DNA from: Patescibacteria group bacterium
GTDB lineage: Bacteria; Patescibacteriota; Microgenomatia; UBA12405
DNA length: 64,000 nucleotides
Reading direction: 5' to 3'
NCBI GenBank assembly: GCA_038062455.1
Contig: JBBTXE010000001.1
Coordinates: 381,760 to 445,759 of the forward strand
Shown: positions 1-64,000 of the stretch, in pieces
Position numbering within the stretch: the first letter of the stretch is position 1
Layout of the letters: every line of letters begins with the position of its first letter
Program-made: the position numbers and the translations under genes
Notes under the pieces: generated by a model
Told to the model about the DNA's origin: nothing
The model's input: only the letters and a program-made list of their open reading frames with translations
Database searches by the model: none

Positions 1-1065
1 AATTTTCTGACATCCCTAAACTGGCCCCATTCCCGCCAATATGTCAGTCTCTTTAACGAACCCAATCAGGGTAAAGAATGGGGTGGGGGAGTCGACGCCA
101 AAAACTATGCCGAAATCTCCATCTATGCCGCCAAACGTCTAAAAGAATCAAACCCTAATTTTTTTGTCTTAAGCGGGGGTCTGGATCTGGCCGCTCCTCA
201 AAAAGCACCCAATTTTGAATCAGCCGGATCCTTCTATCAACAGATTCACCAATATAAACCGGAGTTTTTTGATTTAATTGACGCTTTAGCGTCTCACTCC
301 TATCCCAACCATGGCTTTGTCGGCCTCCCCACTGACAATGGTCAGCATTCCATCCGCGGTTATCAATGGGAATTATCTTTTTTGAAAAATCTTGGAGTTA
401 AAAAAGAACTGCCGGTTTTTATCACTGAAACCGGCTGGCCCCATCGGGAAGGGGAAACCCGGAACAACAGCTTTTATACCTCCAAAACTGCCTCTAAACT
501 TCTACTTACAGCTTTAGATATTTGGCAAAAAGATCCACGTGTTTTAGCTGTCACTCCTTTTATTTTCAATTTTCCTTATCCCCCCTTTGATCACTTTTCC
601 TGGCTGCAAAAAAACGAAACTATTTACCCTGAATACCAAATAATTGTTGACACTCCCAAGTCCAAAAATTCGATCAATCAAATAAACGGGGTTAGGGTCA
701 AGACAATTAATCTGCCTTTAATCATTTTTGCCGGTACCAAATACGCCTCCACCCTCGAACTGGAAAACACCGGCCAGGCTATTTGGGGTGAAACTACTTT
801 TTGCCTAAATCCTTCACCCTCCCCCAACATCACTCTCACCCCTCTTTGCCTTGATCAAACCCGCCATGTTCTCCCCGGCCACTCAATCAAAATTAGTTTT
901 GATTTTCAAATTAACACACCCAATCTTTCCCTAGAAAACTTTTTATCTTGGGACAAATTACCCCGCTACAACCTCTCACCCTTTAGCCCCAACTCCCGTC
1001 TTTACCATCCCCAATCCGACTTTTGGGAAAAAATCACCCAATTTTTTCAAAGGCTTTTTAAATAA
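1..1065 (+). CDS. glycoside hydrolase, clan GH-A (GH5-like) TIM-barrel enzyme; 5' end lies outside the window
   Basis: Frame 1 is open from nt 1 to the TAA at 1063-1065. The translation has NEPN (acid/base-like) and ITETGW (nucleophile-like) motifs typical of clan GH-A. Codon usage is host-like and C-rich. Confidence 0.45.
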   Translation, partial: NFLTSLNWPHSRQYVSLFNEPNQGKEWGGGVDAKNYAEISIYAAKRLKESNPNFFVLSGGLDLAAPQKAPNFESAGSFYQQIHQYKPEFFDLIDALASHSYPNHGFVGLPTDNGQHSIRGYQWELSFLKNLGVKKELPVFITETGWPHREGETRNNSFYTSKTASKLLLTALDIWQKDPRVLAVTPFIFNFPYPPFDHFSWLQKNETIYPEYQIIVDTPKSKNSINQINGVRVKTINLPLIIFAGTKYASTLELENTGQAIWGETTFCLNPSPSPNITLTPLCLDQTRHVLPGHSIKISFDFQINTPNLSLENFLSWDKLPRYNLSPFSPNSRLYHPQSDFWEKITQFFQRLFK

Positions 1066-1067
1066 TT

Positions 1068-1086
1068 TGTGAGCCGTGAGAGACTC
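1068..1086. repeat. 19-bp direct repeat (tgtgagccgtgagagactc) identical to the 3' end of tRNA-Lys at 4584-4602; attL-like
   Basis: Exact 19/19 match to 4584-4602, which covers the acceptor/T-arm 3' end of the tRNA-Lys on the minus strand. Confidence 0.6.
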
Positions 1087-1155
1087 CACATAAAAAAGTT
1101 TCGTGTTATTTGACTTATGAGCTTAATTAATCTAAATTCGTGTACTAAATAAAAT

Positions 1156-2103
1156 ATGGACGGAAGAGAGCAGCTTCTATCACAAATGGTTGATCACCAG
1201 ATATTAATCACTGATCGTTTACGGGAAGACCTCGGCACTCGTGATAAAAGTTGGTTTGATATATATGGAAGAAATTTTGATCCATCGGCAATGATATATC
1301 CGTTGACAATACGAAAGAGTACGGATAAGAAAACGAATCGTGTACCAGATTTATGGGCCATCCGAGCAGTAGCTGCTCATTACTTAGGTATGGCGCATCA
1401 TCCTCCAGTCTTTTTTTGTGACCATCGCTTTGATAATCCCAAACCTACGGAAAGCGACAGGCTTTTATATACTGACTGGGTTGAGTTCTGTCTTACGATG
1501 ACCGGCTTATTAAATTCCCAGGAAATTCAAAAAATTAGATCAAGGGGATGGTGGAACGAAGATATCTCATCGATACCTCCCGAACTTATTAATAAAAAAG
1601 ATGCAAATCTTTCCAATTTTGAAGAGGTTTGTGAAAAAATAGCGTTATGGAAGAAGGAGGGGTGGAAAGTAGCTTTGTTTCATGGAGCTTTTGACCCGGT
1701 TACCCTCACGCATCTGGAAAATGCAACCCATGCTTACTCATATGGGCCGATAACGGGGACTCCGCTAAAGTTAGTAATTGGGTTTGATTCAGATGAATTA
1801 ATACAAAGAAAAGGAAAAAATCGTCCCAGATACCAATTGGATGAAAGAAGAAGTCAGTTTGGTGCGTTTTGGATGGTGGATGGCACAGTTGTCCTGCGAA
1901 CTAATAAACCGACAACAGAAAAATTTGCTTCGGATTATTTAGCCTTAGGGGTTGATTATATTGTTACCACTAATAATCCACATGAAATAAGTACCAGGAG
2001 AGGGGCAATACTAAGATCATGTTTAGAACCGATTATAATACCTGAAAATCCTTTACCAAATGCAACCCAAATCTTGCAAAGAGCCAGATCAAGAAAATTG
2101 TGA
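1156..2103 (+). CDS. hypothetical protein with C-terminal cytidylyltransferase-like (HxGH-type nucleotidyltransferase) domain
   Basis: FHGAFDPVTLTH resembles the G-x-FD-x-x-H-x-G-H signature, and the following SD..RKG..RP pattern is as in RfaE domain II / TagD-type nucleotidyltransferases. The N-terminal ~170 aa are unassigned. Codon usage is atypical. Confidence 0.4.
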   Translation: MDGREQLLSQMVDHQILITDRLREDLGTRDKSWFDIYGRNFDPSAMIYPLTIRKSTDKKTNRVPDLWAIRAVAAHYLGMAHHPPVFFCDHRFDNPKPTESDRLLYTDWVEFCLTMTGLLNSQEIQKIRSRGWWNEDISSIPPELINKKDANLSNFEEVCEKIALWKKEGWKVALFHGAFDPVTLTHLENATHAYSYGPITGTPLKLVIGFDSDELIQRKGKNRPRYQLDERRSQFGAFWMVDGTVVLRTNKPTTEKFASDYLALGVDYIVTTNNPHEISTRRGAILRSCLEPIIIPENPLPNATQILQRARSRKL

Positions 2104-2110
2104 CAAACAA

Positions 2111-2198
2111 GTGATCTTATACAAACAAATTCGAACTCAATTTCGCGAAAACGCATTGTCGTAGCTCACCGCTCGCTATCGCTCGCGGTTCGCCCTGA
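2111..2198. repeat. IR-A left arm (~88 bp) of an inverted-repeat pair; partner is 2862-2948
   Basis: The reverse complement of 2862-2948 matches with ~66 bp perfect identity, then a few mismatches. Confidence 0.7.
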
Positions 2199-2861
2199 TA
2201 TTTTTTCCAAGCGCGATTTTGCTCGCTTCGCGAGCATATAATAACACAAAACTGCTTCAACTCCAAAAACCTAAACCTAACAATGTATGTTTAACGGGTT
2301 ACTGTCGAGTACTCAATCAACACCGTCAACTGGACCTTACCAAATCAAATCCAAATACCCAAATTATTTCTTCACAGATTTTACAATTTCTCCTCCATCC
2401 AAAGTTATCGAATCTCCAGGATTAAGGCGTCCTGTATCTATAACATTTGAACCATTAGCTTGCCTTACTGCTAATTCACAACCTGAGTTAGTACCTCTAA
2501 CAATTCCTACCATTCCGCCTATTGTACCTTCATGTTTATTTTTATCGTCCCGTGTAATCTTATTTACAATTCTCCCTCCCTGCCATATTTCTGCTGGTGC
2601 CATAATTAATCACCTCCTATCTTTGACAGCGATTATACCACTTTTTACTAGTTGAAAATTTTATGCTTAAGTTTTAAATTAAAAATGGACCCAGATATTA
2701 GCGAATTGCTTTTTTTAATGACGCATTCGGACAGAAAGAAGCAATTCGATCTGAGTCCACCGGATGCGTCATTTAAGTTTAAGAAGACAAAATCAGGAAC
2801 AAAAAATTTTTGCGTTTTCTTTTTGACTATCTGTAAAAATTAAGGTGTTCGAGCCGGCATT

Positions 2862-2948
2862 TAGGGCGAACCGCAAGCGTTAGCGAGCGGTGAGCTACGA
2901 CAATGCGTTTTCGCGAAATTGAGTTCGAATTTGTTTGTATAAGATCAC
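2862..2948. repeat. IR-A right arm
   Basis: Reverse complement of 2111-2198. It abuts the IR-B left arm at the shared 'cacac'. Confidence 0.7.
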
Positions 2949-3050
2949 ACTTTCAGATTTCGCAGAGAAGGCGGTGGCAGATGGCCGACTGCCACGCCAA
3001 GATTTGACCGAATCAAAGCCCAAATTGGGGACAAAAGAAAAGCGGAAAGA
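2946..3050. repeat. IR-B left arm (93 bp perfect, ~105 bp with one mismatch) immediately upstream of the recombinase gene
   Basis: Verified base by base: the reverse complement of 4495-4587 equals 2946-3038 exactly. Identity continues to ~3050 with one mismatch. Confidence 0.8.
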
Positions 3051-3081
3051 TAGAACAAAGGCGAAAACGCAAAAATTTTAA

Positions 3082-4647
3082 TTGATAACTGCCATGAAAT
3101 ACATAGCCTATTGCAGAAAGTCCACTGATGAAAAAGACAAGCAAGTTTTGTCAATTGATGCTCAAATAGCAGAACTTAAAGAGTTTGCCAAGAAGCAAAA
3201 CTTGGAAATTTTAGATTTTGTAGTAGAATCTCGCACAGCCAAAGTCCCGGGGCGACCATTGTTTAACGAAATCCTCGTGCGAATTGAGAAAGGTGAAGCT
3301 CAAGGAATTGTCTCTTGGCACCCTGACCGTTTAGCCAGGAATAGTGTGGATGGTGGAAAAATAATCTACTCACTTGATACTGGGAAGCTAGTTGATCTAA
3401 AATTTCCCTCATTTTGGTTTGAGAATTCACCTCAGGGTAAATTTGTACTCAATATTGCTTTTGGACAATCTAAATATTATGTAGATAATCTTAGCGAGAA
3501 TGTTAAGCGTGGAATGAGGCATAAAGTGAGAATTGGAGTCTGGCCTGTTCAAGCACCTCTTGGCTATTTAAATGACAAAAATACTAAAACGATAGTTATT
3601 GACCCTGTAAGATCCAAAATAACCAAAAAGGTTTTTGAGATGTTTGAGTCGGGAAAGCATTCTTTTACCTCAATTTCAGAATATTTGTTTAAACTAGGCA
3701 TAACTACTCGATTGGGGAGAAAACTTAATCCCGATACCATAAAAAGAATGCTTTCAAACAGATTTTACTTAGGTATTCTTAATTACAAAGGAGAGTTACA
3801 TAAAGGAATTCATAAACCCATTATTTCAAAAACGCTTTTTGATTCTGTCCAAAAGCAAATAGTTAAGTTTGAACGACCCAGAGAACATGGTCACGATTTT
3901 CCCTTTGTTGGTTTGGCTAAATGTGGTGAGTGCGGAGCTTCAATTACCGGTGAAGAACATGCTAGAAACTATAAAAATGGGAATTCTCAAACATTTGCAT
4001 ACTATAGATGTACTAAAAAACTTGGGAAATGCAGTCAAAAATACATTTCTCAAGAAGAATTTGAGCATCAATTAAAAGAAGAGTTACTTGATGTTGCCAT
4101 TCCTCAGGGCTGGTGGAGTGATTGGCTAGCTTGGGTTGAAAGAGACAAAATTAACGAGACAAAACTTGCAAGTCAAAGAGTTGTTGAGGTTGGAGAAGAA
4201 ATGCAGGAAGTTGATAGAAAACTAAACAAACTCCTTGATACTTATTTAGACTCAGTGGTTGATGAAGAGCAATACAAGGCAAAGAAAAATGAATTATTTG
4301 AACAAAAACTAAAACTTCAGGAAAAAATATCAAAAATTCAGAGTGGTGGTTCAAGTTGGCTCGAACCTTTCGAAGAGTTCTTAAAAAGCTCAATAAATTG
4401 CGGAAAAATCGCGCTTGGAAAAAATAATTTGCAAGAATTAAGGATTCTTGCAAGAAATGCCGGCTCGAACTTCTTTCTTTCTGAAAAACGCCTTTCTTTT
4501 GTCCCCAATTTGGGCTTTGATTCGGTCAAATCTTGGCGTGGCAGTCGGCCATCTGCCACCGCCTTCTCTGCGAAATCTGAAAGTGTGAGCCGTGAGAGAC
4601 TCGAACTCTCGACCAATCGCTTAAGAGGCGATTGCTCTACCGACTGA
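3082..4647 (+). CDS. large serine recombinase (resolvase/invertase N-terminal catalytic domain + recombinase domain + zinc ribbon + coiled-coil); the C-terminal tail reads through IR-B and into tRNA-Lys
   Basis: YCRKSTDEKDKQ holds the catalytic-Ser motif of serine recombinases. CGECG...YYRCTKKLGKC is a zinc ribbon typical of large serine recombinases, followed by a coiled-coil C-terminus. The stop codon falls only inside the tRNA (4645-4647), so the last ~45 aa are probably read-through. Confidence 0.75.
   Translation: MITAMKYIAYCRKSTDEKDKQVLSIDAQIAELKEFAKKQNLEILDFVVESRTAKVPGRPLFNEILVRIEKGEAQGIVSWHPDRLARNSVDGGKIIYSLDTGKLVDLKFPSFWFENSPQGKFVLNIAFGQSKYYVDNLSENVKRGMRHKVRIGVWPVQAPLGYLNDKNTKTIVIDPVRSKITKKVFEMFESGKHSFTSISEYLFKLGITTRLGRKLNPDTIKRMLSNRFYLGILNYKGELHKGIHKPIISKTLFDSVQKQIVKFERPREHGHDFPFVGLAKCGECGASITGEEHARNYKNGNSQTFAYYRCTKKLGKCSQKYISQEEFEHQLKEELLDVAIPQGWWSDWLAWVERDKINETKLASQRVVEVGEEMQEVDRKLNKLLDTYLDSVVDEEQYKAKKNELFEQKLKLQEKISKIQSGGSSWLEPFEEFLKSSINCGKIALGKNNLQELRILARNAGSNFFLSEKRLSFVPNLGFDSVKSWRGSRPSATAFSAKSESVSRERLELSTNRLRGDCSTD
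4485..4587. repeat. IR-B right arm, abutting the tRNA-Lys 3' end
   Basis: Reverse complement of 2946-3050. Confidence 0.8.
4584..4602. repeat. 19-bp direct repeat copy within the tRNA-Lys 3' end (attR-like)
   Basis: Identical to 1068-1086. Confidence 0.6.
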
Positions 4648-4658
4648 GCTAACGGCTC
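4586..4658 (-). tRNA. tRNA-Lys (anticodon CTT)
   Basis: Cloverleaf read from the reverse complement: acceptor GAGCCGT/ACGGCTC, D-arm GCTCAGTCGGTAGAGC, anticodon loop CTCTTAA, T-arm GAGAGTTCGAGTCTCTC. Confidence 0.8.
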
Positions 4659-4661
4659 GTG

Positions 4662-4733
4662 TGCGCCTAGGGGGAATCGAACCCTCATCACTAGTTCCGA
4701 AGACTAGGACTCTATCCGTTGAGCTATAGGCGC
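4662..4733 (-). tRNA. tRNA-Arg (anticodon TCG)
   Basis: Reverse complement gives acceptor GCGCCTA/TAGGCGC, anticodon stem CTAGT with loop CTTCGGA, and T-loop TTCGATT. Confidence 0.7.
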
Positions 4734-4750
4734 CATTATAACGAATATTA

Positions 4751-4826
4751 GGTATCCCCAGCAGGGATCGAACCTGCGGCCTTCTCCTTAGAGGGGAGAC
4801 GCTCTATCCAACTGAGCTATGGGGAC
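4751..4826 (-). tRNA. tRNA-Arg (anticodon TCT)
   Basis: Reverse complement gives acceptor GTCCCCA/TGGGGAT, D-arm GCTCAGTTGGATAGAGC, anticodon loop CCTCTAA, and T-arm GCAGGTTCGATCCCTGC. Confidence 0.75.
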
Positions 4827-4880
4827 AAATGTTAATGTAAAACAAGAGTATTTTACCAATTATATTGATAATATTTATTT

Positions 4881-4962
4881 TTCAATAGATAATACGTAGA
4901 GCCGCTGTGGTGAAATTGGTATACACGTACGCTTTAGGAGCGTATGCCGAAAGGTGTGGAGG
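4881..4962 (+). tRNA. tRNA-Leu (anticodon TAG), type II with long variable arm
   Basis: Acceptor GCCGCTG/CAGCGGC, anticodon loop TTTAGGA, a 13-nt variable arm, and T-loop TTCGACT. Confidence 0.75.
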
Positions 4963-5002
4963 TTCGACTCCTCTCAGCGGCACTAAAATGTTAAACTGAT
5001 TC

Positions 5003-5746
5003 ATGTTAGGTCTACTGCTCGGACTAGTTATGGCCCAAGAAGCCTCCCTCCCTGATCAATACCGCCAGGACTATTCCTTTCAAGTCAGTGAATATCAAAA
5101 AAAATATATCGATTACATCGATAAAAAAGAGATTTATACCAAATACCGCACCATCACCTCCAAAAAAGACAAAATCGATGCCGCCAAATCTGCTCTGATT
5201 GCCCGCAATACCATGTTAAAAAGTTATCTTCTGGCCCTTCGGGTAAATTTTGATTCGTTTAAAACTCTCTCCGGAATCACTACTCAAAAAATCCAAATTG
5301 AACTTAGCCGTTGGGAAGATTGGTGCCAGGAACAAAATCTAATCATCGACAACCTCAACAGCCAAAACGACATCAGTAGTTGGGTTGATGATTTTCAAAC
5401 CAAATACATTCCTATCCAAACTGTGATTTATACCGCTCTGACCCAAAATCAAATCAATCAACGTCTCCTCTCCCTCGAGCTTATTAAAAAACTGGCTGAA
5501 AATCTAAAAGCTAATCCCCAAACCGGTGACCTGCTAAACGACTGGCTTAATTCTCTTCCCGTCAAATCGGATCTGGTCTCCGCCAAATTAAAAAACGCCC
5601 AGGATCTAACCCAAACTAAACAATTAAGTAATCGTTTTATCAATTTTTACTCCAACGCCAAAACCGAACTAAACGAAGCTGACCGTTATCTTCAAAATAT
5701 GCTCTCTGATCTTAAGGCAGTTGCCATAAAATTAAACCAGTTATGA
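5003..5746 (+). CDS. hypothetical protein (coiled-coil rich, N-terminal hydrophobic segment)
   Basis: 247-aa ORF with host-like codon usage. Its stop overlaps the next start (ATGA). Confidence 0.4.
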   Translation: MLGLLLGLVMAQEASLPDQYRQDYSFQVSEYQKKYIDYIDKKEIYTKYRTITSKKDKIDAAKSALIARNTMLKSYLLALRVNFDSFKTLSGITTQKIQIELSRWEDWCQEQNLIIDNLNSQNDISSWVDDFQTKYIPIQTVIYTALTQNQINQRLLSLELIKKLAENLKANPQTGDLLNDWLNSLPVKSDLVSAKLKNAQDLTQTKQLSNRFINFYSNAKTELNEADRYLQNMLSDLKAVAIKLNQL

Positions 5747-6090
5747 GAGAAAACATCTACCAAAATATTGACCAACCTCTCAATAACCCTCTGGATGTCA
5801 CCCCCAAACCGGTTATTAAAAAAGACCGTCGCCTGATTCTTCTTTTGATACTCACCCTCGCTATTATTATTCTATTAGTCGCCAGTTTAATTGTCTCTCT
5901 GGTTCGAAAATCTCCCCGCCGTCTGACCACCATTACTCCTACCCCAATACCCACTGCCATTCCCACTGTTATCAATGAGCCCAATATCATCCCCAGCCCC
6001 TATCAATCCCAGTTCAAAAGCATTGAAGAAAATTTTAAATACAATTCCGAAATTCTTCCGCCCCAAATCGATCCCCAACTTGGACTCTAA
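5743..6090 (+). CDS. hypothetical membrane protein with Pro/Thr-rich linker
   Basis: The ORF has a predicted TM helix (LILLLILTLAIIILLVASLIVSL) and a PT-rich tract. It is translationally coupled to the upstream ORF. Confidence 0.35.
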   Translation: MRENIYQNIDQPLNNPLDVTPKPVIKKDRRLILLLILTLAIIILLVASLIVSLVRKSPRRLTTITPTPIPTAIPTVINEPNIIPSPYQSQFKSIEENFKYNSEILPPQIDPQLGL

Positions 6091-6654
6091 TCACTTTCTC
6101 GATAAATAAGCCCCGGTTTCGGTACTGATAATGATCTCCTCTCCGTTTTTGATAAACAAAGGTACCAATACTTTTGCTCCGGTGTCCAAAACCGCGTTTT
6201 TCATGGCCGAGGTCGCTGTATCACCTTTTATCGAATTCTACGCCTCCACAACCACACCGGCAATACTTTTAGGCAAAGTCACCCCTACCGGCTTTTCTTC
6301 ATAAAACTTAATCCGATATAAAAGGCCTTCCTTTAAATAAAGCTTATCATTCCCGATTACTCCAGCCGGAACCGAATACTGTTCAAAAGTCCTCGGTTCA
6401 ATAAAAACATAACTCGTCCCGTCAAAAAAAGAATATTGGGCCTCGTGGGTTTCCACAATTACTTCTTCAACCTTTTCTCCCGATTTATAGGTATATTCCA
6501 CCACCCGACCGGTATATAAAGACTTGAGTTTGGTCCGGTAAAAAGCCGACCCCTTTCCCGGAGACACAAAATGAATATCCACCACCATATGCGGCTCGTC
6601 ATGAAAAATAATATATATCCCTTTCTTAAACTGCGCCGTGCTGATTGTCCCCAT
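6091..6654 (-). CDS. efp: elongation factor P, interrupted by one in-frame TAG at 6238-6240
   Basis: The N-terminal 138 aa ([12 protein letters not shown]...[11 protein letters not shown]..) match the EF-P KOW/OB domains. After the TAG the same frame continues [48 protein letters not shown], which is the EF-P C-terminal domain. Total length is 187 codons. Confidence 0.8.
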
Positions 6655-6700
6655 AGATGCTAATTTACCTCAAAATAGACATTATTACAACTCTAAAAAA

Positions 6701-6940
6701 CTAAGAATCTACCCTTCTCACCCGATATGTTATCTCTGGAGGAATCAGTTCTCCATTCGAAGAAACTACCTGGCCTCCGGTTGATCCATCCGCACTTTCC
6801 TCATACCTTGAGAAAATAATTGCCCCTCTACGCAAAAAAACATCACCCGACAATCTAACACCTCCCACTAATTCCCATTGACCATCTAATAGATGTCGCC
6901 CCTGGGCTTCTACTACCACTTTTTGTAACATGCGATACAC
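6701..6940 (-). CDS. hypothetical small protein (uncertain)
   Basis: 79-aa ORF in a gap between efp and the next gene. No recognisable motif. Confidence 0.2.
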   Translation of the reverse strand: MYRMLQKVVVEAQGRHLLDGQWELVGGVRLSGDVFLRRGAIIFSRYEESADGSTGGQVVSSNGELIPPEITYRVRRVDS

Positions 6941-7072
6941 ATTATATCACAAAAAATTCCAAAAAAAAATCCCAGAGCATGCTTTTTAGAGGAGCCACCC
7001 CGGGATCTTCGTGTACTATATCAAAATATTATAAACACGTCAACAATGAATCTCCATTACACATTTACCCGC

Positions 7073-7696
7073 CTATGGCGGGCCTGCCTCTATCTCCTCA
7101 ATAAACTGATTGACCCCATGCGCCCACGAACCATTAGAATTCGGACAATATTTTTTCATAACAGCTTCGACAGTTAAATAACCCTTATCAAAATACTCCC
7201 GTTTTAAATATTCGGCAAAACTCTTTAATGCCAGCTCATAATTTTCGAAACGAAGTGTTCCTTTTTTGTGAATTCCATATCCCCAGCAGTTGTAGGAATT
7301 TACCGGAATTTTTTTACATAAATTTGACTCCTGCTGGGCAATCGCCGGAATCCAATAATACTCAAATCCATAAGTATCCGATAATTCTAAAATCAATTTG
7401 GAATAGGGAAGCAACGGGGATTTATATTTTCTTAAATATCCCTCAATTAACCCCAATCTGGCATCATCGGCCACCAAATTATCCCTAGCCATAACCACCT
7501 GTTCAAAAATGTTTCCGGAAACTTTTCCGGCCACCACCTTGCCCTCCCGACTCTGATATCCGCTAATTAAAACTGATTCTTTTTTCTCCGAAACTTTCGC
7601 CCACCACCAAACTTCAACTAACAAAAGTACCATTAAATTTATCCCTATCACCGACACAAAAACTACCTTTGCCACAGTATAAAAAATTTTTTTCAT
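7073..7696 (-). CDS. membrane-anchored glucosaminidase-like (peptidoglycan hydrolase) domain protein
   Basis: N-terminal TM helix, then a C-terminal region (IAQQESNLCKK...NCWGYGI...) resembling the mannosyl-glycoprotein endo-beta-N-acetylglucosaminidase / FlgJ-type domain. Confidence 0.35.
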   Translation of the reverse strand: MKKIFYTVAKVVFVSVIGINLMVLLLVEVWWWAKVSEKKESVLISGYQSREGKVVAGKVSGNIFEQVVMARDNLVADDARLGLIEGYLRKYKSPLLPYSKLILELSDTYGFEYYWIPAIAQQESNLCKKIPVNSYNCWGYGIHKKGTLRFENYELALKSFAEYLKREYFDKGYLTVEAVMKKYCPNSNGSWAHGVNQFIEEIEAGPP

Positions 7697-7732
7697 AAGA
7701 TTTCCTGACTTTATGCTATCATAGCTTTACTT

Positions 7733-8539
7733 GTGAAGACAAACTCAAAATTAGACTCTTTTCCCGATAAATCCTTCACCCTTAGCCTGACTGTTTCAAA
7801 GTCGGAGATTAGCGCTGAAAGGGAACTGGTTTTAAAATCCATTGCCCTTAATTTCGAAAACAAGGGTTTTCGTAAAGGCAAAGCCCCGATAAGTGTCATC
7901 GAATCCCAAATCTCTCCCCAAAAACTGCTTGAAGAAATAATTAATTCCCTCCTGCCCAAAATTTACTCCCAAGCGATTTCTGAGCACCAACTAAAACCAG
8001 CCACCTCCCCGGTAGTAAAAATAAAAAACCCACCTTTTTCTTTGGATAAAGACTGGGCAATAGAAGCTAACGGCGCCCAAATTCCCGACATTGCTATTAA
8101 CCCCAAATTTTTTTCTGAAATAAAGACAATAAATCAAAACAAAGATCAAAATAATAATAAAAAAACCGATGAAATTCTCAAAAAACTTATTGAGTTCTCC
8201 CGAGTTCAATTAGCCAGACTAATTATTGACAACGATCTAAACCGTAAACTATCCGACCTTATCGACCAAACTCAACAAGCTGGAATTACTATCGATTCTT
8301 ATTTAAAAAACCGAAACCAAAGTCTAGAGAACTACAAAAAAGAAATGGAGCAAAGAATTTCTGAGGAGTGGACTTTAAATCTGGCCATCAGCCAAATTGC
8401 TCTGTCTCAAAAAATTACCCCCGATGCCAAGGAAATTGAAGAAATAGTCAAAAAAAACCCAAAATTATCCTCAAATCCCGATCTGGCCTACTACCTTCTG
8501 ACTCAACAAAAGGTTATCGACTATTTACTAACACAATAA
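7733..8539 (+). CDS. tig: trigger factor (short form; N-terminal ribosome-binding domain plus part of the PPIase/C-domain)
   Basis: GFRKGKAP is the trigger-factor ribosome-binding signature, in an N-terminal domain of matching length. Confidence 0.65.
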   Translation: MKTNSKLDSFPDKSFTLSLTVSKSEISAERELVLKSIALNFENKGFRKGKAPISVIESQISPQKLLEEIINSLLPKIYSQAISEHQLKPATSPVVKIKNPPFSLDKDWAIEANGAQIPDIAINPKFFSEIKTINQNKDQNNNKKTDEILKKLIEFSRVQLARLIIDNDLNRKLSDLIDQTQQAGITIDSYLKNRNQSLENYKKEMEQRISEEWTLNLAISQIALSQKITPDAKEIEEIVKKNPKLSSNPDLAYYLLTQQKVIDYLLTQ

Positions 8540-8579
8540 AGTTCGCAAACTGTCTTATAATCTGATATAATACCTTCCT

Positions 8580-9152
8580 ATGGCAGGTATACTGGCATCC
8601 AAAACAAATCCTAAAAAGATTCAATCTCAAAACGCAGCTAACAGTAATGAAATTCTTAAGGACTCTCAATCTGCTCCTAAAACACCCCAAAAATTAACAC
8701 TTCGTGGAATTTTGGGCCTAAACCAACCGGTGGAAATCCACCCCGCCGCGGCGGGGTGGACTAAAGAAAATCTCGGATTAAACTATCTTGCCACTCAAGA
8801 AAAAGTCCTTTTAGATCAAAAACAAAAAGAATTGGAAAAAGCTGTTGCTGATCTTCAAGAAGAGTTGAAAAAATTAGTTTCCGCCTCTGAGGGTATTGGC
8901 TCTCAAATCGAAAATGCTGTTTTGGAAAATATCCCCCAAGCCTCTGAATATCAGATTTCCTTCCTGAAACGTCTCAAAAACCTCATTGTCAACTTCCGTA
9001 AAAACCTCAACCAAGCTTCCACTTGGCTGGAATGCTTCAATACCAAAAAGAAAAAGAAAAATTATTTTTGGACTATGTCTCGGGACAAAAAGAAAGGTGG
9101 CGAAGCCTATATGTTCAGCGACGAACATTCCGCTGCCAGAAGCGTAGCTTAA
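8580..9152 (+). CDS. hypothetical protein (Lys-rich; contains a 24-bp perfect GC palindrome at 8737-8760)
   Basis: 190-aa ORF with host codon usage. Confidence 0.35.
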   Translation: MAGILASKTNPKKIQSQNAANSNEILKDSQSAPKTPQKLTLRGILGLNQPVEIHPAAAGWTKENLGLNYLATQEKVLLDQKQKELEKAVADLQEELKKLVSASEGIGSQIENAVLENIPQASEYQISFLKRLKNLIVNFRKNLNQASTWLECFNTKKKKKNYFWTMSRDKKKGGEAYMFSDEHSAARSVA

Positions 9153-9173
9153 TTTTGCTATAATTCCCTCATC

Positions 9174-9250
9174 GAATCTGTAGCTCAGTTGGTTAGAGCG
9201 CATCATTGACATTGATGAGGTCAGAGGTTCAAGTCCTCTCAGATTCACCA
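9174..9250 (+). tRNA. tRNA-Val (anticodon GAC), CCA encoded
   Basis: GAATCTG/CAGATTC acceptor stem, D-arm GCTCAGTTGGTTAGAGC, anticodon loop TTGACAT, T-arm GAGGTTCAAGTCCTC, and a terminal CCA. Confidence 0.8.
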
Positions 9251-9278
9251 CAATATATAATGATAAAATCAATACAAT

Positions 9279-9551
9279 ATGAACGATAGATATATTAATA
9301 CAATAGAAAAATGGGACGAAAAAGCCCGGGAACTAGCCGCGCAGGCCGCAATTCCTGATAGCCCGGTTGCCCGAGCTCTCACACCTTATCTGACAGCCAA
9401 AAACCCTAACCTGGAACCATCCATTAAAACTTTCTTAATTGACCTTAAAGCTGGACTTTCGGGTGTCGGATTCCAATGCCGATATGGCGTTCACCCCCAA
9501 GCAGTCATTGACGCTAAAAAAACAACTACTACTTCGCCCGATGGGGCATAA
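9279..9551 (+). CDS. hypothetical protein
   Basis: 90-aa ORF immediately upstream of thrS. Confidence 0.3.
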   Translation: MNDRYINTIEKWDEKARELAAQAAIPDSPVARALTPYLTAKNPNLEPSIKTFLIDLKAGLSGVGFQCRYGVHPQAVIDAKKTTTTSPDGA

Positions 9552-9607
9552 TTACGTGCCTTAATTCGGGCTCTCTTTTTCCCTTATTTATTCTATAATT
9601 CTCCTAT

Positions 9608-11404
9608 ATGTCACAACTAGATTCTCAAAAGCACGATTCTGATCAACTTTATAAAATTCGTCACAGTGCCGAGCATGTTCTCCATCAAGCTCTGCTCAAT
9701 CTTTATCCCGAAAAAATATTTCCTGCCATGGGACCGGCTACCGACGAGGGTTTTTACATGGACTTCGAGCCGCTTGATGGCTTTAAAGTCTCCGAAGAAG
9801 ATTTTCCTAAAATCGAAGCCGAAATGCAAAAAATCATCAAAGAGAATCTGCCAATTATACAGGAAGAAATTAATATTGCCGAGGCCAAAAAATTATTTGC
9901 TAAAAACCCCTACAAAATCGAATGGCTTGAAACTATCAAAGATCGAAGCGAAATTATTTCCATTTACAAAACCGGAACAGAGCTGGTTGACCTTTGCGCC
10001 GGCCCCCATGTCACCTCTACCGGTGATATCAAAGCCTTCAAACTCCTTTCCATTGCCGGCGCCTATTGGCATGGCGATGAAAAAAACAAAATGTTGACCC
10101 GTATCTATGGCACTGCTTTTGGGTCAAAAGAAGAGTTGGAAAAATATCTTCAAGAACTCGAGGATGCCAAATTGCATGATCACCGTAAAATAGGCAAAGA
10201 CTTGGGACTATTTGTTTTTTCCGATTTAGTCGGTAAGGGATTACCCACGTTTGGACCAAAAGGTGCCACCATCAAAAGAGAATTGGAACGCTTCACTGTC
10301 GACGAAGAATTAAAACGTGGCTACCATCACGTTATTACCCCCGATCTGGCCAAGGTCGATCTTTACAAAAAATCCGGCCACTATCCCTACTACAAAGACA
10401 CGATGTATCCAGTGATGAAAGTCGATGAAGAAGAGCTCATTCTTCGACCAATGACTTGTCCCCACCACTTTATGTTTTATAAATCTCAAAGTCACAGTTA
10501 TAAAGAATTACCCTATCGTATCGCTGAAATTGCTCATCAATATCGTTACGAAAAAAGCGGTGAACTATCAGGCTTAACCCGCGTCAGAATGTTTTGCCTG
10601 GCCGACGCTCACATTATTTGCGCTAAGGATCAAGCTAAACAAGCAATCAATGAAGTTTTGGAACTTATAGATTTTGCCAACGAAAAATTTGGCCTGATTA
10701 GAGGCACTGATTATCGCTATCGTTTGTCTTTAGGAGATAGGAAAGACACCCAGAAATATTTTAAAGATGATGCTTCTTGGGACCACGCTGAGAATGTCCT
10801 GCGTGAAGTATTAATCGACCTAAAGGCTCCATTTTATGAAGCCGAAAACGAAGCCGCCTTTTATGGCCCCAAAATTGATATCCAAGTCAAAAAAGCTGGT
10901 GGTAAGGAAGAAACCGCTTTTACAGTTCAATACGATTTCGTCATGCCCAACCGTTTTGATCTGATTTTTACCAACAAAGAAGGTAAAGACGAAAGTCCGG
11001 TGGTAATTCATCGATCATCCATCGGCTGTATTGAGCGCACCATGGCTCTATTAATCGAAAAGTTCATGGGTAACTTTCCTCTTTGGCTCGCCCCGATCCA
11101 AGCTAAAATTATTCCCATCACCGACGCCCAGCACGAATATGCCAACAAGATATTTGAAAAATTAAAGGGGGAGGGGATTCGGGTCGAAATTGACAACCGC
11201 TCTGAAAAAATGCAGTCAAAAATCCGCGATGCTCAAATGGAAAAAATCCCCTACATGTTAATAATCGGACCCCGCGAAGCCGCGTCTGACGCGGTTTCTG
11301 TCCGCCAGCGCGACAATCAGGATCTAGGGGCAATAAGTGTGAATGATTTTTTAGCCAAAATTAAGGAACAAATTACCACCAAATCTCTTAATCTGATAAA
11401 ATAA
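9608..11404 (+). CDS. thrS: threonyl-tRNA synthetase (starts at the second additional domain; no TGS/N1 domain)
   Basis: HSAEHVLHQA is the SAD HxxxH motif. LTRIYGTAFGSKEEL, the class II core motifs and a C-terminal anticodon-binding domain are present. Confidence 0.9.
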   Translation: MSQLDSQKHDSDQLYKIRHSAEHVLHQALLNLYPEKIFPAMGPATDEGFYMDFEPLDGFKVSEEDFPKIEAEMQKIIKENLPIIQEEINIAEAKKLFAKNPYKIEWLETIKDRSEIISIYKTGTELVDLCAGPHVTSTGDIKAFKLLSIAGAYWHGDEKNKMLTRIYGTAFGSKEELEKYLQELEDAKLHDHRKIGKDLGLFVFSDLVGKGLPTFGPKGATIKRELERFTVDEELKRGYHHVITPDLAKVDLYKKSGHYPYYKDTMYPVMKVDEEELILRPMTCPHHFMFYKSQSHSYKELPYRIAEIAHQYRYEKSGELSGLTRVRMFCLADAHIICAKDQAKQAINEVLELIDFANEKFGLIRGTDYRYRLSLGDRKDTQKYFKDDASWDHAENVLREVLIDLKAPFYEAENEAAFYGPKIDIQVKKAGGKEETAFTVQYDFVMPNRFDLIFTNKEGKDESPVVIHRSSIGCIERTMALLIEKFMGNFPLWLAPIQAKIIPITDAQHEYANKIFEKLKGEGIRVEIDNRSEKMQSKIRDAQMEKIPYMLIIGPREAASDAVSVRQRDNQDLGAISVNDFLAKIKEQITTKSLNLIK

Positions 11405-11408
11405 ACCA

Positions 11409-11984
11409 ATGTATCCAAGAAAAACTTTTGTCCCCCGCTACCGGATTAATCAATACATTACCGCTCCGGAAATTAGATTAATCGACGAGGATGCCAAACA
11501 AATCGGCGTCATGCCTCTCGGAGAGGCTCAACAACTATCGCGCCAAAACGGTCTTGATCTGGTCGAAATCGCCCCCAAAGCCGTGCCTCCGGTAGTCAAA
11601 CTAATTGAGTTTTCTAAATTTAAATATCAGGAAGCCAAAAAACAAAAAGCCGAAAAAAGAGGCATTAAGGGTGGTGAAACCAAGGAAATTCAAATGACTC
11701 CCTTTATCGGCAAAGGAGACTACGCCACCCGTCTTAAGCGAACCAATGAATTTTTATCCACTGGAAATAAAGTCAAAATCAGTATAAAATTCCAAGGTCG
11801 CCAAATTCAAAAACCAGAATTCGGCCACCAATTACTTGCCCGCTTTATTAAAGATCTCTCCGAAACCTCCTCGGCTACACCCGACGGCGAATCCAAATTA
11901 ATCGGTAAAAGACTCCTTTTAACCCTGTCACCTAATAAAAATAAAAATAAAAATGAGAAAACCAAGCAACAAACACAAAGTTAG
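11409..11984 (+). CDS. infC: translation initiation factor IF-3
   Basis: INQYITAPEIRLIDEDAKQIGV...GLDLVEIAPKA is characteristic of IF-3, which sits immediately downstream of thrS in the conserved operon. Confidence 0.85.
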   Translation: MYPRKTFVPRYRINQYITAPEIRLIDEDAKQIGVMPLGEAQQLSRQNGLDLVEIAPKAVPPVVKLIEFSKFKYQEAKKQKAEKRGIKGGETKEIQMTPFIGKGDYATRLKRTNEFLSTGNKVKISIKFQGRQIQKPEFGHQLLARFIKDLSETSSATPDGESKLIGKRLLLTLSPNKNKNKNEKTKQQTQS

Positions 11985-12162
11985 AAAATCAGTTAGTAAC
12001 CGTTTTGAAGTCACTAAAAACGGCAAAGTATTGCGTCAATCCTCTTTTAACCGGCACCTCCGCCGCAAAAAATCAAAAAAACAATTACGCCGCCTTAAAG
12101 GCAAAAAACTGGTTCTCGGTCGTTTCGCTGTTAAAGTAAAGAAGCTCTTAGGATTGGCTTAA
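11953..12162 (+). CDS. rpmI: 50S ribosomal protein L35
   Basis: Basic 69-aa protein (KHKVRKSVSNRFEVTKNGKVLRQ...) in the canonical position after infC. Confidence 0.8.
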   Translation: MRKPSNKHKVRKSVSNRFEVTKNGKVLRQSSFNRHLRRKKSKKQLRRLKGKKLVLGRFAVKVKKLLGLA

Positions 12163-12210
12163 CTTTTATTATACTTAATACATAATACTTAATACTTAAT
12201 ACATCCCCAC

Positions 12211-12564
12211 ATGAGAGTTAAAACAGGAACAGTTCGTCGCCAATTTCACAAGAAAGTCCTCAAAGCTGCCAAAGGTTATTGGATGACCCGTCATAAGCGC
12301 TACAAAGTCGCTGCCGAAGCCATACTTCATGCCGGTCAATATGCCTACAACGGCCGCCGGATCCGCCGCCGCGATCTTCGAAAACTCTGGATTATCCGTC
12401 TCAATGCCGCTCTAAAAGATTTTGATTTAAGCTATTCCAAATTCATTAATTTAGCTAAAAATGCCAAAATGGTCTTAAACCGCAAAATGCTATCCGAGCT
12501 AGCCATCAATGACCCCACTGTCTTTAAATCAGTCGTTAATACTGTTTCTGCCTTTAAAAAATAA
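12211..12564 (+). CDS. rplT: 50S ribosomal protein L20
   Basis: MRVKTGTVRR..KKVLKAAKGYW...AGQYAYNGRR is a near-textbook L20 N-terminus. Confidence 0.9.
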   Translation: MRVKTGTVRRQFHKKVLKAAKGYWMTRHKRYKVAAEAILHAGQYAYNGRRIRRRDLRKLWIIRLNAALKDFDLSYSKFINLAKNAKMVLNRKMLSELAINDPTVFKSVVNTVSAFKK

Positions 12565-12567
12565 AAT

Positions 12568-12610
12568 CAGGGAACTTTACATTTAAAGCTCCCTAACGGG
12601 GGCTTTTTTT
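12568..12610 (+). terminator. rho-independent terminator after rplT
   Basis: Hairpin cagggaacttt...aaagctccct followed by gggggcTTTTTTTT. Confidence 0.5.
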
Positions 12611-12708
12611 TATAATTTTATGAAAAAATTTGGAACACAATCACATAATTTTTCGATAAAATATAATCCAGCGAGCGTAAGCGAGTCGGATAATATAAAA
12701 TAAAACCA

Positions 12709-13719
12709 ATGAACCTAGACCGAATTAAAAAACAAATCGCCAATATCACTACCGCTGCCGAGTTGGAAAAAATCCGCGTTGAACTTCTCGGCCGAAACGG
12801 TCTTCTCAATAAACTCTTTTCCGAAATCAAAACCGCCCCCAACCCCAAACAATACGGTGCTACCCTAAATCAACAAAAAAAAGAAATTGAAGAATTAATC
12901 TCTGTTAAACAAAAAACTCTTTCTCCTGAAATTAGAAATTTGAAACCTGCCCGTCCGGCAGGCGGGTTAGAAATTGAAAATTCCCAATTTAGTTTACCTA
13001 AATTGGGTCACCTCCATCCCATTACCATCACCGAACGTCAAGTAAATGAAATTTTCCGAAAGTTAGGATTTTCTTTGTACGATGGTCCCGAAATCGAAAC
13101 TGATGAATTTTGCTTCCAACGCATGAACGTCCCCCAAAACCACCCTTCTCGAGAAATGCAAGACAGCATTTATATTCACGAACCCGAATATCTACTCCGT
13201 ACTCAAACGTCAAGCATAGAAGCCCGGCTTTTAGCCCAGGAAAAACCACCCTTTAAAGCTGCCTTCCCAGGTCGTACTTATCGTAACGAAAAAGTTACTA
13301 AAAGTAATCACTTCATCTTTCACCAATATCAAGGTGTTGCGATTGATAAAAATATAACCCTTAAAGACTCGATTGGCACTTTTAACACTCTTTTTAAAGA
13401 GCTTTACGGTAACGATGTTCATGCTCGCTATCGTTGTAAATATTATCCGGAAGTTGAACCTGGAATGGGATTTGATTTAGAATGTTTTAACTGTCACGGT
13501 GTTGGTTGTTCAATCTGTAAAGGAGCTGGCTGGATTGAGATGGGTGGAGCTGGGATTATTCATCCCCAAGTCCTGACCATGGCCGGAATTGATCCAAAAA
13601 TCTGGCGCGGTTTCGCTTTCGCCCTTGGTCTTGACCGTTGGGTTATGGCCAAATTTAATATCACCGATATTCGCACTTTACTTGGTGGCAATCTCGCCTA
13701 CAAACCAAATCAACTATGA
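12709..13719 (+). CDS. pheS: phenylalanyl-tRNA synthetase alpha subunit, with a Cys4 (CxxC..CxxC) insertion
   Basis: FPGRTYRNEKVTKSNHFIFHQYQGV is class II motif 2, and GMGFD...GAGIIHPQV is motif 3. Between them sits the insertion CFNCHGVGCSICKGAGW. Confidence 0.85.
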   Translation: MNLDRIKKQIANITTAAELEKIRVELLGRNGLLNKLFSEIKTAPNPKQYGATLNQQKKEIEELISVKQKTLSPEIRNLKPARPAGGLEIENSQFSLPKLGHLHPITITERQVNEIFRKLGFSLYDGPEIETDEFCFQRMNVPQNHPSREMQDSIYIHEPEYLLRTQTSSIEARLLAQEKPPFKAAFPGRTYRNEKVTKSNHFIFHQYQGVAIDKNITLKDSIGTFNTLFKELYGNDVHARYRCKYYPEVEPGMGFDLECFNCHGVGCSICKGAGWIEMGGAGIIHPQVLTMAGIDPKIWRGFAFALGLDRWVMAKFNITDIRTLLGGNLAYKPNQL

Positions 13720-14303
13720 AACTAAATCTATATTTAATCCCCAGCCTTGGCAGTAACTGCATTGATGATGGTTACCAACCAATAAAAAATAAATTAAAAG
13801 ATAAATTTAATGTAATTTATTCGAATATAAACTGGAAAAACTCATCTATCACCGAATGGTCAAAACAATTTACCCAACATTATCTCTCAACTAAAGCAAT
13901 AAAAAATATCATCGTCGGATTTTCTTACGGTGCAATGACTGCAATCAACGCAACCACAAATTTATCCCCAAACGAATTGATACTATGCTCTCTTTCTCCC
14001 TTCTTTTCCGAGTATCTAAACAAATTACCAAAAACATGGATTAGGTCTGAAAGCAAAAAAAGACTTTACGGTTTTAAAAACTGCTCAATCGAAAAAATCG
14101 CCAAATCAATTATCGACAAAAAGATAAACATACACCTAATGGTTGGTGAAAAAGAGTTAAAAATTTGGCCATCGATGAAATCAGCTACTTTCGAATTTAA
14201 TAAAATTTTAAAACCTAAAGATTTTATTATAGTTTCCAAAGCCAGACATCGTCTCGAAGAAAATTACCAAAATGAATTAATAAAACTTCTTCAACACCTA
14301 TGA
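13716..14303 (+). CDS. hypothetical alpha/beta-hydrolase-like protein (GFSYG nucleophile-elbow-like motif) inserted between pheS and pheT
   Basis: 195-aa ORF with a GxSxG-like motif (GFSYGA). Its codon usage is A/T-rich compared with the flanking pheS and pheT. Overlapping starts and stops (ATGA) at both ends. Confidence 0.35.
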   Translation: MKLNLYLIPSLGSNCIDDGYQPIKNKLKDKFNVIYSNINWKNSSITEWSKQFTQHYLSTKAIKNIIVGFSYGAMTAINATTNLSPNELILCSLSPFFSEYLNKLPKTWIRSESKKRLYGFKNCSIEKIAKSIIDKKINIHLMVGEKELKIWPSMKSATFEFNKILKPKDFIIVSKARHRLEENYQNELIKLLQHL

Positions 14304-16102
14304 AACTAATATATTCCGAAATTAAAAAATGGCTGCCCGCTCTTCCCGTCGACACCAAAACTCTCCGCGATGATCTAACCCTCATTGGTCACTTCGTCTC
14401 CGGTTTTGAAAACATTGACGGCGAAACTGTTCTCGACTTGGAAATTCGTCAAAATCGGGCTGATTGTCTGGGCTACTACGGTGTCGCCCGTGATTTAGCC
14501 GTTCTTTATAAAATCAATCTGACACTGCCTCAGATAAATACCATAAATTACGCCGATATTCCCGTTCCTGTTACTATTTCTTCCTCTGATGTCCATCGAA
14601 TTCAAGCCACCTCAATTTCTGGTATAAAAAATTATCCGTCCCCCGATTGGTTAGTCAAATTTTTAAAACTTCACGATATAAATTCCATCAATACCTTGGT
14701 TGATCTCACTAATTACGCCATGTTGGAGTGGGGAATTCCCTGCCACGCTTTTGACACCAACAAGTCAGCCAAGCTAATTTGGGAAAATAATCAAAAATAT
14801 TCCGAATTTATCTCACTAGATGGCACCAAGATTAAACTCCAACCTCAAAATTTAGTCATTTCTGACGGCAAAGAGGTTTTGTCCCTATCTTTCATTGGTG
14901 GCCAAAATTCCGGTATCGACTTAACTACCACCGATTCCATTTTAGAAATGGCTGTCTATAATCGGGTTCGAATCAGAAACGATTCCCGCTCCTTAAAAAC
15001 TATCACCGAAGCCTCTATTCGTCTTGACAAAGAATTAGACACCGAAACCATCCCTCTAGCTTTCTCTCATCTTATTTCTCTGATTCAAGAACACTGTCAG
15101 GCCACGGTCAGCGGACAACTTCTTGATATCTATCCCCAAAGGCCACCTCTTATCTCCATTTCCTTCGATCCTCAAAAACCATCTCTTTATGCCGGCATAA
15201 AAATCGATGATGAATTTTCAAAAAAAACATTAACTGCTTTAAATTGTTCTGTTTCCCCTCTTGTCAAAGAGGGGATTAAGGGGAGATTGTTGGTCTCCCC
15301 ACCATCTCTTCGAAAAGATCTGACTATTGAAGAAGATCTAATCGAAGAAATTATCCGTTTTTACGGCTATAACAAAATTCCTACCAACGACCCAATCGAC
15401 TCTACCCAATTTCCCGACATCACCCCTCCAATTCTATATTTATGTGAAAAACTCAAAGACGATTTAGTCGGCCTTGGCTACAATGAAGTCCGCTCCTGGC
15501 CCCTGGTTCGTCATTGCGAGGAGCCATGCGACGCGGCAATCTCAACCCAAAACTCTATCAATTCTGACTATCCCTACCTTCGACAATCTATAATTCAATC
15601 CCTAAAAAATCAACTAGACCAATATTCCAAATATAAACTACCCCACCCTCAATTTTTCGAAATCGGCAAAATCTTTTTTCAAAAAGATGGCAAATATATT
15701 GAAAAATATGCCCTGGGGATTTATAACCCCAATATTGACCATCTTAGTAGAGACGTAGCGCGCTACGTCTCTACAGATCAGGTGAAGTTAGATGGTTCTT
15801 TTGCTGAAATCATCCTCGATGACCTCCCTAAACCTGACAAATATATCCCTAAGGTTATTAACAACAACGCTATTGAGCTAACTTCCCAAATTATTACTCT
15901 CGATGCCAATGTCAACCTTAAATCACCCCAAGATCCGGCCAAATTAATTGCCAAATACTCTGCTCTTATCGATCCATCCATCCTCTGGTCTATAGAAATC
16001 ATTGACATCTACCAAACCCGCTGCACTTTCCGTGTTTCCTACTACAACTGCGACCACAAAAACGCCAAAAAAATCCACCTTAAAACCTTCAATCTGATTT
16101 AG
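14300..16102 (+). CDS. pheT: phenylalanyl-tRNA synthetase beta subunit (no N-terminal tRNA-binding domain)
   Basis: The B3/4 domain carries GIPCHAFD. The B5 domain carries DLTIEEDLIEEIIRFYGYNKIP. A catalytic-like core and C-terminal domain follow. Confidence 0.85.
   Translation: MKLIYSEIKKWLPALPVDTKTLRDDLTLIGHFVSGFENIDGETVLDLEIRQNRADCLGYYGVARDLAVLYKINLTLPQINTINYADIPVPVTISSSDVHRIQATSISGIKNYPSPDWLVKFLKLHDINSINTLVDLTNYAMLEWGIPCHAFDTNKSAKLIWENNQKYSEFISLDGTKIKLQPQNLVISDGKEVLSLSFIGGQNSGIDLTTTDSILEMAVYNRVRIRNDSRSLKTITEASIRLDKELDTETIPLAFSHLISLIQEHCQATVSGQLLDIYPQRPPLISISFDPQKPSLYAGIKIDDEFSKKTLTALNCSVSPLVKEGIKGRLLVSPPSLRKDLTIEEDLIEEIIRFYGYNKIPTNDPIDSTQFPDITPPILYLCEKLKDDLVGLGYNEVRSWPLVRHCEEPCDAAISTQNSINSDYPYLRQSIIQSLKNQLDQYSKYKLPHPQFFEIGKIFFQKDGKYIEKYALGIYNPNIDHLSRDVARYVSTDQVKLDGSFAEIILDDLPKPDKYIPKVINNNAIELTSQIITLDANVNLKSPQDPAKLIAKYSALIDPSILWSIEIIDIYQTRCTFRVSYYNCDHKNAKKIHLKTFNLI
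15747..15774. repeat. 28-bp perfect palindrome gtagagacgtagcgcgctacgtctctac inside pheT (family P1)
   Basis: Perfectly self-complementary. Read in frame it encodes SRDVARYVST. The same 9-bp arms recur at 52045, 53089 and 53807. Confidence 0.85.
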
Positions 16103-16122
16103 CAGTCCCCGTCGGGGACTGC
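16102..16122. terminator. bidirectional GC hairpin between convergent pheT and PBP1A
   Basis: gcagtcccc-gtc-ggggactgc, a 9-bp stem in an AT-rich spacer. Confidence 0.5.
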
Positions 16123-16178
16123 TAACATAGTGATCAAAATAGAAAGTTCGGTATCTTAGGTAATTAATTTATATCAAT

Positions 16179-18803
16179 CTATGTCGTACCCGATCCTGTC
16201 GGGCTCAAAACCGGAGCAGGGGATAAAGTCGGCACTAAAGTTGGTGTCGGAGTCGGGGTTTGAGTCGGAGTCGGGGAGGGGACCCAATCCCAAGGCTTAT
16301 TCACCCCGATTTTTATCTCTCTCTCATTCGAATTTCCGTCCTTATCCGTCGCCTTGACTTTAATGGTGTATAAACCCTCAACTAAATCCAAACGCGTTTC
16401 ATAAGGCCTCTCTGTCCAGGTCTTAAATTCCTCCCCATTCACCCACAATTTTACTTCGGTAATTTTTTTGAGAGAATTAGTACCGATTTTAACATCAAAA
16501 CTACTACCCTGCGTCGAATGATCCCCGGGAGCATCAATATTTACCACCACCTGACCCCCTCCCCGGCAATAATCAGCTGGAGGATTATATTTATCCTTAT
16601 CTCCCTGCTGATTAATCCAAGAATCAATTCCTTCCTGCCATCGGTTTTTACCGTCAGTCGACACCGGATCAGTTTCGACAAATCTAAAATACTCTTTTTC
16701 ATCAAAACTGCCGTTAGCTACATCTTCAGGTGTGGCTAAGCCGGCCTTGTCCAGACACACTTTTAACTTCAGATGAATTAAATCCGGCCCGTTGGGTTGA
16801 GTTCCGTCAATAAAATATTCGGACCTGCTGGGGAAACTGTCATGGGCCGCCCACCCGGAAACCCGATCCACCTCAACGCTTACTATTTTATCCGGAATCG
16901 GGAAGTCCTGCTTGTTTCGAGAAGGCAATGTCGACAACATAATTTTTCGCCAAATCGGCGATGCTCCTGATACCCCTGAAGCTACCTTACCCATGGGTGA
17001 ATTATCGTTGTTACCCACCCAAACTACCGACAATAAATTCGGCGTCCAGCCGATGGTCCAATTGTCTCGCTTATCATTAGTCGTTCCGGTTTTCACCGCT
17101 ACCGAATAATTTGGGATTACTAAACTATTAACTGCTCCGAAAGTAATCTCCCTGGCTGAATTATCAGCCAGTATATTGGAAATAATAAAGGCCTCCTGTG
17201 GAGTCATTACCGCTTTTCCGTCAACCGACCGATACTCCTCCAACACCCGCCCCTTGGAATCTTCTACCTTCAATACCCCTAAAGGCTCCACCTTCTCACC
17301 CCAGTTGGCGAAAGCCGAATAGGCCACTCCCATATCAATCATTCGAACATCAGCTCCGCCTAAAGTTACCGACAAACCATAACGGCGTAAATTTTCTGCT
17401 GTTGGCTCCAGGGTCGACAGCCCCATTTCATATGCTTGTCTCAACATGTTTACCAAACCCACCCGCGCCAATGTTTTTACCGCCGAAATATTTATAGAAT
17501 TACCCAAAGCTGTCCGTAAACTCAAAGGACCGATATATTTCCCGGTATAATTTTGGGGAGAATAATCTTTTAAGGCCGCGTTCGACGCGGGAAAAATCAC
17601 CGGTGTATCCATAATTAAAGACGACGCCGTATAACCTTTTTTTATCGCCGTCAAATAAGTGATCGGCTTTATCGCCGATCCCGGCTGACGTAAAGCTTGA
17701 GTGGCTACATTAAATTTGCCGTCAGTTTTGGTCGAAAAGTAATCCCGGCTTCCCACCATCGCCAATATTTGGCCGTTAGTCGGGTCAATCACTATCGCCG
17801 CCCCGTTGCTAAAACCCAATTTTTCCCCCTTATCCACTTCTTCGCTAACGATTTTTTGGGTTTCCCTCTGTATTTTTAAATCCAAAGTCGTCGTAATTTT
17901 TAGACCCCCGCCCTCTACTAAATCTTCTCCATATTTTTTAGCTAATTCGTCCTTAATCCAAAAAATAAAATGAGGCGCCAGTAGTTGACTTTTGTTTTCA
18001 AAAAATTTATAACCCTTAATCTCTGGCATTGTTTCCTTTTTTTGGTCCTCAGTTATATAACCGTCCTCCACCATTCGGGTCAGGACATGCTCACTTCGGG
18101 CGATATAAGCTGTCGGGGTTTTGGAAAAAGGGGAATAGGCATTAGGTCGTTGAGGTAAACCGGCCAATATCACCGATTCGGCAAAATTTAAATCCTTGGC
18201 TGCCTTGCCAAAATACTGTTCACTCCCGGCCCCCACTCCCCAAGCCGAACCCCCATACGGGGCTTCGTTTAAATACATTAGCAGAATCTCATCTTTTTTG
18301 TATCTGGCTTCAATTTGAACTGCCAAAATAAATTCCTTTATTTTTCGGGTAATACTTACCTCTGAAGTTAACAAAACATTCTTTACTAGTTGCTGGGTCA
18401 GCGTCGATCCTCCCGTTAACTTACGAAAATAAAAAAGATTTTTAATAATCCGAAACGGCGTCAAAGGATCAAAACCCCGGTGCTTATAAAACTCTTTGTC
18501 CTCAACCGCAATTGTCGCTTTTTTAAAAAATTCCGGCACGTCCTCCCAAAGCACCGGCGTTCTTTTGGCATCCTTATAAACATCATAAATAAGCTCCCCG
18601 TTTCGATCATATATCCGGCTCGTGTACCCTTCCCGTCTGACCACCTTAATCGGACTGGGTAAATCTTTGGAAAACCAGACAAAGAGTCCCACTACCGCCA
18701 CCAATCCCGCCCCGATTGACACCAACAACAGCCAAAAAAAGCCATACCAATTTATTTTTTTTATCAGACTTTGCCAGCAACAACTAAAATAAATTTTTGT
18801 CAT
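16179..18803 (-). CDS. penicillin-binding protein 1A (bifunctional GT51 transglycosylase / transpeptidase) with a C-terminal Big-like + Pro/Thr-rich extension
   Basis: N-terminal TM helix. The GT51 region has EDKEFYKHRGFD and RKIKEFILAVQIE. The transpeptidase has the SxxK motif (GSAIKP), an SxN-like motif and KTGTTND. The C-terminal ~200 aa are extra, including a PSPTPTQTPTPTPT tract. Confidence 0.85.
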   Translation of the reverse strand: MTKIYFSCCWQSLIKKINWYGFFWLLLVSIGAGLVAVVGLFVWFSKDLPSPIKVVRREGYTSRIYDRNGELIYDVYKDAKRTPVLWEDVPEFFKKATIAVEDKEFYKHRGFDPLTPFRIIKNLFYFRKLTGGSTLTQQLVKNVLLTSEVSITRKIKEFILAVQIEARYKKDEILLMYLNEAPYGGSAWGVGAGSEQYFGKAAKDLNFAESVILAGLPQRPNAYSPFSKTPTAYIARSEHVLTRMVEDGYITEDQKKETMPEIKGYKFFENKSQLLAPHFIFWIKDELAKKYGEDLVEGGGLKITTTLDLKIQRETQKIVSEEVDKGEKLGFSNGAAIVIDPTNGQILAMVGSRDYFSTKTDGKFNVATQALRQPGSAIKPITYLTAIKKGYTASSLIMDTPVIFPASNAALKDYSPQNYTGKYIGPLSLRTALGNSINISAVKTLARVGLVNMLRQAYEMGLSTLEPTAENLRRYGLSVTLGGADVRMIDMGVAYSAFANWGEKVEPLGVLKVEDSKGRVLEEYRSVDGKAVMTPQEAFIISNILADNSAREITFGAVNSLVIPNYSVAVKTGTTNDKRDNWTIGWTPNLLSVVWVGNNDNSPMGKVASGVSGASPIWRKIMLSTLPSRNKQDFPIPDKIVSVEVDRVSGWAAHDSFPSRSEYFIDGTQPNGPDLIHLKLKVCLDKAGLATPEDVANGSFDEKEYFRFVETDPVSTDGKNRWQEGIDSWINQQGDKDKYNPPADYCRGGGQVVVNIDAPGDHSTQGSSFDVKIGTNSLKKITEVKLWVNGEEFKTWTERPYETRLDLVEGLYTIKVKATDKDGNSNEREIKIGVNKPWDWVPSPTPTQTPTPTPTLVPTLSPAPVLSPTGSGTT
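17576..17590. repeat. ccgcgttcgacgcgg 15-mer (family P3) inside the PBP1A coding sequence
   Basis: Identical 15-mer also at 52874-52888 and 54135-54149. Encodes ..ASNAA.. on the minus strand. Confidence 0.8.
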
Positions 18804-18935
18804 TTAATCAATGCTCCCAAAAAGGGGATCATTCCTGACAATAATAGAGACAGTGAAGCCACTACCAATATAATAGTTCTTATTTGCTTCTTTTTAAACC
18901 GTATTAGTCTCATTAAATAATGATAACATGGGAAA

Positions 18936-20921
18936 ATGCCCTCTCTGGAAACCCTCAAAGGAATTGGTCCAAAAAGTGTCCTTTACCTTCAAAAAATGGG
19001 GATTTTTACACCCAAAGAACTTCTCTTTCATTTTCCTCACCGATACCTTGATTTTTCTCACTTCATTAAAATAAAAGATTTAAAAACCGACACTTTGGTT
19101 ACTGTCAAAGGGACCATTACTTCCTTTCAAAATATCTTTACTCGCCAAAGAATTAATCTCCAAAAGGCTACCCTCAAAGATAACACCGGGGAGCTAAATC
19201 TTATTTGGTTTAATCAACCCTACCTCTCAAAAACACTTAAACCCGGTAAAATCACTCAAGTCGCCGGTCAGGTTGGTCTCTTTCAAAACCGTCCCGCCCT
19301 GATTTCCCCCCGCATCAGTCTAAACGCCACCGGTAAAATTCTGCCTATCTACCCGGCTTCCATCCGTCTAAGTTCCGCCGTCTTATCAAAAATATTAACT
19401 GCCAATCTGGGTTATCTTTTGGCCGATATCGCCGACCCCTTACCCCCAAAAATACTTCAAAAATTTTCACTCCTACCTCTTGGGGACGCTCTTTCGGAAA
19501 CCCACCAACCTTCCTCAATTAAGCTTCTCTCCCTTGCCCAAAATCGCCTTAAAATCGACGAATTCCTGTCTCTTTTGGCATTCAGTCTCGATCAAAAAGT
19601 AAAAACCTCATTCTTATCTCCTGCCTTCATTTTAAAAAACAAAAACAAAGTTGACACTCTCATCAATAAACTTCCCTTTAAACTCACTCCTTCCCAATCT
19701 CAAGCCTGGCAGGAACTAAAAAATGACCTTCTCTCCGCTACCCCCTGCCACCGTCTTCTTGGCGGCGATGTCGGCTCGGGTAAAACCATTATTGCCATTT
19801 TAGGCTGTTACCTTAGTCACCTCAATGGCTTTCAAAGCCTTTATTTAGCTCCCACCGAAATATTGGCCCGTCAGCATCTAATTACTTTTAATAAATTTCT
19901 TCCCCAACTTCCAGTCAAACTTCTCACTTCAAAAAATAAAATAAAAAATATCGCCAAAAATGCCATCATTATCTCCACTCACGCCGCCCTCTACCTTCCT
20001 AAAAATTCTTTCCGGAAACTCGCTTTTTTAGTCGTTGACGAACAGCATAAATTCGGAGTCGAGCAGCGCAATTTCTTCAGTCATTCCCGCGAAAGCGGGA
20101 ACCCATCCAACCCCCACACCCTCACCATGACCGCTACCCCCATTCCCCGAACCCTGTCTCTCACCCTCTTTGGCCATCTTGACATTTCTCGCCTGGAAAT
20201 TCTACCCTCCCGAAGACAGGTGACCACCTTTTTTGTCCCCCAGCCAAAAATCAGCACCTGTTATCAATGGCTGGACAAACATCTTAAAACAACCGGGCAA
20301 CAGGCCTTTTTTGTCTGCCCTTTCATTGCCGATTCCGACACTCAAACCAACGTCAAGTCAGCCAGCTCCGAGTTTGCCAACTTAAAAAACATCTTTCCTA
20401 AACTGCGGCTGGAACTCCTTCATAGTCAAATTAAAAGTGAGACGAGAGACAAAATCATGTCAAATTTCACTTTAGGTAAAATTGATATCTTAGTCTCCAC
20501 CCCGATTATTGAAGTCGGCATCGATTTCCCCAATGCTGCGGTTATAATAATTCAATCAGCCGACCGTTTTGGTCTGGCCTCCCTTCACCAACTTCGCGGC
20601 CGGGTCGGCCGAAGTTCTAAAAAATCTTACTGTTTTCTTTTAAGTAATAACCCTAAAAAAATTGCCCAAGACCGGCTTTCTTTTATGGAAAATCACCATA
20701 ACGGCTTAAAAATCGCCGAATACGACCTTAAAAATAGGGGACCGGGTGAAATCTATTCCACCCTCCAGCACGGTTTTCCCTCTCTCAATTTAGCCACCAT
20801 CGATGACCTCGACACCCTGTCTCTCTCCCAAAAAATCTTTGAAAGTCTAAAAGCAATTCCCGGTTTTAACCCCCAAAAATTAATCACCCACTCAACTAAT
20901 ACTAAAATATCGATAAATTAG
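18936..20921 (+). CDS. recG: ATP-dependent DNA helicase RecG
   Basis: LKGIGPKSVLYLQKMGIFT is a helix-hairpin-helix-like N-terminus. GDVGSGKT is Walker A, VVDEQHKFGV is the DEQH box, and LRGRVGRS is motif VI. Confidence 0.85.
   Translation: MPSLETLKGIGPKSVLYLQKMGIFTPKELLFHFPHRYLDFSHFIKIKDLKTDTLVTVKGTITSFQNIFTRQRINLQKATLKDNTGELNLIWFNQPYLSKTLKPGKITQVAGQVGLFQNRPALISPRISLNATGKILPIYPASIRLSSAVLSKILTANLGYLLADIADPLPPKILQKFSLLPLGDALSETHQPSSIKLLSLAQNRLKIDEFLSLLAFSLDQKVKTSFLSPAFILKNKNKVDTLINKLPFKLTPSQSQAWQELKNDLLSATPCHRLLGGDVGSGKTIIAILGCYLSHLNGFQSLYLAPTEILARQHLITFNKFLPQLPVKLLTSKNKIKNIAKNAIIISTHAALYLPKNSFRKLAFLVVDEQHKFGVEQRNFFSHSRESGNPSNPHTLTMTATPIPRTLSLTLFGHLDISRLEILPSRRQVTTFFVPQPKISTCYQWLDKHLKTTGQQAFFVCPFIADSDTQTNVKSASSEFANLKNIFPKLRLELLHSQIKSETRDKIMSNFTLGKIDILVSTPIIEVGIDFPNAAVIIIQSADRFGLASLHQLRGRVGRSSKKSYCFLLSNNPKKIAQDRLSFMENHHNGLKIAEYDLKNRGPGEIYSTLQHGFPSLNLATIDDLDTLSLSQKIFESLKAIPGFNPQKLITHSTNTKISIN
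20084..20102. repeat. ttcccgcgaaagcgggaac hairpin-palindrome (family P2) in frame inside recG
   Basis: Identical, including flanks (tcattcccgcgaaagcgggaacc), to the copy at 40821-40839 in a pseudopilin leader region. Encodes HSRESGN in recG. Confidence 0.8.
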
Positions 20922-20934
20922 TTATAATAACCCC

Positions 20935-21087
20935 ATGACTGCACTACCTAAACATTGGCCATCCAGTCGTCGTCAGGGACGCCGCCGAGCCACTATTACC
21001 GGCCCCAAGCTTGCCTCTATCACTACCTGTAAACATTGCGGTCAGGTTAAACGGCCTGGCTTCCTTTGTCAAAACTGCCATCAGTGA
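20935..21087 (+). CDS. rpmF: 50S ribosomal protein L32 (50 aa; below the ORF-track size cutoff)
   Basis: Translates to MTALPKHWPSSRRQGRRRATITGPKLASITTCKHCGQVKRPGFLCQNCHQ. The K..S..RRxxRRA...CxxCG...P...C..C pattern fits L32. Confidence 0.7.
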   Translation: MTALPKHWPSSRRQGRRRATITGPKLASITTCKHCGQVKRPGFLCQNCHQ

Positions 21088-21461
21088 AAAGCAAACTTGA
21101 TCCCCGCCATCAAAAAAGAATCAGCCTTTTTAAATATTTATTTGCCTGGGAATCGGTTAAACTTCCGCCCAGTCTGAAAATTGCCCTGATAGTCAGAAAA
21201 ATGCCCGACATTGATGCTATCGTTGCTCTTCACGCCCCCAAATGGCCGGTCGATAAAATCAACCGGGTTGATCTCTCTGTTCTTCGTCTGGCCATCTTTG
21301 AACTCCTTTTTTCCCAGCACTCCGTCCCGCCAAAGGTGATTATCGATGAGGCCATCGAAATCGGTAAAGAATACGGCAATGAATCATCCGGTTCTTTCAT
21401 TAATGCCGTTTTAGGATCAATATTAAAGGACAAAAATGACTCTCCCAAAAACCAATCTTGA
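21084..21461 (+). CDS. nusB: transcription antitermination factor NusB (the ORF track starts at TTG 21066; GTG 21084 would overlap the rpmF stop as GTGA)
   Basis: LDPRHQKRISLFKYLFAWE fits the NusB N-terminus. VDLSVLRLAIFELLF...VIIDEAIEIGKEYGNESSGSFINAVLGSI fits the C-terminus. Confidence 0.7.
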   Translation: MKSKLDPRHQKRISLFKYLFAWESVKLPPSLKIALIVRKMPDIDAIVALHAPKWPVDKINRVDLSVLRLAIFELLFSQHSVPPKVIIDEAIEIGKEYGNESSGSFINAVLGSILKDKNDSPKNQS

Positions 21462-22137
21462 TACCCTCCAAAAAATTCTTAAAGTAAAATTCCGAAATCC
21501 CGCCTTCTTAGATCAGGCCCTAATTCATCGCAGTAGTCTTAATGAATTTAAAAACGAATTCCCGGAGTCAAACGAAAGATTTGAATTTTTAGGCGATGCC
21601 GCCCTCGAACTGTGGTCCTCGACCGTTCTTTTTTCCAAATTTCCCCAATTAGCTGAAGGTGAACTGACCAACCTCCGCAGCCTCATCGTCCGTACCGAAA
21701 ATCTGGCTTCGGTAGCCTCCGAATTAAATCTAGGCTCTTTTCTCTATCTTAGTCGGGGTGAAGAAACCCATGGCGGCCGGCAAAACATTTCCATTTTGGC
21801 CGACAGTCTCGAAGCCCTAATCGGCGCCGTTTATCTTGATAGAGGCTTTACCGCCACCTGTAAAATGCTTGAACGAATTTTTACCCAAAGTATAGAAAAA
21901 CTCTCCGCCAAACCTCACTACAAAGACCCCAAAAGTCTGTTTCAGGAAATTGCCCAAGCCCAAGAGGGAGTTACCCCCCAGTATCAGGTTATTTCCGAAA
22001 CCGGTCCCGACCATAATAAAATTTTCGAGGCCGGTGTTTATATCAAAGATAAATTATTAACCTCCGGCATTGGCAACTCCAAACAAAAAGCCGAAGAGGC
22101 CGCCGCCATTAACGCCATTAAAATTTTTAAGGTATAA
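21436..22137 (+). CDS. rnc: ribonuclease III
   Basis: ERFEFLGDAALELWSST is the RNase III signature ERLEFLGDA. A C-terminal dsRBD ends ...KQKAEEAAAINAIK. Confidence 0.9.
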   Translation: MTLPKTNLDTLQKILKVKFRNPAFLDQALIHRSSLNEFKNEFPESNERFEFLGDAALELWSSTVLFSKFPQLAEGELTNLRSLIVRTENLASVASELNLGSFLYLSRGEETHGGRQNISILADSLEALIGAVYLDRGFTATCKMLERIFTQSIEKLSAKPHYKDPKSLFQEIAQAQEGVTPQYQVISETGPDHNKIFEAGVYIKDKLLTSGIGNSKQKAEEAAAINAIKIFKV

Positions 22138-22145
22138 TTCCTCCT

Positions 22146-22451
22146 ATGCTCAAAATAAAACTAAAACCAAACGGTAAAATTCATCAACGTTCCTTTCGGG
22201 TTGTGGTGGCCGAAGATCGCAGTAAAAGCAATGGTAAATTTATTGCCGATCTCGGCTTTTACACCCCTCAAACAAAAACTCTAAACCTAGATAAGGAGAA
22301 ACTAGCCGCCTGGATTAAAAACGGGGCCCATCTTACTGCCGGGGTTGACAAATTATTAAATCCTGAAAAATATCCCAATAAAATCAAAAAAAAACCGGTG
22401 GTCAAATCAGAACCTAAACCAGAAACAAAAGTCGAAACTCCCGTAGCTTAA
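22146..22451 (+). CDS. rpsP: 30S ribosomal protein S16 with a Lys-rich tail
   Basis: MLKIKLKPNGKIHQRSFRVVVAEDRSKSNGKFIADLGFYTP matches the S16 N-terminus. Confidence 0.85.
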   Translation: MLKIKLKPNGKIHQRSFRVVVAEDRSKSNGKFIADLGFYTPQTKTLNLDKEKLAAWIKNGAHLTAGVDKLLNPEKYPNKIKKKPVVKSEPKPETKVETPVA

Positions 22452-22469
22452 TTAAATTATACTTAATAC

Positions 22470-22718
22470 TTGATACGTAATACTATGAACTCAATCACCG
22501 ATGCCGCCAGTTACTTAATTAAGGCTATTTTACCTCCCGAAGCCAAAGTTGAAGTTAATACCCGCGAAGAAAACGGTACCATTATCATCGAAATTACTGC
22601 CATGTCGGAATATATTGGCCAGCTTATCGGTAAAGAAGGCAAGATTATCAAGTCCATCCGAACCCTTTTAAACCTGTCCTTTCCTGACCAAAAATATCTT
22701 TTGGAAATCAAGGAATAA
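22470..22718 (+). CDS. KH-domain RNA-binding protein (YlqC/UPF0109-like), canonical partner of rpsP
   Basis: IIIEITAMSEYIGQLIGKEGKIIKSIRTLLN has a KH-fold GxxG-type pattern. The alternative ATG is at 22485. Confidence 0.6.
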   Translation: MIRNTMNSITDAASYLIKAILPPEAKVEVNTREENGTIIIEITAMSEYIGQLIGKEGKIIKSIRTLLNLSFPDQKYLLEIKE

Positions 22719-23463
22719 AAAAAGGATCGCTCCGCTCGTAGGGTTTATACCGCCCCTCCGTACCTTCTATATTTTCCGCCTCAAAAGCTTTAAACCCTTT
22801 TATAGTTGATAGCAGCGTCGATTCTTTATCTGAAAGGATCATCTCCTTTAAGCTAAGTGTTTCGATTTTTATTTTATTTGACTCCGGTTGAAAATAGGCC
22901 GATACCCTAATATCAATCGTGGCAATCTCACCGCTTGTCTTCATATCAAAACTATCAATCGACAATACCGGTAAACTTTTTTCCAAACCCTCGATCAATT
23001 CTAAATATTTTTCCTTTGGTCCGCTTAATACCAATTGCACCGGTACTTTTTCAAAACCTATTTCTTTTTGATTTACGTCCTGCTTTTTTACCTCACCTAA
23101 ACTCACCGAAAAATCACTAACCTGATAACCAGAATTTTCCGATATCCTCCGGATAATTTTTACCAACAAATACGAGTTTTTCTCCGGCATCACCCCGCTA
23201 CTCAGTAAACTGACACTGGCATTCAATTCATTCTGGTCAATTGACATAAAATACTTTCTTTTCTCTATCACCTCCTGCGTTGTCTTTCTCACTTCCATCA
23301 CCTGTTTTACTATTTCACTTATATTGGATATCTTTGGCCTTATCACCCCTAAAAACGTTAACAATAGAGCCATCAGCACCAAACCCGGAACTACCCACAG
23401 CACCAACAAATTTGTATCCACTCCAAAAACCTTATCCGGTAAATTTAGTTTTATTTTGCTCAT
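22708..23463 (-). CDS. type IV pilus assembly protein PilO-like (N-terminal TM + coiled coil + periplasmic domain)
   Basis: Topology and position downstream of pilM/pilN. No sharp motif. Confidence 0.4.
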   Translation of the reverse strand: MSKIKLNLPDKVFGVDTNLLVLWVVPGLVLMALLLTFLGVIRPKISNISEIVKQVMEVRKTTQEVIEKRKYFMSIDQNELNASVSLLSSGVMPEKNSYLLVKIIRRISENSGYQVSDFSVSLGEVKKQDVNQKEIGFEKVPVQLVLSGPKEKYLELIEGLEKSLPVLSIDSFDMKTSGEIATIDIRVSAYFQPESNKIKIETLSLKEMILSDKESTLLSTIKGFKAFEAENIEGTEGRYKPYERSDPFFIP

Positions 23464-24029
23464 TAAAGTTTAACCTCTAAATCAACCGTCCAACCACTGT
23501 CGGACTTGGAATAACTCACTCCCGAAATCTTGGCTCGTTTTACCCCTTCTTCCATTCCGGAATTTATTTCCTCGACTCTCTTTTCCACCTCATCTAAAAG
23601 TTCCCCGCGATTTACTAAAAGTGTCAACATAAATACCGCCCTGTCTTTCAAAACAAAATCTTTAATGACCACCTTATCTGAAAACAATTTTCCCACTTTG
23701 GAAAACGCTTCATAATATTCAAATCTGTCAATTAAAACCTTTTCCAGAAACTTGGCTCTGTATTTAATTAATTGACTTGTCACCACACCATCCGAAATCG
23801 ACAAAAAAGAATTCAATTCTTTTTGATATTTAGCCTTTTCCATCGTCAACCACCACCTGCTCCCCAACCAAGCCGCCAACGCCAACACCGCCGCCGACAG
23901 CCAGATTATAGCCGCAATTGTGGTAATCTTTCTGGCCAACAGTTTCATCCTCATCCGAGCCGCCTGAAACTTGGCCCGACTCGGCATTAAATTCAAATCC
24001 GCTTTTGTTTTGTTCCCGCTCATTGCCAC
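23463..24029 (-). CDS. pilN: type IV pilus assembly protein PilN
   Basis: ADLNLMPSR is a PilN-like NLLP motif, followed by a single TM helix and a periplasmic domain. Overlaps the pilM stop. Confidence 0.55.
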   Translation of the reverse strand: MAMSGNKTKADLNLMPSRAKFQAARMRMKLLARKITTIAAIIWLSAAVLALAAWLGSRWWLTMEKAKYQKELNSFLSISDGVVTSQLIKYRAKFLEKVLIDRFEYYEAFSKVGKLFSDKVVIKDFVLKDRAVFMLTLLVNRGELLDEVEKRVEEINSGMEEGVKRAKISGVSYSKSDSGWTVDLEVKL

Positions 24030-25045
24030 CCTCTTAAAGCCAAACCGGTAGCCAAAGAAAACCGATAAGCATCTAAATTTAAATCAATTGGAGCTACCAC
24101 CCGGGAAACATCAATTTTTAAAAAGGGCGCTACTACCTGAACTTCCACCCCTAACACTCTGGTCAGCTCTTCGGCCAAACCCGGCATTTTCGCTCCTCCG
24201 CCGCTAAGCATTAATAAATCAACCGGCTTATTAAAACTCTCGGTATACAAAGCCATTGCCCGTCTAATTTCTTCGGCCATACTTCCAAACACCGGCATGA
24301 TCGCATTTTTTATTTTACCCTCCAGCTCCATTTCCCGAATCCCATAGGCCTTTTTGTATTCTTCGGCCGAGGCCATATCCAATCCCAAATTTACCGAAAT
24401 CGCCCGGGTAATCGATTCCCCCCCAATCGGCAACGACCTGGCAAAAAAAATGTTTCCCTTGTTAAAACTGATAATATCGGAAAATTTTTCCCCGATATCA
24501 AACATCATCACTGATTCAGCGCTTACTCCCATCTGATTAATAAGTCTTCGGGCCGACACCGCCGGCGACTCGATTGCCGCCATTTCCAATCCCGCCATTT
24601 TGAATAATTTAATGTAAGCCGCAATTAAATCATTTCTGGCCGCAATGGCAAATACAGTTAATCTGCCGGCGTCATCGGTTTCCATCACCTCATAATCAAT
24701 CAGTACCTGATCCAAAGGATAGGGGACAAAGGTCTCGGCTTCAAATTTCAGAGCATCACCAATTTCGTTTTCTTTTAGGGGCGGCAGAGACACTAATCGG
24801 GAAACTACCTCATTTTCCGGCAAGGAAGCCACTACCTGCCGCTTGTCCACCTTTAATTCTTTTAGAAGGTTTTTTAGCACCTTAGCTACCTCCTCCATCG
24901 CCTTTTTACCTCCGGTTTTATACCAATCCAGCCGGGGAGTTTTAGCCTCACCGATTAAATCCAAAAAATAGCTTTCCCCGTTCCGGCTCAAAGCCACCAC
25001 TTTAATACTCCCCATCCCTAAATCAATTCCCACCACACTATTCAT
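24020..25045 (-). CDS. pilM: type IV pilus assembly ATPase-fold protein PilM
   Basis: VVGIDLGMGSIKVVAL is an actin-like phosphate-1 motif at the N-terminus. The protein is 341 aa, typical of PilM/FtsA-like proteins. Confidence 0.7.
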   Translation of the reverse strand: MNSVVGIDLGMGSIKVVALSRNGESYFLDLIGEAKTPRLDWYKTGGKKAMEEVAKVLKNLLKELKVDKRQVVASLPENEVVSRLVSLPPLKENEIGDALKFEAETFVPYPLDQVLIDYEVMETDDAGRLTVFAIAARNDLIAAYIKLFKMAGLEMAAIESPAVSARRLINQMGVSAESVMMFDIGEKFSDIISFNKGNIFFARSLPIGGESITRAISVNLGLDMASAEEYKKAYGIREMELEGKIKNAIMPVFGSMAEEIRRAMALYTESFNKPVDLLMLSGGGAKMPGLAEELTRVLGVEVQVVAPFLKIDVSRVVAPIDLNLDAYRFSLATGLALRGWQ

Positions 25046-25165
25046 AGATTCAGTATAACAAACACGGCAGATCTTTTACTGGCCCGATTAAGAACAATTT
25101 TAGTTTCTTTGGCCATGTCCACATCCTAACGGACTGTCATATATTTACGGAAACATACAGCTGTC

Positions 25166-25195
25166 TTGACAAAGAAGGGAAGTTCAAACTACAAT
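25166..25195 (+). promoter_or_regulatory. sigma70-like promoter TTGACA-N18-TACAAT driving the radical-SAM cassette (mRNA nearly leaderless)
   Basis: Exact consensus -35 (25166-25171) and near-consensus -10 TACAAT (25190-25195). The ATG follows at 25206, ~10 nt downstream. Confidence 0.45.
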
Positions 25196-25205
25196 ACTTA
25201 ATCTA

Positions 25206-26390
25206 ATGAAATTGGAGACATATCGGATAAACGATGAAGTTTATTTAGTTGAAGGACGTCGGCGAGCAGCCGTTTATGATTTGGAGTCGGGTAGCGTATT
25301 TTCGATAAATGACAGTGCTAAAAGAATAATTCTCGAACAAAGGAAGGGTGATCAATTTTATTCTGATTTGGTTGGATGTGGCTTAGCGAATCCCGAATTA
25401 ACCCCGGACGTGTCGATGGTGGATAGTGACCAAAAACCACACTTATCTTTTTTGTGGTGCGAAGTAACCAAAAGATGTAATTTAAAGTGCGTTCATTGCT
25501 ATAACGGTGATATAAAAGAACATGATGATTTTGAACCTAACTTAGATGGATTATTTAAAAGAATCTATGAAGGTTTGAGAGTAGGGGCTGATAAGATTCA
25601 ATTTATCGGCGGTGAGCCTTTTACAATAAGTTCAATTCTTGATATGGCGGAGTTTGCAGTAAAAAGTGGTTATTCCTTTGTTGAGATATTTACAAATGCT
25701 ACAAAAATTAGCCAGAAAGATATATATCGAATAAAGGAACTGGGTTTAAATATAGCTATTTCCCTTTATTCTGATGTTGCCGAAATTCATGACAAAGTGA
25801 CCCAAGTTCCTGGTAGTTTCAGTCGGACGAGAAGGACTATGGATAAGTTAAAAGAAGCAAAAATCCCAACCCGCGTAGGGGTTGTGGTTATGAGGATTAA
25901 TCAAGACACAATTGGGGGGACTTTAGAAATGATTAAACAGTTTGGTTTTGAGGGTGGCGACAATGTAGATATTGTTAGATTGGTTGGGAGATCGTCAAAA
26001 TCATTACTGCCAAAAAGAGAAATTATTACAAAATACGGAGTGAGTTTAAAACCTTCTTTTACGACAAGTAGAGAAGAGTTTCAAAATAATCGGAAATTTA
26101 ATCCATGTTGGGGGGGGAAAGTTGCAGTTAGAGCTGATTTGGCTATTACTCCGTGCATAATGGACAAAACTTTATTAGCAGAAAGTGGTGTTCCTATGGC
26201 AGAATGTTTGGAATCAGAGAAATTAGAAAGTTTTTGGGGAATTACAAAAGATAAGATTAATGGATGCAACGGATGTGAGTATCGTTATGCTTGTGGTGAT
26301 TGCCGGGTAGTTGCTAAGGCCGAAACTGGATCTTATTATGGAAAAACATCAAGATGTTCATATAATCCAAATACAGGTCAATGGTGTTAA
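25206..26390 (+). CDS. radical SAM / SPASM-domain peptide-modifying enzyme with an N-terminal RRE (PqqD-like) region
   Basis: CNLKCVHC is the Cx3Cx2C radical-SAM cluster motif. The C-terminal Cys-rich SPASM region reads CWGGK...PC...CNGCEYRYACGDCRV...SRCSYNP. The first ~85 aa (VYLVEGRRRAAVYDLESGSVFSINDSAKRII) resemble RiPP recognition elements. Confidence 0.75.
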   Translation: MKLETYRINDEVYLVEGRRRAAVYDLESGSVFSINDSAKRIILEQRKGDQFYSDLVGCGLANPELTPDVSMVDSDQKPHLSFLWCEVTKRCNLKCVHCYNGDIKEHDDFEPNLDGLFKRIYEGLRVGADKIQFIGGEPFTISSILDMAEFAVKSGYSFVEIFTNATKISQKDIYRIKELGLNIAISLYSDVAEIHDKVTQVPGSFSRTRRTMDKLKEAKIPTRVGVVVMRINQDTIGGTLEMIKQFGFEGGDNVDIVRLVGRSSKSLLPKREIITKYGVSLKPSFTTSREEFQNNRKFNPCWGGKVAVRADLAITPCIMDKTLLAESGVPMAECLESEKLESFWGITKDKINGCNGCEYRYACGDCRVVAKAETGSYYGKTSRCSYNPNTGQWC

Positions 26391-26404
26391 TAATTTAAAT
26401 ATAT

Positions 26405-26599
26405 ATGCTAAAACAAGAAAAGAAAAAAACAGAACCTGGTGAAAAACCAGAAATAATACTGGTGAGTCCACGAGTGACTTTTGATGAAACTGGACATTCT
26501 ATGAACCCAACATGTCCTCCGGATTGTATGCCATATTGTGGGCCTTACTGTAAGCCAAATTGTAGACCGGCAACTTATTGTCGACCGGTGGGTAATTAA
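26405..26599 (+). CDS. candidate RiPP precursor peptide (64 aa): Lys/Glu-rich leader + Cys/Pro-repeat core
   Basis: MLKQEKKKTEPGEKPEIILVSPRVTFDETGHSMNPT|CPPDCMPYCGPYCKPNCRPATYCRPVGN. Five Cys sit at a regular i+4 spacing, each followed by Pro, and a sixth follows. The gene lies directly downstream of the rSAM/SPASM gene. Confidence 0.5.
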   Translation: MLKQEKKKTEPGEKPEIILVSPRVTFDETGHSMNPTCPPDCMPYCGPYCKPNCRPATYCRPVGN

Positions 26600-27382
26600 A
26601 TGATTTGGAAATATTACGGAACCATTAGAGATTTTGATCTGATAGAAAAATCTTTGAACTTAGTCTGGGACGAAAAACTAGACACTTTTTTTACCAACAA
26701 AAAACTGATCTCTGAAGTTAATGTGATTTCTTTTGACTCGGAATATTTATATTTATGGGTAAGAAATAAAAACATTTGGGAAAGAAACAAAATACCACAT
26801 AAACTAAAATTTTCAGAGTATGACCGAAAAGGTTGGAGCGCCTGGTCTGATCCTGAGGTAATCAGTTATTTGCCGCCTAGTTTGCGGTGGAATTATTCCA
26901 TTATTGGAAGTTTGCCGACTGTTTTTATAAATACACAGAAAAAAATAAAAAACAGTATTTATAATACTGAAGATAGTTTTACGGCGACAATTATCCATGA
27001 ATTTGCCCACATTTATTGTCGGAGTTACTGGGATGAATTTAGAACAAATAAGTTTAAGGTGGTTAGTTTTTTAAAAGGAAAATCTAAAATAGGTGAAATT
27101 GAGCCGCCCCCGTCGCATTTGGAGGAGGTATTCGCTTTTTGTGTTGAACATGAGGTTTCAAAGAAAATATTTCCCCGACATGCGATAAATATAGATAACA
27201 GTGATAAAAAATATCTTGAGAAAATTTTAAAACAAGAAAAAATGAGGAGTATTAAACAAGCATCAGTTTTTGCCCATGACAATGCCAATCACATTATTGC
27301 AATGGTGTTGGGAAGGAAATTAATAAAAGAATATCCAACTGATTGGGGAGAAAAAATTTTGAATTTAAAATATTGCTTTTAG
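26600..27382 (+). CDS. HExxH-motif protein (putative zinc metallopeptidase / leader peptidase candidate)
   Basis: TATIIHEFAHIY contains HEFAH. The gene start abuts the precursor stop (TAAATG). No other family assignment is possible by eye. Confidence 0.35.
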   Translation: MIWKYYGTIRDFDLIEKSLNLVWDEKLDTFFTNKKLISEVNVISFDSEYLYLWVRNKNIWERNKIPHKLKFSEYDRKGWSAWSDPEVISYLPPSLRWNYSIIGSLPTVFINTQKKIKNSIYNTEDSFTATIIHEFAHIYCRSYWDEFRTNKFKVVSFLKGKSKIGEIEPPPSHLEEVFAFCVEHEVSKKIFPRHAINIDNSDKKYLEKILKQEKMRSIKQASVFAHDNANHIIAMVLGRKLIKEYPTDWGEKILNLKYCF

Positions 27383-27393
27383 TCGAACCGAAC

Positions 27394-28173
27394 CTAGTCG
27401 CTTAACACCGACCCCTCGGCCACCACTCCGGTTAATAAAAACGACGGCACCGAATAACGCTTTCGAATCACAATACTTTTTTCCACCCTGGTTGCCTCCG
27501 CCCCGGCCTCCGCCCCTCCTGCCCTACCTATCGAAGTTATGTCAGTCCCTTGGGATACAAAAGAAGTTCCGGGAAGCCCTAAAGCATAAAATTTCCCCCC
27601 GTTAACCACCGGCGTTACTGCGATTAATAATGGCGAGGGTGGTGTCGCCACAGTTCTGCAACCACCGCCGCCAAAATCAAGCAAATCCCGTCTTAGTTTG
27701 AAATTAACTCCGCTTTTGTAAAAATAATCAATTGTCGCCGATCCGGTAAAACCCACTCCGCAAACACTGACACTGGCGCCGCTATAATAGGTTGTCCCGA
27801 TGTTACCATTGGCATCATGATTTACCAGCCAAAAAAATTCAACTCCTCCCTTGGGGGTATATTCCCCAAAGTCAATTCGGGTACTGCCGACACTTATTTC
27901 CGTCGCCCTAATGTCCGCTGTCGACACCTGGTCCGGAGATGCATAACCTGTTCCCCCTGTCCCTAAATAATAATCTACTCCCGATTCAGCCGCATTAAAG
28001 GCTTTTTTCAAAAGTTCATCGTTGATGTCAATTTTCGTTTCCACTACCGCTCTTTTGGCCATTGATAATCCCATGGTCAGCATCACCGCCGAAACTAGCA
28101 ACACAATAATTGCCACCTGCCCCCTTTTAGGGGAATTATCAACACTCAATAACCAATTATCAATCAATTTCAT
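27394..28173 (-). CDS. hypothetical exported Gly-rich protein
   Basis: N-terminal TM/signal segment (VAIIVLLVSAVMLTMGL) and a Gly-rich body. Confidence 0.3.
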   Translation of the reverse strand: MKLIDNWLLSVDNSPKRGQVAIIVLLVSAVMLTMGLSMAKRAVVETKIDINDELLKKAFNAAESGVDYYLGTGGTGYASPDQVSTADIRATEISVGSTRIDFGEYTPKGGVEFFWLVNHDANGNIGTTYYSGASVSVCGVGFTGSATIDYFYKSGVNFKLRRDLLDFGGGGCRTVATPPSPLLIAVTPVVNGGKFYALGLPGTSFVSQGTDITSIGRAGGAEAGAEATRVEKSIVIRKRYSVPSFLLTGVVAEGSVLSD

Positions 28174-28178
28174 AATGT

Positions 28179-28529
28179 CTAAATTTTCAATTTTGAACTC
28201 CTAATTATTTTAGAGAAAATCAAAAGTATTTGCTTTGTTTCACTATACACCTCCCGTATCTTCTCTTTACTATCATTTTCAGCTCTTGCCAATAGTCTCA
28301 ACCAATGCAATGTCTCTTTTATTTCTTTTCTGGCAATACCCATTTTATGAATAAAATCTTTCTTGCTTTCTGATTCTGTCGCCTCACAATAATTTGCCCC
28401 AATTGATCCAGTAGAACCAACTAACTGATTAATTATTCTCGAATTTATCGGGCTCAATTTCATTGTTTTTACCAAATCAATCACCGTCTCTCCCAATTTT
28501 GCCGTCCGTTCTTCCAAGTCAAATTCCAT
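28179..28529 (-). CDS. four-helix-bundle protein (23S rRNA intervening-sequence protein family)
   Basis: The sequence is IGANYCEATESESKKDFIHKMGIARKEIKETLHWLRL. It closely parallels the paralog at 46948-47313 (NIAEGFSRRS..EKKQFYYLSLGSLTEVQNQM). Confidence 0.6.
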   Translation of the reverse strand: MEFDLEERTAKLGETVIDLVKTMKLSPINSRIINQLVGSTGSIGANYCEATESESKKDFIHKMGIARKEIKETLHWLRLLARAENDSKEKIREVYSETKQILLIFSKIIRSSKLKI

Positions 28530-28606
28530 TCTTATTAATTGAAAATTGATAATTGGGATTTGATAATTTCATTGAGTGTTGAGTGTTGATCATTGATCAT
28601 TTGTGC

Positions 28607-30886
28607 TTAATATTCTCTCCACCCCGATAATAATTTAGTTAATTTTCCCGGCATATTAAAAATAAAATCCGGCCGATACTTGACCGCCACTGCCGGACTG
28701 GCATTATTATCTTCCTTAACCGTATAACTCCTGTTTATCCTCACATTCTTCTCCTTCACTGAATATAAAATCCCATTTACCACTAGCTGCGTATTACTGT
28801 TTCCACCGATGTTTATCCCTCCGTCAGCCACATAAATTCCATCCAGCTGATTAACTCCGGCCTCAACCGTAATACCACCGCTGACTATCACCATCAAAAA
28901 CTTTCCCGCCGGTACTGCCACATTACTGCTGACGGTTAAACCTCCATCAACAAACACTACTCCGGTACTGCCGGCCCCGGCAATACTGGTATTGGTTACC
29001 CCTTGGCCATGATTTAGAAAATACCGGCTATATAAATACTGATAATTATAACCCTCATCCGCCACAATATTGTCGACAATCCGCCAATTATTAGGCCAGC
29101 CATATTGAGACGCATCATTCCAGCCATTGGTATTATAGTAAGTTGTCGAGGCCACGACACTATTATTTGACCCTCCGATTCCGGCATTATCTATTGTCAG
29201 AGTCGACGATGCCGTTACCGGCACTCCGCTTCTGATTCCGCTTCGCGCCTTCACTCCGCCGCCCCAAACCTGAAACCAGTTTTCCTGATCCCGGATAAAA
29301 GAAAAATCAATTCGACTGGATTCATTGGTGGAATAGGCCGATACTTTACTGCTAACGCTAAACTGACTGCTGCCGGGACAATAGGTGGTGCCAACGCCAA
29401 GATCAATCCATCGGGTAAAACGGCCGCTGCCGCTGATATCCCCATCGGGATTGGCCACATTCCCGCCATTAAAAATCGGCAAATAACTTTGACTCCAGAT
29501 CAAATCGCCGCCGCTAAAACTGGCCGGTGTCGACACATTCACCGTCACGTCATTACCCCCGGACATATTGGTAAAAATCAAAGAATTAAAATTCAGATTA
29601 CTGCCGGCCGTCACTGTAAATCCGGTATTATTGCAGGCCTGTCCCGCCGATCCGTCATAAAGTTTTCCCGACACCGGCACTAAACAATCCCACACTTTCC
29701 AGGAATAGATACTATCCACCCACCCCGAACTGGAATAGATGTCTTCAGCTAAAAATGCCAAAGGGTAAGTCGAAGCGCTATTATTCCCACTGCTAAAATC
29801 AACCGTCACACTGGCCGTCAACCCAACCCCCGCGCTGGTACCCAAACTTAGGTTATAAATATTTCCATTCCACCTCATTTGGACTGTTTGAATTTGGTCA
29901 GCTCCGTCATCGTCAGTCACCCTCGCCTCAAAACGAACCCGGCGGGGCAGGGGATCACTATAAAAAACCGGCTTGCATATTTGATTCCGATTCCCCGCGT
30001 CCCAGGACACTACCGTTCCGCTTGAGTTTTTCAAAACCACGATACTTACCGAAGGAATACTATTCAGCCTAAAATACCCCCGACTCGACCAACCACCAAT
30101 ATCTGTCCCGCAAGTGGTGTTCACCGCCCTCACCCGCCAGGAATACGCGCTTCCCATAATTAACGAACCGGTTCTGATTGATGTCGAAGTAGTTGTTCCC
30201 GTCCAGGCCACACTATTGCCGGCGTCCAATACTTGAGCCTCATAATAATCGGTCAACGCCGGCACGCTATTCCACACCAACGTCGCCGTCGTTCCCGGTG
30301 AAACCACTACCGGATTCGCTAAAGTCCCAATCGGCGACACAATTGCCGGCGCCGCCGGCGCCCCATTATCGGCATTGCTGCAATTTCCCCCACAATCCAA
30401 CGCCTGCCCGCACCTTGGGCTACAAACCACACATTCCTTGCAAGCCACAGTATTCGTCCAACTTAATACGTTGTCACACAAGGTCGAACAAGTACAACTT
30501 TCTGTAGTGCTACCGCAGTTCTGGCTGCAGGAAATAGTTGAATTTATACACACCGCATCATCGCAGGTCCAACACCCTGAAGTTGCAAAAGTATATTCCG
30601 CCCCACAAGCGAGTTGGGTACAAGTATCACTACACTTTGAAATACACCTACTAAGATGACAACAACCGCCGTTACATTCTGCCCAAAAAGCACACACAGA
30701 AGTCCCACTCTGAGTAGTGCTTATCGTTATACATTGAGAAGTCAACGGGTTCCATGTGCAAGTGACGGACGTACTTTCAAAGGGTCCACTACCATTACAC
30801 CGCAATGTGGCAAAACTCGGAATCCGAACCCAACCAAAAAGCCAAATCAGGATCAATAATATCAACCAAAAACACCGCTTAGTCAT
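28607..30886 (-). CDS. large secreted Cys-rich surface protein (signal peptide, ~40-Cys N-terminal module, beta-helix-like Gly/Asn/Ser-rich C-terminus)
   Basis: 759 aa. N-terminal signal helix. Residues ~30-170 are packed with Cys (CxxC / CC pairs). Confidence 0.4.
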   Translation of the reverse strand: MTKRCFWLILLILIWLFGWVRIPSFATLRCNGSGPFESTSVTCTWNPLTSQCITISTTQSGTSVCAFWAECNGGCCHLSRCISKCSDTCTQLACGAEYTFATSGCWTCDDAVCINSTISCSQNCGSTTESCTCSTLCDNVLSWTNTVACKECVVCSPRCGQALDCGGNCSNADNGAPAAPAIVSPIGTLANPVVVSPGTTATLVWNSVPALTDYYEAQVLDAGNSVAWTGTTTSTSIRTGSLIMGSAYSWRVRAVNTTCGTDIGGWSSRGYFRLNSIPSVSIVVLKNSSGTVVSWDAGNRNQICKPVFYSDPLPRRVRFEARVTDDDGADQIQTVQMRWNGNIYNLSLGTSAGVGLTASVTVDFSSGNNSASTYPLAFLAEDIYSSSGWVDSIYSWKVWDCLVPVSGKLYDGSAGQACNNTGFTVTAGSNLNFNSLIFTNMSGGNDVTVNVSTPASFSGGDLIWSQSYLPIFNGGNVANPDGDISGSGRFTRWIDLGVGTTYCPGSSQFSVSSKVSAYSTNESSRIDFSFIRDQENWFQVWGGGVKARSGIRSGVPVTASSTLTIDNAGIGGSNNSVVASTTYYNTNGWNDASQYGWPNNWRIVDNIVADEGYNYQYLYSRYFLNHGQGVTNTSIAGAGSTGVVFVDGGLTVSSNVAVPAGKFLMVIVSGGITVEAGVNQLDGIYVADGGINIGGNSNTQLVVNGILYSVKEKNVRINRSYTVKEDNNASPAVAVKYRPDFIFNMPGKLTKLLSGWREY

Positions 30887-30922
30887 CCACCCAGTCTATA
30901 CAATAAACTATCCCAAATCAAA

Positions 30923-33022
30923 CTACTTTCCTAAGGAGAAAGTTGCCCCGCCATGAAAAAAGTTAAATGACACAAAATCCGAAACGAAATAATTTTCATT
31001 TGAAGAAATATCAGGTATCACCTCTGCAATTTTTTCGGCTATAATATTCCTTCCGTAATAATCCAAAAAAAGTTGCGTCAAATTTCCATTTCTTATCTCA
31101 CCTCCATCCGTGTACAACAAAGCATTAAAACATTTATTTAGTGGGGTAATGTGTGTGTGCATCCATCGGATTTGCGAATCGCTAGATCCATATATTAATC
31201 CAAAAACAACTATTTTCCCCTCGTTTTCTGCCAGCTTGCCCTGCAATTGATCAAACGACACCAACTCGCTCTGAAGAGATCCGGGCACATAAGTAGTGCT
31301 CCTTGACGAAGAAGTCATTGCTATTGAGGTAAAACTGGCGTCATTTATGCCCTCATAACCGGTAACCACCGGCAGTACCACCCTATTCCCGCCGATTTCC
31401 ACTCCAAAAAAGGAAATGGTAACCCGTGTTTCAGCATCATAATTTACCTGCCGCCCGCCAAGATAAATCCCCTGCCAAGAACTGTGTAAAGATGTACCGA
31501 TCAAAGAATCACCGGACCGATATTCACTAGTTCCTACTTGCATCAAACCCAAAGTGCGATCCCTTACTCCCATCTTTTCAGCCAATGAATGTCCATCAAT
31601 ACCAATTGGAAAGATATACGTTGATTCATTATATGTCTGGTCAGGAATAAAAGCGTTTTGATTCACCCAATCCCGATACTCCCGCTCCGGCATATTTAAA
31701 AAAGCTTCCGCATTTTGTTCAATCTTCACCATTTCCGTTAGATCAGCGGCCACCTTATATTCCCCATCCGTTATCTTTCCTGTCTTCGGGTCCACGTATC
31801 TTAAGGCCCTACCGGTATTTTTGTCCGCCACTTGATAGACCAGTTGACTCCCTTCCCCCACGGTAGTTAGCTCTTCGTTTGGTCCAACGGTGACAAAAAG
31901 CGGCCGATCTCCAACCGGATCCTCCTGCCCCTCGGTTGGTAATTGTCTTAAACCACCGTTTACTAAATCCAGTGGCGGGCACAATAATTGCCCCGCATAA
32001 TTTCCTTTGCCTTTGGTATCCACACAAACCACATTTGCTCCACTTCCGGGCAATGGAACTTTGGCCAAACTATTCCCCGGCCCGCCAATTTCCTGCTGCT
32101 GCACCACCATCATTTTTGCCCATAAATTGACCCAATTAGCAATATCCTTTTCTCCTCGACTATAATCACCGCTATCATATTTCGTTTGAGTTTCCGGATC
32201 AGTTATTGTCGGATTAAGATCAATCGGCGGTGCCCCGTATTCCGATGTCACTGCTGGAGCCACCATTGTCTCCGTTACCGACACCGCAGTTGAAATTCCG
32301 CCTGGCACCGGAGCCGTCTCCGACGGCAAAATTAGCGGCTGGACCCTGGTACAAGCAACTTCAGTTGCTCCAACCAACAAAGTAATCCCCGTCACCGCTG
32401 CAAAAGCCTTTCCAAGTTTACCACTTGAAAGACGATCCATGGCCCTGTCGAAGGGAAGCTCTGGTCCTGTTGGTGATACTCCCCAATATTCATCTCTCTT
32501 TTTTATTCTATCGCCTTTTTTTATTTTACTTTGCTCTGGATGCAAAACATCAACTTTTATTTCCTCTATTCCCCGGCATCTTAATTTCCACCAGCCGTTT
32601 TCAATCTTATCCACCAAAGCAAAATATTCTCTTTTCCCACCGGTCAATCCATACCCTAAATTTACCACTTCATCAGTCCCATTCACCCTTCTTTTAAGTC
32701 TTTGTATCTCCAGTCTATGCTCATCAACCAATGCCTTTCTTGCCACTGCGTCAAACCACTCCACCACCCCTTTTTTTTCTTCCCGATAACTACCAAAACC
32801 CAACCTTCCGTTGCTTTTTACCCACCGCCCCAACTTTGTTTTTATCTCATCGCCTCTATCGCCGCCCATTAAATCCATTAAAGCATTACCCACTGTCTGC
32901 GAAGGTGACATTCCCGGAAATTCCCTGGTGCTTACCCGCTCAGGACAAATAGGTTTGACAACCACCGGTTTCTCTTGACCAAATGCCCAATATGGAAACT
33001 CTCTTCTTCTTTCCTGTTTCAT
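30923..33022 (-). CDS. hypothetical large single-pass membrane protein (cytoplasmic N-terminal ~200 aa, TM helix, extracellular C-terminal domain)
   Basis: 699-aa ORF. The TM helix is AFAAVTGITLLVGATEVA. No recognisable catalytic motif. Confidence 0.35.
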   Translation of the reverse strand: MKQERRREFPYWAFGQEKPVVVKPICPERVSTREFPGMSPSQTVGNALMDLMGGDRGDEIKTKLGRWVKSNGRLGFGSYREEKKGVVEWFDAVARKALVDEHRLEIQRLKRRVNGTDEVVNLGYGLTGGKREYFALVDKIENGWWKLRCRGIEEIKVDVLHPEQSKIKKGDRIKKRDEYWGVSPTGPELPFDRAMDRLSSGKLGKAFAAVTGITLLVGATEVACTRVQPLILPSETAPVPGGISTAVSVTETMVAPAVTSEYGAPPIDLNPTITDPETQTKYDSGDYSRGEKDIANWVNLWAKMMVVQQQEIGGPGNSLAKVPLPGSGANVVCVDTKGKGNYAGQLLCPPLDLVNGGLRQLPTEGQEDPVGDRPLFVTVGPNEELTTVGEGSQLVYQVADKNTGRALRYVDPKTGKITDGEYKVAADLTEMVKIEQNAEAFLNMPEREYRDWVNQNAFIPDQTYNESTYIFPIGIDGHSLAEKMGVRDRTLGLMQVGTSEYRSGDSLIGTSLHSSWQGIYLGGRQVNYDAETRVTISFFGVEIGGNRVVLPVVTGYEGINDASFTSIAMTSSSRSTTYVPGSLQSELVSFDQLQGKLAENEGKIVVFGLIYGSSDSQIRWMHTHITPLNKCFNALLYTDGGEIRNGNLTQLFLDYYGRNIIAEKIAEVIPDISSNENYFVSDFVSFNFFHGGATFSLGK

Positions 33023-33096
33023 ATTAACTTCTGATTTGCCATTTACCCTATAATATTAAGAAATTATACCACCACTGTGGGTATTTTCAACTACCT

Positions 33097-33133
33097 AAAA
33101 TCCTATAGAAAAATATACATACTCAATACCTAT
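33097..33133. repeat. conserved 37-bp inter-module motif (copy 4): aaaatcctatagaaaaatatacatactcaatacctat
   Basis: Near-identical copies at 34742, 36163 and 37778, always just past the 3' end of a nucleotidyltransferase (AbiEii-like) gene. Confidence 0.7.
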
Positions 33134-33187
33134 ATTTCCCGAAACCGAACCGCTCAATAGTCTCATATGTATCGTAACCTACTCCGT

Positions 33188-33938
33188 CTATTTCCTAATT
33201 TCGGCAAAATTTAACCCTGACAGATAACTATCAATTTCTTCGTCATTCAAGCCTTCGGAAAAGTAAATTGATTGAAGCTCATTTTGCTTGTCACCCTTCG
33301 CTAATCGCCAATTACTTTTGATATTCCGGGAACTAACCGGTTTCCTGATTTCTTTCTTTTTAACCAACCTAATCACTTCGTCCAAATCTATCGCCAGTTT
33401 CTTATTGATCATTGAAAAATCGTAAAAATCACGGTATCTAACTCTGTCATTCATAGCCCGAATTTTTTCGGCTACAATTTCAGCAATATCCATAACCATC
33501 ACTTTGGCTTCCACCCCATATTGATTGTGATAAATCATTTCCCTGGGAGGCAAAACAACATTCTGAAGAAAATCAATTTCTACCTTAAGTGAATTTGGCT
33601 GGGCCAGGGGACCGGTATACAACAATCTTTCAATTTTATAGGTAGCATCAGAAACATAGAACCGACTTCACCTCCTCAAGATCAATTCCCGCCCGATTAG
33701 TCGAAAAGTCCAAATCTTCTGAAAACCTAAACTGCGGCAAATAGGTGTGATACAAAGCGGTACCACCCTTAAATATTAACTTTGTTTTTAACACTGAACC
33801 ATAGATTATCTTACACACCAGTGCCAAAAAATAATCCTTTTCGGCGATAGCTAAAGGATACTTAAGTTGACGGTTAAGAAGAGTTAAGGTAACTTTATCC
33901 AATAATTCGATTATCATAGTAAATTCGCCACTTAGCAT
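33188..33938 (-). pseudogene. AbiEii-like nucleotidyltransferase toxin, split by a frameshift into 96-aa and 145-aa ORFs
   Basis: The N-terminal fragment has FKGGTALYHTY...RFSEDLDFS. The C-terminal fragment aligns with the C-terminus of the intact paralog at 34790-35509. The frames differ across 33625-33648. Confidence 0.5.
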
Positions 33939-34668
33939 TAAATGTCTTTGATTCCTTCGTGAATCGGGATAAGCCTTTATTTTCCGCCAATATTCGGTAA
34001 AGCCCTTGGGTATTTACCCCCAACTGATCGAGAAAAAAACCAATTTTGCGTCTGATCGTCATATCAGATCTTAAAGCATAATTCTGTAACTTATTTAAAT
34101 CCAAACTTTCCTGATACTCTCTTAATTTTTCAAAAACTACACTGGCCGAAGTATAACTCTTATCCAGATATAGATAATCAATCAAAGCTTTTTCAACATC
34201 GGCAATTCTTACTATTTTTCCGGCCTCTATCTTTTGGGAAAAACCAAAAAACATATTCTCTTTAACTTTGGCAAATTTAAAGACAAAATCATCAAAAATG
34301 TATTTCTTGGAATCGGCAGTAGTCACTGACACAATAGTCTTAGAATATTGGTCAAACATATGATAATAATTAAGAGCATAGGAAAGACTAATATAAGAAC
34401 TCTTATTTAAAGCATTGGCGATAAGCATTAGCGAATTATCGTTTTGGAAACGAGAGCTTAAGTTTTCAATAACCAGATATAATCCCCGCTTAATTCGTTT
34501 CAACCAACCGGCCTTGGTTAGTTTTTGGATACGATTATGAGCCGACAAATTTGAATACTCAATTCTAAAAATAGTCATTAGATCATCAATACCCACAATT
34601 CGGCCGTATTTTAGGATTATCTGCTCGATTAAGTTAGTATCCTTTTCGGTTAAAATTGTAGTTTTCAT
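33895..34668 (-). CDS. AbiEi-like antitoxin / transcriptional regulator (wHTH N-terminus)
   Basis: KLTKAGWLKRIKRGLYLV is the AbiEi-type 'RGLY' wHTH motif. It is paired with the downstream nucleotidyltransferase gene. Confidence 0.5.
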   Translation of the reverse strand: MKTTILTEKDTNLIEQIILKYGRIVGIDDLMTIFRIEYSNLSAHNRIQKLTKAGWLKRIKRGLYLVIENLSSRFQNDNSLMLIANALNKSSYISLSYALNYYHMFDQYSKTIVSVTTADSKKYIFDDFVFKFAKVKENMFFGFSQKIEAGKIVRIADVEKALIDYLYLDKSYTSASVVFEKLREYQESLDLNKLQNYALRSDMTIRRKIGFFLDQLGVNTQGLYRILAENKGLSRFTKESKTFNAKWRIYYDNRIIG

Positions 34669-34741
34669 GGGTAAATATACACCTTTATTGATATATAACT
34701 GTAACTATTATATACAATATTGTCAAGAAAGAACAGATTCT

Positions 34742-34778
34742 AAAATCCTATCGAAAAAGATACATACTAATTACTTAT
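34742..34778. repeat. conserved 37-bp inter-module motif (copy 3)
   Basis: aaaatcctatcgaaaaagatacatactaattacttat. Confidence 0.7.
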
Positions 34779-34789
34779 TAATAACCCTA

Positions 34790-35509
34790 CTACATATTTC
34801 TACCTATCTCCCCTAAAAGACTTTTTTTTAAGTCGCGAACCATCATCGCCTGACTTCTCGGCAGAAACAAAGCCAACTCTGTCTCGAAATTAATTTCCTT
34901 CTTATTTAACAATTGTCTGACTTTTACCAATTGTTTCTTTTGGTTGGGAGACAATAGGTTGGCCCGAAGCATAAAATATAGATCATAAAAATCACGGGCT
35001 TTCTGTCTATCCAGTAACGCTGCCACTTTACTATCAACCAAATTCGCCGTCGCCAAACTCTTAATAAAATATGGGGCGGTAAAATCACTTTCAACTGTAA
35101 ACGCCTCACCTTCAACCATATCTTTTCGAAAAGATATTTCAAAGTGAATTTTTATCGGATCACCAACATGGCTCAAAATCACGATTCCTAAATATCCACC
35201 ACTGGTAGTTTTACTTTCTTCAATTTCTACTCCGATCCCTTCTCTCGATATATCCACCAAAACATCCTCTATAACCTGTTCCCAAGTCTGAAGTTTATGC
35301 ACTGTGGTATCGAAATCAAGATCTTCTGAAAAACGAGGACTTCGATAAAGAATTCTTAAGGCTGTTCCTCCTTTAAAATACAAATTACTTGACTGCTTCT
35401 TTTGGTATAAGTAACTTAACAATAAATGTTGGACATATTCCCGTCTGATATTTAATTCCGAAGTTTGAAATTTAACCGATGTTTTTTGTAAAAAAGACAG
35501 ACTAAGCAT
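34790..35509 (-). CDS. AbiEii/AbiGii-family nucleotidyltransferase toxin
   Basis: YFKGGTALRILYRSPRFSEDLDFD is the GGT...R.SEDLDF signature of the AbiEii (DUF1814) NTase family. Overlaps the upstream AbiEi gene by 8 nt. Confidence 0.65.
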   Translation of the reverse strand: MLSLSFLQKTSVKFQTSELNIRREYVQHLLLSYLYQKKQSSNLYFKGGTALRILYRSPRFSEDLDFDTTVHKLQTWEQVIEDVLVDISREGIGVEIEESKTTSGGYLGIVILSHVGDPIKIHFEISFRKDMVEGEAFTVESDFTAPYFIKSLATANLVDSKVAALLDRQKARDFYDLYFMLRANLLSPNQKKQLVKVRQLLNKKEINFETELALFLPRSQAMMVRDLKKSLLGEIGRNM

Positions 35510-36092
35510 ATTTATTAATTAATTTTATTAAAGATTTATTGTTAAATAAATTAGCATAAAACTGAATCTTTTTTTTATTCACCGACGATAAATCCAATCT
35601 CTCCAACCAAGCTCTTTTATTAAGTGACACCAGATACAAATAATCGATCACCGCCTTTTCCACTTCAGCCATCAAAAACCTTTTTTCATCTATAATCTTT
35701 AATTCATAACCGGTGTAAGCCTCCGGTTTAATTGTCGAATAGCTATATGTTTTGTCACTGGTTACAAATTCCCGCGTCGTTTTAGTGGTGGCGGAAGTAA
35801 CTTTGTAAACCATTTCCGGAACTAGATTATAATAAGCCAAAGCATACTCAAAAGAGACATAGGAAGGTCGATACAATCGATTGGCAATTTCCAGTTCTGA
35901 CGGTAAATCATTCTTTAGAGAATAAAGACCTCGTTTTATTTGACTAAACAAACCCTCTTTCAATCCTTTTTCCAAATAATAAAGGGATTGCCTTGAAGAT
36001 AAATTCAATAATTCACCTAATTCGCGAGCAGAAAATACTCTGGTATTACTTTCCAGTAAAATTTTTCTAATACTTAAACTTGATATAGCCAT
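35502..36092 (-). CDS. AbiEi-like antitoxin
   Basis: ARELGELLNLSSRQSLYYLEKGLKEGLFSQIKRGLYSL is the N-terminal wHTH of AbiEi. Confidence 0.55.
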   Translation of the reverse strand: MAISSLSIRKILLESNTRVFSARELGELLNLSSRQSLYYLEKGLKEGLFSQIKRGLYSLKNDLPSELEIANRLYRPSYVSFEYALAYYNLVPEMVYKVTSATTKTTREFVTSDKTYSYSTIKPEAYTGYELKIIDEKRFLMAEVEKAVIDYLYLVSLNKRAWLERLDLSSVNKKKIQFYANLFNNKSLIKLINKYA

Positions 36093-36162
36093 TTCATTTA
36101 TTACTTAAATAACTGTAATTAATGAAACAAGTATGGATTAATATTACCTTAATGTCAACCCT

Positions 36163-36199
36163 AAAATCCTCTAGAAAAAGATACATACTAGATACTTAT
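36163..36199. repeat. conserved 37-bp inter-module motif (copy 2)
   Basis: aaaatcctctagaaaaagatacatactagatacttat. Confidence 0.7.
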
Positions 36200-36205
36200 C
36201 TAAAA

Positions 36206-37054
36206 TTATCCGCTCAAATACTTCTTACTTTGATTATAATTATTATAAAAGTTTTCCACATACCCATCCAAAAGCAGGGGATTATCGATAAACGGCAATA
36301 AGTCTTGTTTAAAATATTGTTTACTGACTGTCGTTGCCATTTCCACCTTGTCATCAATTAAACTAATCAACTGACCTATCGAATAAGAACTTTTTAACAA
36401 ATCATTTAATCGATTTATATTGGGATATACTTTTTTATCTAAAAACCACAATAAATCAAAATAATCTCTACCTTTAATTACCCTAATATTTTCTTTTCCC
36501 AACAACCTCTGTCTTGTTAAAATAGTGGCGATTTTGCTAGCCATCAATGAAGGCAGGTCGTAGTGTGTCACCAAATAGTTAAAATTGTTAATATTTCTCA
36601 GAGTCGTAAGTTCACCATATATTTCTGAAACCATCGGCGATAAATCAATCTTTACATATAAGAGATCACTTTCGGCCGGTGTCGCCAAACCTAAATCTCT
36701 CAATACCGGAAACTTTAGAAGCAATTGCCAACCTTTTTGCAATACAGACACCGCTAAACCGTTATACATAAACTCGGTTTTAAAATAAGTTTCAACTGTC
36801 TTTTTCAAAATAGTCACGTCAACCGGTTTTTTTAGATCAAAATCCAGATCCTCAGACAGTCGATTTAAACCAAAACAATGTCGCAAACAAGTTCCGCCGG
36901 TAAACACAAACACCTTATTATAAATTTGGTTTAAATAAATAAAATTAAGAACATATATTTGTAAAAACTCTTTTAGCAAACTCCTGATATACAAATTCGA
37001 CTTATTCTGAATCCCTTGTTTATTTAAAAGCGATCTCATTTCTTCAATAATCAC
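36206..37054 (-). CDS. AbiEii-family nucleotidyltransferase toxin (paralog)
   Basis: FTGGTCLRHCFGLNRLSEDLDFD. Stop/start overlap with the upstream AbiEi gene. Confidence 0.6.
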   Translation of the reverse strand: MIIEEMRSLLNKQGIQNKSNLYIRSLLKEFLQIYVLNFIYLNQIYNKVFVFTGGTCLRHCFGLNRLSEDLDFDLKKPVDVTILKKTVETYFKTEFMYNGLAVSVLQKGWQLLLKFPVLRDLGLATPAESDLLYVKIDLSPMVSEIYGELTTLRNINNFNYLVTHYDLPSLMASKIATILTRQRLLGKENIRVIKGRDYFDLLWFLDKKVYPNINRLNDLLKSSYSIGQLISLIDDKVEMATTVSKQYFKQDLLPFIDNPLLLDGYVENFYNNYNQSKKYLSG

Positions 37055-37689
37055 TTCATTGTCTCCTTAAGGTAAACTACTAAATTAGTAAATTTCCCCA
37101 TCCCCGAAAGCTCCACTAAATATTTCAAATTTTCAAAATCGCTCACTGTTAAATCCTCTAAATTTAGCCTGAAAGAATCGATAACTTCTTGGTTAATTTC
37201 CGGCACTCTCCACAATCTAAAATATAAATAATCAAACAAAGCCTTCGTTTTTGTCGCCTCTTTTATTTCATATCCGGATTTAGAAACAATATTAAAACCA
37301 ATAAACAATTTATCTTTTATGTTTGAATATAAAAAAACACCTAATTTATTGTTGTAAACCCTAGTCTTTTTTCGGGTGACCGAAGTTATCGAGAACACCG
37401 CTTCGGACAATATTCCATATTTTTGCAGGACATATTCTCCGCTCAAATACGACGGTTTTTTAAGAATATTGGCTACAAATTCACTATAACTCTGTTTGTC
37501 ACCACATTGCGAATAATATTCCCGAGTTACATATATTCCTTTTTTTAATTGAATCAACCTCCCGCTATCTATCCACCGGGCAACATTTGCCGAAACAGCA
37601 TCATCACTACCCCCAATTACCTCTTTCAGAGTATTTTTGTCAAAAAAACTGGCAGAGGTTAACTTCGATAAATTACTAATCCTGTTCAT
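37051..37689 (-). CDS. AbiEi-like antitoxin (paralog)
   Basis: LIQLKKGIYVTREYY is a KRGxY-type wHTH. Its C-terminal domain resembles the other AbiEi copies (ALFDYLYF). Confidence 0.5.
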   Translation of the reverse strand: MNRISNLSKLTSASFFDKNTLKEVIGGSDDAVSANVARWIDSGRLIQLKKGIYVTREYYSQCGDKQSYSEFVANILKKPSYLSGEYVLQKYGILSEAVFSITSVTRKKTRVYNNKLGVFLYSNIKDKLFIGFNIVSKSGYEIKEATKTKALFDYLYFRLWRVPEINQEVIDSFRLNLEDLTVSDFENLKYLVELSGMGKFTNLVVYLKETMK

Positions 37690-37777
37690 ACTTATTTCAC
37701 AATTAATAGATAAAACATACTAATTGTGAAATATGATAATACTTTTATACTACTATGTCAATAACCCCAATCTTGAA

Positions 37778-37811
37778 ATCTTACAGAAAAAGATACATAC
37801 TCAATACTTAT
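37778..37811. repeat. conserved inter-module motif (copy 1, slightly diverged)
   Basis: aatcttacagaaaaagatacatactcaatacttat. Confidence 0.6.
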
Positions 37812-37831
37812 TTTCCCCCAACTTTATCAGC

Positions 37832-38449
37832 TTAAGATAAACTGACGGCAATAAGTTTTTGTCTAATCGTTTCATCATCAACGTCAAAGCCGGGCAAATA
37901 TTCAACCGATTCGGAATAATCAAGGTCTTGGTAATAGGCAAGCTGTTCCCGAAAAAGTTTTTCATCAAATTCGTTTTTATAAATGGAAATGGCTTTGACA
38001 ATAAGTTCTTTTAAGGAAAAAGATTGAAAAATAAAGAAAAGATCAACATAATCTTTCCATTTAGCGCGGCGTCCGAGGGCAAAAGCTTTCATAGCCGCGA
38101 TAGTCAAAGGGTCGGGTAAAGAAATAATGTCATTAAAATTAACTTGATGTTCAATCGGATATGGGTAACCGTAAAAGGTCATTTTGACGTTGTCAACTAA
38201 TAAAGTAAATTCTGTTCTCGTTTCAATCAAGATGCGATTAATTGTATGGCCCTGTTTAATATCAGAACGAATCCGTAGGCTATCAAATGATTTATCGGTA
38301 AAAAGGTCAAAGTCAATTGATCGTCGATGACCTAATTGTAAAGCCAGGGCAGTACCACCAACCAGGTAAAAAGAGGAAGAAAAAATTTTTACCAGAGGTA
38401 AAAGATCAGTTTGGGTTTTGACAAGAATATTAGGATACATATTTGGCAA
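37832..38449 (-). CDS. nucleotidyltransferase-fold protein (AbiEii-like / minimal NTase toxin-like)
   Basis: VGGTALALQLGHRRSIDFDLF has the GGTAL...R.S.D.D pattern. Confidence 0.45.
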   Translation of the reverse strand: MPNMYPNILVKTQTDLLPLVKIFSSSFYLVGGTALALQLGHRRSIDFDLFTDKSFDSLRIRSDIKQGHTINRILIETRTEFTLLVDNVKMTFYGYPYPIEHQVNFNDIISLPDPLTIAAMKAFALGRRAKWKDYVDLFFIFQSFSLKELIVKAISIYKNEFDEKLFREQLAYYQDLDYSESVEYLPGFDVDDETIRQKLIAVSLS

Positions 38450-38977
38450 AATAGTAAGTAAAATAATTTTTTGCTAAATAGTGAAGATTGCCGCGTTTTT
38501 GTAAAGCAAGTTTACTAAAAATATCTGCTAAAACTTTCGTCCCCAGCAAAGTACGGAGTTCTTGAAAATTATCCCAAGAACCGCAATTAAGAATCGCCTC
38601 AGTAATGGCTTCAGGCGAGAGATGGTCATAGTTTTTGGTGTACCAAATAAGGCCGGGGTTGTGGCGGATAATATCTCTAGCTTTGGTTAAGTCTGCATCC
38701 ATAAATCTAGTATACAACTTCAACTTTTTACAGAATCTAACGGAAAATTTAATACCAGTGACCAAAAAGCCAAAGATTTTTTGTTCCATCTGCCCCGAGG
38801 GATTGACAATGCTACCTCTCTTATTCCCATTTTGCCATAATTAGACATCGCCCAATCCGTTGCCTCTTTACTACCAAAGTTTAAAACTTGAGAAACAATT
38901 AACTTTCGATCCGCCACAATGTCAATTATATTAGTATCGTAGGACCAAAGTACTGATTTTACCGACTGAGGCAACAT
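38430..38977 (-). pseudogene. probable frameshifted partner gene of the 37832-38449 NTase (85-aa + 119-aa overlapping ORFs)
   Basis: Two ORFs overlap by 70 nt in different frames, consistent with one ~190-aa gene carrying a frameshift. No family assigned. Confidence 0.3.
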
Positions 38978-38997
38978 AATTTATTATATCATTTTCT

Positions 38998-39489
38998 CTA
39001 TTTTCTCACCGCCACCTTGGTTTCAAAAGTCCAGGAATTGCCCCCACCGTCACCTCCGGTAACTCCTAAAGAAAACTTAAAATTAATAAGGGATATTTCC
39101 GTTGAAGGTAAAGTGGTGCAGTTTATAAATTCAGAACAATCAAAAATAGATACCCCCCCTCCCAGTAAATTATAAGTTCCCTGAGCTGACTGTGAAGCAA
39201 TTTTGTTGGCAGACTGATTACAAAACAATGTTGTTTGATCGCCGTTTTTGGTCTCAAACACAATTGCCGTTTCACCCACTCCGGTAAAACAGTTTATCCC
39301 CCCTTTGGCTTCTAACACATTTGCCTTTAACTTCTCCATCACCTTGGCCGCCTCCGCCTGAACCATTCCTGTTGTTTCAGCGCTCGTTTTGGCCTTAAAA
39401 AAACTGCCCAATATTCCCGTCACTGACACTACTAACACCCCAATTATTCCCACCGTCACCAAAATTTCCACCAAGGTAAAGCCTTTCAT
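38998..39489 (-). CDS. type IV pilin-like protein (prepilin N-terminal methylation motif)
   Basis: MKGFTLVEILVTVGIIGVL is a canonical G|FTLVE class III leader. Confidence 0.7.
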   Translation of the reverse strand: MKGFTLVEILVTVGIIGVLVVSVTGILGSFFKAKTSAETTGMVQAEAAKVMEKLKANVLEAKGGINCFTGVGETAIVFETKNGDQTTLFCNQSANKIASQSAQGTYNLLGGGVSIFDCSEFINCTTLPSTEISLINFKFSLGVTGGDGGGNSWTFETKVAVRK

Positions 39490-39917
39490 TGCCTGCTAAA
39501 AAACCGATTTAAATAAACACTTTGTGGACTTCTCCCCGAATAGCCAACCTCAATCACCGCCTCGGCACAATCAGTTTTTCCCACCCCGCAGCCGTTGGTG
39601 GTAATATTGGTCATTCCGATACTGTACTTATATCCATCAAAACCAGCGCGGGTATTATCGCTGCTGCTTGTTAGATTCCAAAAATTATCAACATCGTTTT
39701 GACTCTGGGAAATCAATTCTTCTATCACTATCGTTCCCAATTCCGTTGCTTTTCTCCGGTCAAAATTACTTTTTTTGTTACTCATGGTCATCACTATCAG
39801 TACCACTACTCCGGATAAAACCAAACCCAAAACTCCCAAGGCAAACACCCCTTCAATAATTCCCTGACCTCTATTCTTCGACATAGACACCGGATGAGAT
39901 TGATCCCAAAGCGTCAA
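39486..39917 (-). CDS. minor pilin-like protein (atypical leader)
   Basis: RGQGIIEGVFALGVLGLVL is a hydrophobic N-terminus. Translationally coupled within the pilin array. Confidence 0.4.
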   Translation of the reverse strand: MTLWDQSHPVSMSKNRGQGIIEGVFALGVLGLVLSGVVVLIVMTMSNKKSNFDRRKATELGTIVIEELISQSQNDVDNFWNLTSSSDNTRAGFDGYKYSIGMTNITTNGCGVGKTDCAEAVIEVGYSGRSPQSVYLNRFFSRQ

Positions 39918-40377
39918 TCGTTAAACTACTGTAACCCGATACTTCTTTGGAAGATCTAATAATTACTGTAGCCGTTGCCCCGGCTCCATACAAAGACCCG
40001 CTTACGTTTGTCGCCAGCTGACCATTACCTCCCCAATAATATAAAACCGCCGGAGACAAAGTCACTCCAATCCCGGTATTTACCAGTTTTTGACTAAAAT
40101 AAGTTGTCCCTACTCCATTTATTCCGGCCACCAAGTTGCCACTGATTACCCTGACTTCAACATACACCACATTCTCACTGCCGCCAGCCGGTCTTTGCCG
40201 GCTTTTGGCAAAATTCTGAGCCAAGCGTAAATTGGATACCACTTCTTCTTGTACTGATTTCAGTTTCTGCCGTTCATTAAAACGGTTAAAAAATACCATC
40301 CCCGTTCCCATAACCATCATCCCGATAGTTATCACTACCATCAATTCAATAAAAGTGAAACCGAAGCTAATTTTCAC
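39871..40377 (-). CDS. type IV pilin-like protein
   Basis: MKISFGFTFIELMVVITIGMMV. Confidence 0.65.
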   Translation of the reverse strand: MKISFGFTFIELMVVITIGMMVMGTGMVFFNRFNERQKLKSVQEEVVSNLRLAQNFAKSRQRPAGGSENVVYVEVRVISGNLVAGINGVGTTYFSQKLVNTGIGVTLSPAVLYYWGGNGQLATNVSGSLYGAGATATVIIRSSKEVSGYSSLTIDALGSISSGVYVEE

Positions 40378-40436
40378 TAATTATAATTTACAAATTAATT
40401 GATAATTGAGTTTTGATAATTGATTATTGGCCCTGC

Positions 40437-40868
40437 TTATGGGTTTGTCACCCGATAGTTGCACGTCCCTCCGCAACCCGCCCCATAACTTCCATTAGTC
40501 GACCCCAAATCCTCCATCTTAGCATCCAAAGTATATTTATAGTTGTTACTGCCAACAACAATCAAATAACTATAAGTATCTCCTTTGGGGCCAGAGGGTA
40601 TAGCCTGAATATAATTCGGTGTCAAAGAGGTAATGACGCTTGGATATGTCGTTCCTGTCTGCCGCATTGCCTCCAACGCCAATCTCACTCTTTCTAAATC
40701 GCTTTGCCGTCTGGAATCCCGGGATTTCATATTGACTCCGGAAAAACTGACCACCCCAACCACCGAAACCACCATGATTATCGTTATCACTACGATCAAT
40801 TCAATTAAACTAAAAGCGTCATTCCCGCGAAAGCGGGAACCTATATTTGATTTTATTTCTTTTTTCAA
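40437..40868 (-). CDS. pseudopilin with extended leader MKKEIKSNIGSRFRGNDA|FSLIELIVV
   Basis: Prepilin-type N-terminus. The leader codons contain a P2 hairpin-palindrome (40821-40839). Confidence 0.65.
   Translation of the reverse strand: MKKEIKSNIGSRFRGNDAFSLIELIVVITIIMVVSVVGVVSFSGVNMKSRDSRRQSDLERVRLALEAMRQTGTTYPSVITSLTPNYIQAIPSGPKGDTYSYLIVVGSNNYKYTLDAKMEDLGSTNGSYGAGCGGTCNYRVTNP
40821..40839. repeat. P2 palindrome ttcccgcgaaagcgggaac in a pseudopilin leader (identical to the recG copy)
   Basis: Encodes GSRFRGN on the minus strand. Confidence 0.8.
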
Positions 40869-40897
40869 TTCGTAATTCGTAATTATTAATTCGTAAT
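40866..40897. repeat. tandem aattcgtaatt units in the pilin intergenic spacer
   Basis: aattcgtaattcgtaattattaattcgtaatt. Related TTCGTAATT units occur in the 43513 and 49788 repeats. Confidence 0.5.
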
Positions 40898-40901
40898 TAA
40901 C

Positions 40902-41366
40902 TTATTGTTGACTTTTAACACAGTAAAAACGCCCACTGGCCACAAAACTACAAGTATTCGTTGACGAATTCCCCAACGTTAAATCCTCGGTTGCTGCGCA
41001 AGCGCAGTAGGTGGTCGCAATATTGTAAACATAAGATGTCCCCCCCACCCCTTTTGGATCAGTCGGCCAAAGCTGCATTACTCCACTGGTCACAAATGCA
41101 CCCGTGGTCGCCGGATAAACATAACTATTTTGCGAATAATATTGCTCCGCCGCCTTCTGGATCGATCCCATATCAGAAATCCGCCGGCTGTCTCTGGCCT
41201 TTTTTTGAACCGAAGAATAAGACATAGTCGCAATCGCTACTAAAATAGCAATAATCGAGATACTGACTAACAATTCAAACAACGTAAAAGCTTCATTCCC
41301 GCGCCGTGCCTGCCGGCAGGCAGGAAAGCGGGAACCTATTTTTTTGTTCATATTTAATTTGCGCAA
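40902..41366 (-). CDS. pseudopilin with extended leader (..IGSRFPACRQARRGNEA|FTLFELLV)
   Basis: Prepilin N-terminus. Contains the extended P2 copy with an inner palindrome cctgccggcagg. Confidence 0.65.
   Translation of the reverse strand: MRKLNMNKKIGSRFPACRQARRGNEAFTLFELLVSISIIAILVAIATMSYSSVQKKARDSRRISDMGSIQKAAEQYYSQNSYVYPATTGAFVTSGVMQLWPTDPKGVGGTSYVYNIATTYCACAATEDLTLGNSSTNTCSFVASGRFYCVKSQQ
41296..41335. repeat. P2 palindrome, extended variant with nested inner palindrome (ttcccgcg-ccgtgcctgccggcaggcaggaaa-gcgggaac)
   Basis: Outer arms are identical to the other P2 copies. Confidence 0.7.
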
Positions 41367-41806
41367 ACAACATATAATTTATCAGTTGTTACTCCAATCC
41401 CACACTTCTTCTGTGAATTCACATCATCATCGCCCGCTCCCGATTCTAAATTCAAACGCAAATTAAAACCATCGCCATTATTGATTTGTTCATAAGTATA
41501 AGTATAGCCCAAATTCATAATTGAGGGCATATAAGCCGTCATTCCCACCCCCAAAGTTCCTCCGATTCCTGTGGGATACGCCTGGTTGTCGTTGTAGTAC
41601 AGTCTCAAGGAATTTTTAATGGCATTCATATCACTCACTCTTTGGGCATCGCGCGCCCTCTCCCGCGCTCCCATAAAATTTGGCAAAGTTATTGCCGAAA
41701 TTACTGCAATAATGCTAATCACCACCAACAGTTCCACCAGCGAAAAACCACTATCCCCGCGCACGCGGGGACCTATATATATACTATTGTAAATTACCAT
41801 CAGCAT
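41354..41806 (-). CDS. pseudopilin with leader ..IGPRVRGDSG|FSLVELLVV
   Basis: Prepilin N-terminus. P2 variant tccccgcgcacgcgggga at 41744-41761. Confidence 0.65.
   Translation of the reverse strand: MLMVIYNSIYIGPRVRGDSGFSLVELLVVISIIAVISAITLPNFMGARERARDAQRVSDMNAIKNSLRLYYNDNQAYPTGIGGTLGVGMTAYMPSIMNLGYTYTYEQINNGDGFNLRLNLESGAGDDDVNSQKKCGIGVTTDKLYVVCAN
41744..41761. repeat. P2 palindrome variant tccccgcg-ca-cgcgggga
   Basis: 8-bp GC arms. Encodes GPRVRG. Confidence 0.7.
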
Positions 41807-42308
41807 CTAAACTAGTATTCGGGGAAACATAGGCAAAACAATAAGAATTAGTACTGCCGCCGCAATCGTAAGTCACGGGGTTTAGGCATTCTTTATCGAC
41901 GGTATTTTCCAACATCGCCAACAGAGCGTATTTCTTTTTATAAGTATCGGTTTTATAGCAATAAGGCGGCGCCCCAATTTTGTTTTCCCGGGGTAATATC
42001 TTCATATACACATAACCTCCATCATTAAACTCACTCCCCCAATCTATGGCCGCGCCTCCTATCATAATTTTTCCAGCCGGATTAGCCGCCGGGAATATAC
42101 CATAATCGGTAAAATACATCTGCAATGCCTTGGCTACCCCGTTTAAATCCGACTTTCTAGCCACATCGTTGGCTTTTTTCTTGGCCGTCTGAAACTGCGA
42201 CACGGTAATTGTCACCAAAATCATCATTATGGCCACCACAATCAACAATTCTACTAAAGTAAAACCCCTGTTCCCGCAAAAGCGGGAACCTATATATTTT
42301 CCCTTCAT
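41784..42308 (-). CDS. pseudopilin with leader MKGKYIGSRFCGNRG|FTLVELLIV
   Basis: Prepilin N-terminus. P2 copy at 42271-42289. Confidence 0.65.
   Translation of the reverse strand: MKGKYIGSRFCGNRGFTLVELLIVVAIMMILVTITVSQFQTAKKKANDVARKSDLNGVAKALQMYFTDYGIFPAANPAGKIMIGGAAIDWGSEFNDGGYVYMKILPRENKIGAPPYCYKTDTYKKKYALLAMLENTVDKECLNPVTYDCGGSTNSYCFAYVSPNTSLDADGNLQ
42271..42289. repeat. P2 palindrome ttcccgcaaaagcgggaac
   Basis: Arms ttcccgc/gcgggaa with loop aaaa. Confidence 0.75.
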
Positions 42309-42332
42309 TATTTATTTAAATCTATCACACTT

Positions 42333-42358
42333 AAATTAGAAATTAGAAATTAGAAATT
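42333..42358. repeat. tandem aattagaa octamer x3 upstream of the pilin gene
   Basis: aattagaaattagaaattagaaatt in the 50-bp spacer. Confidence 0.55.
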
Positions 42359-43060
42359 TTACTTACATCCCTCTCCGCAACAAGAAACCAGGCAGGAGCT
42401 CTTACAAATGCCCAGATAACAATTCGGTCCGACACAACCAGCAATCGCGTTACAGATCTCAACACCCGGCTGATAATAACATCCGCCATAAGCGGCACAT
42501 TCCGGATTGGCACGATAATCACTCCAGACTACGTTAGGACTCGACACTCCGAAATTCGCCGTTTCTGCCGTCGAATTTCCTCCTAATGTTCGATATTCCC
42601 AACCTGCACCCTGATTCCAACCCGGAGGGATATCAGTATCACTTTGGTTTTCCAATTTGGTTAATATTTTAAACCACTTCGAACAATTATCAATTATTAC
42701 TGGAAAAGGTGTTTCCACCACAATTTGGTATGGAATCCTGCCAGGATCACATTGCCAAGGTGACAACCAGGGATTAAAAACAATCCTACTGCCACAATTT
42801 AATTGATCCATTAGTGATGAGCCAATTCCAACAGACGGGTAACAGCCCTTATCACTGTAATACTCCTCAAAAGCTACTTTAATTCGCCCTATATCCTTTT
42901 TCCTCCTAGCATCCCGAGCTTTATTAAACACTCCCGCTGAATTAAATATCCCAACAGCCATCACTATCATAACCACCAAGATTGCCATAACAATTAAAAT
43001 TTCCACCAAAGTAAAAGCGTTATTCCCGCGGACGCGGGAACCCATCCATTTTTTCTTCAT
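42359..43060 (-). CDS. pseudopilin (233 aa, Cys-rich C-terminus) with leader MKKKWMGSRVRGNNA|FTLVEILIV
   Basis: Prepilin N-terminus. P2 copy at 43024-43042. Confidence 0.65.
   Translation of the reverse strand: MKKKWMGSRVRGNNAFTLVEILIVMAILVVMIVMAVGIFNSAGVFNKARDARRKKDIGRIKVAFEEYYSDKGCYPSVGIGSSLMDQLNCGSRIVFNPWLSPWQCDPGRIPYQIVVETPFPVIIDNCSKWFKILTKLENQSDTDIPPGWNQGAGWEYRTLGGNSTAETANFGVSSPNVVWSDYRANPECAAYGGCYYQPGVEICNAIAGCVGPNCYLGICKSSCLVSCCGEGCK
43024..43042. repeat. P2 palindrome ttcccgcggacgcgggaac
   Basis: The flank gggaacccatcca is shared with the recG copy. Confidence 0.75.
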
Positions 43061-43872
43061 CTAAATAAATTTACCATATTAATTATCTTTTCTCCCCATC
43101 CAAAAGCCACTCCTGTCCCCAAAATCAAAAACGGCCCAAAAGGAATCGGGTCAGTCTTTTTATTTTTTTTCAATATCAAAAGTATTACCGATACCAACGC
43201 CCCAACCACAAAGGCCAAATAGCCAGCTACCACCACTTTGGGAAATCCCAAAAAAAGACCGGAAAATATGGCATATTTAACATCGCCCATCCCCATTGCC
43301 TCTGATCCCCGAATCCTGATTCTATTCAGGATAAAAAAGAAACTCCCGCTTCCCACCCCTGACAATAAATACACCCAATAGTTTTCCCGACCAACCAACA
43401 TCGCCAAAGCCAATCCTATTAACAAATAATTAGCCATATCCGGCAAAATCATGTATTTCAAATCAAACACCAAAGAAAAAATCAACAAAGAGGTAATTAA
43501 TAAATACATTATTAATTCGTAATTTTGAGCCATGCGAAATCCTGTGGACGTAATTCGTAATTCGTAATTTAATAGAAATAATAACCCAGTCATTATTTCT
43601 ATTACCGGATATTCCCGGGGCAGGGGATTATCGCAACATCTTGTTTTTCCTTTCTGCATTACCCACGACAATACCGGTATATTTTCATACCACTTCAGCT
43701 GTTTCCCGCAATAATCACAAAAGGACCGACCACCAAAGTCATTGCGAGGAATCCGCCGTGGCGGACGACGAAGCAATCTGTATTTTACCGCCGTCCGATA
43801 CACCATCATATTAATAAAACTCCCCACCGCCAATCCCAAAACAAAAATCATTATTCCCAAAAACATTCCCAC
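43057..43872 (-). CDS. pilD: prepilin peptidase (A24 family)
   Basis: CDYCGKQLKWYENIPVLSWVMQKGKTRCC is the N-terminal zinc-binding Cys motif. MGMGDVKYAIFSGLFLGFP is the second catalytic Asp region. Multiple TM helices. Confidence 0.8.
   Translation of the reverse strand: MGMFLGIMIFVLGLAVGSFINMMVYRTAVKYRLLRRPPRRIPRNDFGGRSFCDYCGKQLKWYENIPVLSWVMQKGKTRCCDNPLPREYPVIEIMTGLLFLLNYELRITSTGFRMAQNYELIMYLLITSLLIFSLVFDLKYMILPDMANYLLIGLALAMLVGRENYWVYLLSGVGSGSFFFILNRIRIRGSEAMGMGDVKYAIFSGLFLGFPKVVVAGYLAFVVGALVSVILLILKKNKKTDPIPFGPFLILGTGVAFGWGEKIINMVNLFR
43513..43570. repeat. 58-bp repeat (taattcgtaattttgagccatgcgaaatcctgtggacgtaatt...) lying in frame inside pilD; second copy at 49788-49835
   Basis: ~41 bp identical to the intergenic copy plus related TTCGTAATT tails. 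Encodes NYELRITSTGFRMAQNYELI. Confidence 0.75.
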
Positions 43873-43885
43873 ACTTTATTTTAAA

Positions 43886-43911
43886 CTAAAAAACCCCCGC
43901 CACAGCGGGGG
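43886..43911 (-). terminator. rho-independent terminator downstream of pilA (minus strand)
   Basis: On the minus strand, hairpin cccccgc-tgtg-gcggggg is followed by TTTTTAGTTT. Confidence 0.6.
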
Positions 43912-43931
43912 TTCCAAAAACCAGATCTAAA

Positions 43932-44603
43932 TTAGATATTTCCCTCTGGTACACACAAAAGATTAGCCCTTGTCGCCGCCGGCAATAAATCAGCCGTCGT
44001 TGTCCAATTCGTTTCAGTCATAGCGATACAAAGACCTGCATTACCCCCCAGGTTATATAAAGCAGCACTAGCCCCAGAAGCCGGATTCATGCATTTTAAA
44101 TTAGCCGCCACACTACCGGACCGATTAGCTTTAGCCTTAGGTACAAAACAAACATAGTTTGAATCCGACCCGTTGTGATACACATACAACCGGTCAACTC
44201 CAGCCACAGCCGTCGTAAAAGGTTCTTTGCCTACAAACGAAGTTTTAAGTTCCGAAGTCTTGATCAGCTCGCCATTCGTGGTTCCAACCCCACCCGCTCC
44301 CAGAACTCCAAACAGCGGATCAGTGCCTCCCACCGCAATCTTCGTTCCTGAATCCACTGTCGTGCCCACTCCCAGACTAACCGAATTCCAGGGATAATTA
44401 TTTTGTGAAGCAAAATACCTCTCATAGGCCGACAATACCTCGGCCGCATCATTCTTAAACTTAGCATCCCGAGCTTTATTAGTCTGCTCAATTGGGTTAA
44501 TCGTCGCCAACACCGCCACTGACAAAATGGCAATTAAAGCTATAACTATTAAGAGTTCCACCAAGGTGAAACCAGTACTTACTGCATTTTTTATTCTTTT
44601 CAT
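43932..44603 (-). CDS. pilA: major type IV pilin (canonical leader MKRIKNAVSTG|FTLVELLIV)
   Basis: Classical G|F cleavage site and an N-methyl-Phe hydrophobic helix. Followed by a strong terminator. Confidence 0.7.
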   Translation of the reverse strand: MKRIKNAVSTGFTLVELLIVIALIAILSVAVLATINPIEQTNKARDAKFKNDAAEVLSAYERYFASQNNYPWNSVSLGVGTTVDSGTKIAVGGTDPLFGVLGAGGVGTTNGELIKTSELKTSFVGKEPFTTAVAGVDRLYVYHNGSDSNYVCFVPKAKANRSGSVAANLKCMNPASGASAALYNLGGNAGLCIAMTETNWTTTADLLPAATRANLLCVPEGNI

Positions 44604-44620
44604 AACTTAATTAAAAACTA

Positions 44621-45835
44621 TTAAAAGGAACTTGTCAAATTATAAATCGGCATTACCACCGCCACCACCAGAAATCCCACCCCGATACCTAAAACCATCA
44701 TGATCAATGGTTCAATGGCCGCCGTGAGCGACGCCACCGCCTGTTCGGCCTCAGTCGAAAAATAACTGGCCACCTTTAAAAGTACTTCATCCAATTTCCC
44801 GGTTGCCTCCCCGGTGGCTATCATTTGAGTTACTATTACCGGAAATACGGCTGTATTTTCAAAAGACGCCGAAATGTTAAACCCTTTTTGGACTCTTTCG
44901 GCAATATTCAAGTAGGCTTTTTTATAAATCTCGTTTCCGGCCACCGTCGCCACTATTCTTAAAGCCTCTACCAGTGGTATTCCGGCTGTCAAAAGCATTG
45001 ACAGCGTCCGGCAGGTATTGGCCATCACCGATACCGAAATTAATTTACCGGCAATCGGAAATTTCAGCATATACTTATCCTTGTTGTATCTAAAACCGGC
45101 ATTTTTCGCCCCAAATTTAAATAATAAATACCCGCCCCCGATTACTGTCGGAAACAAAAACCAAAATTTAGCCATTAGTCCCGACACCGCCATCAGGCCC
45201 CGGGTAAGAACTGGCATCTTAGCTGTCCCAAAATCAGCATAAAGGCCAGTTAGTTTAGGGATTACAAAAATCATCATAATAAACACCACTATAATCATGC
45301 CGATAATTACAATGACAGGATAGATCATGGCTCCCTTAATTTTCCCCTTAAATTCATTTTCGTTTTCCAAATTAGTCGCCAATTTCCCCATTATTTCCTC
45401 CAATACTCCGGCCTCCTCACCCGCCGAAATTGAGGCTACATAGGCTTCCCCAAAAATGTTTTTTGATTTTAAAAGTGACTTTCCCAACGCCATCCCTCCC
45501 CGGACATCATCTAAAGTAGTCTCTAGTATATGATACAAACCTCCACTCTCTTCCTGTTGGTTTTTTAACAAAGCTAACGAATCGGTCAGAGGTAACCCCG
45601 CCGCCATCATGGTAGCTAATTGCCGGGTCAAGGCGGCTACTTGTTTTGAAGTTACCCTTCCCTTTATTTTTCTGACAAACTCCGAGGCTAAATCACCGCT
45701 TTTCAACCACACCCCCAAAGGCACTAAACCATTGGCCCGCAATGATTCCACCACCCCTTTTTCATTGGACGAATCCATTTCCCCTTTAACTATTTTTCCT
45801 CCCCAATCCTTTGACCGATAAACATATTTAGCCAT
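44621..45835 (-). CDS. pilC: type IV pilus inner-membrane platform protein PilC (two T2SSF domains)
   Basis: 404 aa with a duplicated GspF-type domain and TM helices. The C-terminus is ...MPIYNLTSSF. Confidence 0.75.
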   Translation of the reverse strand: MAKYVYRSKDWGGKIVKGEMDSSNEKGVVESLRANGLVPLGVWLKSGDLASEFVRKIKGRVTSKQVAALTRQLATMMAAGLPLTDSLALLKNQQEESGGLYHILETTLDDVRGGMALGKSLLKSKNIFGEAYVASISAGEEAGVLEEIMGKLATNLENENEFKGKIKGAMIYPVIVIIGMIIVVFIMMIFVIPKLTGLYADFGTAKMPVLTRGLMAVSGLMAKFWFLFPTVIGGGYLLFKFGAKNAGFRYNKDKYMLKFPIAGKLISVSVMANTCRTLSMLLTAGIPLVEALRIVATVAGNEIYKKAYLNIAERVQKGFNISASFENTAVFPVIVTQMIATGEATGKLDEVLLKVASYFSTEAEQAVASLTAAIEPLIMMVLGIGVGFLVVAVVMPIYNLTSSF

Positions 45836-46904
45836 TTTCTGCCGTTTTCATTCTTAAATTACTTTGTAACTCCAAAGGCTTCAGGGCATATTCCATCGCC
45901 ACCGCTTCTTCTATTTGATTGTTTCGTACCAATTTTGCCAGCGACATTTCCAAACTAATCATCCCCAAATCGCTTCCGGTTTGGATGACATTATCAATCA
46001 TAAATGTTTTCCCCTCCCGAATCATGTTTCGGACAGCGCTGGTTACCACCAATATCTCCACTGCCGGCGCCCGGCCGCCGTTTTTTGTTGGTACCAATCT
46101 TTGGGAAATTACCGCCATCAATACCGATGCTAATTGAGTTCTGATTTGGGACTTTGACCCTTCGGGAAATACATCAATAATCCGATCAATTGTCTGTGAG
46201 GCCGAATTGGTATGCAAAGTCGAAAAAACCAAATGTCCGGTTTCAGCCACAGTTAAAGCGAGCTGAATTGTTTCCAAATCTCTCATCTCTCCCACAAACA
46301 CCACATTCGGGTCCTGGCGCAATACCGAGCGAAGAGCTTTTCCAAAACTTTTTGTATCTCCCCCCAACTCCCGTTGGGCAATTAGCGCCTTTACCGGTTT
46401 GATTATATATTCCACCGGGTCCTCGATAGTCACTATATGACAGCTATTGTTCATATTTATTTCATTAATCATTGCCGCCACTGTAGTTGACTTTCCCTGT
46501 CCTGTCGGGCCCGTCACCAAAACTAAACCCTGCTTGCTTTTCAGAAAAGTTTTTAACACCAGGGGCATACCTAAACTGTCCAACACCGGTACTTGGGCCG
46601 GAATCACCCTCAACACCGCCCCCACTCGACCGCTTTGCCGATACATATTACATCTAAATCGACTATCTTCCAGACTGATTGAAAAATCCAGTTCTTTTTC
46701 TTCGGCAAAATATTTTTGTTGCTCCTCATTCAATAATGACGAAATCATGTCCTGCATATTCTCCGTACCGGAAAAAGAAAAATTTCCCACTACCTGCAAT
46801 TTCCCGTTTATCCGAAAAGACGGCGCTGTTTCCGAAGATAAATGGACATCTGATGCCTTATTAACCACCGCCAGTTTTAATAATTCTTCAATTTTTGAAT
46901 GCAT
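45828..46904 (-). CDS. pilT: twitching-motility retraction ATPase PilT
   Basis: GPTGQGKSTT is Walker A. The Asp box, His box and the compact 358-aa length are typical of PilT rather than PilB. Confidence 0.75.
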   Translation of the reverse strand: MHSKIEELLKLAVVNKASDVHLSSETAPSFRINGKLQVVGNFSFSGTENMQDMISSLLNEEQQKYFAEEKELDFSISLEDSRFRCNMYRQSGRVGAVLRVIPAQVPVLDSLGMPLVLKTFLKSKQGLVLVTGPTGQGKSTTVAAMINEINMNNSCHIVTIEDPVEYIIKPVKALIAQRELGGDTKSFGKALRSVLRQDPNVVFVGEMRDLETIQLALTVAETGHLVFSTLHTNSASQTIDRIIDVFPEGSKSQIRTQLASVLMAVISQRLVPTKNGGRAPAVEILVVTSAVRNMIREGKTFMIDNVIQTGSDLGMISLEMSLAKLVRNNQIEEAVAMEYALKPLELQSNLRMKTAENG

Positions 46905-46908
46905 AAAA

Positions 46909-46944
46909 CGTAGTATTACGTATCACGTATTAAGTATTACGTAT
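46909..46944. repeat. TACGTAATAC/TACTTAATAC-type tandem decamers immediately 5' of the pilT start (minus strand)
   Basis: gtattacgtatcacgtattaagtattacgtataa. The same motif family occurs at 12171, 22457, 47325 and 53475. Confidence 0.6.
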
Positions 46945-46947
46945 AAT

Positions 46948-47313
46948 TTAATAATTATTTAAAAATTTAATTAACGAATTAATCAATTTACTAACACCAA
47001 CTGACAATTCGGCTAATTTTTTAAAATCTTCAATCTTAAGATAACCCACATCCCTTCCAATCAACATCTGGTTTTGGACTTCAGTTAACGATCCTAAAGA
47101 TAAATAATAAAACTGTTTTTTTTCTAAATTTGATCTTCGGGAAAACCCTTCAGCAATATTTGAAGAAACTGATACAGCTGCCCGTCTAATTTGATCCGAT
47201 AACCCCCTCACCTCATATTTCGGAAATCCTAAAGTGGCCCTATATATCCCCAAAACCATTTTATGAGCTTCTTGCCAGGCCTTTAAATCAGTAAATGATT
47301 TTATTTTCTCCAT
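46948..47313 (-). CDS. four-helix-bundle protein (23S rRNA IVS protein family), paralog of 28179-28529
   Basis: The sequence is FTDLKAWQEAHKMVLGIYRATLGFPKYEVRGLSDQIRRAAVSVSSNIAEGFSRRS. Confidence 0.65.
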   Translation of the reverse strand: MEKIKSFTDLKAWQEAHKMVLGIYRATLGFPKYEVRGLSDQIRRAAVSVSSNIAEGFSRRSNLEKKQFYYLSLGSLTEVQNQMLIGRDVGYLKIEDFKKLAELSVGVSKLINSLIKFLNNY

Positions 47314-47324
47314 TTTTTGTATTT

Positions 47325-47362
47325 ATACTTAATACTTGATACTTAATACATAATACTAGTAT
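47325..47362. repeat. TACTTAATAC tandem decamers 5' of the four-helix-bundle gene
   Basis: atacttaatacttgatacttaatacataatactagtat. Confidence 0.6.
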
Positions 47363-49188
47363 TGAGCCACCCGAAGTACTTCCTCAATTGTGGTCACTCC
47401 CTCTAAAACTTTAACATAACCGTCTTGTTTCATCGTCAACATTCCCCCATCCATCGCCTGCTTTTGTATTACCGCCGCCGAGGCCTTTTCTACTACCAAT
47501 TTAGCAATCCGCTCACTTATAGGCATCACCTCATAAATAGCAATTCTCCCTAAATATCCAGTAGTATTACATTTATCACAACCAACCGGTTTTGGCACTG
47601 TCATCGCTTTACCCTCCTTTTTCCACTTGTCAGTCACCATTTCATAAATCGGACCCAAGGTGTCTTTTAATTCTTTTTCTACTTCCGCCGCCATTTCCGT
47701 TTGAGTAACGCAATTGGGGCAAACTTTTCTTAGCACCCGCTGGGCCACCACACAAGTTAAGGCTGAGGTTAATAAAAACGGTTCCACCCCCATATCCAAC
47801 ATCCGCGGCGGGGCTCCGGAGGCATCATTAGTATGCAAAGTCGAAAAAACCAAATGTCCGGTCAGCGAGGCATTAATTGCCAACTCCGCCGTCTCTGTAT
47901 CCCGAATTTCTCCTACCATAATCACATTTGGATCCTGCCGCAAAAAAGACCGTAAGGCCGAAGCGAAGGTTAAACCCGCCTGAACATTAACCTGGACTTG
48001 GTTAACCCCCTTCATCTGATACTCCACCGGATCCTCAATTGTCACCACATTTACCTTTGACGTCGCCACCTTGTTCAGAACCGAATACAAGGTTGTCGTC
48101 TTACCCGAACCGGTTGGTCCGCAAACGATAATAATTCCGTGAGGCCGCTCAATGGCTTCGACTAAATTTTTCAGAGCCAGCCCCCGCAGTCCCAATTCCG
48201 GCAGTGAGGGCACCTTCTGTGCTTTCCGGAGAAGCCGCATCACCACTTTTTCTCCATAAGATACCGGCAGTGTTGAAATCCGCAAATCCACCTCATTGCC
48301 ATCCGATAAAAAATTAAAACGGCCGTCCTGAGGCACCCGTTTCTCATCAATTTTTAAATTCGACAAAATCTTTACCCGTGACACCACCGCCTCCGATACG
48401 TTTCGGGGTAATACATATTTTTCCTGCAATATTCCATCAATCCGGTAACGAATCCGAACATTGTCCTCCATCGGCTCAATATGAATATCAGATGCTCTGG
48501 ATTTAAAGGCATATTCCAAAATTGTCGTTACAATTTTGGCAATTGGCGCTTCCGCTGATACCCGACGTCTTTTTTCATTTTCTACCTTTATTTCGTCAAC
48601 TTTTTGTTCATCCAAAGCCTTAGTTACTTCCGAAGTTATTCCCTTTTCTCTCTCATATTTTTCCCGGATAAAAGAGTTAATCTGCTTGGCCTCGGCCATT
48701 ACTGTTTTTATTTTCAAACCGGTTTTCTTTTCCAGAAATTCCACCGTTTCCAAATCCAGCGGATTACTCATCGCCACCCACAGGGACTTATCCTTGGGAT
48801 CCATCTGATAGGGGACTATGATATATTTTTCAGCCACACTCTGAGGTACCAATGCCAATGCTTCGGGAGCAAATCCGATGGTGGATAGATCAATAAAAGG
48901 AACCCTTAAAAATTCTGCCTTAGCTTTGATAAAATCGAAATCGCTCACCAGTCTCATTTGCAAAATTACTTCCTCCTCGCTCTCACCGCTTCCTACCTGA
49001 CGCAATTTTATTTCCTCGGACTTTTCCGGAGTTATCAGACCCTTGGCCACCAGCACCTCAGCTAGATGTTTGTATACCTTATCAGCCGGGGGCAGTTGAT
49101 TCATACTATAATCATAGTAACCTATGATGCTTTTTCCTTCAACACTTATTATCGGAAAAAACCCCAAACTCTCTGAAGAAAGTGTCAA
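47356..49188 (-). CDS. pilB: type IV pilus assembly ATPase PilB (GspE family, with N-terminal T2SSE_N domain)
   Basis: GPTGSGKTTTLY is Walker A. A CxxC...CxxC tetracysteine motif (CPNC..CDKC) is present. The N-terminal domain is ~150 aa. Confidence 0.8.
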   Translation of the reverse strand: MTLSSESLGFFPIISVEGKSIIGYYDYSMNQLPPADKVYKHLAEVLVAKGLITPEKSEEIKLRQVGSGESEEEVILQMRLVSDFDFIKAKAEFLRVPFIDLSTIGFAPEALALVPQSVAEKYIIVPYQMDPKDKSLWVAMSNPLDLETVEFLEKKTGLKIKTVMAEAKQINSFIREKYEREKGITSEVTKALDEQKVDEIKVENEKRRRVSAEAPIAKIVTTILEYAFKSRASDIHIEPMEDNVRIRYRIDGILQEKYVLPRNVSEAVVSRVKILSNLKIDEKRVPQDGRFNFLSDGNEVDLRISTLPVSYGEKVVMRLLRKAQKVPSLPELGLRGLALKNLVEAIERPHGIIIVCGPTGSGKTTTLYSVLNKVATSKVNVVTIEDPVEYQMKGVNQVQVNVQAGLTFASALRSFLRQDPNVIMVGEIRDTETAELAINASLTGHLVFSTLHTNDASGAPPRMLDMGVEPFLLTSALTCVVAQRVLRKVCPNCVTQTEMAAEVEKELKDTLGPIYEMVTDKWKKEGKAMTVPKPVGCDKCNTTGYLGRIAIYEVMPISERIAKLVVEKASAAVIQKQAMDGGMLTMKQDGYVKVLEGVTTIEEVLRVAQY

Positions 49189-49765
49189 AACTCTCCTCGT
49201 TCCGCTTAATCACCGCCTTGACCACAATCCCGACCTTCTTATCATCGATCAAAACAGCGGTTGGGGAATCGATGTTATCCGCACTATCAATACCTTTCTT
49301 TGCCAAAAACCCTACTCTCATTCCTCCCGGGTCATTCTTATCCGGCAACTGGAAAATTTAGAAACTGAAGCCCAAAATGCTCTTTTAAAAAATCTTGAAG
49401 AGCCGGGGGTTAATCGTTTCTTTATTCTAACTGCCACTAACCCCAAACTGATTCTGTCCACTATTATTTCCCGCTGTCATCTAATTTCTACTTCAAATTC
49501 TCCCAACTTAAATTCCCATTCGGTCTGGTCTCTGCCTGAAAACATCAAAGAAATCCTGGCCATGGCCGACAGTCTAAACGCTGACAAATCGCTGATTAAA
49601 GCTCTGCTTCAAGAACAACTACAAATAAACCAACAATTATTACTAAACTCGGCTGACCCTAAAATCGCCGATACTATAAATCTCCTAATTAAATCAATTG
49701 ATTTAATCAATCACCACGTCGACCCCAAATCGGCTCTGGATTACTATTTGCTCAAGCAAATATAA
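49124..49765 (+). CDS. DNA polymerase III delta-prime-like subunit (short form lacking an obvious Walker A)
   Basis: NALLKNLEEPGVNRFFILTATNPKLILSTIISRC is the clamp-loader sensor-2 region (NALLKTLEEP....TIRSRC). Its start overlaps the pilB 5' end, so the true start may be downstream. Confidence 0.45.
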   Translation: MMLFPSTLIIGKNPKLSEESVKTLLVPLNHRLDHNPDLLIIDQNSGWGIDVIRTINTFLCQKPYSHSSRVILIRQLENLETEAQNALLKNLEEPGVNRFFILTATNPKLILSTIISRCHLISTSNSPNLNSHSVWSLPENIKEILAMADSLNADKSLIKALLQEQLQINQQLLLNSADPKIADTINLLIKSIDLINHHVDPKSALDYYLLKQI

Positions 49766-49787
49766 ACCCACCGACTCTAATTCGTAA

Positions 49788-49835
49788 TTTTGAGCCTTGC
49801 GAAATCCTGTGGACGTAATTTGAAATTCGTAATTG
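49788..49835. repeat. intergenic copy of the 43513-43570 repeat
   Basis: taattcgtaattttgagccttgcgaaatcctgtggacgtaatttgaaattcgtaattg. Confidence 0.75.
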
Positions 49836-49894
49836 ATTTTGATTTCCGCACTTTTCCCTCATTTACAACAAAAAATTTGGTATAATAGCCCAAG

Positions 49895-51025
49895 ATGTTT
49901 TCGCCTGTTCTTACCATCAATAATCGAATTCTAAAAAATATTGGCGCCATCGAAGCCGCCCGGGCCATTATCGACGAGGCTCCACTGATTCCCGCCTACG
50001 AGCGCCAATTCCAGCAGGAAGCCATTATTAGAACCGTCCACTTTGGTACCCGTATCGAAGGCAACGACCTAACCTATCAGGAAGTCGCCAAATTAGTCGA
50101 AGGTAGAGACATCACCGCCGGGGAACGCGATATTCAGGAAGTCATTAATTATCGAAATTGCATGAGCTACCTTGAAGAACTATGGGCGCTCTTTGACGCC
50201 GGTATGCCTCTACCTGAAGAGAAATTTAACCCAAATTTGGACAAAAAAGACCGTATCTTTTTTTACAGTGAAACCATTATCAAAAAAATCCACGCCTTAA
50301 CCACCGACAAAATTATTCCCGCCACCGAAACCGGCAAATACCGCCGCCAGCAGGTAGTTTTGAAAAACACCCGCACCGGTGAAATTGCCCACCGCCCCCC
50401 ACCGGCCATCGAAGTACCCTACCTCATGTCTGATTTTATCGATTGGATCAATAACCCCGAATCCCGGGAAATCCACCCGGCAATAAGAAGCGCCATTGCC
50501 CATTATATTTTAGTCGCCATTCATCCTTTTATTGAAGGTAATGGCCGCTGTTCCCGGGCCTTTGCCATTCTCCCTCTCTATGTTGAAGGTTATGATATCC
50601 GCCGTCTATTTTCCCTGGAAGAATACTTTGACCGCAACGCCGAAAATTATTACAACACTATCCAATCTACCCATGAACTAAACTCCGATCTTTTCCGCCG
50701 GGATCTTTCCCGCTGGATCGAATATTTTACCGAAGCTCTCGGCGCCGAACTCTCCCGAATCAAAGACAAAGTCCAATCCCTCTCCCGTGACTTAAAATTC
50801 AAACAAAAACTCGGGGGAAAACAAGTCCACTTGACCGAACGCCAAATTAAATTAGTCGAATATATGCAGCAATTCGGTGGCTTACGGATGCCTGATGCTA
50901 AATCTTTACTTCCCATGGTCAGCGATGACACTATCTGGCGCGATCTAAAGAAACTCATTGACGACAAAGTCTGTGTCAAAAAAGGTTCCACTAAAGGCGC
51001 CTACTACACCCTCGCCAGTATTTAG
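49895..51025 (+). CDS. Fic-domain protein (AMPylase/phosphocholinase family) with a C-terminal wHTH-like domain
   Basis: HPFIEGNGRCSRAF is the canonical Fic motif HPFx(D/E)GNGR. An N-terminal TRIEGN may be an inhibitory-helix-like motif (uncertain). Confidence 0.75.
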   Translation: MFSPVLTINNRILKNIGAIEAARAIIDEAPLIPAYERQFQQEAIIRTVHFGTRIEGNDLTYQEVAKLVEGRDITAGERDIQEVINYRNCMSYLEELWALFDAGMPLPEEKFNPNLDKKDRIFFYSETIIKKIHALTTDKIIPATETGKYRRQQVVLKNTRTGEIAHRPPPAIEVPYLMSDFIDWINNPESREIHPAIRSAIAHYILVAIHPFIEGNGRCSRAFAILPLYVEGYDIRRLFSLEEYFDRNAENYYNTIQSTHELNSDLFRRDLSRWIEYFTEALGAELSRIKDKVQSLSRDLKFKQKLGGKQVHLTERQIKLVEYMQQFGGLRMPDAKSLLPMVSDDTIWRDLKKLIDDKVCVKKGSTKGAYYTLASI

Positions 51026-51351
51026 CTCAAAGAAACCACCCCAAACACCTTCTTCTCCAGCTTTCCGATTCTGTCTCTATCCTCTACGATTTGGTTTGTT
51101 GTGATATCCCTAAAATCTCGATTATCCCTAACTTCCGATGCTAAACCATCAACAATATTGTGCATCTCACTTAAAAATTTTGTTTGTTCATCTTTAAGCT
51201 CATACTTTAGTTTGGTAATTTCGTTTTGTAACTTTGCATCAGTTACCACCGCCAAATTTTTCGTTAACACTTCCGTTAAATCCTTTTTTAACTCATTTTT
51301 CAATTTTTCCCCATCTTTTTTTGAAAAATACTTATCCACTTTCTGTTTCAT
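51022..51351 (-). CDS. hypothetical coiled-coil protein
   Basis: 109-aa Lys/Glu-rich ORF convergent with fic. Confidence 0.3.
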   Translation of the reverse strand: MKQKVDKYFSKKDGEKLKNELKKDLTEVLTKNLAVVTDAKLQNEITKLKYELKDEQTKFLSEMHNIVDGLASEVRDNRDFRDITTNQIVEDRDRIGKLEKKVFGVVSLS

Positions 51352-51393
51352 GTAAAGATTCTACACCACCCTTTAACCATGTAAAATATATCA

Positions 51394-53331
51394 ATGATCA
51401 CTCTTTCCGATCCCAAACTCCAAAATATCTCTCCAGAAAGCCTGGGTGAACTTTTAATTGAAGCTAAAAAAAACTACTACACCGGCGGTCGTCCTATCAT
51501 GGATGACCATACCTACGACACCCTTGAAGAAATTCTAAAGAAAAAATTACCCTATCATCGGATTTTTTCCAAAATCGGCACTCCCAACTTTGACACCGGC
51601 TGGGAAAAGAAAACCCATACTCACCCCATGTCCTCCCAAAACAAGGTCAACACTTACGAAGATCTGGTTCATTATTTTACGCTAAAAAAACTACCTCAAA
51701 ATACCGAATTTGTCGTCCAGCCAAAGTGCGATGGTCTGTCAGTAGAAATTGAATATCAAAACGGAAAATTATTAGATGCCATTACCCGGGGTAATGGGGA
51801 AATGGGGGATTTAATCACCCAAAATGTAGTTAAAATGAAAAACCATGTCCCGCGCCTGACGCGGGATCTATCTTGCTCCATCCGATGTGAAATTGTAGTG
51901 GCAGAGACTGATTTTAAAAAACTAAACCAAATTGCCGATGAAAAATACAGTAATCCCCGAAACGCTGCCTCGGGCCTGTCTCAACGGCTTGATTCAAAAT
52001 ATGCCGAATATTGCAGCCTTATGGCGGTTGATATCTTGCCATCTGTAGAGACGTTGCGCGCAACGTCTCTACCAATAAATTCCGAGCAACAAAAAATCGG
52101 TTTATTAAATTCCCTCGGCTTTACCCCCGTCGAATCTCACCTTTGTCAAAATTTCGACAGCGTCGAAAAAATCTTTCAGAACCTTCTGATCAAACGTACC
52201 TCTTACCCCTTCAATATCGACGGCCTAGTTGTTAAAATCAATGACCTGAATATTACCCATAAACTCGGCAGTCTCAATAACCGTCCCAAATTTCAGGTCG
52301 CCTATAAATTCCCGCCGTCGACCAATCTCTCCACCATTAAAAAAATTGTTTGGCAGGTTGGCCCCATGGGTTCAATTACTCCGGTGGCCGAAATTGACCC
52401 CATCAAACTAAGTGGTGCCGTCATTACTTTTGCCTCGCTGGGTAACTACGATTTGATTATCAAAAAAAATATCAACCTCGGCGATGTCATTGAAATTTCC
52501 CGCCGGGGTGATGTTATTCCTCACATTGATAAAGTCGTTACCAAGGTTGCTTCCGGCCACATTTCCATCCCCACCCATTGCCCTGATTGCAAAAGTCCTC
52601 TGGCTAAAGAGGACAAATTTCTCCGCTGTCCCAATACCACCAACTGCCTTCCTCAAATAATCGGTTCTCTTAAACTTTTCTGCCAAACTCTCAACATCCT
52701 CGGTCTTTCTGACAAAACCATCGCCAAACTCTACTCTGCTAGCCGGGTTAAAACCCCCGGTGACTTTTTCAAACTAAAGGTCGGCGATATTGAAGATCTT
52801 GACAATTTAGGCGAAAAGTCAACCAAAAATATTATTTCTCAAATCCAGGCCAAAAGAAACCTAACTTTAAAAACCGCGTTCGACGCGGCCATTATTCCCA
52901 GTTTCAGCACTGCCAGAATCCAGCAATTAATCAACGCCGGTTTTAATACTCCCGACAAAATCCTAAACCTCACCATAAGTGACCTCTTATCAATTAAGGG
53001 TTTTCAAAAAACTCTCTCGAAAAAAATCATTGACGGTATTGCTCTTCGAAGAGAATGGATCGAATCAATTTTGTCTCAGATAAAAATCGTAGAGACGCAC
53101 GATCGCGCGTCTCTACAAAATATATCCTTCGCCATTACTGGCACCCTTTCTCTGCCTCGTCAAAAACTAATCGAGCAAATCGAAACCAATGGTGGCAAAT
53201 TCGTTTCGGTAGTTTCCTCCAACACTGACTATCTTTTAGCCAACTCTCCCTCCGATTCCGACAAATATCTTTCGGCTCTAAAATTAAACGTTAAAATAAT
53301 CTCCGAAAATGATTTTCAAAAGTTACTCTGA
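51394..53331 (+). CDS. ligA: NAD-dependent DNA ligase
   Basis: QPKCDGLSVEIEY is the KxDG adenylation motif. OB fold, Zn finger (CPDCKSPL..CPNTTNC), HhH repeats and a C-terminal BRCT domain follow. Confidence 0.9.
   Translation: MITLSDPKLQNISPESLGELLIEAKKNYYTGGRPIMDDHTYDTLEEILKKKLPYHRIFSKIGTPNFDTGWEKKTHTHPMSSQNKVNTYEDLVHYFTLKKLPQNTEFVVQPKCDGLSVEIEYQNGKLLDAITRGNGEMGDLITQNVVKMKNHVPRLTRDLSCSIRCEIVVAETDFKKLNQIADEKYSNPRNAASGLSQRLDSKYAEYCSLMAVDILPSVETLRATSLPINSEQQKIGLLNSLGFTPVESHLCQNFDSVEKIFQNLLIKRTSYPFNIDGLVVKINDLNITHKLGSLNNRPKFQVAYKFPPSTNLSTIKKIVWQVGPMGSITPVAEIDPIKLSGAVITFASLGNYDLIIKKNINLGDVIEISRRGDVIPHIDKVVTKVASGHISIPTHCPDCKSPLAKEDKFLRCPNTTNCLPQIIGSLKLFCQTLNILGLSDKTIAKLYSASRVKTPGDFFKLKVGDIEDLDNLGEKSTKNIISQIQAKRNLTLKTAFDAAIIPSFSTARIQQLINAGFNTPDKILNLTISDLLSIKGFQKTLSKKIIDGIALRREWIESILSQIKIVETHDRASLQNISFAITGTLSLPRQKLIEQIETNGGKFVSVVSSNTDYLLANSPSDSDKYLSALKLNVKIISENDFQKLL
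51848..51866. repeat. P2-family palindrome tcccgcg-cctga-cgcggga inside ligA
   Basis: Encodes VPRLTRD. The arms are identical to the pilin-leader and recG copies. Confidence 0.7.
52045..52072. repeat. 28-bp perfect palindrome gtagagacgttgcgcgcaacgtctctac inside ligA (family P1)
   Basis: Self-complementary. In frame it encodes VETLRATSL. Confidence 0.85.
52874..52888. repeat. ccgcgttcgacgcgg 15-mer (P3) inside ligA
   Basis: Encodes TAFDAA. Identical to the 54135 and 17576 copies. Confidence 0.8.
53089..53116. repeat. 28-bp P1 palindrome gtagagacgcacgatcgcgcgtctctac inside ligA (one arm mismatch in the centre)
   Basis: Encodes VETHDRASL. Confidence 0.8.
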
Positions 53332-53716
53332 AGCCGCATCTTTATTGGCTCAAAAAATTCATCAAGAAAATTTTTCCGACATCTCTTTGGTTTATATCAA
53401 CCCTGAATCAAAAACTTTCGCCGAATTAGTTGCTAATCAATTAAATTTATCTCTTATTCTTCTCTCTGATCCCCAATACTTAATACTTAATACTAAATAC
53501 TTAATACTAATTGACATTGGTTCAACCAACTCTGTTGAGTATAATGAATTTACTGACAAAATCCGTAAAACCTATCCATCTACCAAAATCATTCTGGCCA
53601 TTCCGGTTATCCCCGAATCGGAAAAAACCACCCTCGAATCGGTTTGTGACACCCTTATCTACCTCCATTCCGACCCCTATTTTTTCTCCCTTTCCCAATT
53701 CTTTCCGCTAAAATAA
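53309..53716 (+). CDS. hypothetical protein (doubtful; contains a TACTTAATAC decamer array)
   Basis: 135-aa ORF overlapping the ligA end. It may instead be a long leader region for pth. Confidence 0.2.
   Translation: MIFKSYSEAASLLAQKIHQENFSDISLVYINPESKTFAELVANQLNLSLILLSDPQYLILNTKYLILIDIGSTNSVEYNEFTDKIRKTYPSTKIILAIPVIPESEKTTLESVCDTLIYLHSDPYFFSLSQFFPLK
53475..53510. repeat. TACTTAATAC tandem decamers
   Basis: aatacttaatacttaatactaaatacttaatactaa. Confidence 0.6.
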
Positions 53717-53719
53717 AAC

Positions 53720-54274
53720 ATGAAACTCTTTTTTGGTCTGGGCAATCCCGGTACTAAATATCAAAACACCCGTCATAATGTTGGGCAAACACTTATCAAA
53801 AAATACGTAGAGACGTTTTGCAAAACGTCTCTACAGAATAAGAACAAGTTAAATTCAAAGATCGCCGAAATCAACCATAATTTTTTTGCCGTCTCTACCG
53901 AATACATGAATAATTCCGGAGTTTCAGTTAAAAAAGTAGCTGATTATTATAAAATCCCTCCCGAAAACATTTACCTCATTCACGATGACCTTGATTTGGG
54001 AGTAGGGGAGTGGAAACTCCAATTTAACCGCGGTCCCGCCGGCCACAATGGTGTTATCTCCACCATCGAGCATCTCGGTACTCAAGCTTTCTGGCGCATT
54101 CGTATTGGAATTGACCATCCTCAAAACGGCGAAGCCGCGTTCGACGCGGTTGAAGATTATGTTTTGCGACCTTTCACTAAAGAGGAAAAAGTTATCATCG
54201 CCGAAACTACTGATAAAATAACACGAAGTGTTATCCCAGACTTGATCCGGGATCCACCCCAATTGGGCCATTAG
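53720..54274 (+). CDS. pth: peptidyl-tRNA hydrolase
   Basis: MKLFFGLGNPGTKYQNTRHNVGQ is the Pth N-terminal signature (GLGNPG..Y..TRHN.G). The conserved HDDLDL region is present. Confidence 0.9.
   Translation: MKLFFGLGNPGTKYQNTRHNVGQTLIKKYVETFCKTSLQNKNKLNSKIAEINHNFFAVSTEYMNNSGVSVKKVADYYKIPPENIYLIHDDLDLGVGEWKLQFNRGPAGHNGVISTIEHLGTQAFWRIRIGIDHPQNGEAAFDAVEDYVLRPFTKEEKVIIAETTDKITRSVIPDLIRDPPQLGH
53807..53834. repeat. 28-bp perfect P1 palindrome gtagagacgttttgcaaaacgtctctac inside pth
   Basis: Encodes VETFCKTSL. A half-site cgtctctac recurs at 53891-53899. Confidence 0.85.
54135..54149. repeat. ccgcgttcgacgcgg 15-mer (P3) inside pth
   Basis: Encodes AAFDAV. Confidence 0.8.
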
Positions 54275-54336
54275 CTTATCTGGTAGAGCACCGCATTCGC
54301 ATTGCGGAAGGGGCGGTCCGACTCCGCCATGGTCCA
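54265..54336 (+). tRNA. tRNA-Ala (anticodon CGC) with a G3:U70 identity pair; overlaps the pth stop by ~10 nt
   Basis: Acceptor GGGCCAT/ATGGTCC (G3-T70), D-arm GCTTATCTGGTAGAGC, anticodon stem CCGCA with loop TTCGCAT, and T-arm GGCGGTCCGACTCCGCC (atypical T-loop TCCGACT). Confidence 0.6.
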
Positions 54337-54474
54337 CAGAAATGGAGAATTCGGATCATCGGAAAGGGTTTTCGCTACGCTTTTTGTGACTTTAGTAAAT
54401 GTGCTATACTTAAAAAAGTTTTCCAGGTTATTAGTAAAAGCGTAATTATTAGGATGCATCATTTTTAATTAACA

Positions 54475-54900
54475 ATGATACGTTTTAAGACTTGGTTGAT
54501 GTTTCTTATTCCCACCATCGTTTTTTATACTAAAATTTATTGTTGGGCGGGGATGGGATGCTTTCCTTTGTTTCCGACCCTCGGTTTTTTGGGTGATATA
54601 TACGACGAGTTGGTATACAGGCCGTACGCGTATAGTGAAAAGTGGACAATATTTAACTCTCTGGGTTTCGATTTGGGCACTAGATTTAACGTACTTGATC
54701 CTATCATCATTGTAATAATTTCACTTGCTTCGACTTTCACCTATTTATATTTCATAAATAAATACATGTCCAGATTTCAATACAGTAAATCGAAGCGGTC
54801 ATTATTGTTTACCGGTATTTGGTTGGCCTTCATGATAATTTTCTCTATTATTCCATATTATGTTTTGGGGCAAATTGCACCCGGGAACGGGCCAGATTAA
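54475..54900 (+). CDS. hypothetical integral membrane protein
   Basis: 141 aa with 3-4 predicted TM helices. Codon usage is A/T-rich. Confidence 0.3.
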   Translation: MIRFKTWLMFLIPTIVFYTKIYCWAGMGCFPLFPTLGFLGDIYDELVYRPYAYSEKWTIFNSLGFDLGTRFNVLDPIIIVIISLASTFTYLYFINKYMSRFQYSKSKRSLLFTGIWLAFMIIFSIIPYYVLGQIAPGNGPD

Positions 54901-54933
54901 ATACTCCACTTACCGAAAGCACGCCGGAATTAC

Positions 54934-55015
54934 GCGCGAAACATAAGCGAGGCCGAAGGGCTACCCTTGAAATTCAGTTCGAATTTTTTCGTAAAGAGTC
55001 CACAGAAATGGATTT
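54934..55015. repeat. GC-rich repeat R1 (gcgcgaaacataagcgaggccgaagg...cgaattttttcgtaaagagtccacag), partner R2 at 55891-55993
   Basis: ~80 bp shared with R2 apart from a 30-bp insertion in R2. Followed by a strong GC hairpin at 55034-55065. Confidence 0.7.
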
Positions 55016-55033
55016 TCCGGCGAGTCGGGAATG

Positions 55034-55065
55034 GCGCTCGCCGCGCCCGCCCCCGCGGCGAGCGC
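55034..55065. other. 12-bp-stem GC hairpin gcgctcgccgcg-cccgcccc-cgcggcgagcgc (possible terminator or structured RNA)
   Basis: Perfect 12-bp inverted repeat, nearly 100% GC, in an AT-rich genome. Confidence 0.5.
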
Positions 55066-55172
55066 TGCAAAGCCCTGTTTATACACGCAAAAAAGCCGCC
55101 GCAAATAAAAAGAGTAAAAGAAAAACGCAAAAATTTTAAAGAACTTTTCTTAAAACTTTAAAGGCGCAACCG

Positions 55173-55853
55173 GTGGAACCAACTAAGAATCGCTTCTCGT
55201 TGTCCGATTGCGCCATCAAAAAAGCGATTCCTCAAAAGTTGGTTCCAAGAATAATATACCTTAAAATGCAATTGAAATGCAATATATATTCGATCGATTC
55301 AGACTTGACTTCTAAAAATATGATACACTTTGTTTTGGAGGTAAAAATGGAAAATCAGAGTAACGCAGATAACAAATCTCAACTTTCAAATTTAGTAAAT
55401 CAACCTATGCCGGAAAAACAAAAACAAACTTCAGTTCTGTTAATAGTTTTGGCTCTTTTGGTGTTTTTCCCCGTCGGCATTTACCTTCTCTGGAAAGAGA
55501 AAAAACTGCATGTTTGGTTTCCAAATTTGTTGATACTTCTGAGTGTTCTAAATATTTTACCAGCGCTATCTATTATGATTTTTGTTATGCCAAAAATACT
55601 AAAACTCTATCAAGATTTTGGTATCAATTATAACAATAACAACTCGATAATTCTCGGTTCTATTGTGCTTGCACTCTCTTTGATCGAGATAATTACTGGT
55701 TTTATTTTAAGGAAGAAAGTTCAGCCTGATGGTTCTCTTGAAAATAAATTTATACTTACATGTGTTACTTTCTTTATTACCGAATTTATACCAGTTGGTA
55801 TTTTTGTTATGACTGCTGTATTACCCATTTACAATTTGACATCGCAATTCTAG
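55173..55853 (+). CDS. PilC-like (T2SSF-domain) orphan paralog, single domain
   Basis: ..LYQDFGINYN.. and the C-terminus VLPIYNLTSQF mirror PilC (..LYADFG.. / MPIYNLTSSF). 226 aa is about one T2SSF repeat. Confidence 0.45.
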   Translation: MEPTKNRFSLSDCAIKKAIPQKLVPRIIYLKMQLKCNIYSIDSDLTSKNMIHFVLEVKMENQSNADNKSQLSNLVNQPMPEKQKQTSVLLIVLALLVFFPVGIYLLWKEKKLHVWFPNLLILLSVLNILPALSIMIFVMPKILKLYQDFGINYNNNNSIILGSIVLALSLIEIITGFILRKKVQPDGSLENKFILTCVTFFITEFIPVGIFVMTAVLPIYNLTSQF

Positions 55854-55890
55854 AAATTTGTTCGTTCGCCGGGGCGAACGAAAATCGCGC

Positions 55891-55993
55891 GCGCGAAACA
55901 TAAGCGAGGCCGAAGGCCGAGCATGAAGATGGCCCCGCCACGGCGGGGCTACCTTTGAAAATCAGTCCGAATTTTTTCGTAAAGAGTCCACAG
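55891..55993. repeat. GC-rich repeat R2
   Basis: Same ends as R1. It has an internal extra hairpin ggccccgcc-acg-gcggggc and is preceded by the hairpin ttcgttcgcc-gg-ggcgaacgaa. Confidence 0.7.
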
Positions 55994-56130
55994 TCAATTC
56001 CCCTCGGTCCGCCGTAGTTCACGGCTTTAGCCGGAACGAAGGAGACCCCGAGTCCACAGCGTAATAAATTGCCCCGCAATTTAAACGCTGTAGGAACGTT
56101 TAAATTATAAAATAATTTATTACGTTCCAC

Positions 56131-56745
56131 TTAAATCTTCACCCATCTTCCTTCCCCTTCTTCCCGATATAAATCAACTTTTTCAACCAAAAAAGTTTCA
56201 TCTAATTCTTGTTTTTGAAGTGTTGACATATCACCATTAAAATCATAATCAATGGTAACATGGGGCAAAAAAGATGGTAATATTCCTTCCGAAAACACCG
56301 ATTTATCAAACACAATGCCATTTCTAAGTGACATTAGCACTTCACCAAATATTTTTTGAAATTTTTCTTTTGGTTCTACCTCCGCCGCCAAAATTTTTTT
56401 ATTTTTTTGCTCCAAAACTAATAATTTCGACAATCTCGCCTCAAAATTTCCAACAGAAATATTTTTTATTTTTTCCAATATTGTCTCTTCAGTAACTCCA
56501 TTGTTTATAAAAAACGGCCATAAAATACTTAAATGTAAATTTTCAATCGTTAAATCTTTTCCGGATTTTTTCAAATAAAAACTTTTTAAAAAATCAACTG
56601 TTGCTAGTGGTATTTCCACCCAAACCGCATACCGCAACTTCATAGCTCTATGATACACTAAATAAACATGGAAAATACCCAAAATGACACCTTTCCCGGC
56701 ATTCAGGAAGGTGAAAAAATCCTCTCCGTTATTACCCCTCACCAT
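56131..56745 (-). CDS. 2H-phosphoesterase / LigT-like (2'-5' RNA ligase family) protein; likely starts at the internal Met (MKLRY.., ~56643)
   Basis: Two H-x-(S/T)-x motifs, HLSILW and HVTIDY, at the spacing typical of 2H phosphoesterases. Confidence 0.45.
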   Translation of the reverse strand: MVRGNNGEDFFTFLNAGKGVILGIFHVYLVYHRAMKLRYAVWVEIPLATVDFLKSFYLKKSGKDLTIENLHLSILWPFFINNGVTEETILEKIKNISVGNFEARLSKLLVLEQKNKKILAAEVEPKEKFQKIFGEVLMSLRNGIVFDKSVFSEGILPSFLPHVTIDYDFNGDMSTLQKQELDETFLVEKVDLYREEGEGRWVKI

Positions 56746-57273
56746 TCCGTTTTTACTCTGGAATATGTCAAACTTATTGCCGCTTCCTTATTGATTCTCA
56801 TTGGTTTCGGCTCCTTGGGTAAAATTCATCCCATCTTTATTACCATTGGCATTCTACTGTCAGTCACCGCCCTAATCCTTGGCGCCCTCCTTTACCACTC
56901 TCTCCACTCCAAACGAATTGCCTATATCACCGACCGGCGCATTGTCCGATTCGAACCCTCAAACGCCTTCGTAGTCAATCACCGTTCCCTTAGCTGGGAC
57001 GATACCTCCAAAGTCAAAACCTTTTCTACTAATTTTCTCTGGCGGCTAAAAAATATTGGCACTGTCATTGTCCACTCCAAAACTTCCTCAGCCACTGTCA
57101 ACGACACTGACCAAACCTATCTCACCAATGACGATATTGTTCTTAAAAGCGTTCACTATTACAAGGATCTGGGAAATTACCTCGATAAAATTCTTTACCT
57201 CTACAAACATGACAAAAAGGAGCTCCGAAACATCCACTCCTTTGTCCCTAAACCCAAGGGGCAGCGATATTAA
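56668..57273 (+). CDS. hypothetical membrane protein
   Basis: 201 aa with two TM helices near the N-terminus. Confidence 0.3.
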   Translation: MENTQNDTFPGIQEGEKILSVITPHHSVFTLEYVKLIAASLLILIGFGSLGKIHPIFITIGILLSVTALILGALLYHSLHSKRIAYITDRRIVRFEPSNAFVVNHRSLSWDDTSKVKTFSTNFLWRLKNIGTVIVHSKTSSATVNDTDQTYLTNDDIVLKSVHYYKDLGNYLDKILYLYKHDKKELRNIHSFVPKPKGQRY

Positions 57274-57567
57274 ATGAAACTAAATCACCCTACTTCTATC
57301 GGCGAAAATCTCAAACTCTTTGCCGAAACTCTTAAAAAACGCCGAAAATACCTTAAAAAAGATTATCAGGTTTTAGGCCTCCGGCTGGCCGATGAACTCG
57401 AAGATTGGGACCACAAATCCCTTTATATCCGTCTGGCCAAAAATACCCCGACAGATCTGTTGGAAAAAGCTCTTTATTTTGTCAAAGATCAATCCAAAAC
57501 TACCATCCGGTCTAAGGCCCGTCTCTTTATGTGGAAACTGAAAAAAATAAAGGAAGATAGTGTATAA
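57274..57567 (+). CDS. hypothetical protein
   Basis: 97-aa basic ORF whose start abuts the previous stop (TAAATG). Confidence 0.3.
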   Translation: MKLNHPTSIGENLKLFAETLKKRRKYLKKDYQVLGLRLADELEDWDHKSLYIRLAKNTPTDLLEKALYFVKDQSKTTIRSKARLFMWKLKKIKEDSV

Positions 57568-57714
57568 TTTCGAATGTTTAGCTGCCGTTTTCTTATCTAG
57601 TTTCTCAGTCTCCCTTCTTAGATCATCCTTACTAACAAATACTTTTTTCAATAAACTAATGTCTTTTAAATCAAGCATAAAAATATATTACACCAACTTT
57701 GCTAATATTATTTA

Positions 57715-58278
57715 GTGAAACGAGAGCTAAAACTTCATCTTCTGCCGCTATTGGTTATATTCTGCCTAACCAGCCTTATTTGGCTCCTGTCCCGCACCGC
57801 CTATTACAACTTTTTATTTCTGTTTCTGGGACTTTTAGCCGGTTCTTTTTTCCTGGACATTGATCATCTTATTTTTTGGTTTTATCTCCGACCAAATCTT
57901 GAAGAAAGCCGTTTGGCCCTTATTGCCTGGAAAAAAGGTGACTTCCGCTCCCTGTTAAAACTTCTCGAATCTACCCGCCCAAATCACACCAATCTTATTT
58001 TTCACCATTATTTTTTCCAGGTAGTAATAGCTCTGATTTCCTTTTTTGTCTTTACTTCCTCGAGTTTTGTTTTCACCAAGGCCTTTCTTTTAGCTGTCAA
58101 CATCCATCTTTTGGTTGACGAAATTAATGACTTTTTTCAAGACCCGAAACACCTCCAGAACTGGCTTTTTGCCCGGGAAGAAAGACAGCTCCCCCTCAAA
58201 ACTCTAAAACCCTATATTCTTACCTTCACTGTAATTTCCCTGATTTTTACCTATCTTTTAATTAACTTTTCTTTATGA
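57715..58278 (+). CDS. hypothetical integral membrane protein
   Basis: 187 aa with 4-5 TM helices. Confidence 0.3.
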   Translation: MKRELKLHLLPLLVIFCLTSLIWLLSRTAYYNFLFLFLGLLAGSFFLDIDHLIFWFYLRPNLEESRLALIAWKKGDFRSLLKLLESTRPNHTNLIFHHYFFQVVIALISFFVFTSSSFVFTKAFLLAVNIHLLVDEINDFFQDPKHLQNWLFAREERQLPLKTLKPYILTFTVISLIFTYLLINFSL

Positions 58279-58775
58279 GTTCCTCTCCCCCCTCCCTTTT
58301 TTCGGAAGCTAAAAAATTTTTAAATCACGAACAGGATCTCTTAATTTCCGACGTCAAAAATATTCTTGTTTATCTTAAGGATAATCACATTAATGATTAT
58401 TCCTTTGTCGTCGCCCCGGCCGCCAAGGCCTATGAGGGATATTTAAAAGATTTTTTCTTCAAACTGGATATCATCGATCAATATAATTACGAATCCGACC
58501 GTTTTCGGGTGGGAAAAACCCTCAATCCCTCCCTTCGTTACCGCCGTTATTCTATTTACAAAAAACTCGCCGATCTTCATCAGGACGGCGAAGAGCTGGC
58601 CGAAAAACTCTGGGCCGCCTGGAAACAGGGACGAAACGAAATCTTTCACTATTTTCCTAAAAATATTAAAAAACTTAGTCTGGAAGAGGCCGAAACCCGG
58701 GTTAATTTAATCCTAAAAGCCATTATCGATTCCGGTAATTTTGTTAACCAATATCGCCAAAACTTTCTGTTATAA
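58275..58775 (+). CDS. hypothetical protein
   Basis: 166 aa, translationally coupled (ATGA overlap). Confidence 0.3.
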   Translation: MSSSPPSLFSEAKKFLNHEQDLLISDVKNILVYLKDNHINDYSFVVAPAAKAYEGYLKDFFFKLDIIDQYNYESDRFRVGKTLNPSLRYRRYSIYKKLADLHQDGEELAEKLWAAWKQGRNEIFHYFPKNIKKLSLEEAETRVNLILKAIIDSGNFVNQYRQNFLL

Positions 58776-58782
58776 TCTTCCC

Positions 58783-58983
58783 ATGCCAACTGTCATCGTC
58801 ATTGACCAAAACAAATGCATTGGTTGCAACACCTGTTCTTTAATTGATCCGGAAACCTTTGAAATGGACGCTGTTTCCTCCAAAGCCAAAGTCAAAAAAC
58901 AGCCAACTGTTATTACCGACTCCACTAAGATCGCCATCAGCTCCTGTCCTGTTGGGGTTATTTCTTTATCTGAAAAAAATTAA
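58783..58983 (+). CDS. small 4Fe-4S ferredoxin-like protein
   Basis: MPTVIVIDQNKCIGCNTCSLIDPETF is a CxxCxxC-type cluster motif. The C-terminal AISSCPVGVISL is a Cys-Pro ligand motif. Confidence 0.5.
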   Translation: MPTVIVIDQNKCIGCNTCSLIDPETFEMDAVSSKAKVKKQPTVITDSTKIAISSCPVGVISLSEKN

Positions 58984-58996
58984 TTGTTTACTTAAT

Positions 58997-59974
58997 ATGA
59001 TAAAAAAATCTGTCAGTTTAAACTACGTCAAAATTCCCACTCCGGCAGTAATATTCACTACCATCCTCTTAATAATTCTCTCCTTTTACTCCGGCATCTC
59101 CTGGACCAAGCTAAGGGAAACTACTGTCACCGGCCCTACCGACAGTAAAATTGTCTTTGCCCCCGCTAAAACCGCCAAATCAGAACTCCAATTCTTTGTC
59201 ATGAGTTTTTGCCCTTACGGTAATCAAATCGAAGATGTCCTCCGTCCCGTCTACGATTTACTCAAAGATAAGGCCAATATCACCCCTCGTTACATCTTTG
59301 ACAAAATCGACAACCTCGACACCTACTGCAAAAGCCGATCCGGCGACATTACCCAGTGTAGTCTTTATGTCCAAAAGCAATATTTCAAAACCGAAGCCGA
59401 ATGCAAAACTGCCATCACCGCCAACCTGGGTAAATGTAAAAGTGAAAAAGAATATATCAAAGCTCCCAACGGCACTATGTACGCCTCCCTTCACGGTCGC
59501 CAGGAAGCCACCCAAAACGTTCGGGAAATCTGCGCCTGGAACCTAAATTCTGACAAAAAATTATGGTGGGATTTTGTCGGCAATGTCAACAAAAACTGCA
59601 GCGCCCAAAACGCCGATTCCTGTTGGGAACAGGAAGCCAAAAAAACCGGTCTTGACACTCAAGCCATCACGGATTGTTTTAACAAAGACGGTGTTAGTCT
59701 AATTGAAAAAGAAGTCGCCCTAACCGAAACAAACAAAGTCCAGAGTTCGCCCACCCTTTTAATTAACGGAGAAATCTTCCCACCGGAAAGTGCTTATGCC
59801 CAGGACGGTAAGGGTACTCTCAAAATCGGTAAAAAGGTGGCTACCCAGGATCGTTATCGCCTGCCCAATGTTCTTAAGGAAGCCGTCTGTGTCGGTTTTA
59901 AATCGGCTCCCAAAGAGTGTAATACTGTCCTGCCCGACCCCTCCGGGGCCAAACCTGCCGCTGGCGGCTGTTAA
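58997..59974 (+). CDS. hypothetical exported protein with an N-terminal anchor/signal helix and several Cys pairs (possible thiol-disulfide or Cys-knot domain)
   Basis: In-frame ATG at 58997 gives MIKKSVSLNYVKIPTPAVIFTTILLIILSFY. Motifs include FCPYGNQ and C..C pairs (CKSRSGDITQC, CKTAITANLGKC). Confidence 0.35.
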   Translation: MIKKSVSLNYVKIPTPAVIFTTILLIILSFYSGISWTKLRETTVTGPTDSKIVFAPAKTAKSELQFFVMSFCPYGNQIEDVLRPVYDLLKDKANITPRYIFDKIDNLDTYCKSRSGDITQCSLYVQKQYFKTEAECKTAITANLGKCKSEKEYIKAPNGTMYASLHGRQEATQNVREICAWNLNSDKKLWWDFVGNVNKNCSAQNADSCWEQEAKKTGLDTQAITDCFNKDGVSLIEKEVALTETNKVQSSPTLLINGEIFPPESAYAQDGKGTLKIGKKVATQDRYRLPNVLKEAVCVGFKSAPKECNTVLPDPSGAKPAAGGC

Positions 59975-60519
59975 TGCTAAAACTTAATTCTCACCAACTC
60001 CGTCAAAGCTCGATAGGGCAGGGGAGTCGTCATCAACGAAAAATCACCAAAAATCCACTGGTCATTGTTCTTGATAATGTTACCGACACCTACAATATCG
60101 GCTCTTTTTTTCGTCTGGCCGATGCCCTCAATGCCCAAAAATTATATCTTTGCGGCCAACTGGTTACTCCACCCAACCTTAAAATTCACCGGGCCTCTAT
60201 TGGTACCTGGAAATGGGTTGGTTGGGAACACTTTCCCGCCACCACCGATTGTCTTATCCAATTAAAAAAAGCTGGCTATACTATTTACGCCTGTGAACAG
60301 GCTAAAAACAGTATTAATTACGCCAAAACCAAATACAATTTTCCTCTAGCAATTGTCGCCGGCAGTGAAACCAACGGTATCTCTCCGGAAGTTCTCAAAC
60401 TTTGTGATCAAATTATCGAGATTCCTCTCTATGGCGTCAACAAATCGTTAAACGTCCTTTTAGCCACCGCCATTATTGCTTTTGAATCATTGCGCCTGCA
60501 CCCTTTTTCTCGGCAATAG
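59974..60519 (+). CDS. SpoU/TrmH-family RNA 2'-O-methyltransferase
   Basis: VIVLDNVTDTYNIGSFFRLADA is SPOUT motif 1. LAIVAGSETNGIS...IPLYGVNKSLNVLLATAI is motifs 2/3. Confidence 0.7.
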   Translation: MLKLNSHQLRQSSIGQGSRHQRKITKNPLVIVLDNVTDTYNIGSFFRLADALNAQKLYLCGQLVTPPNLKIHRASIGTWKWVGWEHFPATTDCLIQLKKAGYTIYACEQAKNSINYAKTKYNFPLAIVAGSETNGISPEVLKLCDQIIEIPLYGVNKSLNVLLATAIIAFESLRLHPFSRQ

Positions 60520-60738
60520 CACCATAGTCACTCAAAATCTGCCCCATCTTCGGTCAAAAATCATGGCTATTTTTGACCTATTTTGATACACTTTTTCCTT
60601 ATTTTTTTTCCTATCTTTCGGCTATATTTGCCTATTGTTAAGCTATTTTTATCTGCTACAATTAATTTATCTCTAAAAATTCGATAAAAATTATTTTCTA
60701 AAGCTCTATAGTTCTAACGCTCTAAATTTCTAAAAATA

Positions 60739-62679
60739 ATGTCCGACACCTTAAAATATACCAGTCAACAAATCGTCGTTCTTGAAGGTCTTGAACCCGT
60801 CCGCAAACGGCCGGCCATGTACATCGGCTCTACTGACATCACCGGCCTTCATCATTGTCTTAACGAAATTATTGACAACTCAATTGACGAAGCTCTAGCC
60901 GGTTTTGCTAAAAATATTTGGGTTATTGTTCACCCCGACAATTCCGTTACTGTGGCCGATGACGGCCGGGGAATTCCCATCGACATCATGCCTAAATACA
61001 AAAAATCGGCCTTAGAGGTAATCATGACTACCCTCCACTCCGGCGGCAAATTTGAAGGTACCGCCTACAAAGTCTCCGGCGGTCTCCACGGCGTCGGTGC
61101 CTCCTGCGTCAACGCTCTAAGCATCCTCTGTCAGGTTGAAGTCCGTCGGGACAAAAAAATTTATTCCATGGAATTTTCCCGAGGTAAGGTAAAAAGCCCC
61201 CTAACCACCATTACCAAAACCCAAATTCCTCTTTTAGAAAAATTCATCCCCAGCTCTGTTTCCGGCACCACCGTTACTTTTTACCCCGACCCGGAGATTT
61301 TTAAAGAAGGCATCGAGCTTGATACCAAAACCATTATCCGATCGCTTAAGGACCGTGCCTATCTGACCAGTAAAATATTTTTTCATTTTTTTGATCAACG
61401 AAGCGGTGGCGAACACCACTATTACTTTGAAGGCGGCATTCTCTCCTTACTGTCCGAAATAAACAAAGGTAAAACCACTCTTCATTCTCCCATCTACATC
61501 CACCGGGCCGATTCCGGTATCGATACCGAAGTCGCTATCCAATACAATGACTCCTTTCAGGAAAACACCCCCTCCTTTGTCAACATTATCAACACCCGCG
61601 AAGGCGGCTCTCACCTCTCTGGTTTCAAAACCGCTCTGACTAAATCCATCAAGGATTATGCCGAACGCAAAGAAATGATCAAAAACAAGGACGATTCCAT
61701 TACCGGCGACGACGTCCGTGAAGGTTTAACTGCCATTCTTTCCATTAGAATGGGAAGTAAAGATCTTCAGTTTGAAGGCCAAACTAAAGGGAAATTAGGC
61801 AACTCTGAAGTTCAGCCTATTGTGGCCAAAATTGTCCGGGAAGAACTGGATATCTTTTTTGAAGAACATCCGGATATTGCCAAAACTATCGTCAGCAAAA
61901 CCCTTTTAACCATTCAAATCCGTAAGGCCGCCAAAGCCGCCAAAGATGCCATTATGCGCAAGGGGGCCTTTGATTCGCTCGGGCTTCCTGGTAAACTGGC
62001 CGACTGCCAATCTAAAAAACCGGAAGAATGCGAAATATTTATAGTCGAAGGCGATTCCGCCGGTGGCTCAGCCAAACAGGCCCGCGATCGCAAATTCCAG
62101 GCTATTCTACCTCTCTGGGGCAAAGGTCTAAATACCGAAGGTATGCGCCTGGATAAAATAGTCAATTCCGATAAATTCAAAGATCTAATTATCGCTATTG
62201 GCATGGGAATAGGGGATTCATTAAATCCTGGTAAACTTCGTTATCACCGGATTATTCTTATGGCCGATGCCGACGTTGACGGTTCCCATATCAACACCCT
62301 CTGGCTAACCCTTCTCTTCCGCCACCTCTCTTACACCGTTGAAAATGGCCATGTCTACATTGCTATGCCACCACTTTTTGCCATAAAACAGGGAAAAAGC
62401 GTAAAATACGCCTACACTGATGAAGAAAAAGAAAAATATCTTCAAAGTCTGTCGTCGGACGAGAAGTACAGTATTCAACGTTACAAAGGTCTTGGTGAAA
62501 TGAACCCCGATCAACTTTGGACCACCACCATGAATCCGGAAACCCGGATTCTTAAACGAATCACTATTGAAGATGCCCAAAAGGCCGACGAAACCTTTCG
62601 AACCTTAATGAGTGAAGACGTTCCTCCCCGCAAAAAATTTATTGTTACCCACGCCCACCTGGCCACCTTGGATATTTAA
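60739..62679 (+). CDS. gyrB: DNA gyrase subunit B
   Basis: The ATPase domain carries [18 protein letters not shown] and [19 protein letters not shown]. Toprim [11 protein letters not shown] and the PLRGKILN-like PLWGKGLN are present. The C-terminal tail is present. Confidence 0.9.
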
Positions 62680-62685
62680 AAATGT

Positions 62686-64000
62686 ATGCCCGAAGAAAAA
62701 AACAAAATAGTCAAAGACGACAAAGTATTTGTCAATAACGCCGGCAAAATCATCGATGTCGACATTGTCCCGGAAATGGAGAAGTCCTATCTTGACTATG
62801 CGATGAGCGTCATTGTCTCCCGGGCCTTGCCTGACGTCCGCGACGGTTTAAAACCAGTTCACCGTCGGATAATTTTTGCCATGGACAAAATGGGACTCAC
62901 CCCCACCGGCAAAAATGTTAAATCAGCCGCTGTCGTCGGTGACGTCCTCAAGTCCTATCATCCTCACGGCGATGCCGCCGTCTACATGTCCCTCGTCCGT
63001 CTGGCCCAGGATTTTTCCCTCCGCTATCCTCTGGTCAAAGGTCAGGGAAATTTCGGTTCCATTGACGGCGATCCGCCGGCTGCCATGAGGTACACCGAGG
63101 TTAAAATGAGCCGATTAACTCCGGAAATGATTAGTGATATCGACAAGGAAACGGTGGAAATGATGGACAACTACGACGCTACCACTCTCGAACCAACCGT
63201 GCTGCCATCCCGAATTCCTAATTTACTTCTCAATGGTGCCGATGGAATTGCCGTTGGTATGGCCACCCGGATTCCGCCCCACAACCTTGGCGAACTTAGT
63301 GATGGTATCAACTTTGTTCTTGACCACTGTCATCTGGAAAAAGTCGAAAATAATATCGAAATCAAACCTCTTATCCAAAAAAATCTTAGCACTCAAAACA
63401 AAATTCTTCTCCCGGTCACTGCCCTCGAGCGCCAACACTATATTTTGGAAACCGCTGCCACTGTTGATGATCTTACTAAATACATTAACGGACCTGACTT
63501 TCCCACCGCCGGTGAAATCTATGGTAAAAAAGGCATTATTGAAATGTATCAAAGCGGCCGGGGTAAATTTACCCTTCGGGGTAAAGCTGAAATTACCGAA
63601 ACCAAATCAGGCAAAGTTAGAATTGTCATTTCCGAAATTCCCTATCAGGTCAATAAAGCCGAATTGGTTCAAAAAATAGCCCAGCTGGCTACTGACAAAA
63701 AAATTATTGGCATTAGTGACCTTCGCGATGAATCCGACCGTCACGGTATCCGGGTAGTATTGGAAATCAGAAAAACCGGCAAACCCAAATCGATTCTTAA
63801 CAAACTTTACAAATATACCTCGCTTCAATCATCATATTCCGCTAATCTATTGGCACTTGTTGGTGGCGTCCCCCAAACCCTAAACCTTCGCCAACTCCTT
63901 CTTCTCTTCCTTCGTCACCGCGAACTCATCGTCCGTCGGCGAACTCTCTTTGATCTTCGAACTGCTTATATGCGGGCCCACATTCTTGAAGGCCTAAAAA
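62686..64000 (+). CDS. gyrA: DNA gyrase subunit A (3' end beyond the window)
   Basis: Hand-translated from ATG 62686. [25 protein letters not shown] and AAMRYTE carry the active-site Tyr region. Open to the window end. Confidence 0.85.

What the first reader, a model, noticed from the sequence alone, without database searches (positions are those of the whole stretch)
1068..4602. Integrated ~3.5-kb element at tRNA-Lys(CTT), bounded by a 19-bp duplication of the tRNA 3' end and carrying a large serine recombinase
The 19-mer tgtgagccgtgagagactc occurs at 1068-1086 and again at 4584-4602, where it forms the 3' end of an intact tRNA-Lys. Everything between uses A/T-ending codons unlike the flanking host genes. 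The segment contains a recombinase gene adjacent to the tRNA. This is the classic attL/attR architecture of an integrative element. The unusual points are that the recombinase is a large serine recombinase rather than a tyrosine integrase, and that its ORF runs without a stop through the element end into the tRNA.
Basis: partly seen in the sequence, partly recalled or inferred. Interest (0 to 1): 0.65.

Follow-up and report, generated by a model that had tools for sequence, protein, structure and literature searches.

The report
Serine-recombinase gene cassette at tRNA-Lys
A 3.5-kb piece of foreign DNA sits at the end of a lysine tRNA gene, and its recombinase belongs to a very large, apparently undescribed family of small mobile gene cassettes in Patescibacteria that target tRNA genes and carry an inverted spare copy of their own attachment site.

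Summary
The 19-mer occurs only at 1068-1086 and 4584-4602. The second copy is the 3' end of an intact tRNA-Lys(CTT). ORF 3094-4647 is a large serine recombinase (LSR) with no stop codon before the tRNA. A related contig has the glycosidase-like gene directly followed by the uninterrupted tRNA-Lys, so 1087-4602 is a real insertion.

New here: the right 2.5 kb (2111-4588) belongs to a huge Patescibacteria LSR family found at the 3' ends of at least ten tRNA species. All members share one plan. A cargo arc is flanked by ~100-nt inverted repeats A/A', and a recombinase arc by D'/D. The integrated element therefore holds an exact inverted copy (A'|D') of the junction its own ends would form (D|A).

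That junction looks like an LSR attP. A mimics the tRNA 3' end, with the T-loop motif TCGAAC displaced 4-5 bp outward, as expected for attP versus attB half-sites. The recombinase ORF gains a conserved tail and stop only when D joins A.

The 19-nt repeat and the 1-kb left arm (orf315) are not predicted by this attP and probably reflect a second event. The role of the internal attP copy is unresolved.

The parts
1..1065 (+). Host flank: 3' part of a GH5-like gene (459 aa in full)
   Evidence: Weak Pfam Cellulase match. Aligns to L093 3295-2210 at 79%. Host-type codon usage.
1068..1086 (.). Left copy of the 19-mer: a displaced tRNA-Lys 3' fragment marking the left edge of the insertion
   Evidence: The three-way alignment with the empty site shows 18 nt shared.
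1087..2110 (+). Left arm with orf315 (1156-2103), a cytidylyltransferase-like protein, and its own upstream region. Not part of the family plan.
   Evidence: CTP_transf_like 2e-6. Weak rfaE_dom_II / HldE-like matches. Homologues at 58-66% identity are stand-alone genes elsewhere, with no LSR modules nearby. Absent from L093.
2111..2196 (+). Module A, the outer end of the LSR unit. GTGA core at 2111-2114, then a tRNA-3'-end mimic with TTCGAAC. Inverted repeat of A'.
   Evidence: Inverted repeat of 86 nt at 98%. Family consensus and motif spacing.
2199..2220 (+). B', an exact inverted copy of B (4405-4426). A T-rich run at the inner end of A.
   Evidence: 22/22 match. Same position in 13 other loci.
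2364..2603 (-). Cargo ORF orf79, function unknown. It lies in the cargo arc 2221-2836 and is transcribed in the same direction as the tRNA.
   Evidence: No Pfam, PHROG or NCBIfam match. Only L003 has a homologue, at 54%.
2803..2862 (-). Cargo-side leader motif (rc of GAAAACGCAAAAATTTT, 2803-2819) and C' (2837-2862, inverted copy of C)
2863..2948 (+). Module A', a pseudo tRNA 3' half that ends in TCAC (2945-2948), the same as the tRNA-Lys 3' end
2945..3044 (+). Module D', an inverted copy of the last 100 nt of the LSR gene. Together with A' it forms J', the inverted copy of the predicted attP.
   Evidence: Inverted repeat of 100 nt at 99%. Present in 43 loci.
3063..3081 (+). Conserved leader GAAAACGCAAAAATTTTAA upstream of the LSR start
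   Evidence: Nearly invariant in a 34-locus alignment. Also precedes the cargo genes.
3094..4647 (+). Large serine recombinase gene. ATG at 3094, Ser10 in AYCRKST, first stop inside the tRNA.
   Evidence: Pfam. SPbeta SprA 9dxh 2.4e-17 over residues 4-414 and A118 integrase 4kis over residues 167-435. phrog_95 integrase 2.2e-80.
4405..4480 (+). B (4405-4426), hairpin pal (4429-4453) and C (4455-4480, contains GGCTCGAAC), all inside the 3' coding extension. On the minus strand, pal plus the T-run of B' is terminator-like.
   Evidence: It is the only terminator-like site in 1000-5000. The pal stem differs in sequence but stays paired in other loci.
4489..4588 (+). Module D, the last 100 nt of the element. 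Coding, ends in the core TGTGA (4584-4588). Proposed P arm of attP/attR.
   Evidence: Open in the LSR frame in 43/43 loci, against 12 and 15 for the other frames.
4584..4602 (.). Right copy of the 19-mer, which is the tRNA-Lys 3' end
4585..4658 (-). Intact target gene tRNA-Lys(CTT), the last gene of a minus-strand tRNA cluster
   Evidence: 94.7% identical to the L093 cluster.

Best explanation
**What it is.** Bases 1087-4602 are foreign DNA inserted at the 3' end of tRNA-Lys(CTT).

**The mobile unit.** The active unit is 2111-4588. It is a minimal integrative cassette with one large serine recombinase and one cargo arc. It belongs to a very large family in Patescibacteria (Microgenomates).

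**Inferred mechanism.**
- The free form is a circle in which the right end D is joined to the left end A through a short core (GTGA here).
- This roughly 45-bp pseudo-palindromic junction D|core|A is the attP.
- The attB is the extreme 3' end of a tRNA gene.
- The recombinase reads the T-loop sequence TCGAAC as its distal (zinc-ribbon) motif. In the tRNA this motif lies about 13 bp from the crossover. In A it lies 4-5 bp further out, the usual attB versus attP geometry.
- Only the 2-6 nt core has to match the tRNA end. This explains how close relatives sit in different tRNAs.

**The split gene.** The recombinase gene spans attP. Joined to A, it ends with a conserved tail (..V|ILYKQIRTQFRENALS* here; NVFEQIRTYFK.. 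in the family). After integration that tail is replaced by antisense tRNA sequence.

**The internal copy.** Every integrated copy also keeps an exact inverted copy of attP (A'|D', 2863-3044) between two divergent cassettes. Both the cargo arc and the recombinase arc are therefore bracketed by ~100-nt inverted repeats and can invert. Flipping the recombinase arc would restore the full-length gene and place it downstream of the tRNA promoter.

**The left arm.** The orf315 arm and the 18/19-nt tRNA repeat at 1068 most likely come from an additional event at the same tRNA.

**Shown versus inferred.**
- Shown: the insertion, the domains, the architecture, the motif spacing, the ORF logic, and the existence of alternative arrangements in other family members.
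- Inferred: the crossover position, the circle, any activity, and the purpose of the internal copy.
For: **Insertion**
- Empty site in L093, with a single copy of the 18-mer.
- Foreign codon usage.
- The arrangement is the same in independent assemblies L001 and L002, colinear over 8 kb.

**LSR identity**
-.

**Family**
- More than 7,000 homologues.
- In 64 of 80 genome loci the gene ends in a convergent tRNA: Lys, Glu, Gln, Val, Leu, Gly, Arg, Trp, Tyr or Asp.
- The same genome has a paralogue at tRNA-Ser.

**Architecture**
- The A.B'...C'.A'.D'.leader.LSR..B.pal.C.D plan is present in the loci examined.
- D/D' identity has a median of 0.99 within an element versus 0.83 to the nearest other element.

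**attP logic**
- A' ends with the same 3-9 nt as the target tRNA in about 45 loci.
- TCGAAC is shifted by +4 or +5 bp in 40 of 47 loci. This matches the 5-bp zinc-ribbon-motif shift described for LSR attP versus attB (PMC3783163).
- In most loci the left boundary is X|core|A, with only a short core repeat.

**ORF**
- D is open in the LSR frame in 43/43 loci.
- The junction-spanning tail is conserved in the same frame in about 40 of 46 loci.
- Variation in the tail is codon-like: ACN, TTT/TTC, CGA/CGT/CGC/AGA.

**Alternative arrangements**
- Six metagenome contigs and about 6 of 120 family proteins have the LSR ORF ending in A.
- L100 ends A'.core'|non-D', as expected for an integrated copy with a flipped recombinase arc.
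- In L063 a real tRNA-Glu takes the place of A'.

**Cargo**
- Cargo is variable: transporters, reductases, acetyltransferases, a peptidase/AAA pair.
- No phage genes were found among the cargo ORFs scanned, and there were no hits in viral contigs.
Against: - No excised circle, attP junction or inverted isomer was found for this particular element. All contigs carrying the exact protein have the same arrangement.
- A circle junction D|A cannot be told apart from the internal copy in short reads.
- The family attP shares only GTGA with the tRNA. It therefore does not predict the 19-nt repeat that actually bounds the insertion relative to L093. Only 3 of about 43 loci have such a repeat.
- No empty site was obtained for a typical family member. 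The left boundary at A rests on repeat ends and on neighbouring housekeeping genes.
- The half of attB downstream of the tRNA is not conserved, which is unusual for LSRs.
- Canonical LSRs do not recombine attP with attL or attR, and they need a directionality factor to excise. No candidate factor is conserved.
- The conserved tail overlaps the conserved DNA motif, so part of its conservation is not independent evidence.
Confidence: 0.7

Rival explanations
1. One 3.5-kb element (1087-4602) moves as a unit. Its attP contains the 18/19 nt of tRNA sequence, and the recombinase crosses over inside that identity, for example in the T-loop where the repeat ends.
For: - The insertion relative to L093 is bounded exactly by the repeat.
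- orf315 has element-like codon usage.
- In the window, L042 and L050 the long repeat ends at the same T-loop position..ACTC|GAAC.
Against: - Only 3 of about 43 family loci have a long repeat.
- The sequence right of the left repeat (CACATAAAA..) has no TCGAAC motif and no resemblance to A.
- The inverted repeats A/A' and D'/D end exactly at GTGA (2111, 2945-2948, 4585-4588), not at the 19-mer.
- orf315 homologues are stand-alone genes elsewhere.
Confidence: 0.2
2. The recombinase is no longer an integrase. It is a resident invertase that flips the two arcs to switch cargo or recombinase expression, and the insertion is an old, fixed event.
For: - Both arcs are bracketed by near-identical inverted repeats in all family members.
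- Alternative orientations exist in other members.
- No directionality factor is conserved.
Against: - The element is absent from a related genome.
- Close relatives (82-87% protein identity) sit in different tRNAs and contexts.
- Several copies and one relic occur in the same genome.
- For this element, only one orientation is seen across 7 contigs.
Confidence: 0.1
3. The nested inverted repeats are assembly or amplification artefacts, such as chimeric inverted joins, and the true element is a plain attL-cargo-int-attR island.
For: Short-read contigs of this population break at the repeats, with 55-nt overlaps.
Against: - The same arrangement appears in an independent MAG and in a separate, independently assembled 276-kb ENA contig.
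- It also appears in more than 40 unrelated assemblies from many studies, with element-specific repeat sequences.
Confidence: 0.01

Closest known systems
Phage and ICE large serine integrases (A118/LI Int, SPbeta SprA, phiC31, Bxb1)
   Same: - Same three-domain architecture, with detectable sequence similarity to SprA and A118 Int.
- attP-like and attB-like half-sites share a distal motif shifted by about 5 bp (PMC3783163).
- The integrase gene lies next to one end of the element.
   Different: - The target is the 3' end of tRNA genes. Use of a t(m)RNA gene by a serine integrase was called previously unreported in PMC7192596, where it accounted for 14 of 297 cases.
- Only one attB half-site is conserved.
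- No directionality factor gene was found.
- The gene spans attP and carries an extra ~80-residue C-terminal extension beyond the canonical fold.
- The integrated element holds an inverted intact attP copy.
Classical tRNA-gene genomic islands with tyrosine integrases (Islander-type)
   Same: - Insertion at a tRNA 3' end with the tRNA kept intact.
- A displaced 3' fragment present as a direct repeat.
- An empty site in relatives.
- Foreign composition and accessory cargo.
   Different: - The recombinase is a serine, not a tyrosine, enzyme.
- The family core is only 2-6 nt at the extreme 3' end.
- The element is tiny: 2.5 kb with one cargo cassette.
Tycheposons of Prochlorococcus (bioRxiv 10.1101/2020.12.28.424599)
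   Same: - Small cargo-carrying elements integrated at tRNA genes in streamlined genomes.
- A minority (27 of 937) carry a large serine recombinase.
   Different: - Different phylum.
- No homology was tested.
- Tycheposons often carry replication genes.
- Twin inverted attP modules and a split integrase ORF are not described in the preprint passages read.
Tn4451/Tn5397 (TnpX/TndX) and SCC elements (Ccr recombinases)
   Same: - Small LSR-mobilised cargo elements that pass through a circle.
- From my own knowledge: a GA crossover for TnpX/TndX, and the circle joint creates the tnpX promoter.
- SCC inserts at the 3' end of a conserved gene.
- The window core also ends in GA.
   Different: - NCBIfam Ccr and XisF scores are far below the cut-offs, for example 114.9 against 900.
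- Targets are tRNAs.
- Family cores vary (GA, GC, TG ...).
- A permanent internal copy of the joint is present.
SSV1-type integrases (attP inside the int gene) and yeast 2-micron plasmid / invertible-segment systems (from my own knowledge)
   Same: - As with SSV1, integration interrupts the integrase ORF.
- As with the 2-micron plasmid, two inverted copies of the recombination region would divide the circle into two arcs, one of which carries the recombinase.
   Different: - SSV1 and Flp are tyrosine enzymes.
- Here only the last 13-17 codons are exchanged.
- Inversion has not been shown to be catalysed by the recombinase.

Membership tests
Large serine recombinase (serine integrase) | N-terminal resolvase catalytic domain with the nucleophilic serine | tested here: met
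   PF00239 1.9e-19 over residues 4-149. Ser10 lies in IAYCRKSTDEK, aligned to the SprA N-terminus.
Large serine recombinase (serine integrase) | Recombinase domain plus a zinc-ribbon domain with an embedded coiled coil | tested here: met
   PF07508 1.3e-15 and PF13408 4e-11. The alignment to SprA 9dxh runs to residue 414 and to A118 4kis to residue 435, covering the coiled-coil region.
Large serine recombinase (serine integrase) | attP and attB half-sites share a distal motif placed about 5 bp closer to the crossover in attB | tested here: met
   TCGAAC lies 4 bp (33 loci) or 5 bp (7 loci) further out in A than in the tRNA, out of 47 loci. The criterion comes from PMC3783163. That these are the true sites is inferred.
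Large serine recombinase (serine integrase) | Excision controlled by a recombination directionality factor | tested here: not met
   No second gene is conserved across cargo arcs. A factor could be supplied in trans or may not be needed, so this lowers neither the domain-based membership nor the claim that it works like an integrase.
Large serine recombinase (serine integrase) | Concerted double-strand exchange at a 2-bp crossover; unidirectional attP x attB reaction | not testable with these tools
   Needs biochemistry.
Integrative genetic element at a tRNA gene | Target tRNA intact, displaced 3' fragment as a direct repeat, empty site in a relative | tested here: met
Integrative genetic element at a tRNA gene | Excised circular form with an attP junction | tested here: inconclusive
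   A pattern specific for LSR-3'-end -> D.core.A gave 6 true contigs from other family members. None was found for this element. The junction is identical to the internal copy.
Serine DNA invertase systems (Hin/Gin type) | Small serine recombinase with a C-terminal HTH; invertible segment between inverted sites; both orientations present in a population | tested here: not met
   The enzyme is an LSR. Inverted repeats are present. Only one orientation is seen for this element. Alternative orientations occur only in other members.
SCC Ccr / XisF recombinases | Score above the NCBIfam equivalog cut-off | tested here: not met
   CcrB 114.9 against 900. XisF 110.3 against 375.
IS110-type bridge-RNA recombinases (considered because of the non-coding module upstream of the gene that is complementary to the element end) | DEDD/RuvC-like recombinase and a structured guide RNA | tested here: not met
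   The protein is a serine recombinase. No Rfam family was found in 1-10000 at E<=0.1. Complementarity is 100+ nt inverted repeats, not short guide segments.

The most novel reading that the evidence does not exclude
These are self-gating integrase cassettes that need no directionality factor.

- The integrase gene is complete only across the joined ends.
- Integration swaps its conserved C-terminal tail for tRNA antisense sequence and parks the gene behind a terminator (pal + B').
- The built-in inverted copy of attP lets the recombinase arc flip.
- Flipping rejoins the ORF to its tail and places it directly downstream of the tRNA promoter, so it acts as an on-switch for mobility.
- The internal copy is itself a live attP, able to react with other tRNA genes or with other cassettes. 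This would account for chains such as L108 and for L063.
- Target choice is set by a 2-6 nt core plus the universal T-loop, so retargeting among tRNAs needs almost no protein change.
Probability: 0.25. Interest if true: 0.8.

Novelty: new variant of a known kind. Interest (0 to 1): 0.68.

Why it matters
**For mobile-element biology.** Serine integrases have been regarded as avoiding tRNA genes (PMC7192596). Here is a family with thousands of members that appears specialised on tRNA genes. The sequence suggests a simple reason: the T-loop serves as the distal recognition motif.

**For Patescibacteria.** This points to an abundant vehicle for accessory genes in small genomes. No phage, conjugation or replication genes were found in the cargo arcs examined.

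**For recombinase mechanism.** Three features are open to direct test:
- the integrase ORF split across attP
- the obligatory inverted spare attP
- the lack of a directionality factor

Together they suggest a control logic different from the phage paradigm.

**For engineering.** An LSR family might be retargeted by changing a few core bases next to a universally conserved tRNA motif. That would make it an attractive starting point.

Tried and rejected
- **Assembly artefact.** Rejected. Independent assemblies and more than 40 loci show the same plan.
- **The 19-mer as part of a longer tRNA pseudogene.** Rejected for the window: there is no similarity beyond the repeat, and L093 has a single copy. 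In L042 the short left arm does look like a decayed tRNA-Val.
- **Known RNA family in the non-coding modules.** None found in Rfam at E<=0.1. The A' minihelix idea was not supported by compensatory changes when I inspected the alignment.
- **orf79 as a conserved directionality factor.** Rejected. It occurs only in L003.
- **Prophage.** No viral-contig relatives, and no phage genes in the cargo.
- **Empty-site or variant contigs of the same strain.** None found; contigs simply break at the repeats.
- **A near-identical partner in the opposite orientation for the A-type contigs.** None among the fetched loci.
- **Upstream context of A-type genes.** Contigs L109 and L110 start at the gene, so the predicted upstream tRNA could not be checked.
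- **Promoter scan.** Uninformative: 9 sites found against 9.0 expected.
- **B and C copies.** Only partly explained. B' is a T-run next to hairpins. C carries a TCGAAC motif.

Full report
**1. Observation**

The 19-mer TGTGAGCCGTGAGAGACTC is present exactly twice in the window, at 1068-1086 and 4584-4602. This holds even when three mismatches are allowed, and no shuffle produced any match.

ARAGORN finds tRNA-Lys(CTT) at 4585-4658 on the minus strand. Rfam confirms it at 73.5 bits. The right copy is therefore the 3' end of an intact tRNA.

The ORF starting at ATG 3094 has Resolvase, Recombinase and Zn_ribbon_recom domains. It aligns to SPbeta SprA over residues 4-414 and to A118 integrase over residues 167-435. 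It matches the PHROG integrase family at 2.2e-80. Its first stop, at 4645-4647, lies inside the tRNA gene.

GC3 is 0.42-0.44 with C-ending codons in the flanking genes. It is 0.20-0.32 in orf315, orf79 and the recombinase (skew).

**2. It is a real insertion**

I searched for homologues of the downstream 247-aa protein and looked up their contigs. This gave L093, a 205-kb contig of a related organism with about 79% nucleotide identity in the flanks.

In L093, window 1-1086 and window 4585-4827 are adjacent. They overlap by one copy of GTGAGCCGTGAGAGACTC. The GH5-like gene is followed directly by tRNA-Lys(CTT), tRNA-Arg and the next tRNA (alignment).

Nothing beyond the repeat at 1068 resembles the tRNA, so the left copy is not a pseudogene.

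All contigs carrying the exact recombinase have the same arrangement as the window. These include an independent MAG and a separate, independently assembled 276-kb ENA contig. Short-read contigs of the population simply break at internal repeats.

**3.

Inside the insertion there are two pairs of long inverted repeats:
- A (2111-2196) and A' (2863-2948): 86 nt, 98% identical.
- D' (2945-3044) and D (4489-4588): 100 nt, 99% identical.

There are also short exact inverted copies:
- B' (2199-2220) of B (4405-4426).
- C' (2837-2862) of C (4455-4480).

The outer ends of all four long modules carry the same core, GTGA/TCAC:
- 2111-2114
- 2945-2948, shared by A' and D'
- 4585-4588, where it is the end of the tRNA

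Read on the opposite strand, the internal junction A'|D' is D|GTGA|A. That is exactly the junction the two ends of a unit 2111-4588 would form if joined.

The unit consists of two divergent cassettes:
- The cargo arc runs on the minus strand as A.C.hairpin.leader -> orf79 -> hairpin.B.A'.
- The recombinase arc runs as D'.leader -> LSR ... B.pal.C.D.

Both use the same leader, GAAAAACGCAAAAATTTT.

The hairpin pal (4429-4453), followed on the minus strand by the T-run of B, is the only terminator-like site in 1000-5000. It faces transcription coming out of the tRNA cluster.

**4. A very large family with the same plan**

The recombinase has more than 7,000 homologues, almost all from Patescibacteria/Microgenomates metagenomes.

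In 80 loci from reference genomes, 64 have the recombinase ORF running into a convergent tRNA gene. The tRNA 3' end lies about 1,490 nt after the start codon. Ten tRNA species are used: Lys, Glu, Gln, Val, Leu, Gly, Arg, Trp, Tyr and Asp. Most of the remaining loci are cut by contig ends.

The D'/D repeat is present in 43 loci. The A/A' repeat with adjacent B' and C' is present in all 14 loci examined in full. The upstream module aligns across 34 loci, with invariant GTTCGAA and leader blocks.

D and D' are near-identical within an element (median 0.99) but diverged between elements. The median identity to the nearest other element is 0.83, and within exceeds between in 40 of 43 cases. This indicates concerted evolution of the two copies.

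The same genome carries a paralogous element at tRNA-Ser. The window itself holds an LSR-less relic at tRNA-Ala.

Cargo arcs carry unrelated accessory genes:
- EamA and MFS transporters
- an aldo/keto reductase
- a CN hydrolase
- GNAT acetyltransferases
- a Mur-ligase-like enzyme
- a subtilase with an AAA ATPase

No gene is conserved across cargo arcs, so no candidate directionality factor emerged. No phage, conjugation or replication genes were seen. No relatives were found in the viral contig collection.

**5. The junction looks like an LSR attP and the tRNA end like its attB**

In about 45 loci the sequence after D is the tRNA at the right end and module A at the internal copy. A always begins with the same 3-9 nt as the target tRNA's 3' end (GTGA, GGTGA, GGTGC, GCTGG, TGTTG ...). 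It then continues with a conserved AT-rich stretch containing TTCGAAC.

The TCGAAC of the tRNA T-loop lies about 12 nt past the boundary. In A it lies 4 nt further out in 33 loci and 5 nt further out in 7 loci, out of 47.

Rutherford et al. (PMC3783163) showed that LSR attB half-sites carry the zinc-ribbon-domain motif 5 bp closer to the crossover than attP half-sites. The D end carries a related TTCGAT motif. D|core|A is therefore a roughly 45-bp pseudo-palindrome (my reading of the sequences).

From this I infer three things:
- D|core|A is attP.
- The crossover lies in the last few bases of the tRNA.
- The T-loop is the distal recognition motif.

Elements with 92-95% identical D modules sit in different tRNAs: Tyr versus Leu, and Lys versus Glu versus Val. 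Proteins 82-87% identical to ours end in tRNA-Glu-type tails. Retargeting therefore seems easy.

In most loci the left boundary is simply X|core|A, with only the short core repeated. Housekeeping genes such as hflX or greA lie within a few hundred bases.

**6. The recombinase gene spans the junction**

D is open in the recombinase frame in 43 of 43 loci. The other two frames are open in only 12 and 15.

If D is joined to A, the ORF continues in the same frame in about 40 of 46 loci. This gives a conserved tail..V|NVFEQIRTYFK.., with a stop 12-17 codons later. In the window the tail is ..SESV|ILYKQIRTQFRENALS*.

Variation in this tail is codon-like:
- Thr ACT/ACG/ACC/ACA at 14/11/9/1
- Phe TTT/TTC at 20/13
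- Arg CGA/CGT/CGC/AGA
- Ile ATT/ATC/ATA

The tail is therefore translated at some stage.

In the usual integrated state the tail is instead antisense tRNA (..GFEP..) of variable length. The canonical LSR fold ends near residue 435. B, pal, C, D and the tail thus form a family-specific C-terminal extension.

**7. The alternative arrangement exists in nature**

A pattern specific for recombinase 3' end -> D -> A matched none of the 95 loci then in hand. It matched six true family contigs in the metagenome collection, none with a tRNA.
- In L096 and L098 the junction is followed by B'.
- In L097, L100 and L101 it is followed by C.leader -> cargo.
- L100 ends A'.core' | unrelated DNA, as expected for an integrated copy whose recombinase arc is flipped.

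About 6 of the 120 best family proteins end with the A-type tail.

L108 shows a chain: tRNA-Lys | recombinase arc | cargo arc | second recombinase arc | A-like module plus type I restriction genes. L063 has a real tRNA-Glu where A' normally is. The arcs therefore behave as modules that can invert and concatenate at the cores.

I could not find both orientations of one and the same element. I also could not see upstream of A-type genes.

**8. The 19-nt repeat and the left arm**

The family attP shares only the core with the tRNA, so it does not predict a 19-nt duplication. Only the window, L042 and L050 have one, of 17-19 nt. In all three it ends at the same T-loop position.

Between the repeat and A the window has 1,024 nt carrying orf315 and its upstream region. 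Homologues of orf315 (58-66% identity) are ordinary stand-alone genes in other Patescibacteria, without any family modules nearby. The closest relative of the element, L003, lacks orf315.

The most economical reading is a composite: an LSR cassette (2111-4588) plus extra DNA (1087-2110). The extra DNA either entered the tRNA in a separate event or was picked up from a previous host together with 14 nt of tRNA. I cannot decide between these two. A single 3.5-kb element remains possible at about 0.2.

**9. Mechanism, with levels of support**

Shown:
- the insertion
- LSR identity
- family-wide tRNA association
- the twin inverted modules and their concerted evolution
- the motif spacing
- the ORF logic
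- the existence of A-type arrangements

Inferred:
- circle formation
- crossover at the core
- T-loop recognition
- loss of the native tail on integration

Open:
- how excision occurs without a directionality factor
- why an intact inverted attP is kept

My preferred idea has probability about 0.25. Inversion of the recombinase arc restores the full-length gene and places it behind the tRNA promoter, past the pal/B' terminator that otherwise shields it.

Alternatives are that the copy acts as an operator for the two divergent leaders, or that it is a live attP that builds chains.

**10. Comparison with known systems and novelty**

The enzyme is a member of the large serine recombinases by domains and by site geometry. 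The element works like a tRNA-targeting genomic island. It differs from the classical kind in its recombinase class and tiny core. It differs from phage LSR systems in its target, the missing directionality factor, the split ORF and the internal attP copy.

Mageeney et al. (PMC7192596) state that use of a t(m)RNA gene by a serine integrase had not been reported. They found only 14 of 297 candidates. Tycheposons include 27 LSR-bearing elements of 937. The LSR discovery paper PMC10083194 does not mention tRNA.

Searches combining serine recombinase with Patescibacteria, CPR or Microgenomates found no description of this family. Within the limits of that library I rate it a new variant of a known kind.

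Noticed in passing
window 54265-56130: There is a second, recombinase-less relic of the same element family next to tRNA-Ala(CGC) (54265-54337, +). The 15-mer GTCCACAGAAATGGA at the tRNA 3' end (54332-54346) recurs at 54998-55012. There it is the A'|D' junction of a J'-like module, followed by the family leader (55122-55139). A 226-aa membrane ORF (55173-55853) takes the place of the recombinase. A second A'-like module lies at 55887-55995.
   Followed up: partly
window 4751-4826 (-): ARAGORN calls a 'tRNA-Pyl' with anticodon CTA. Read by hand, the anticodon loop is CCTCTAA, which gives tRNA-Arg(UCU) with an unusual C33. L093 gets the same call, and L095 has tRNA-Arg(TCT) at the homologous position. 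TAG is used as a normal stop in the window.
   Followed up: partly
window 4901-4987 versus L093 1614-1700 and 9898-9982: The related contig L093 differs from the window by an ~8-kb inversion. Its end points lie in tRNA-Leu genes next to the tRNA cluster that holds the insertion site.
   Followed up: no
L104 6755-8654 (same genome as the window): A paralogous LSR element (P0067, 57% identity) has the same A/A' and D'/D plan. It abuts a displaced tRNA-like 3' fragment, which is followed by an intact tRNA-Ser(TGA).
   Followed up: partly
L108 4300-9900; L101 1-2736: Multi-arc chains occur. L108 has tRNA-Lys | LSR arc | cargo arc | second LSR arc | A-like module followed by type I restriction-modification genes. 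L101 has two convergent LSR genes flanking one cargo gene.
   Followed up: partly
L063 5796-7582: Here the recombinase arc is flanked by two real tRNA-Glu genes facing each other, TTC and CTC. The usual A' pseudo-tRNA module is replaced by a genuine tRNA.
   Followed up: no
window 2652-2843 (minus-strand 5' UTR of orf79): This stretch is conserved in L003, L006, L007 and in the second island (55147-55230). It contains local hairpins (2714-2730/2760-2776 and 2702-2715/2735-2748). There is no Rfam match. It may be a structured leader for cargo genes.
   Followed up: no
L037 7495-7560, L027 7489-7544, L006 7498-7560: A few family members end at non-tRNA sequences that still begin with the core. 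L037 and L027 share a conserved GGTGGAACC-containing target, which suggests alternative or tRNA-like targets.
   Followed up: no
protein P0001 (877 aa): This database protein is a read-through fusion of one LSR with the C-terminal two thirds of a second. It points to nested or tandem insertions in that genome.
   Followed up: no

What the first reader, a model, noticed from the sequence alone, without database searches (positions are those of the whole stretch)
2111..4587. Two abutting segments each bounded by long, near-perfect inverted repeats; the serine recombinase gene sits inside a ~100-bp perfect inverted-repeat pair
IR-B left (2946-3038) is base-for-base the reverse complement of IR-B right (4495-4587): 93 bp perfect, ~105 bp with one mismatch. 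The pair brackets only the recombinase gene. Immediately to the left, a second unrelated pair, IR-A (2111-2198 / 2862-2948, ~88 bp), brackets an 840-bp segment with no convincing gene. The two units touch at a shared 'cacac'. Known serine-recombinase transposons do not have long terminal inverted repeats, and serine integrase att sites share only short cores. Perfect 100-bp inverted repeats around a self-contained recombinase gene suggest either a new IS-like unit with serine-recombinase transposase and long TIRs, or a recombinase-containing invertible segment like hin inside the H segment, kept identical by inversion or gene conversion. The IR-A unit then looks like a non-autonomous MITE-like derivative.
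Basis: seen in the sequence. Interest (0 to 1): 0.6.

Follow-up and report, generated by a model that had tools for sequence, protein, structure and literature searches.

The report
tRNA-targeting recombinase element with duplicated attachment site
The two abutting inverted-repeat units are the recombinase module and the cargo module of one small mobile element that a large serine recombinase has inserted into the 3' end of a tRNA-Lys gene. It belongs to a very large family in Patescibacteria that I could not find described, and its unusual feature is a second, inverted copy of its own attachment site.

Summary
IR-B is 2945-3044 / 4489-4588 (100 nt, 1 mismatch). IR-A is 2111-2196 / 2863-2948 (86 nt, 2 mismatches). 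They overlap by 4 nt (TCAC), and three independent assemblies carry the identical structure.

It is a family trait. In 166 Patescibacteria loci (175 gene copies), 90 of 97 fully flanked recombinase genes sit between 44-160 nt inverted repeats (median identity 98%). In 119 copies the right arm ends in the 3' end of a convergent tRNA gene, and the repeat starts at tRNA nucleotide 71 in all but a few. Left of the left arm there is usually a conserved T-loop mimic ("psi"), whatever the tRNA.

IR-A right plus IR-B left therefore form one intact copy of the element's attachment region (psi-core-b). IR-B right and IR-A left are the two halves of a second copy, split by integration.

IR-A is a cargo cassette, not a MITE. 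It holds a real 79-aa gene, and other loci carry other cargo such as restriction-modification or LexA-like genes.

A nested insertion shows the two units inserted together as one block, with at most 1-2 shared bases at the junctions. What the resident inverted copy does is not settled. Both recombinase orientations occur in the family (119 vs 3 next to a tRNA), but I found no inversion polymorphism in this population.

The parts
2111..2196 (.). IR-A left = far 'psi' arm. Its outer tip 2111-2114 (GTGA) is the reverse complement of the core. This is the element's distal junction with host DNA (attR-like: psi-core|host). The host gene's stop codon is at 2101-2103.
   Evidence: repeat; homology to L004 starts exactly at 2111; the far junction is psi+core|host in 20 loci.
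2199..2220 (.). Short repeat 'c', the reverse complement of 4405-4426 (22 nt, 100%).
   Evidence: The same pairing is seen in L004, L032, L050 and L058.
2364..2603 (-). Cargo gene: 79-aa protein with a strong ribosome-binding site and no Pfam or PHROG family.
   Evidence: 12 homologues of 65-77 aa; chromosomal homologues lie between uvrB and lexA.
2803..2819 (.). Short repeat 'e', a perfect reverse complement of 3063-3079. Together they bracket the internal attachment-region copy.
   Evidence: Read. The same kind of pair occurs in at least 12 loci. The e' motif is conserved.
2863..2948 (+). IR-A right = internal psi arm. It holds a GC hairpin, then the T-loop mimic TTCGAAT (2924-2930), 14 nt, then the core TCAC (2945-2948).
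2945..3044 (+). IR-B left = internal 'b' arm: core, then the GATTTCG motif, then the GC hairpin 2970-2998, then the conserved inner block CAAAGCCCAAATTGGGG. With 2863-2948 it forms one intact, inverted copy of the attachment region (psi-core-b).
   Evidence: hairpin, z = -2.4. (compensatory changes versus L004)..
3063..3079 (.). Short repeat e' (GAAAACGCAAAAATTTT), 14 nt upstream of the recombinase start. It is the best conserved non-coding block in the family.
3094..4647 (+). Large serine recombinase gene (517-aa ORF). The functional domains end at about 4488; the last 53 codons are the right arm plus antisense tRNA.
   Evidence: PF00239, PF07508, PF13408.. (distant from SPbeta SprA and A118 Int).
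4405..4480 (.). Repeats c' (4405-4426) and d' (4455-4480) inside the 3' end of the gene. On the tRNA strand there is a terminator-like hairpin at 4453-4429 followed by a T-run.
4489..4588 (-). IR-B right = tRNA-proximal b arm (attL-like junction tRNA|b). Its tip 4585-4588 is tRNA nucleotides 74-71.
4585..4658 (-). tRNA-Lys(CTT), the integration target; the gene is intact. T-loop TTCGAGT, then 10 nt, then the crossover core starting at nucleotide 71.

Best explanation
Positions 2111-4588 are one ~2.5-kb integrative element of a large Patescibacteria family.

Integration (inferred). Its large serine recombinase inserts it into the 3' end of tRNA genes, here tRNA-Lys(CTT). The crossover falls at or just after tRNA nucleotide 71, and the element supplies a replacement 3' end. 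The element's attachment region is psi-core-b. 'psi' is an arm that ends in a mimic of the tRNA T-loop and acceptor, with 14 nt between TTCGAAT and the core instead of the 10 nt of a real tRNA. 'core' equals tRNA nucleotides 71-76, or 71-73 plus one base where CCA is not encoded. 'b' is an arm that carries a GC hairpin.

Two copies (shown). The element holds two copies of this region in inverted orientation. One copy is split by integration: its b half lies next to the tRNA (IR-B right) and its psi half lies at the far end next to host DNA (IR-A left). The other copy is intact and lies between the recombinase gene and the cargo (IR-A right + IR-B left).

Status of each step. Shown: the anatomy, its generality, the position of the junctions, the block insertion, and that arms within a locus are more alike than arms between loci. 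Inferred: that the recombinase makes a 2-bp staggered crossover at the core between psi-core-b and tRNA|downstream. This rests on what serine recombinases are known to do.

Role of the resident copy (speculative). It makes the free form a circle with two identical inverted sites, like the 2-micron plasmid. Either site could then integrate, and the recombinase segment could lie in either orientation. The hairpins in the arms may shield the recombinase gene from outside transcription. The arms are probably kept alike by gene conversion.
For: Recombinase: the protein has the three large-serine-recombinase domains.

Generality: 175 gene copies in 166 loci. 90 of 97 fully flanked copies have flanking repeats (median 105 nt, 98.1% identity). 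119 abut a convergent tRNA of many identities.

Junction position: in 38 of the 46 junctions listed the right arm overlaps the tRNA 3' end by 4-6 nt, so the repeat starts at about tRNA nucleotide 71.

Psi arm: the conserved block GAAAT..GTTCGAATTT.TTC lies left of the left arm whatever the tRNA.

Far junction: it reads psi+core|host in 20 loci.

Block mobility: the window and L004 share 2111 through the tRNA but not their flanks. In L058 the block psi-X-psi + b-rec-b sits inside another recombinase gene that is intact in L052 and L046. There is at most a 1-2 nt overlap at the junctions, and a T-loop-like TTCGACT lies 10 nt from the junction.

Target specificity: the same insertion point recurs in 11 fusion proteins. 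Non-tRNA targets also carry GGTTCGA-like motifs about 10 nt from the junction. Related elements (87% identity) sit at different tRNAs: Tyr, Leu, Lys, Arg.

Arrays: they alternate b-ended and psi-ended segments (L084, L073).

Orientation: both orientations of the recombinase segment exist.

Arm similarity: arms are more alike within a locus (median 98.4%) than to the nearest other locus (94.6%; 61 of 84). In 44 loci the arms align to no other locus yet are 98.3% alike within.

Hairpins: they are kept by compensatory changes.

Not an artefact.
Against: No empty site and no circular junction was found for this particular insertion; relatives are not syntenic.

About half of the loci with at least 3 kb of upstream sequence show no far psi arm within 4-10 kb, so the distal boundary is undefined there.

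Characterised large serine integrases recombine only attP with attB. A resident intact attP has no known role and should be hazardous.

If the two site copies were equivalent, both orientations should be equally common, yet the ratio next to tRNAs is 119:3.

Dyad symmetry of psi|b, which is expected for a serine-integrase site, is weak across the family.

The recombinase is only about 25% identical to any characterised integrase, so rules taken from those enzymes may not apply.
Confidence: 0.6

Rival explanations
1. Dedicated invertible segment (hin-like). The main activity of the recombinase is to flip the 1.4-kb segment between the two b arms, and perhaps the cargo segment between the psi arms. 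This switches the recombinase gene between a silent state, convergent with the tRNA, and a state read from the tRNA promoter. Inversion and associated gene conversion keep the arms identical.
For: The two junctions tRNA-core-b and psi-core-b are inverted copies of one site type with identical cores, so a serine recombinase could only invert between them (inference from central-dinucleotide polarity). Closely related units occur in both orientations (L071 vs L082, 91% identity; L084; about 6 of 120 homologue tails read into antisense psi). The arms show higher identity within loci than between loci, and patchy identity in L039.
Against: The orientation ratio is 119:3 next to tRNAs. L071 and L082 have unrelated flanks, so they are separate insertions rather than an in-place flip. 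The flipped form of this window's protein is absent from the protein collection, and all 7 contigs have one orientation. Inversion changes no junction and no known gene product except the C-terminal tail. Known invertases are small serine recombinases with 26-34 bp sites.
Confidence: 0.2
2. Autonomous IS-like element. The unit 2945-4588 alone is the transposon, with 100-bp terminal inverted repeats bound by a serine-recombinase transposase. It inserts between a tRNA 3' end and a pre-existing psi sequence. IR-A is a separate, older insertion.
For: The recombinase segment has two identical ends and can lie in either orientation. In L039 it lies between two real convergent tRNA-Glu genes with no psi. 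Psi arms can be 99% identical between loci whose recombinase units are only 88% identical and whose cargo differs, so the modules reassort (L026 vs L032).
Against: A circle closed by a b|b joint would have a palindromic central dinucleotide and would leave the same complementary base outside both tips. The observed flanking bases differ (e.g. ACGT|TCACCA vs GGGC|TCACCA). With a polar 2-bp core, a segment with two b ends cannot enter a tRNA|downstream site without a partner that has two psi ends (inference). Psi is present next to the left arm in nearly all loci and is conserved with the unit. The only clean filled-versus-empty comparison shows both units inserted as a block.
Confidence: 0.12
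3. Immobile relic. This copy is a domesticated or decaying integrated island that no longer moves, and the repeats persist only through RecA-type gene conversion between nearby inverted copies.
For: All seven contigs from the source site show the same arrangement. No circular or empty form was found. Some loci have diverged arms (83-93%) or no detectable arms (L029, L030, L077).
Against: The recombinase ORF is intact here and in nearly all 80 genome loci. The arms are 98-99% identical here. The genome carries a second, different family member at tRNA-Ser. Nested insertions and many different tRNA targets show recent activity in the family.
Confidence: 0.06
4. Assembly artefact (palindromic chimeric reads collapsed into repeats).
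For: Many contigs that carry family members end at the arms.
Against: The 2.7-kb structure is identical in three independent assemblies, on contigs of 75-276 kb. The same architecture is found in more than 120 loci from unrelated studies.
Confidence: 0.01

Closest known systems
Phage and ICE large serine integrases (A118/LI Int, SPbeta SprA, phiC31, Bxb1)
   Same: Same three-domain enzyme class. Insertion at a specific short site without a target duplication. The element-side site resembles the target half-site with a shifted motif: 14 vs 10 nt. I recall from Rutherford et al. 2013 that attP and attB half-sites of such enzymes differ by about 5 bp in this way; I did not check this here.
   Different: Only about 25% identity. 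The target is the 3' end of many different tRNA genes. The integrated element keeps a second intact copy of its attachment region, extended to about 190 bp and inverted, so the recombinase gene is flanked by ~100-bp near-identical repeats. No recombination directionality factor is evident. The family is almost absent from viral contigs.
Serine-recombinase transposons Tn4451 (TnpX) and Tn5397 (TndX)
   Same: A large serine recombinase acts as the only mobility protein of a small element that carries cargo. Insertion and excision without a directionality factor is known for these (from my own knowledge) and would allow the recombination between like sites that is proposed here.
   Different: Those elements have short imperfect end repeats, no internal site copy, and do not target tRNA genes. 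Membership was not tested by phylogeny.
Hin/Gin/Cin/Pin invertible segments
   Same: The recombinase gene (as in hin) lies inside a segment bounded by inverted copies of its recombination site. Both orientations are seen in the family.
   Different: Invertases are ~190-aa small serine recombinases with 26-34 bp sites and an enhancer. Here the enzyme is a 465+ aa large serine recombinase, the repeats are 75-160 nt, the unit is mobile and tRNA-targeted, and no orientation polymorphism was found in this population.
tRNA-targeting genomic islands, including tycheposons of Prochlorococcus (bioRxiv 10.1101/2020.12.28.424599, listed)
   Same: The integrase lies next to the tRNA 3' end, there is variable cargo (defence genes, repressors), the far end repeats the tRNA terminus, and arrays build up at one tRNA.
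   Different: The identity segment is only 4-6 nt. The far end is a conserved element-borne mimic, not the displaced tRNA end. The inverted internal site copy and the strict alternation of b-ended and psi-ended segments have no counterpart that I know of.
Yeast 2-micron plasmid (FLP with 599-bp inverted repeats)
   Same: The predicted free form is a circle divided into two unique arcs by two identical inverted repeats that contain the recombinase's site, with the recombinase gene in one arc.
   Different: FLP is a tyrosine recombinase on a replicating plasmid. This element has no replication genes, and a free circle has not been observed.

Membership tests
Large serine recombinases | N-terminal resolvase catalytic domain with the serine nucleophile | tested here: met
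   PF00239, E = 1.9e-19, residues 4-149. The motif Y-x-R-K-S-T-D-E is invariant in alignment A1.
Large serine recombinases | Recombinase domain plus zinc-ribbon domain after the catalytic domain | tested here: met
   PF07508 (E = 1.3e-15) and PF13408 (E = 4e-11). Distant match to SPbeta SprA and A118 integrase structures.
Large serine recombinases | Catalyses site-specific recombination with a 2-bp staggered cut | not testable with these tools
   Indirect only: the nested insertion shows at most a 1-2 nt overlap at the junctions and no duplication.
Serine-integrase type integrative element (attP x attB) | Element inserted at a specific site, with junctions that are hybrids of an element site and a target site | tested here: met
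   The three junction types tRNA-core-b, psi-core-b and psi-core-host. Filled versus empty site: L058 vs L052/L046.
Serine-integrase type integrative element (attP x attB) | A single attachment site per element, consumed on integration | tested here: not met
   A second intact inverted copy (2863-3044) remains in the integrated element. This is general in the family.
Serine-integrase type integrative element (attP x attB) | Pseudo-palindromic ~50-bp sites | tested here: inconclusive
   Clear in some loci (e.g. L018, read), but the family-wide dyad score is only about 2 sd above background at the core.
tRNA-targeting genomic island | Integrase gene adjacent to the 3' end of an intact tRNA gene | tested here: met
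   tRNA-Lys 4585-4658 is intact (73.5 bits). 119 of 175 copies abut a tRNA.
tRNA-targeting genomic island | Far end carries a direct repeat of the tRNA 3' end | tested here: met
   Only the 4-6 nt core is repeated, preceded by the element's T-loop mimic.
IS / transposon with terminal inverted repeats | The terminal repeats are the outer ends of the mobile unit, and insertion is flanked by a target-site duplication | tested here: not met
   The mobile block in L058 ends in one psi tip and one b tip, with no duplication. The left b arm is internal.
MITE (for IR-A) | Short non-coding element whose terminal repeats match those of an autonomous partner, in multiple copies | tested here: not met
   The IR-A arms are unrelated to IR-B. 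The unit encodes a conserved 79-aa protein. There is no other copy in the window. Equivalent units carry 0.6-3.7 kb of varied genes.
Hin/Gin-type invertible segment | Small serine invertase with a C-terminal helix-turn-helix | tested here: not met
   517-aa ORF with the large-serine-recombinase architecture.
Hin/Gin-type invertible segment | Both orientations coexist in a population | tested here: inconclusive
   All 7 contigs have one orientation, and the predicted flipped protein is absent from the collection. No read data were available. Both orientations exist across the family.

The most novel reading that the evidence does not exclude
The family is a two-part cassette system. Because the crossover core has a fixed polarity, every junction joins a tRNA-like end (a real tRNA or psi) to a b-type or host end. 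Recombinase modules (two b ends) and cargo modules (two psi ends) can therefore only alternate, and they can be flipped, exchanged and stacked at tRNA genes, giving an integron-like gene-capture platform in Patescibacteria. The resident intact attachment site also recombines with other tRNA genes and so drives tRNA-to-tRNA chromosomal rearrangements (L039 would be one such product). One sublineage has turned this machinery against rival recombinase genes.
Probability: 0.25. Interest if true: 0.8.

Novelty: new variant of a known kind. Interest (0 to 1): 0.65.

Why it matters
Patescibacteria (CPR) have tiny genomes, and little is known about their mobile elements. This family has more than 7,000 recombinase homologues in the protein collection, often with several copies per genome, and its cargo includes restriction-modification and repressor genes. 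It is therefore probably a main route of gene gain at tRNA genes in this phylum.

Large serine recombinases are also sought as genome-integration tools. A natural family that reads the near-universal tRNA T-loop plus a 2-6 nt programmable core, with defined element-side sites, gives many enzyme and site pairs that can be tested directly.

The resident inverted site copy, the close similarity of 100-nt arms over long evolutionary time, and the sublineage that homes into rival recombinase genes are each testable questions about how serine recombinases control direction and partner choice.

Tried and rejected
(1) Assembly artefact: rejected, because the structure is identical in three assemblies.

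(2) Empty site for this insertion: I fetched the three best long-contig orthologue loci of the left flanking gene (66% identity). None is syntenic and none has tRNA-Lys downstream.

(3) Inversion polymorphism: I built the protein predicted after flipping 3045-4488 (tail ...SVILYKQIRTQFRENALS) and looked it up by exact sequence. It is not present.

(4) Recombinase unit as a circle with a perfectly palindromic b|b site inserted into tRNA|psi: rejected, because the bases just outside the two tips are not the complementary pair this model requires.

(5) Crossover in the T-loop (TTCGAA centre): rejected, because the adjacent tRNAs are intact.

(6) Psi arm as a tRNA or known RNA: no Rfam hit, and its T-arm register cannot fold.

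(7) Family-wide dyad symmetry of psi|b: only weak, so I do not rely on it.

(8) Phage origin: only 5 marginal hits in 2.9 million viral contigs, and about 25% identity to phage integrases.

(9) Link between arm identity and recombinase integrity: not testable, because nearly all sampled genes are intact.

(10) Far psi arm in loci without a second repeat pair: searched with a local aligner, and none was found within 3.7-9.8 kb in about 30 loci.

(11) Literature: four full-text searches found nothing on this family.

(12) b-arm hairpin as a classical terminator: a clear T-run follows only in some loci (L039, L041), so this stays a suggestion.
Full report

Yes. The repeat finder gives IR-B as 2945-3044 / 4489-4588 (100 nt, one mismatch) and IR-A as 2111-2196 / 2863-2948 (86 nt, two mismatches). 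The two pairs overlap by four bases, TCAC at 2945-2948. No other inverted repeat in the 64-kb window comes close; the next is 44 nt at 80%.

The exact recombinase protein occurs on seven contigs. The three that were fetched come from different assemblies (an NCBI MAG and two ENA assemblies, contigs of 75-276 kb) and are 100% identical to the window over 2000-4700. That rules out a chimeric-read artefact.

- The recombinase ORF (3094-4647; Resolvase + Recombinase + zinc-ribbon domains) has no stop codon inside the unit. It reads through the right arm into the antisense of tRNA-Lys(CTT), which lies at 4585-4658 on the minus strand.
- The IR-A unit contains a good gene: 79 aa, 2364-2603 on the minus strand, with GGAGGTGA eight bases upstream of the ATG and twelve homologues of 65-77 aa.

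**2. The architecture is a family trait.**

The recombinase has more than 7,000 homologues, and the named ones are from Patescibacteria. I fetched 80 loci from species-representative genomes, 80 from metagenomes and a few more. Together they hold 175 gene copies in 166 loci.

- Of 97 copies with enough sequence on both sides, 90 are flanked by an inverted repeat of 44-160 nt. The median length is 105 nt and the median identity 98.1%; 22 pairs are perfect.
- 119 copies have a convergent tRNA gene abutting the 3' end of the recombinase gene. The tRNAs include Lys, Glu, Leu, Trp, Pro, Arg, Val, Tyr, Gln, Gly, Ser, Asn and His.
- 52 copies have a second repeat pair whose right arm abuts the left arm of the first, as in the window. 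These enclose 556-3732 bp.
- Many homologue proteins end in peptides such as GFEPSTxSLRGxCST, which are translated antisense tRNA.

**3. Anatomy of the junctions.**

*The tRNA junction.* In 38 of the 46 junctions listed, the right arm overlaps the tRNA 3' end by 4-6 nt. That places the start of the repeat at about tRNA nucleotide 71. The shared tip is nucleotides 71-76 (for example TCACCA, GCACCA, CAGCCA) where CCA is encoded, and nucleotides 71-73 plus one base where it is not, as here (T71 C72 A73 C = TCAC).

*The internal junction.* The sequence just left of the left arm is conserved across loci whatever the tRNA. Its consensus is ..TTGGAAATAAGTTCGAATTTTTTCATAAA.. followed by the tip. I call it psi because it mimics the T-loop and acceptor side of a tRNA. 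Between TTCGAAT and the tip it has 14 nt, where a real tRNA has 10. In the window it is the end of IR-A right (TTCGAAT at 2924-2930).

*The far junction.* In the 20 genome-scan loci with a second repeat pair, the outer end of that unit reads psi + tip | host.

So there are three junction types: tRNA-core-b, psi-core-b and psi-core-host. The internal junction (IR-A right + IR-B left, 2863-3044) is a complete copy of what the two outer ends would form if they were joined.

**4. What moves.**

- The window and L004 (recombinase 85% identical, next to a different tRNA-Lys gene) are homologous from exactly 2111 to the tRNA and nowhere else.
- In L058 a block made of psi-cargo-psi plus b-rec-b (869-4565) interrupts another recombinase gene that is intact in L052 and L046. 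The flanks rejoin with at most a 1-2 nt overlap and no duplication. On the tRNA-equivalent strand the target reads TTCGACT + 10 nt + junction, the same spacing as in a tRNA.
- The same insertion point (...L|AFGQSKYY) is seen in all 11 homologues of 700 aa or more among the best 120. Each is one recombinase lineage fused in frame to the 3' part of a different victim gene.
- Other non-tRNA targets also show GGTTCGA-like motifs about 10 nt from the junction.
- Related elements (about 87% identity) sit at tRNA-Tyr, tRNA-Leu, tRNA-Lys and tRNA-Arg genes whose last bases match the element's core.

These results point to site-specific insertion with the crossover at the arm tips. The recognition element is the T-loop, and the IR-A + IR-B block is the inserted unit. 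That the enzyme makes a 2-bp staggered crossover is inferred from what serine recombinases are known to do; it is not shown here.

**5. The segment grammar.**

If the core has a polarity, any recombination among such sites can only produce junctions of the form {tRNA or psi}-core-{b or host}. The data fit this:
- Recombinase segments always have two b ends and cargo segments always have two psi ends.
- Arrays alternate. L084 reads tRNA-Lys|b1 rec1 b1|psi X psi|b2 rec2 b2|psi'.... L073 reads rec' b|psi X psi|b rec b|tRNA-Asn, where the repeat is the whole 289-nt psi+b module.
- A recombinase segment alone could not enter a tRNA|downstream site.
- A circle closed by a b|b joint is also excluded, because the bases just outside the two tips are not the complementary pair such a palindromic site would leave.

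This is why I reject the reading of a free-standing IS with terminal inverted repeats.

**6. Cargo.**

The psi-bounded units carry unrelated genes: membrane proteins, a methyltransferase, an oxidoreductase, a helix-turn-helix protein and others. Left of the internal copy, other loci carry restriction-modification genes, LexA-like repressors, an ABC ATPase and a complete type I restriction system.

Psi arms can be 99% identical between loci whose cargo differs completely (L026 vs L032). Pairs with about 91% identical recombinase genes share only about 130-800 nt to the left of the gene.

The window's 79-aa protein has chromosomal homologues located between uvrB and lexA. So IR-A is a cargo cassette, not a MITE.

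**7. Properties of the arms.**

Every b arm has a strong GC-rich hairpin 25-35 nt from the tip; 27 of 45 fold with z below -2. The window and L004 differ by 17-18% in the b arm, yet each genome's two arms are 99-100% alike, and the hairpin is kept by paired changes (GTGGCAG/CTGCCAC vs GTGCCAG/CTGGCAC). The two psi arms of L058 differ by 13%, again with paired changes in their hairpin.

Across 84 loci with an alignable neighbour, within-locus arm identity (median 98.4%) exceeds that of the nearest other locus (94.6%) in 61 cases. Another 44 loci have arms alignable to no other locus yet are 98.3% alike within. So the arms of a locus stay alike while lineages diverge, which is concerted evolution. 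L039 shows a patchy pattern: 60 identical bases next to a diverged patch. That pattern suggests gene conversion, but the mechanism is not established.

Short extra repeats bracket each copy of the attachment region:
- e/e' at 2803-2819 / 3063-3079. The e' motif AAAACGCAAAAATTT is the best conserved non-coding block upstream of the gene.
- c/c' at 2199-2220 / 4405-4426.

On the tRNA strand, a terminator-like hairpin plus T-run lies at 4453-4419. The idea that the arms insulate the recombinase gene from outside transcription is an inference only.

**8. Orientation and inversion.**

Next to tRNAs the recombinase gene is convergent with the tRNA in 119 copies and co-directional in 3 (L039, L077, L082).

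L082 and L071 carry 91% identical units at tRNA-Asn. In L082 the real tRNA occupies the upstream position that psi holds in L071. Their flanks are unrelated, so these are separate insertions, not an in-place flip.

About six of 120 homologue tails read into antisense psi (EQIRTQF-type), as rec2 of L084 does.

For the window itself I found no sign of inversion. All contigs have one orientation, and the predicted flipped protein is not in the 15-billion-protein collection.

So both orientations are possible states in the family. Whether they arise by inversion or by use of either site copy at integration, and why one state dominates, remain open.

**9. Comparison with known systems.**

The enzyme is a large serine recombinase by every domain test. 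It is only about 25% identical to characterised phage and plasmid members, and the family is almost absent from viral contigs.

- *Serine-integrase elements and tRNA-targeting genomic islands:* it works like these, with a specific target, no duplication, the integrase next to the tRNA, cargo, and a repeat of the tRNA end at the far side.
- *How it differs from them:* it keeps a second, intact, inverted and extended copy of its attachment region. Its arms stay alike within a locus. It reads the T-loop and so has many tRNA targets.
- *Hin/Gin segments:* the resemblance is only that the gene lies between inverted copies of its site.
- *The 2-micron plasmid:* the resemblance is only in the predicted topology of a free circle.

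Four full-text searches found no description of the family. This does not prove that none exists.

**10. Verdict.**

The finding is real and more interesting than a single odd locus. I rate it a new variant of a known kind: a serine-recombinase integrative element.

Confidence is high for the anatomy and for tRNA-end targeting. It is moderate for the integration model. It is low for the function of the resident inverted site. The main gaps are the lack of an empty site or a circle for this copy, the missing far arm in about half of the loci, and the unexplained orientation bias.

Noticed in passing
L058 869-4565 vs L052 ~4362 and L046 ~4357; proteins P0001, P0011-P0013, P0016, P0022, P0023, P0028, P0032, P0035, P0045: One recombinase sublineage (its own motif is FGQAKYY) is repeatedly found inserted at the identical point ...L|AFGQSKYY of other, diverse family recombinase genes. 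In L058 the victim's Ser codon TCG creates an antisense T-loop-like TTTCGACT, while the invader has Ala (GCT) at that position. This looks like an element that homes into rival elements and is itself immune.
   Followed up: partly
window 2364-2603(-); L094-L099; L017 918-2516, L048 1056-1652: The 79-aa cargo protein has chromosomal homologues that lie between uvrB and lexA in other Patescibacteria. LexA-like repressor genes (one fused to a DNA methylase) recur in the cargo or left flank of at least four other family loci. This suggests a link between these elements and the SOS response.
   Followed up: partly
window 4751-4826(-): ARAGORN calls this tRNA 'Pyl (cta)'. The best helix register gives an anticodon loop CCTCTAA, i.e. 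anticodon TCT (Arg) with an unusual C33. TAG ends 10 of 35 long ORFs in the window, so there is no sign of recoding.
   Followed up: partly
L039 3796-5582: A recombinase unit lies between two real, convergent tRNA-Glu genes (TTC and CTC) with no psi. Its b arms are a mosaic of 60 identical bases next to a diverged patch, and they carry a clear hairpin + TTTTTT terminator. This is the product expected if the resident internal site recombined with a second tRNA gene.
   Followed up: partly
L087 4784-9654 (same genome as the window): The genome carries a second, 57% identical family member at tRNA-Ser(TGA), with 76-nt b arms and 145-nt psi arms around 2.8 kb of cargo. Here the tRNA-proximal arm ends 64 nt short of the tRNA. 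About 200 nt just inside the internal psi arm are ~78% identical to window 2675-2877.
   Followed up: partly
window 20080, 40818, 41750, 42267, 43019; 15747, 52045, 53089, 53807; 12169, 22443, 47323, 53460: Three other dispersed repeat families are present: GC hairpins GTCATTCCCGCGAAAGCGGGAAC, palindromes GTAGAGACG..CGTCTCTAC, and TTATACTTAATAC-type AT-rich repeats.
   Followed up: no
L185 1429-1687 / 12954-13212: A type I restriction-modification island plus recombinase plus tRNA-Glu is bracketed by a 259-nt, 76% inverted repeat made of paralogous gene segments. No far psi arm lies within 9.8 kb.
   Followed up: no
loci: A large share of contigs that carry a family member (roughly a third or more, by eye) end within a few hundred bases of the gene. 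The arms, or their multiple copies, break short-read assemblies, so copy number per genome is probably underestimated.
   Followed up: no
L091-L093 vs window 1156-2103: The orthologues of the left flanking gene (66% identity) have completely different neighbours and no adjacent tRNA cluster. Gene order around this tRNA cluster is poorly conserved among relatives.
   Followed up: no

Follow-up and report, generated by a model that had tools for sequence, protein, structure and literature searches.

What are four copies of one DNA palindrome doing inside the reading frames of three housekeeping genes in a bacterium with a very small genome? They lie in a 64-kb stretch of a Microgenomates (Shapirobacteria-like) genome of the candidate phyla radiation (CPR); this whole stretch is called the window in the following. 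Our analysis leads us to the reading that the four palindromes are most probably 28-nt "double-foot" REPs of the type that accompanies RAYT / TnpA_REP enzymes of subclass 2.4 (Bertels group 4), which are HUH-Y1 enzymes. The REP family as such is already published; the CPR host clade is new and the restriction of the copies to particular sites is unusual.

Results and Discussion

The window contains four exact matches to GTAGAGACG-N10-CGTCTCTAC (Table 1), compared with zero matches in 100 dinucleotide-preserving shuffles, so the four palindromes with shared arms reported in a preliminary description of this DNA are real. When up to two mismatches were allowed, no further copy appeared in the window, and a search with the feet alone (GTAG-N20-CTAC) returned the same four sites, with 0.10 expected. 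Three of the four copies fall within 1.8 kb, in a count that covers the full 64 kb. Each copy starts with GTAG at the 5′ end and closes with CTAC at the 3′ end, in line with the foot criterion GT[AG]G / C[TC]AC. The potential to form a DNA hairpin is established for all four: the predicted energies lie between −10.4 and −12 kcal/mol with z between −4.2 and −7.4, and no shuffle folds as well. Three copies fold into a 12-bp stem with a 4-nt loop. The copy at 53089 has a stem of 10 bp instead, because its centre CACGATCGCG holds one A/C mismatch; the earlier statement that all centres are palindromic is therefore correct for three copies and has to be amended for this one. An Rfam covariance-model search of the window gave six tRNAs only at the gathering score, none of which overlaps the palindromes. 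As separate observations, the window is rich in period-7 arrays and type IV pilus components are encoded in its neighbourhood.

Table 1. Palindromes and host genes in the window, with predicted DNA hairpin energies.
Feature	Position	Strand	Product or reading	Basis	Hairpin (kcal/mol; z)
pheT	14300..16102	+	phenylalanine-tRNA ligase beta subunit, 600 aa	ORF; Pfam B3_4, B5, tRNA_synthFbeta	
probable double-foot REP copy, centre TAGCGCGCTA	15747..15774	.	in pheT, phase 1, SRDVARYVST (residues 483–492)	exact match	−11.7; −4.4
ligA	51394..53331	+	NAD-dependent DNA ligase, 645 aa, two copies	ORF; Pfam DNA_ligase_aden, OB, HHH_5, BRCT	
probable double-foot REP copy, centre TTGCGCGCAA	52045..52072	.	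in ligA, phase 0, VETLRATSL (residues 218–226)	exact match	−12.0; −6.0
probable double-foot REP copy, centre CACGATCGCG (one mismatch)	53089..53116	.	in ligA, phase 0, VETHDRASL (residues 566–574)	exact arms	−10.4; −4.2
pth	53720..54274	+	peptidyl-tRNA hydrolase, 184 aa	ORF; Pfam Pept_tRNA_hydro	
probable double-foot REP copy, centre TTTTGCAAAA	53807..53834	.	in pth, phase 0, VETFCKTSL (residues 30–38)	exact match	−11.6; −7.4

Open reading frames and Pfam domains agree that the copies survive in frame inside pheT, pth and, twice, ligA, as had been described, and the homologues of pheT are named Ca. Shapirobacteria or Microgenomates PheT. The three VET peptides are read in one phase and the pheT peptide in another, again as first reported. 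The same 28-mer also turns up in many phyla, both between genes and within unrelated ones. These two findings uphold the view that the element exists at the DNA level and is no conserved peptide. Going by the Pfam limits, the copy at 52045 maps to an adenylation-domain loop of LigA and the copy at 53089 to the linker between the HhH and BRCT domains. These limits and the variability of the alignments suggest that the REP-encoded peptides sit in loops or linkers. The identical LigA protein was found on 8 contigs, and the four listed each come from a different sample, one being an NCBI MAG assembly and the other three sequencing runs; the sequence is therefore no assembly artefact.

The family identity is established by the arms. 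Table S1 of Quentin et al. 2018 (BMC Genomics 19:475, PMC6006769) holds 28-nt double-foot REPs with these arms from subclass 2.4 TnpA_REP/RAYT REPtrons, among them GTAGAGACGCACGGCCGTGCGTCTCTAC for ACL24330.1 (28 nt, foot GTAG, 12-nt stem, loop GGCC, double foot = T, subclass 2.4) and GTAGAGACGCAATGCATTGCGTCTCTAC for ABB28784.1, with near variants under the codes CalsA01 and ChutA01. The arms of the window copies are identical to those of the ACL24330.1 and ABB28784.1 entries, and the variable centre alone differs. According to the same study, subclass 2.4 double-foot REPs occur in Cyanobacteria, Bacteroidetes and other phyla, and their insertions into genes keep the frame. A full-text literature search for the arm sequences furnished primer lists and unrelated papers only. 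A miniature mobile palindrome or a nuclease recognition dyad, both suggested in the preliminary description, fits well with a catalogued REP of a subclass 2.4 RAYT.

Two other readings of the arms had to be weighed at this point. The element is a perfect duplex palindrome whose arms carry outward-facing CGTCTC, and could as such be recognised by a type IIS or restriction-modification nuclease (BsmBI/Esp3I has the site GAGACG/CGTCTC) or by a dimeric DNA-binding regulator. We consider this highly improbable. Outside the elements, CGTCTC/GAGACG occurs 13 times compared to about 14 expected from a first-order Markov model and is neither avoided nor enriched, which speaks against the restriction-site idea; regulator operators usually have a conserved centre, but here it varies freely; every copy in the window is inside an ORF and none in a promoter; and the link to RAYT genes described below accounts for the conserved arms. 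The second reading, in which the 9-mer arms are DNA-uptake signal sequences arranged as inverted pairs in a naturally competent CPR bacterium, is in our judgement extremely improbable. It would suit the pilus components mentioned above, and the uptake sequences of Neisseria are often inverted pairs and are enriched in genome-maintenance genes. However, uptake sequences occur about once per kb and mostly as single copies, while the 64 kb hold nine exact 9-mers, of which eight are palindrome arms and just one is solo, so that the uptake option of the preliminary description is not supported. In addition, an identical 28-mer that is common to many phyla and viruses is a misfit for a species-specific tag. 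The solo CGTCTCTAC, at 53890 in pth, was also considered as a REP relic and rejected. Translated, it gives the V-S-T in the motif FA(V/I)STEYMN, at which many, though not all, Pth orthologues have related residues (mostly I-S-T), and it reads as native Pth coding sequence because the V-S-T lies inside this motif.

Do the four copies represent insertions? For ligA site 1 (52045), the closest orthologues L121, L124 and L130 lack the element and are exactly 10 codons (30 bp) shorter, showing that this copy is a true and clean +10-codon insertion. At the pheT site, at ligA site 2 and in pth, the element-free orthologues hold a stretch of about equal length without any gap. The pheT site has a net gain of 2 codons relative to its closest element-free orthologues, and at ligA site 2 (53089) the place in the linker of the orthologues is taken by a different REP, a heptamer array or unique sequence about as long. 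Because these three sites are gapless, the simple history of inserting 30 bp is shown for ligA site 1 only, and the insertion test proposed in the preliminary description is positive for this one site and negative for the other three.

We then come to the enzyme. Sequence scans found the palindrome in many phyla and in 116 viral contigs. When 120 genome loci were chosen by the palindrome alone, 7 of them had a RAYT-like ORF that holds the palindrome or lies at most 280 bp from one, which establishes the RAYT link in other genomes. These RAYT-like ORFs match NCBIfam NF047646 "REP-associated tyrosine transposase" (E 1e-15 to 1e-18) and PDB 4ER8, TnpA_REP (E 6e-6). The Pfam model Y1_Tnp scores 21 bits on the insert-carrying RAYTs, just under its 23-bit cut-off, and the RAYT searches were therefore done with NCBIfam, PDB and our own profile. 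Among the 120 best homologues of the palindrome-linked RAYTs, 100 contain a REP-encoded peptide, mostly VETHGRASL, and a subclass 2.4 RAYT with three REPs was found on a contig labelled Candidatus Paceibacterota, which belongs to the CPR. A profile of six RAYTs detected no RAYT-like ORF in the 64-kb window, nor in the 80 related CPR loci, which together span about 750 kb; this absence is weak evidence, because one gene per genome of about 1 Mb is expected. A linked gene, which the preliminary description proposed to look for, is present at these 7 loci of other genomes and was not seen in the window.

The features of the element were further analyzed with 125 non-redundant genomic copies. The centre is a perfect palindrome in 69%, and in 78% the palindromy includes the innermost four bases. 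About 75% have a pyrimidine at position −1 and a purine at position +1, with no conservation further out. ORFs of at least 120 codons harbour 38% of the copies. In the ORF-phase count of these copies the phase that reads the TAG of the element is excluded by the counting method, and because of this the missing TAG phase is not an independent result. Neither longer conserved flanks nor a target-site duplication was seen among the 125 copies, the latter having been put forward for checking in the preliminary description.

In the CPR relatives, the distribution is unlike the dispersed and mostly extragenic pattern of classical REPs. Across 80 loci, all 37 near-intact copies are situated in ligA or pth and none in the 557 kb of flanks. 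A REP-type peptide is present at the pheT site of the window in 14 of 120 PheT orthologues, with several centre types. In pth, the intact 26-nt core is also found at codon offset nt 88 in five orthologues having 57–74% amino-acid identity to the Pth of the window, while the centres of these five share between 0/10 and 10/10 positions with the TTTTGCAAAA of the window. Third codon positions are just 39–58% identical among the pth lineages that have intact arms at this same codon, and such persistence would not be expected of neutral relics. The same gene positions are filled in the relatives either by the 28-mer or by a heptamer array of about 3–5 copies, and the centre variants TTGCGCGCAA, C[AG]CGATCGTG, TTTTGCAAAA, TAGCGCGCTA and CCATATATGG form a small repertoire that is shuffled among the sites.

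Several of these data argue for an alternative in which the palindromes are functional cis-acting DNA or mRNA hairpins under selection, which would pause replication, transcription or translation or be bound by a hairpin-binding protein, with the likeness to REPs reflecting co-option and not ongoing mobility. The intact pth core in six lineages (the window and the five orthologues) of 57–75% amino-acid identity, the exclusive location in ligA or pth and the identical PheT site all count in its favour, as does the palindromy of the central four bases, which an RNA loop does not require. Nevertheless we regard this alternative as unlikely. Many orthologues are free of the element, have decayed copies (L153, L164 and L178) or carry heptamer arrays instead. 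The pth centre of the window is wholly different from that of the close relative L123 and identical to that of the distant L181. Moreover, copies of the same 28-mers are spread over phyla, in viral contigs, between genes and within unrelated genes, and also stand beside RAYT genes.

If the palindromes are REPs, as we prefer to read them, the fixed sites still call for an explanation. We tentatively put forward, as a possible though rather doubtful idea, that the REPs of this CPR clade occupy fixed "acceptor" positions (at least two in ligA, one in pth and one or two in pheT) at which they are repeatedly replaced as cassettes, and that they are not parasites which transpose at random. An HUH enzyme would make cuts at the two feet and put a different copy in place. 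Such a cassette exchange would account for perfect arms over deep divergence, for the shuffled centres and for the heptamer arrays in REP-free slots. If true, it would represent site-directed exchange, or a selected function, that is as yet undescribed for REP-RAYT systems.

Proposed Mechanism and Significance

The mechanism that we propose builds on what biochemical work has established for TnpA_REP and IS200/IS605 enzymes. In single-stranded DNA, the element would fold into a hairpin, and a RAYT would recognise this hairpin plus the GTAG foot. The perfect palindromy of the element means that either strand presents an identical substrate. Cutting and rejoining of the strand by the RAYT would then allow copies to be made or exchanged in trans, by way of an element that itself encodes nothing. 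A copy that lands in a gene would survive only if the net length change is a multiple of three, if the frame avoids the TAG of the element and if the 9–10 added residues fall into a tolerant loop or linker, and genic copies would for this reason be seen as in-frame VET-x4-SL or xRD-x4-VST peptides. To our knowledge, the mobility of double-foot REPs has never been demonstrated by experiment. By analogy with the characterized enzymes we infer that a RAYT may act on the copies in this genome and that the copies at the fixed sites may be renewed.

The identification as REPs explains the odd VETxxxxSL and RDxxxxVST peptides in many proteins predicted from metagenomes, and it is a warning to annotators and structure predictors that these 9–10 residues are repeat-derived. 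It also extends the RAYT-linked REP family to CPR bacteria. The series observed in different lineages at the same codon positions of ligA, pth and pheT, which runs from intact REPs with swapped centres over decayed REPs and heptamer arrays to nothing at all, could make the function of the group 4 RAYT/REP pair testable.

Comparison with Known Repeat Systems

RPE-1-type elements of Rickettsia have a length of about 100–150 bp. RPE-1 (Di Nocera et al. 2013) is longer than the elements of the window, and this type was rejected on length, since the window element measures 28–30 bp and its conservation ends at −1/+1. The comparison to in-frame Rickettsia RPEs made in the preliminary description is nonetheless apt, because Di Nocera et al. 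2013 class RPE-4 and RPE-6, which are short intragenic repeats of R. conorii, as tagged REPs. Such tagged REPs/RPEs resemble our elements in that they are palindromes inserted into housekeeping genes without loss of the reading frame. According to Di Nocera et al. 2013, REPs within genes are concentrated in those for DNA synthesis and repair, for DNA ligase and for tRNA synthetases, a bias which the window copies share. The intragenic REPs of R. conorii are counted there in a CGTC-tagged super-family without an associated transposase, whereas the family in the window is GTAG-tagged and RAYT-linked. The arm sequence is not in the supplements of Di Nocera et al. 2013.

Classical REP/BIME/REPIN-RAYT systems of Enterobacteria and Pseudomonas (RAYT groups 2 and 3) likewise consist of short GTAG-footed hairpins on which, as for the family in the window, a single-copy HUH-Y1 enzyme presumably acts in single-stranded DNA, and such systems persist vertically according to the cited literature. 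Classical REPs are, however, mostly extragenic and single-footed, often with bulged stems, and occur as spaced inverted pairs in hundreds of copies per genome, while the window has just a few copies, which are perfect 28-bp palindromes within genes. The small dispersed repeats (SDR) of Nostocales, which Elhai and co-workers reportedly described in 2008, are said to form hairpins, to be about 21–27 nt long and to be embedded in tandem heptamer arrays. As described, they resemble the elements of the CPR clade in combining hairpin repeats with heptamer arrays. The subterminal hairpins of IS200/IS605 and their miniature derivatives share the single-stranded DNA hairpin and its recognition by an HUH-Y1 enzyme via a short guide or foot. 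IS200/IS605 elements have asymmetric left and right ends on the two sides of a transposase gene, and they insert beside a fixed tetra- or pentanucleotide; the family in the window is in contrast one symmetric hairpin with no conserved target beyond the −1 pyrimidine and the +1 purine.

Closest of all are the subclass 2.4 double-foot REPs themselves. Like the window copies, they have the arms GTAGAGACG...CGTCTCTAC within 28 nt, a 12-nt stem, a 4-nt palindromic loop and GTAG/CTAC ends, and they are placed in frame in genes, with known hosts among the Cyanobacteria, Bacteroidetes, Chloroflexi, Chlorobi and other phyla. The differences are the host, here a CPR genome, and the location: instead of flanking or interrupting a RAYT gene, the copies of this clade keep to a small number of sites in ligA, pth and pheT.

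Results and Discussion

A pattern search of the window for GTAGAGACG-N10-CGTCTCTAC gave four exact matches, all inside protein-coding genes (see table). Allowing up to two mismatches added no copy in the window, and none arose in 100 shuffles; the looser pattern GTAG-N20-CTAC returned the same four only (0.10 expected). Three of them lie within 1.8 kb, for which a rough scan estimate puts the chance near 0.01. The reading frames reported in the preliminary description were borne out, with VET-x4-SL encoded three times and SRDVARYVST once. Its statement that the centres are palindromic stands except for the third, CACGATCGCG, which carries one mismatch and hence is not a perfect palindrome. The calculated DNA hairpin energy is -10.4 to -12 kcal/mol per copy and beats 200/200 shuffles, while the flanks of the four copies share no common sequence. 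Because the identical LigA protein occurs on eight contigs, the four shown being from separate samples, the palindromes are not an assembly artefact. The names of the PheT homologues (Candidatus Shapirobacteria or Microgenomates) mark the host as a bacterium of the candidate phyla radiation (CPR). A known RNA family was considered and dropped, as Rfam gave no match at the four sites.

Coordinates of features in the window and comparison with relatives
Feature	Position	Residues	Observation
ORF pheT, PheT beta subunit (Pfam)	14300-16102
Element in pheT	15747	483-492	No gap in element-free orthologues; element in place of about eight codons, net +2
ORF ligA, NAD-dependent DNA ligase (Pfam)	51394-53331
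Element, ligA site 1 (adenylation domain)	52045		Closest element-free relatives (L121, L124, L130) shorter by exactly 10 codons
Element, ligA site 2 (HhH-BRCT linker)	53089		No gap in element-free orthologues; stretch of similar length
ORF pth, peptidyl-tRNA hydrolase (Pfam)	53720-54274
Element in pth	53807	30-38	No gap in element-free orthologues; stretch of similar length
Solo CGTCTCTAC, exact	53890-53898		56 bp downstream of pth element
Period-7 arrays	12171-12202, 22459-22484, 40396-40429, 40867-40898, 42333-42358, 43549-43569, 46912-46959, 47325-47357, 53475-53508		About 3-5 copies each
Perfect 13-bp inverted repeat	16099-16125		TTAGCAGTCCCCG / CGGGGACTGCTAA; overlaps pheT stop codon
Five-tRNA gene cluster	4586-4982
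tRNA	54265-54336		Overlaps pth end

Two functions proposed earlier for the arms did not hold up. A restriction or regulator site at the dyad is very improbable, since outside the elements the window holds the bare arm hexamer 13 times, with about 14 expected. That the arms act as a DNA-uptake signal is hardly credible, the window containing just one solo 9-mer. This solo CGTCTCTAC was also rejected as a relic: its nine bases code for V-S-T in the Pth motif FA(V/I)STEYMN and thus coincide with native coding sequence.

The literature provides the identity of the element. Double-foot REPs (5' GT[AG]G ... C[TC]AC 3') belong to subclass 2.4 of TnpA_REP, the REP-associated tyrosine transposase (RAYT), equal to Bertels group 4, and sit in genes with the frame unbroken (Quentin et al. 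2018, PMC6006769). In Table S1 of that paper, the 28-nt REPs GTAGAGACGCACGGCCGTGCGTCTCTAC and GTAGAGACGCAATGCATTGCGTCTCTAC are entered as double-footed, the stem being 12 nt and the loop 4 nt long; two further entries hold close variants (PMC6006769). GTAG-tagged REPs were described within genes, notably those for DNA synthesis and repair, DNA ligase and tRNA synthetases; Rickettsia RPE-4 and RPE-6 were assigned to intragenic R. conorii repeats, which that study counts among tagged REPs (Di Nocera et al. 2013, PMC3733652). From these two studies it follows that the window palindromes are additional copies of an element that had been catalogued before. We assign them to this known REP family with high confidence, and the novelty of the element as a kind is low.

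A palindrome scan with one genome per species yielded at least 120 loci, those listed including Bacteroidota, Nostocales and other Cyanobacteria, Anaerolineae, Acidobacteria, Planctomycetes, Zixibacteria, Spirochaetes and others. Among 125 non-redundant genomic copies the 10-bp centre is perfectly palindromic in 69% and its central four bases in 78% (6% expected by chance). About 75% have a pyrimidine at -1 and a purine at +1; beyond these, we saw neither conservation nor the target-site duplication that the preliminary description had suggested looking for. ORFs of at least 120 codons contain 38% of the 125 copies, in a count whose procedure excludes the phase reading the element's own TAG. 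An IMG/VR scan placed the same 28-mer in 116 viral-contig stretches (L205-L320); among 109 non-redundant copies, 58 lie inside long ORFs. The 116 stretches yielded no RAYT-like ORF; the element may be carried or spread by phages.

Of the 120 genomic loci listed, picked solely for containing the palindrome, seven hold an NH(L/F)H ... YIxNNP ORF, with the palindrome inside or at most 280 bp away. These ORFs match the NCBIfam entry 'REP-associated tyrosine transposase' as well as structure 4ER8 of E. coli TnpA_REP. A RAYT profile search gave homologues of which several are named 'REP element-mobilizing transposase RayT'; among the best 120 of subclass 2.4 (P0121-P0240), the peptide that the REP encodes appears in frame in 100, mostly as VETHGRASL, so that the element is carried within the gene of its own putative transposase. 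The 64-kb window and the related CPR loci, a sample too small to be informative, hold no RAYT. A subclass 2.4 RAYT with three REPs is present on a contig labelled Candidatus Paceibacterota (L324). There the gene (3178-3798) is flanked by type I restriction-modification genes; one REP (3490) lies within it, a second (3795) overlaps its stop codon, the stop directly preceding the element's TAG, and the third (4564) is a variant with the feet GTTG...CAAC.

For the insertion test we compared 80 ligA loci of CPR relatives (LigA identity 54-74%), most also with pth, and 120 PheT homologues. The expectation that element-free orthologues would show a gap was confirmed at ligA site 1, where the 10-codon deficit fits a 30-bp unit of the 28-mer plus its Y and R flanks, but failed at ligA site 2, pth and pheT. 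In DNA sequence the pheT element does not resemble the native LQSDLKKLNL segment. Many REP-free orthologues carry, at ligA site 2 or in pth, a tandem heptamer array of a length similar to the 28-mer, for example (ACGAATT)n at about codons 30-40 of pth in L121, L122 and L130, and arrays in the ligA linker of L164 ((CTACGAT)n), L130, L146, L154, L176 and L188, with (AATTTGA)n among the units across both genes. In others the stretch is a decayed REP, for instance in L153, L164 and L178. Some PheT orthologues of this clade (P0020, P0033, P0049, P0053 and others), at 796-860 aa, exceed the usual length by about 250 residues and include a tRNA-synt_2c domain (PF01411, alanyl-tRNA synthetase-type).

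Of copies with one arm mismatch or none, the 80 loci contain 37: 29 are in ligA and eight in pth, and none is in their 557 kb of flanking DNA. In pth an intact 26-nt core sits at the same offset (nt 88) in six lineages with 57-75% amino-acid and 39-58% third-position identity. The window pth centre agrees at 0/10 positions with L123, the closest Pth relative in this set, and at 10/10 with the distant L181. A small set of centres turns up repeatedly, at different sites in different genomes: TTGCGCGCAA at ligA-1, ligA-2 and pth; C[AG]CGATCGTG at these three and pheT; TTTTGCAAAA at pth and ligA-1; TAGCGCGCTA at pheT and ligA-1. The REP peptide, with several centre types, occupies the same PheT site in 14 of 120 orthologues. 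Neither simple vertical decay nor random insertion followed by tolerance accounts for this site-restricted, centre-swapped distribution, which suggests either that copies are repeatedly renewed or exchanged at a handful of acceptor positions or that the hairpin is under selection. Positional conservation supports selected cis-acting hairpins, yet we regard these as unlikely in view of the decayed copies, the swapped centres and the varied contexts in which the element occurs elsewhere. The same genes of CPR relatives also contain further double-foot families whose arms differ (GTAGGGGCG..., GTAGGAACG..., GTAGGGAACG..., TAGAGGCG...CGCCTCTA) (L131/L132, about 1119-1156; L146, 6574; L163, 5552; L176, 6538; L128/L129, pth).

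For a REP moved by a RAYT, what is known of TnpA_REP and IS200/IS605 biochemistry suggests that the enzyme would recognise the folded single strand with its GTAG foot, then cut and rejoin the REP strand. As a perfect palindrome, the element would present the same substrate on both strands. Genic copies would persist only if they change gene length by a net multiple of three, are read in a frame without the element's TAG and place their peptide in a loop or linker. Pfam domain limits fit the last point at ligA site 2; the fit is less clear at pheT (just past a truncated CLM-domain match), ligA site 1 (inside the adenylation-domain match) and pth (inside the hydrolase domain match).

The window's own period-7 arrays have the units ATACTTA (four loci), AATTCGT/CGTAATT, TAATTGA, AAATTAG and GTATTAC. 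Most fall between genes or at the ends of genes; two are well within long ORFs, at 43549 (272 codons) and 53475 (135 aa, between ligA and pth). The 13-bp inverted repeat between pheT and a convergent penicillin-binding-protein gene looks like a bidirectional terminator. GC skew is below zero in all 4-kb bins (-0.03 to -0.28), placing the whole window on one replication arm.

Conclusion

The unexplained twist, of moderate interest, concerns where copies of this known element sit in housekeeping genes of CPR bacteria and how they are renewed there. Small dispersed repeats are reportedly associated with heptamer arrays in Nostoc, and the arrays at REP positions in CPR relatives recall this association. 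With their location in DNA ligase and tRNA synthetase genes, the window copies resemble the intragenic tagged REPs of Di Nocera et al. 2013.
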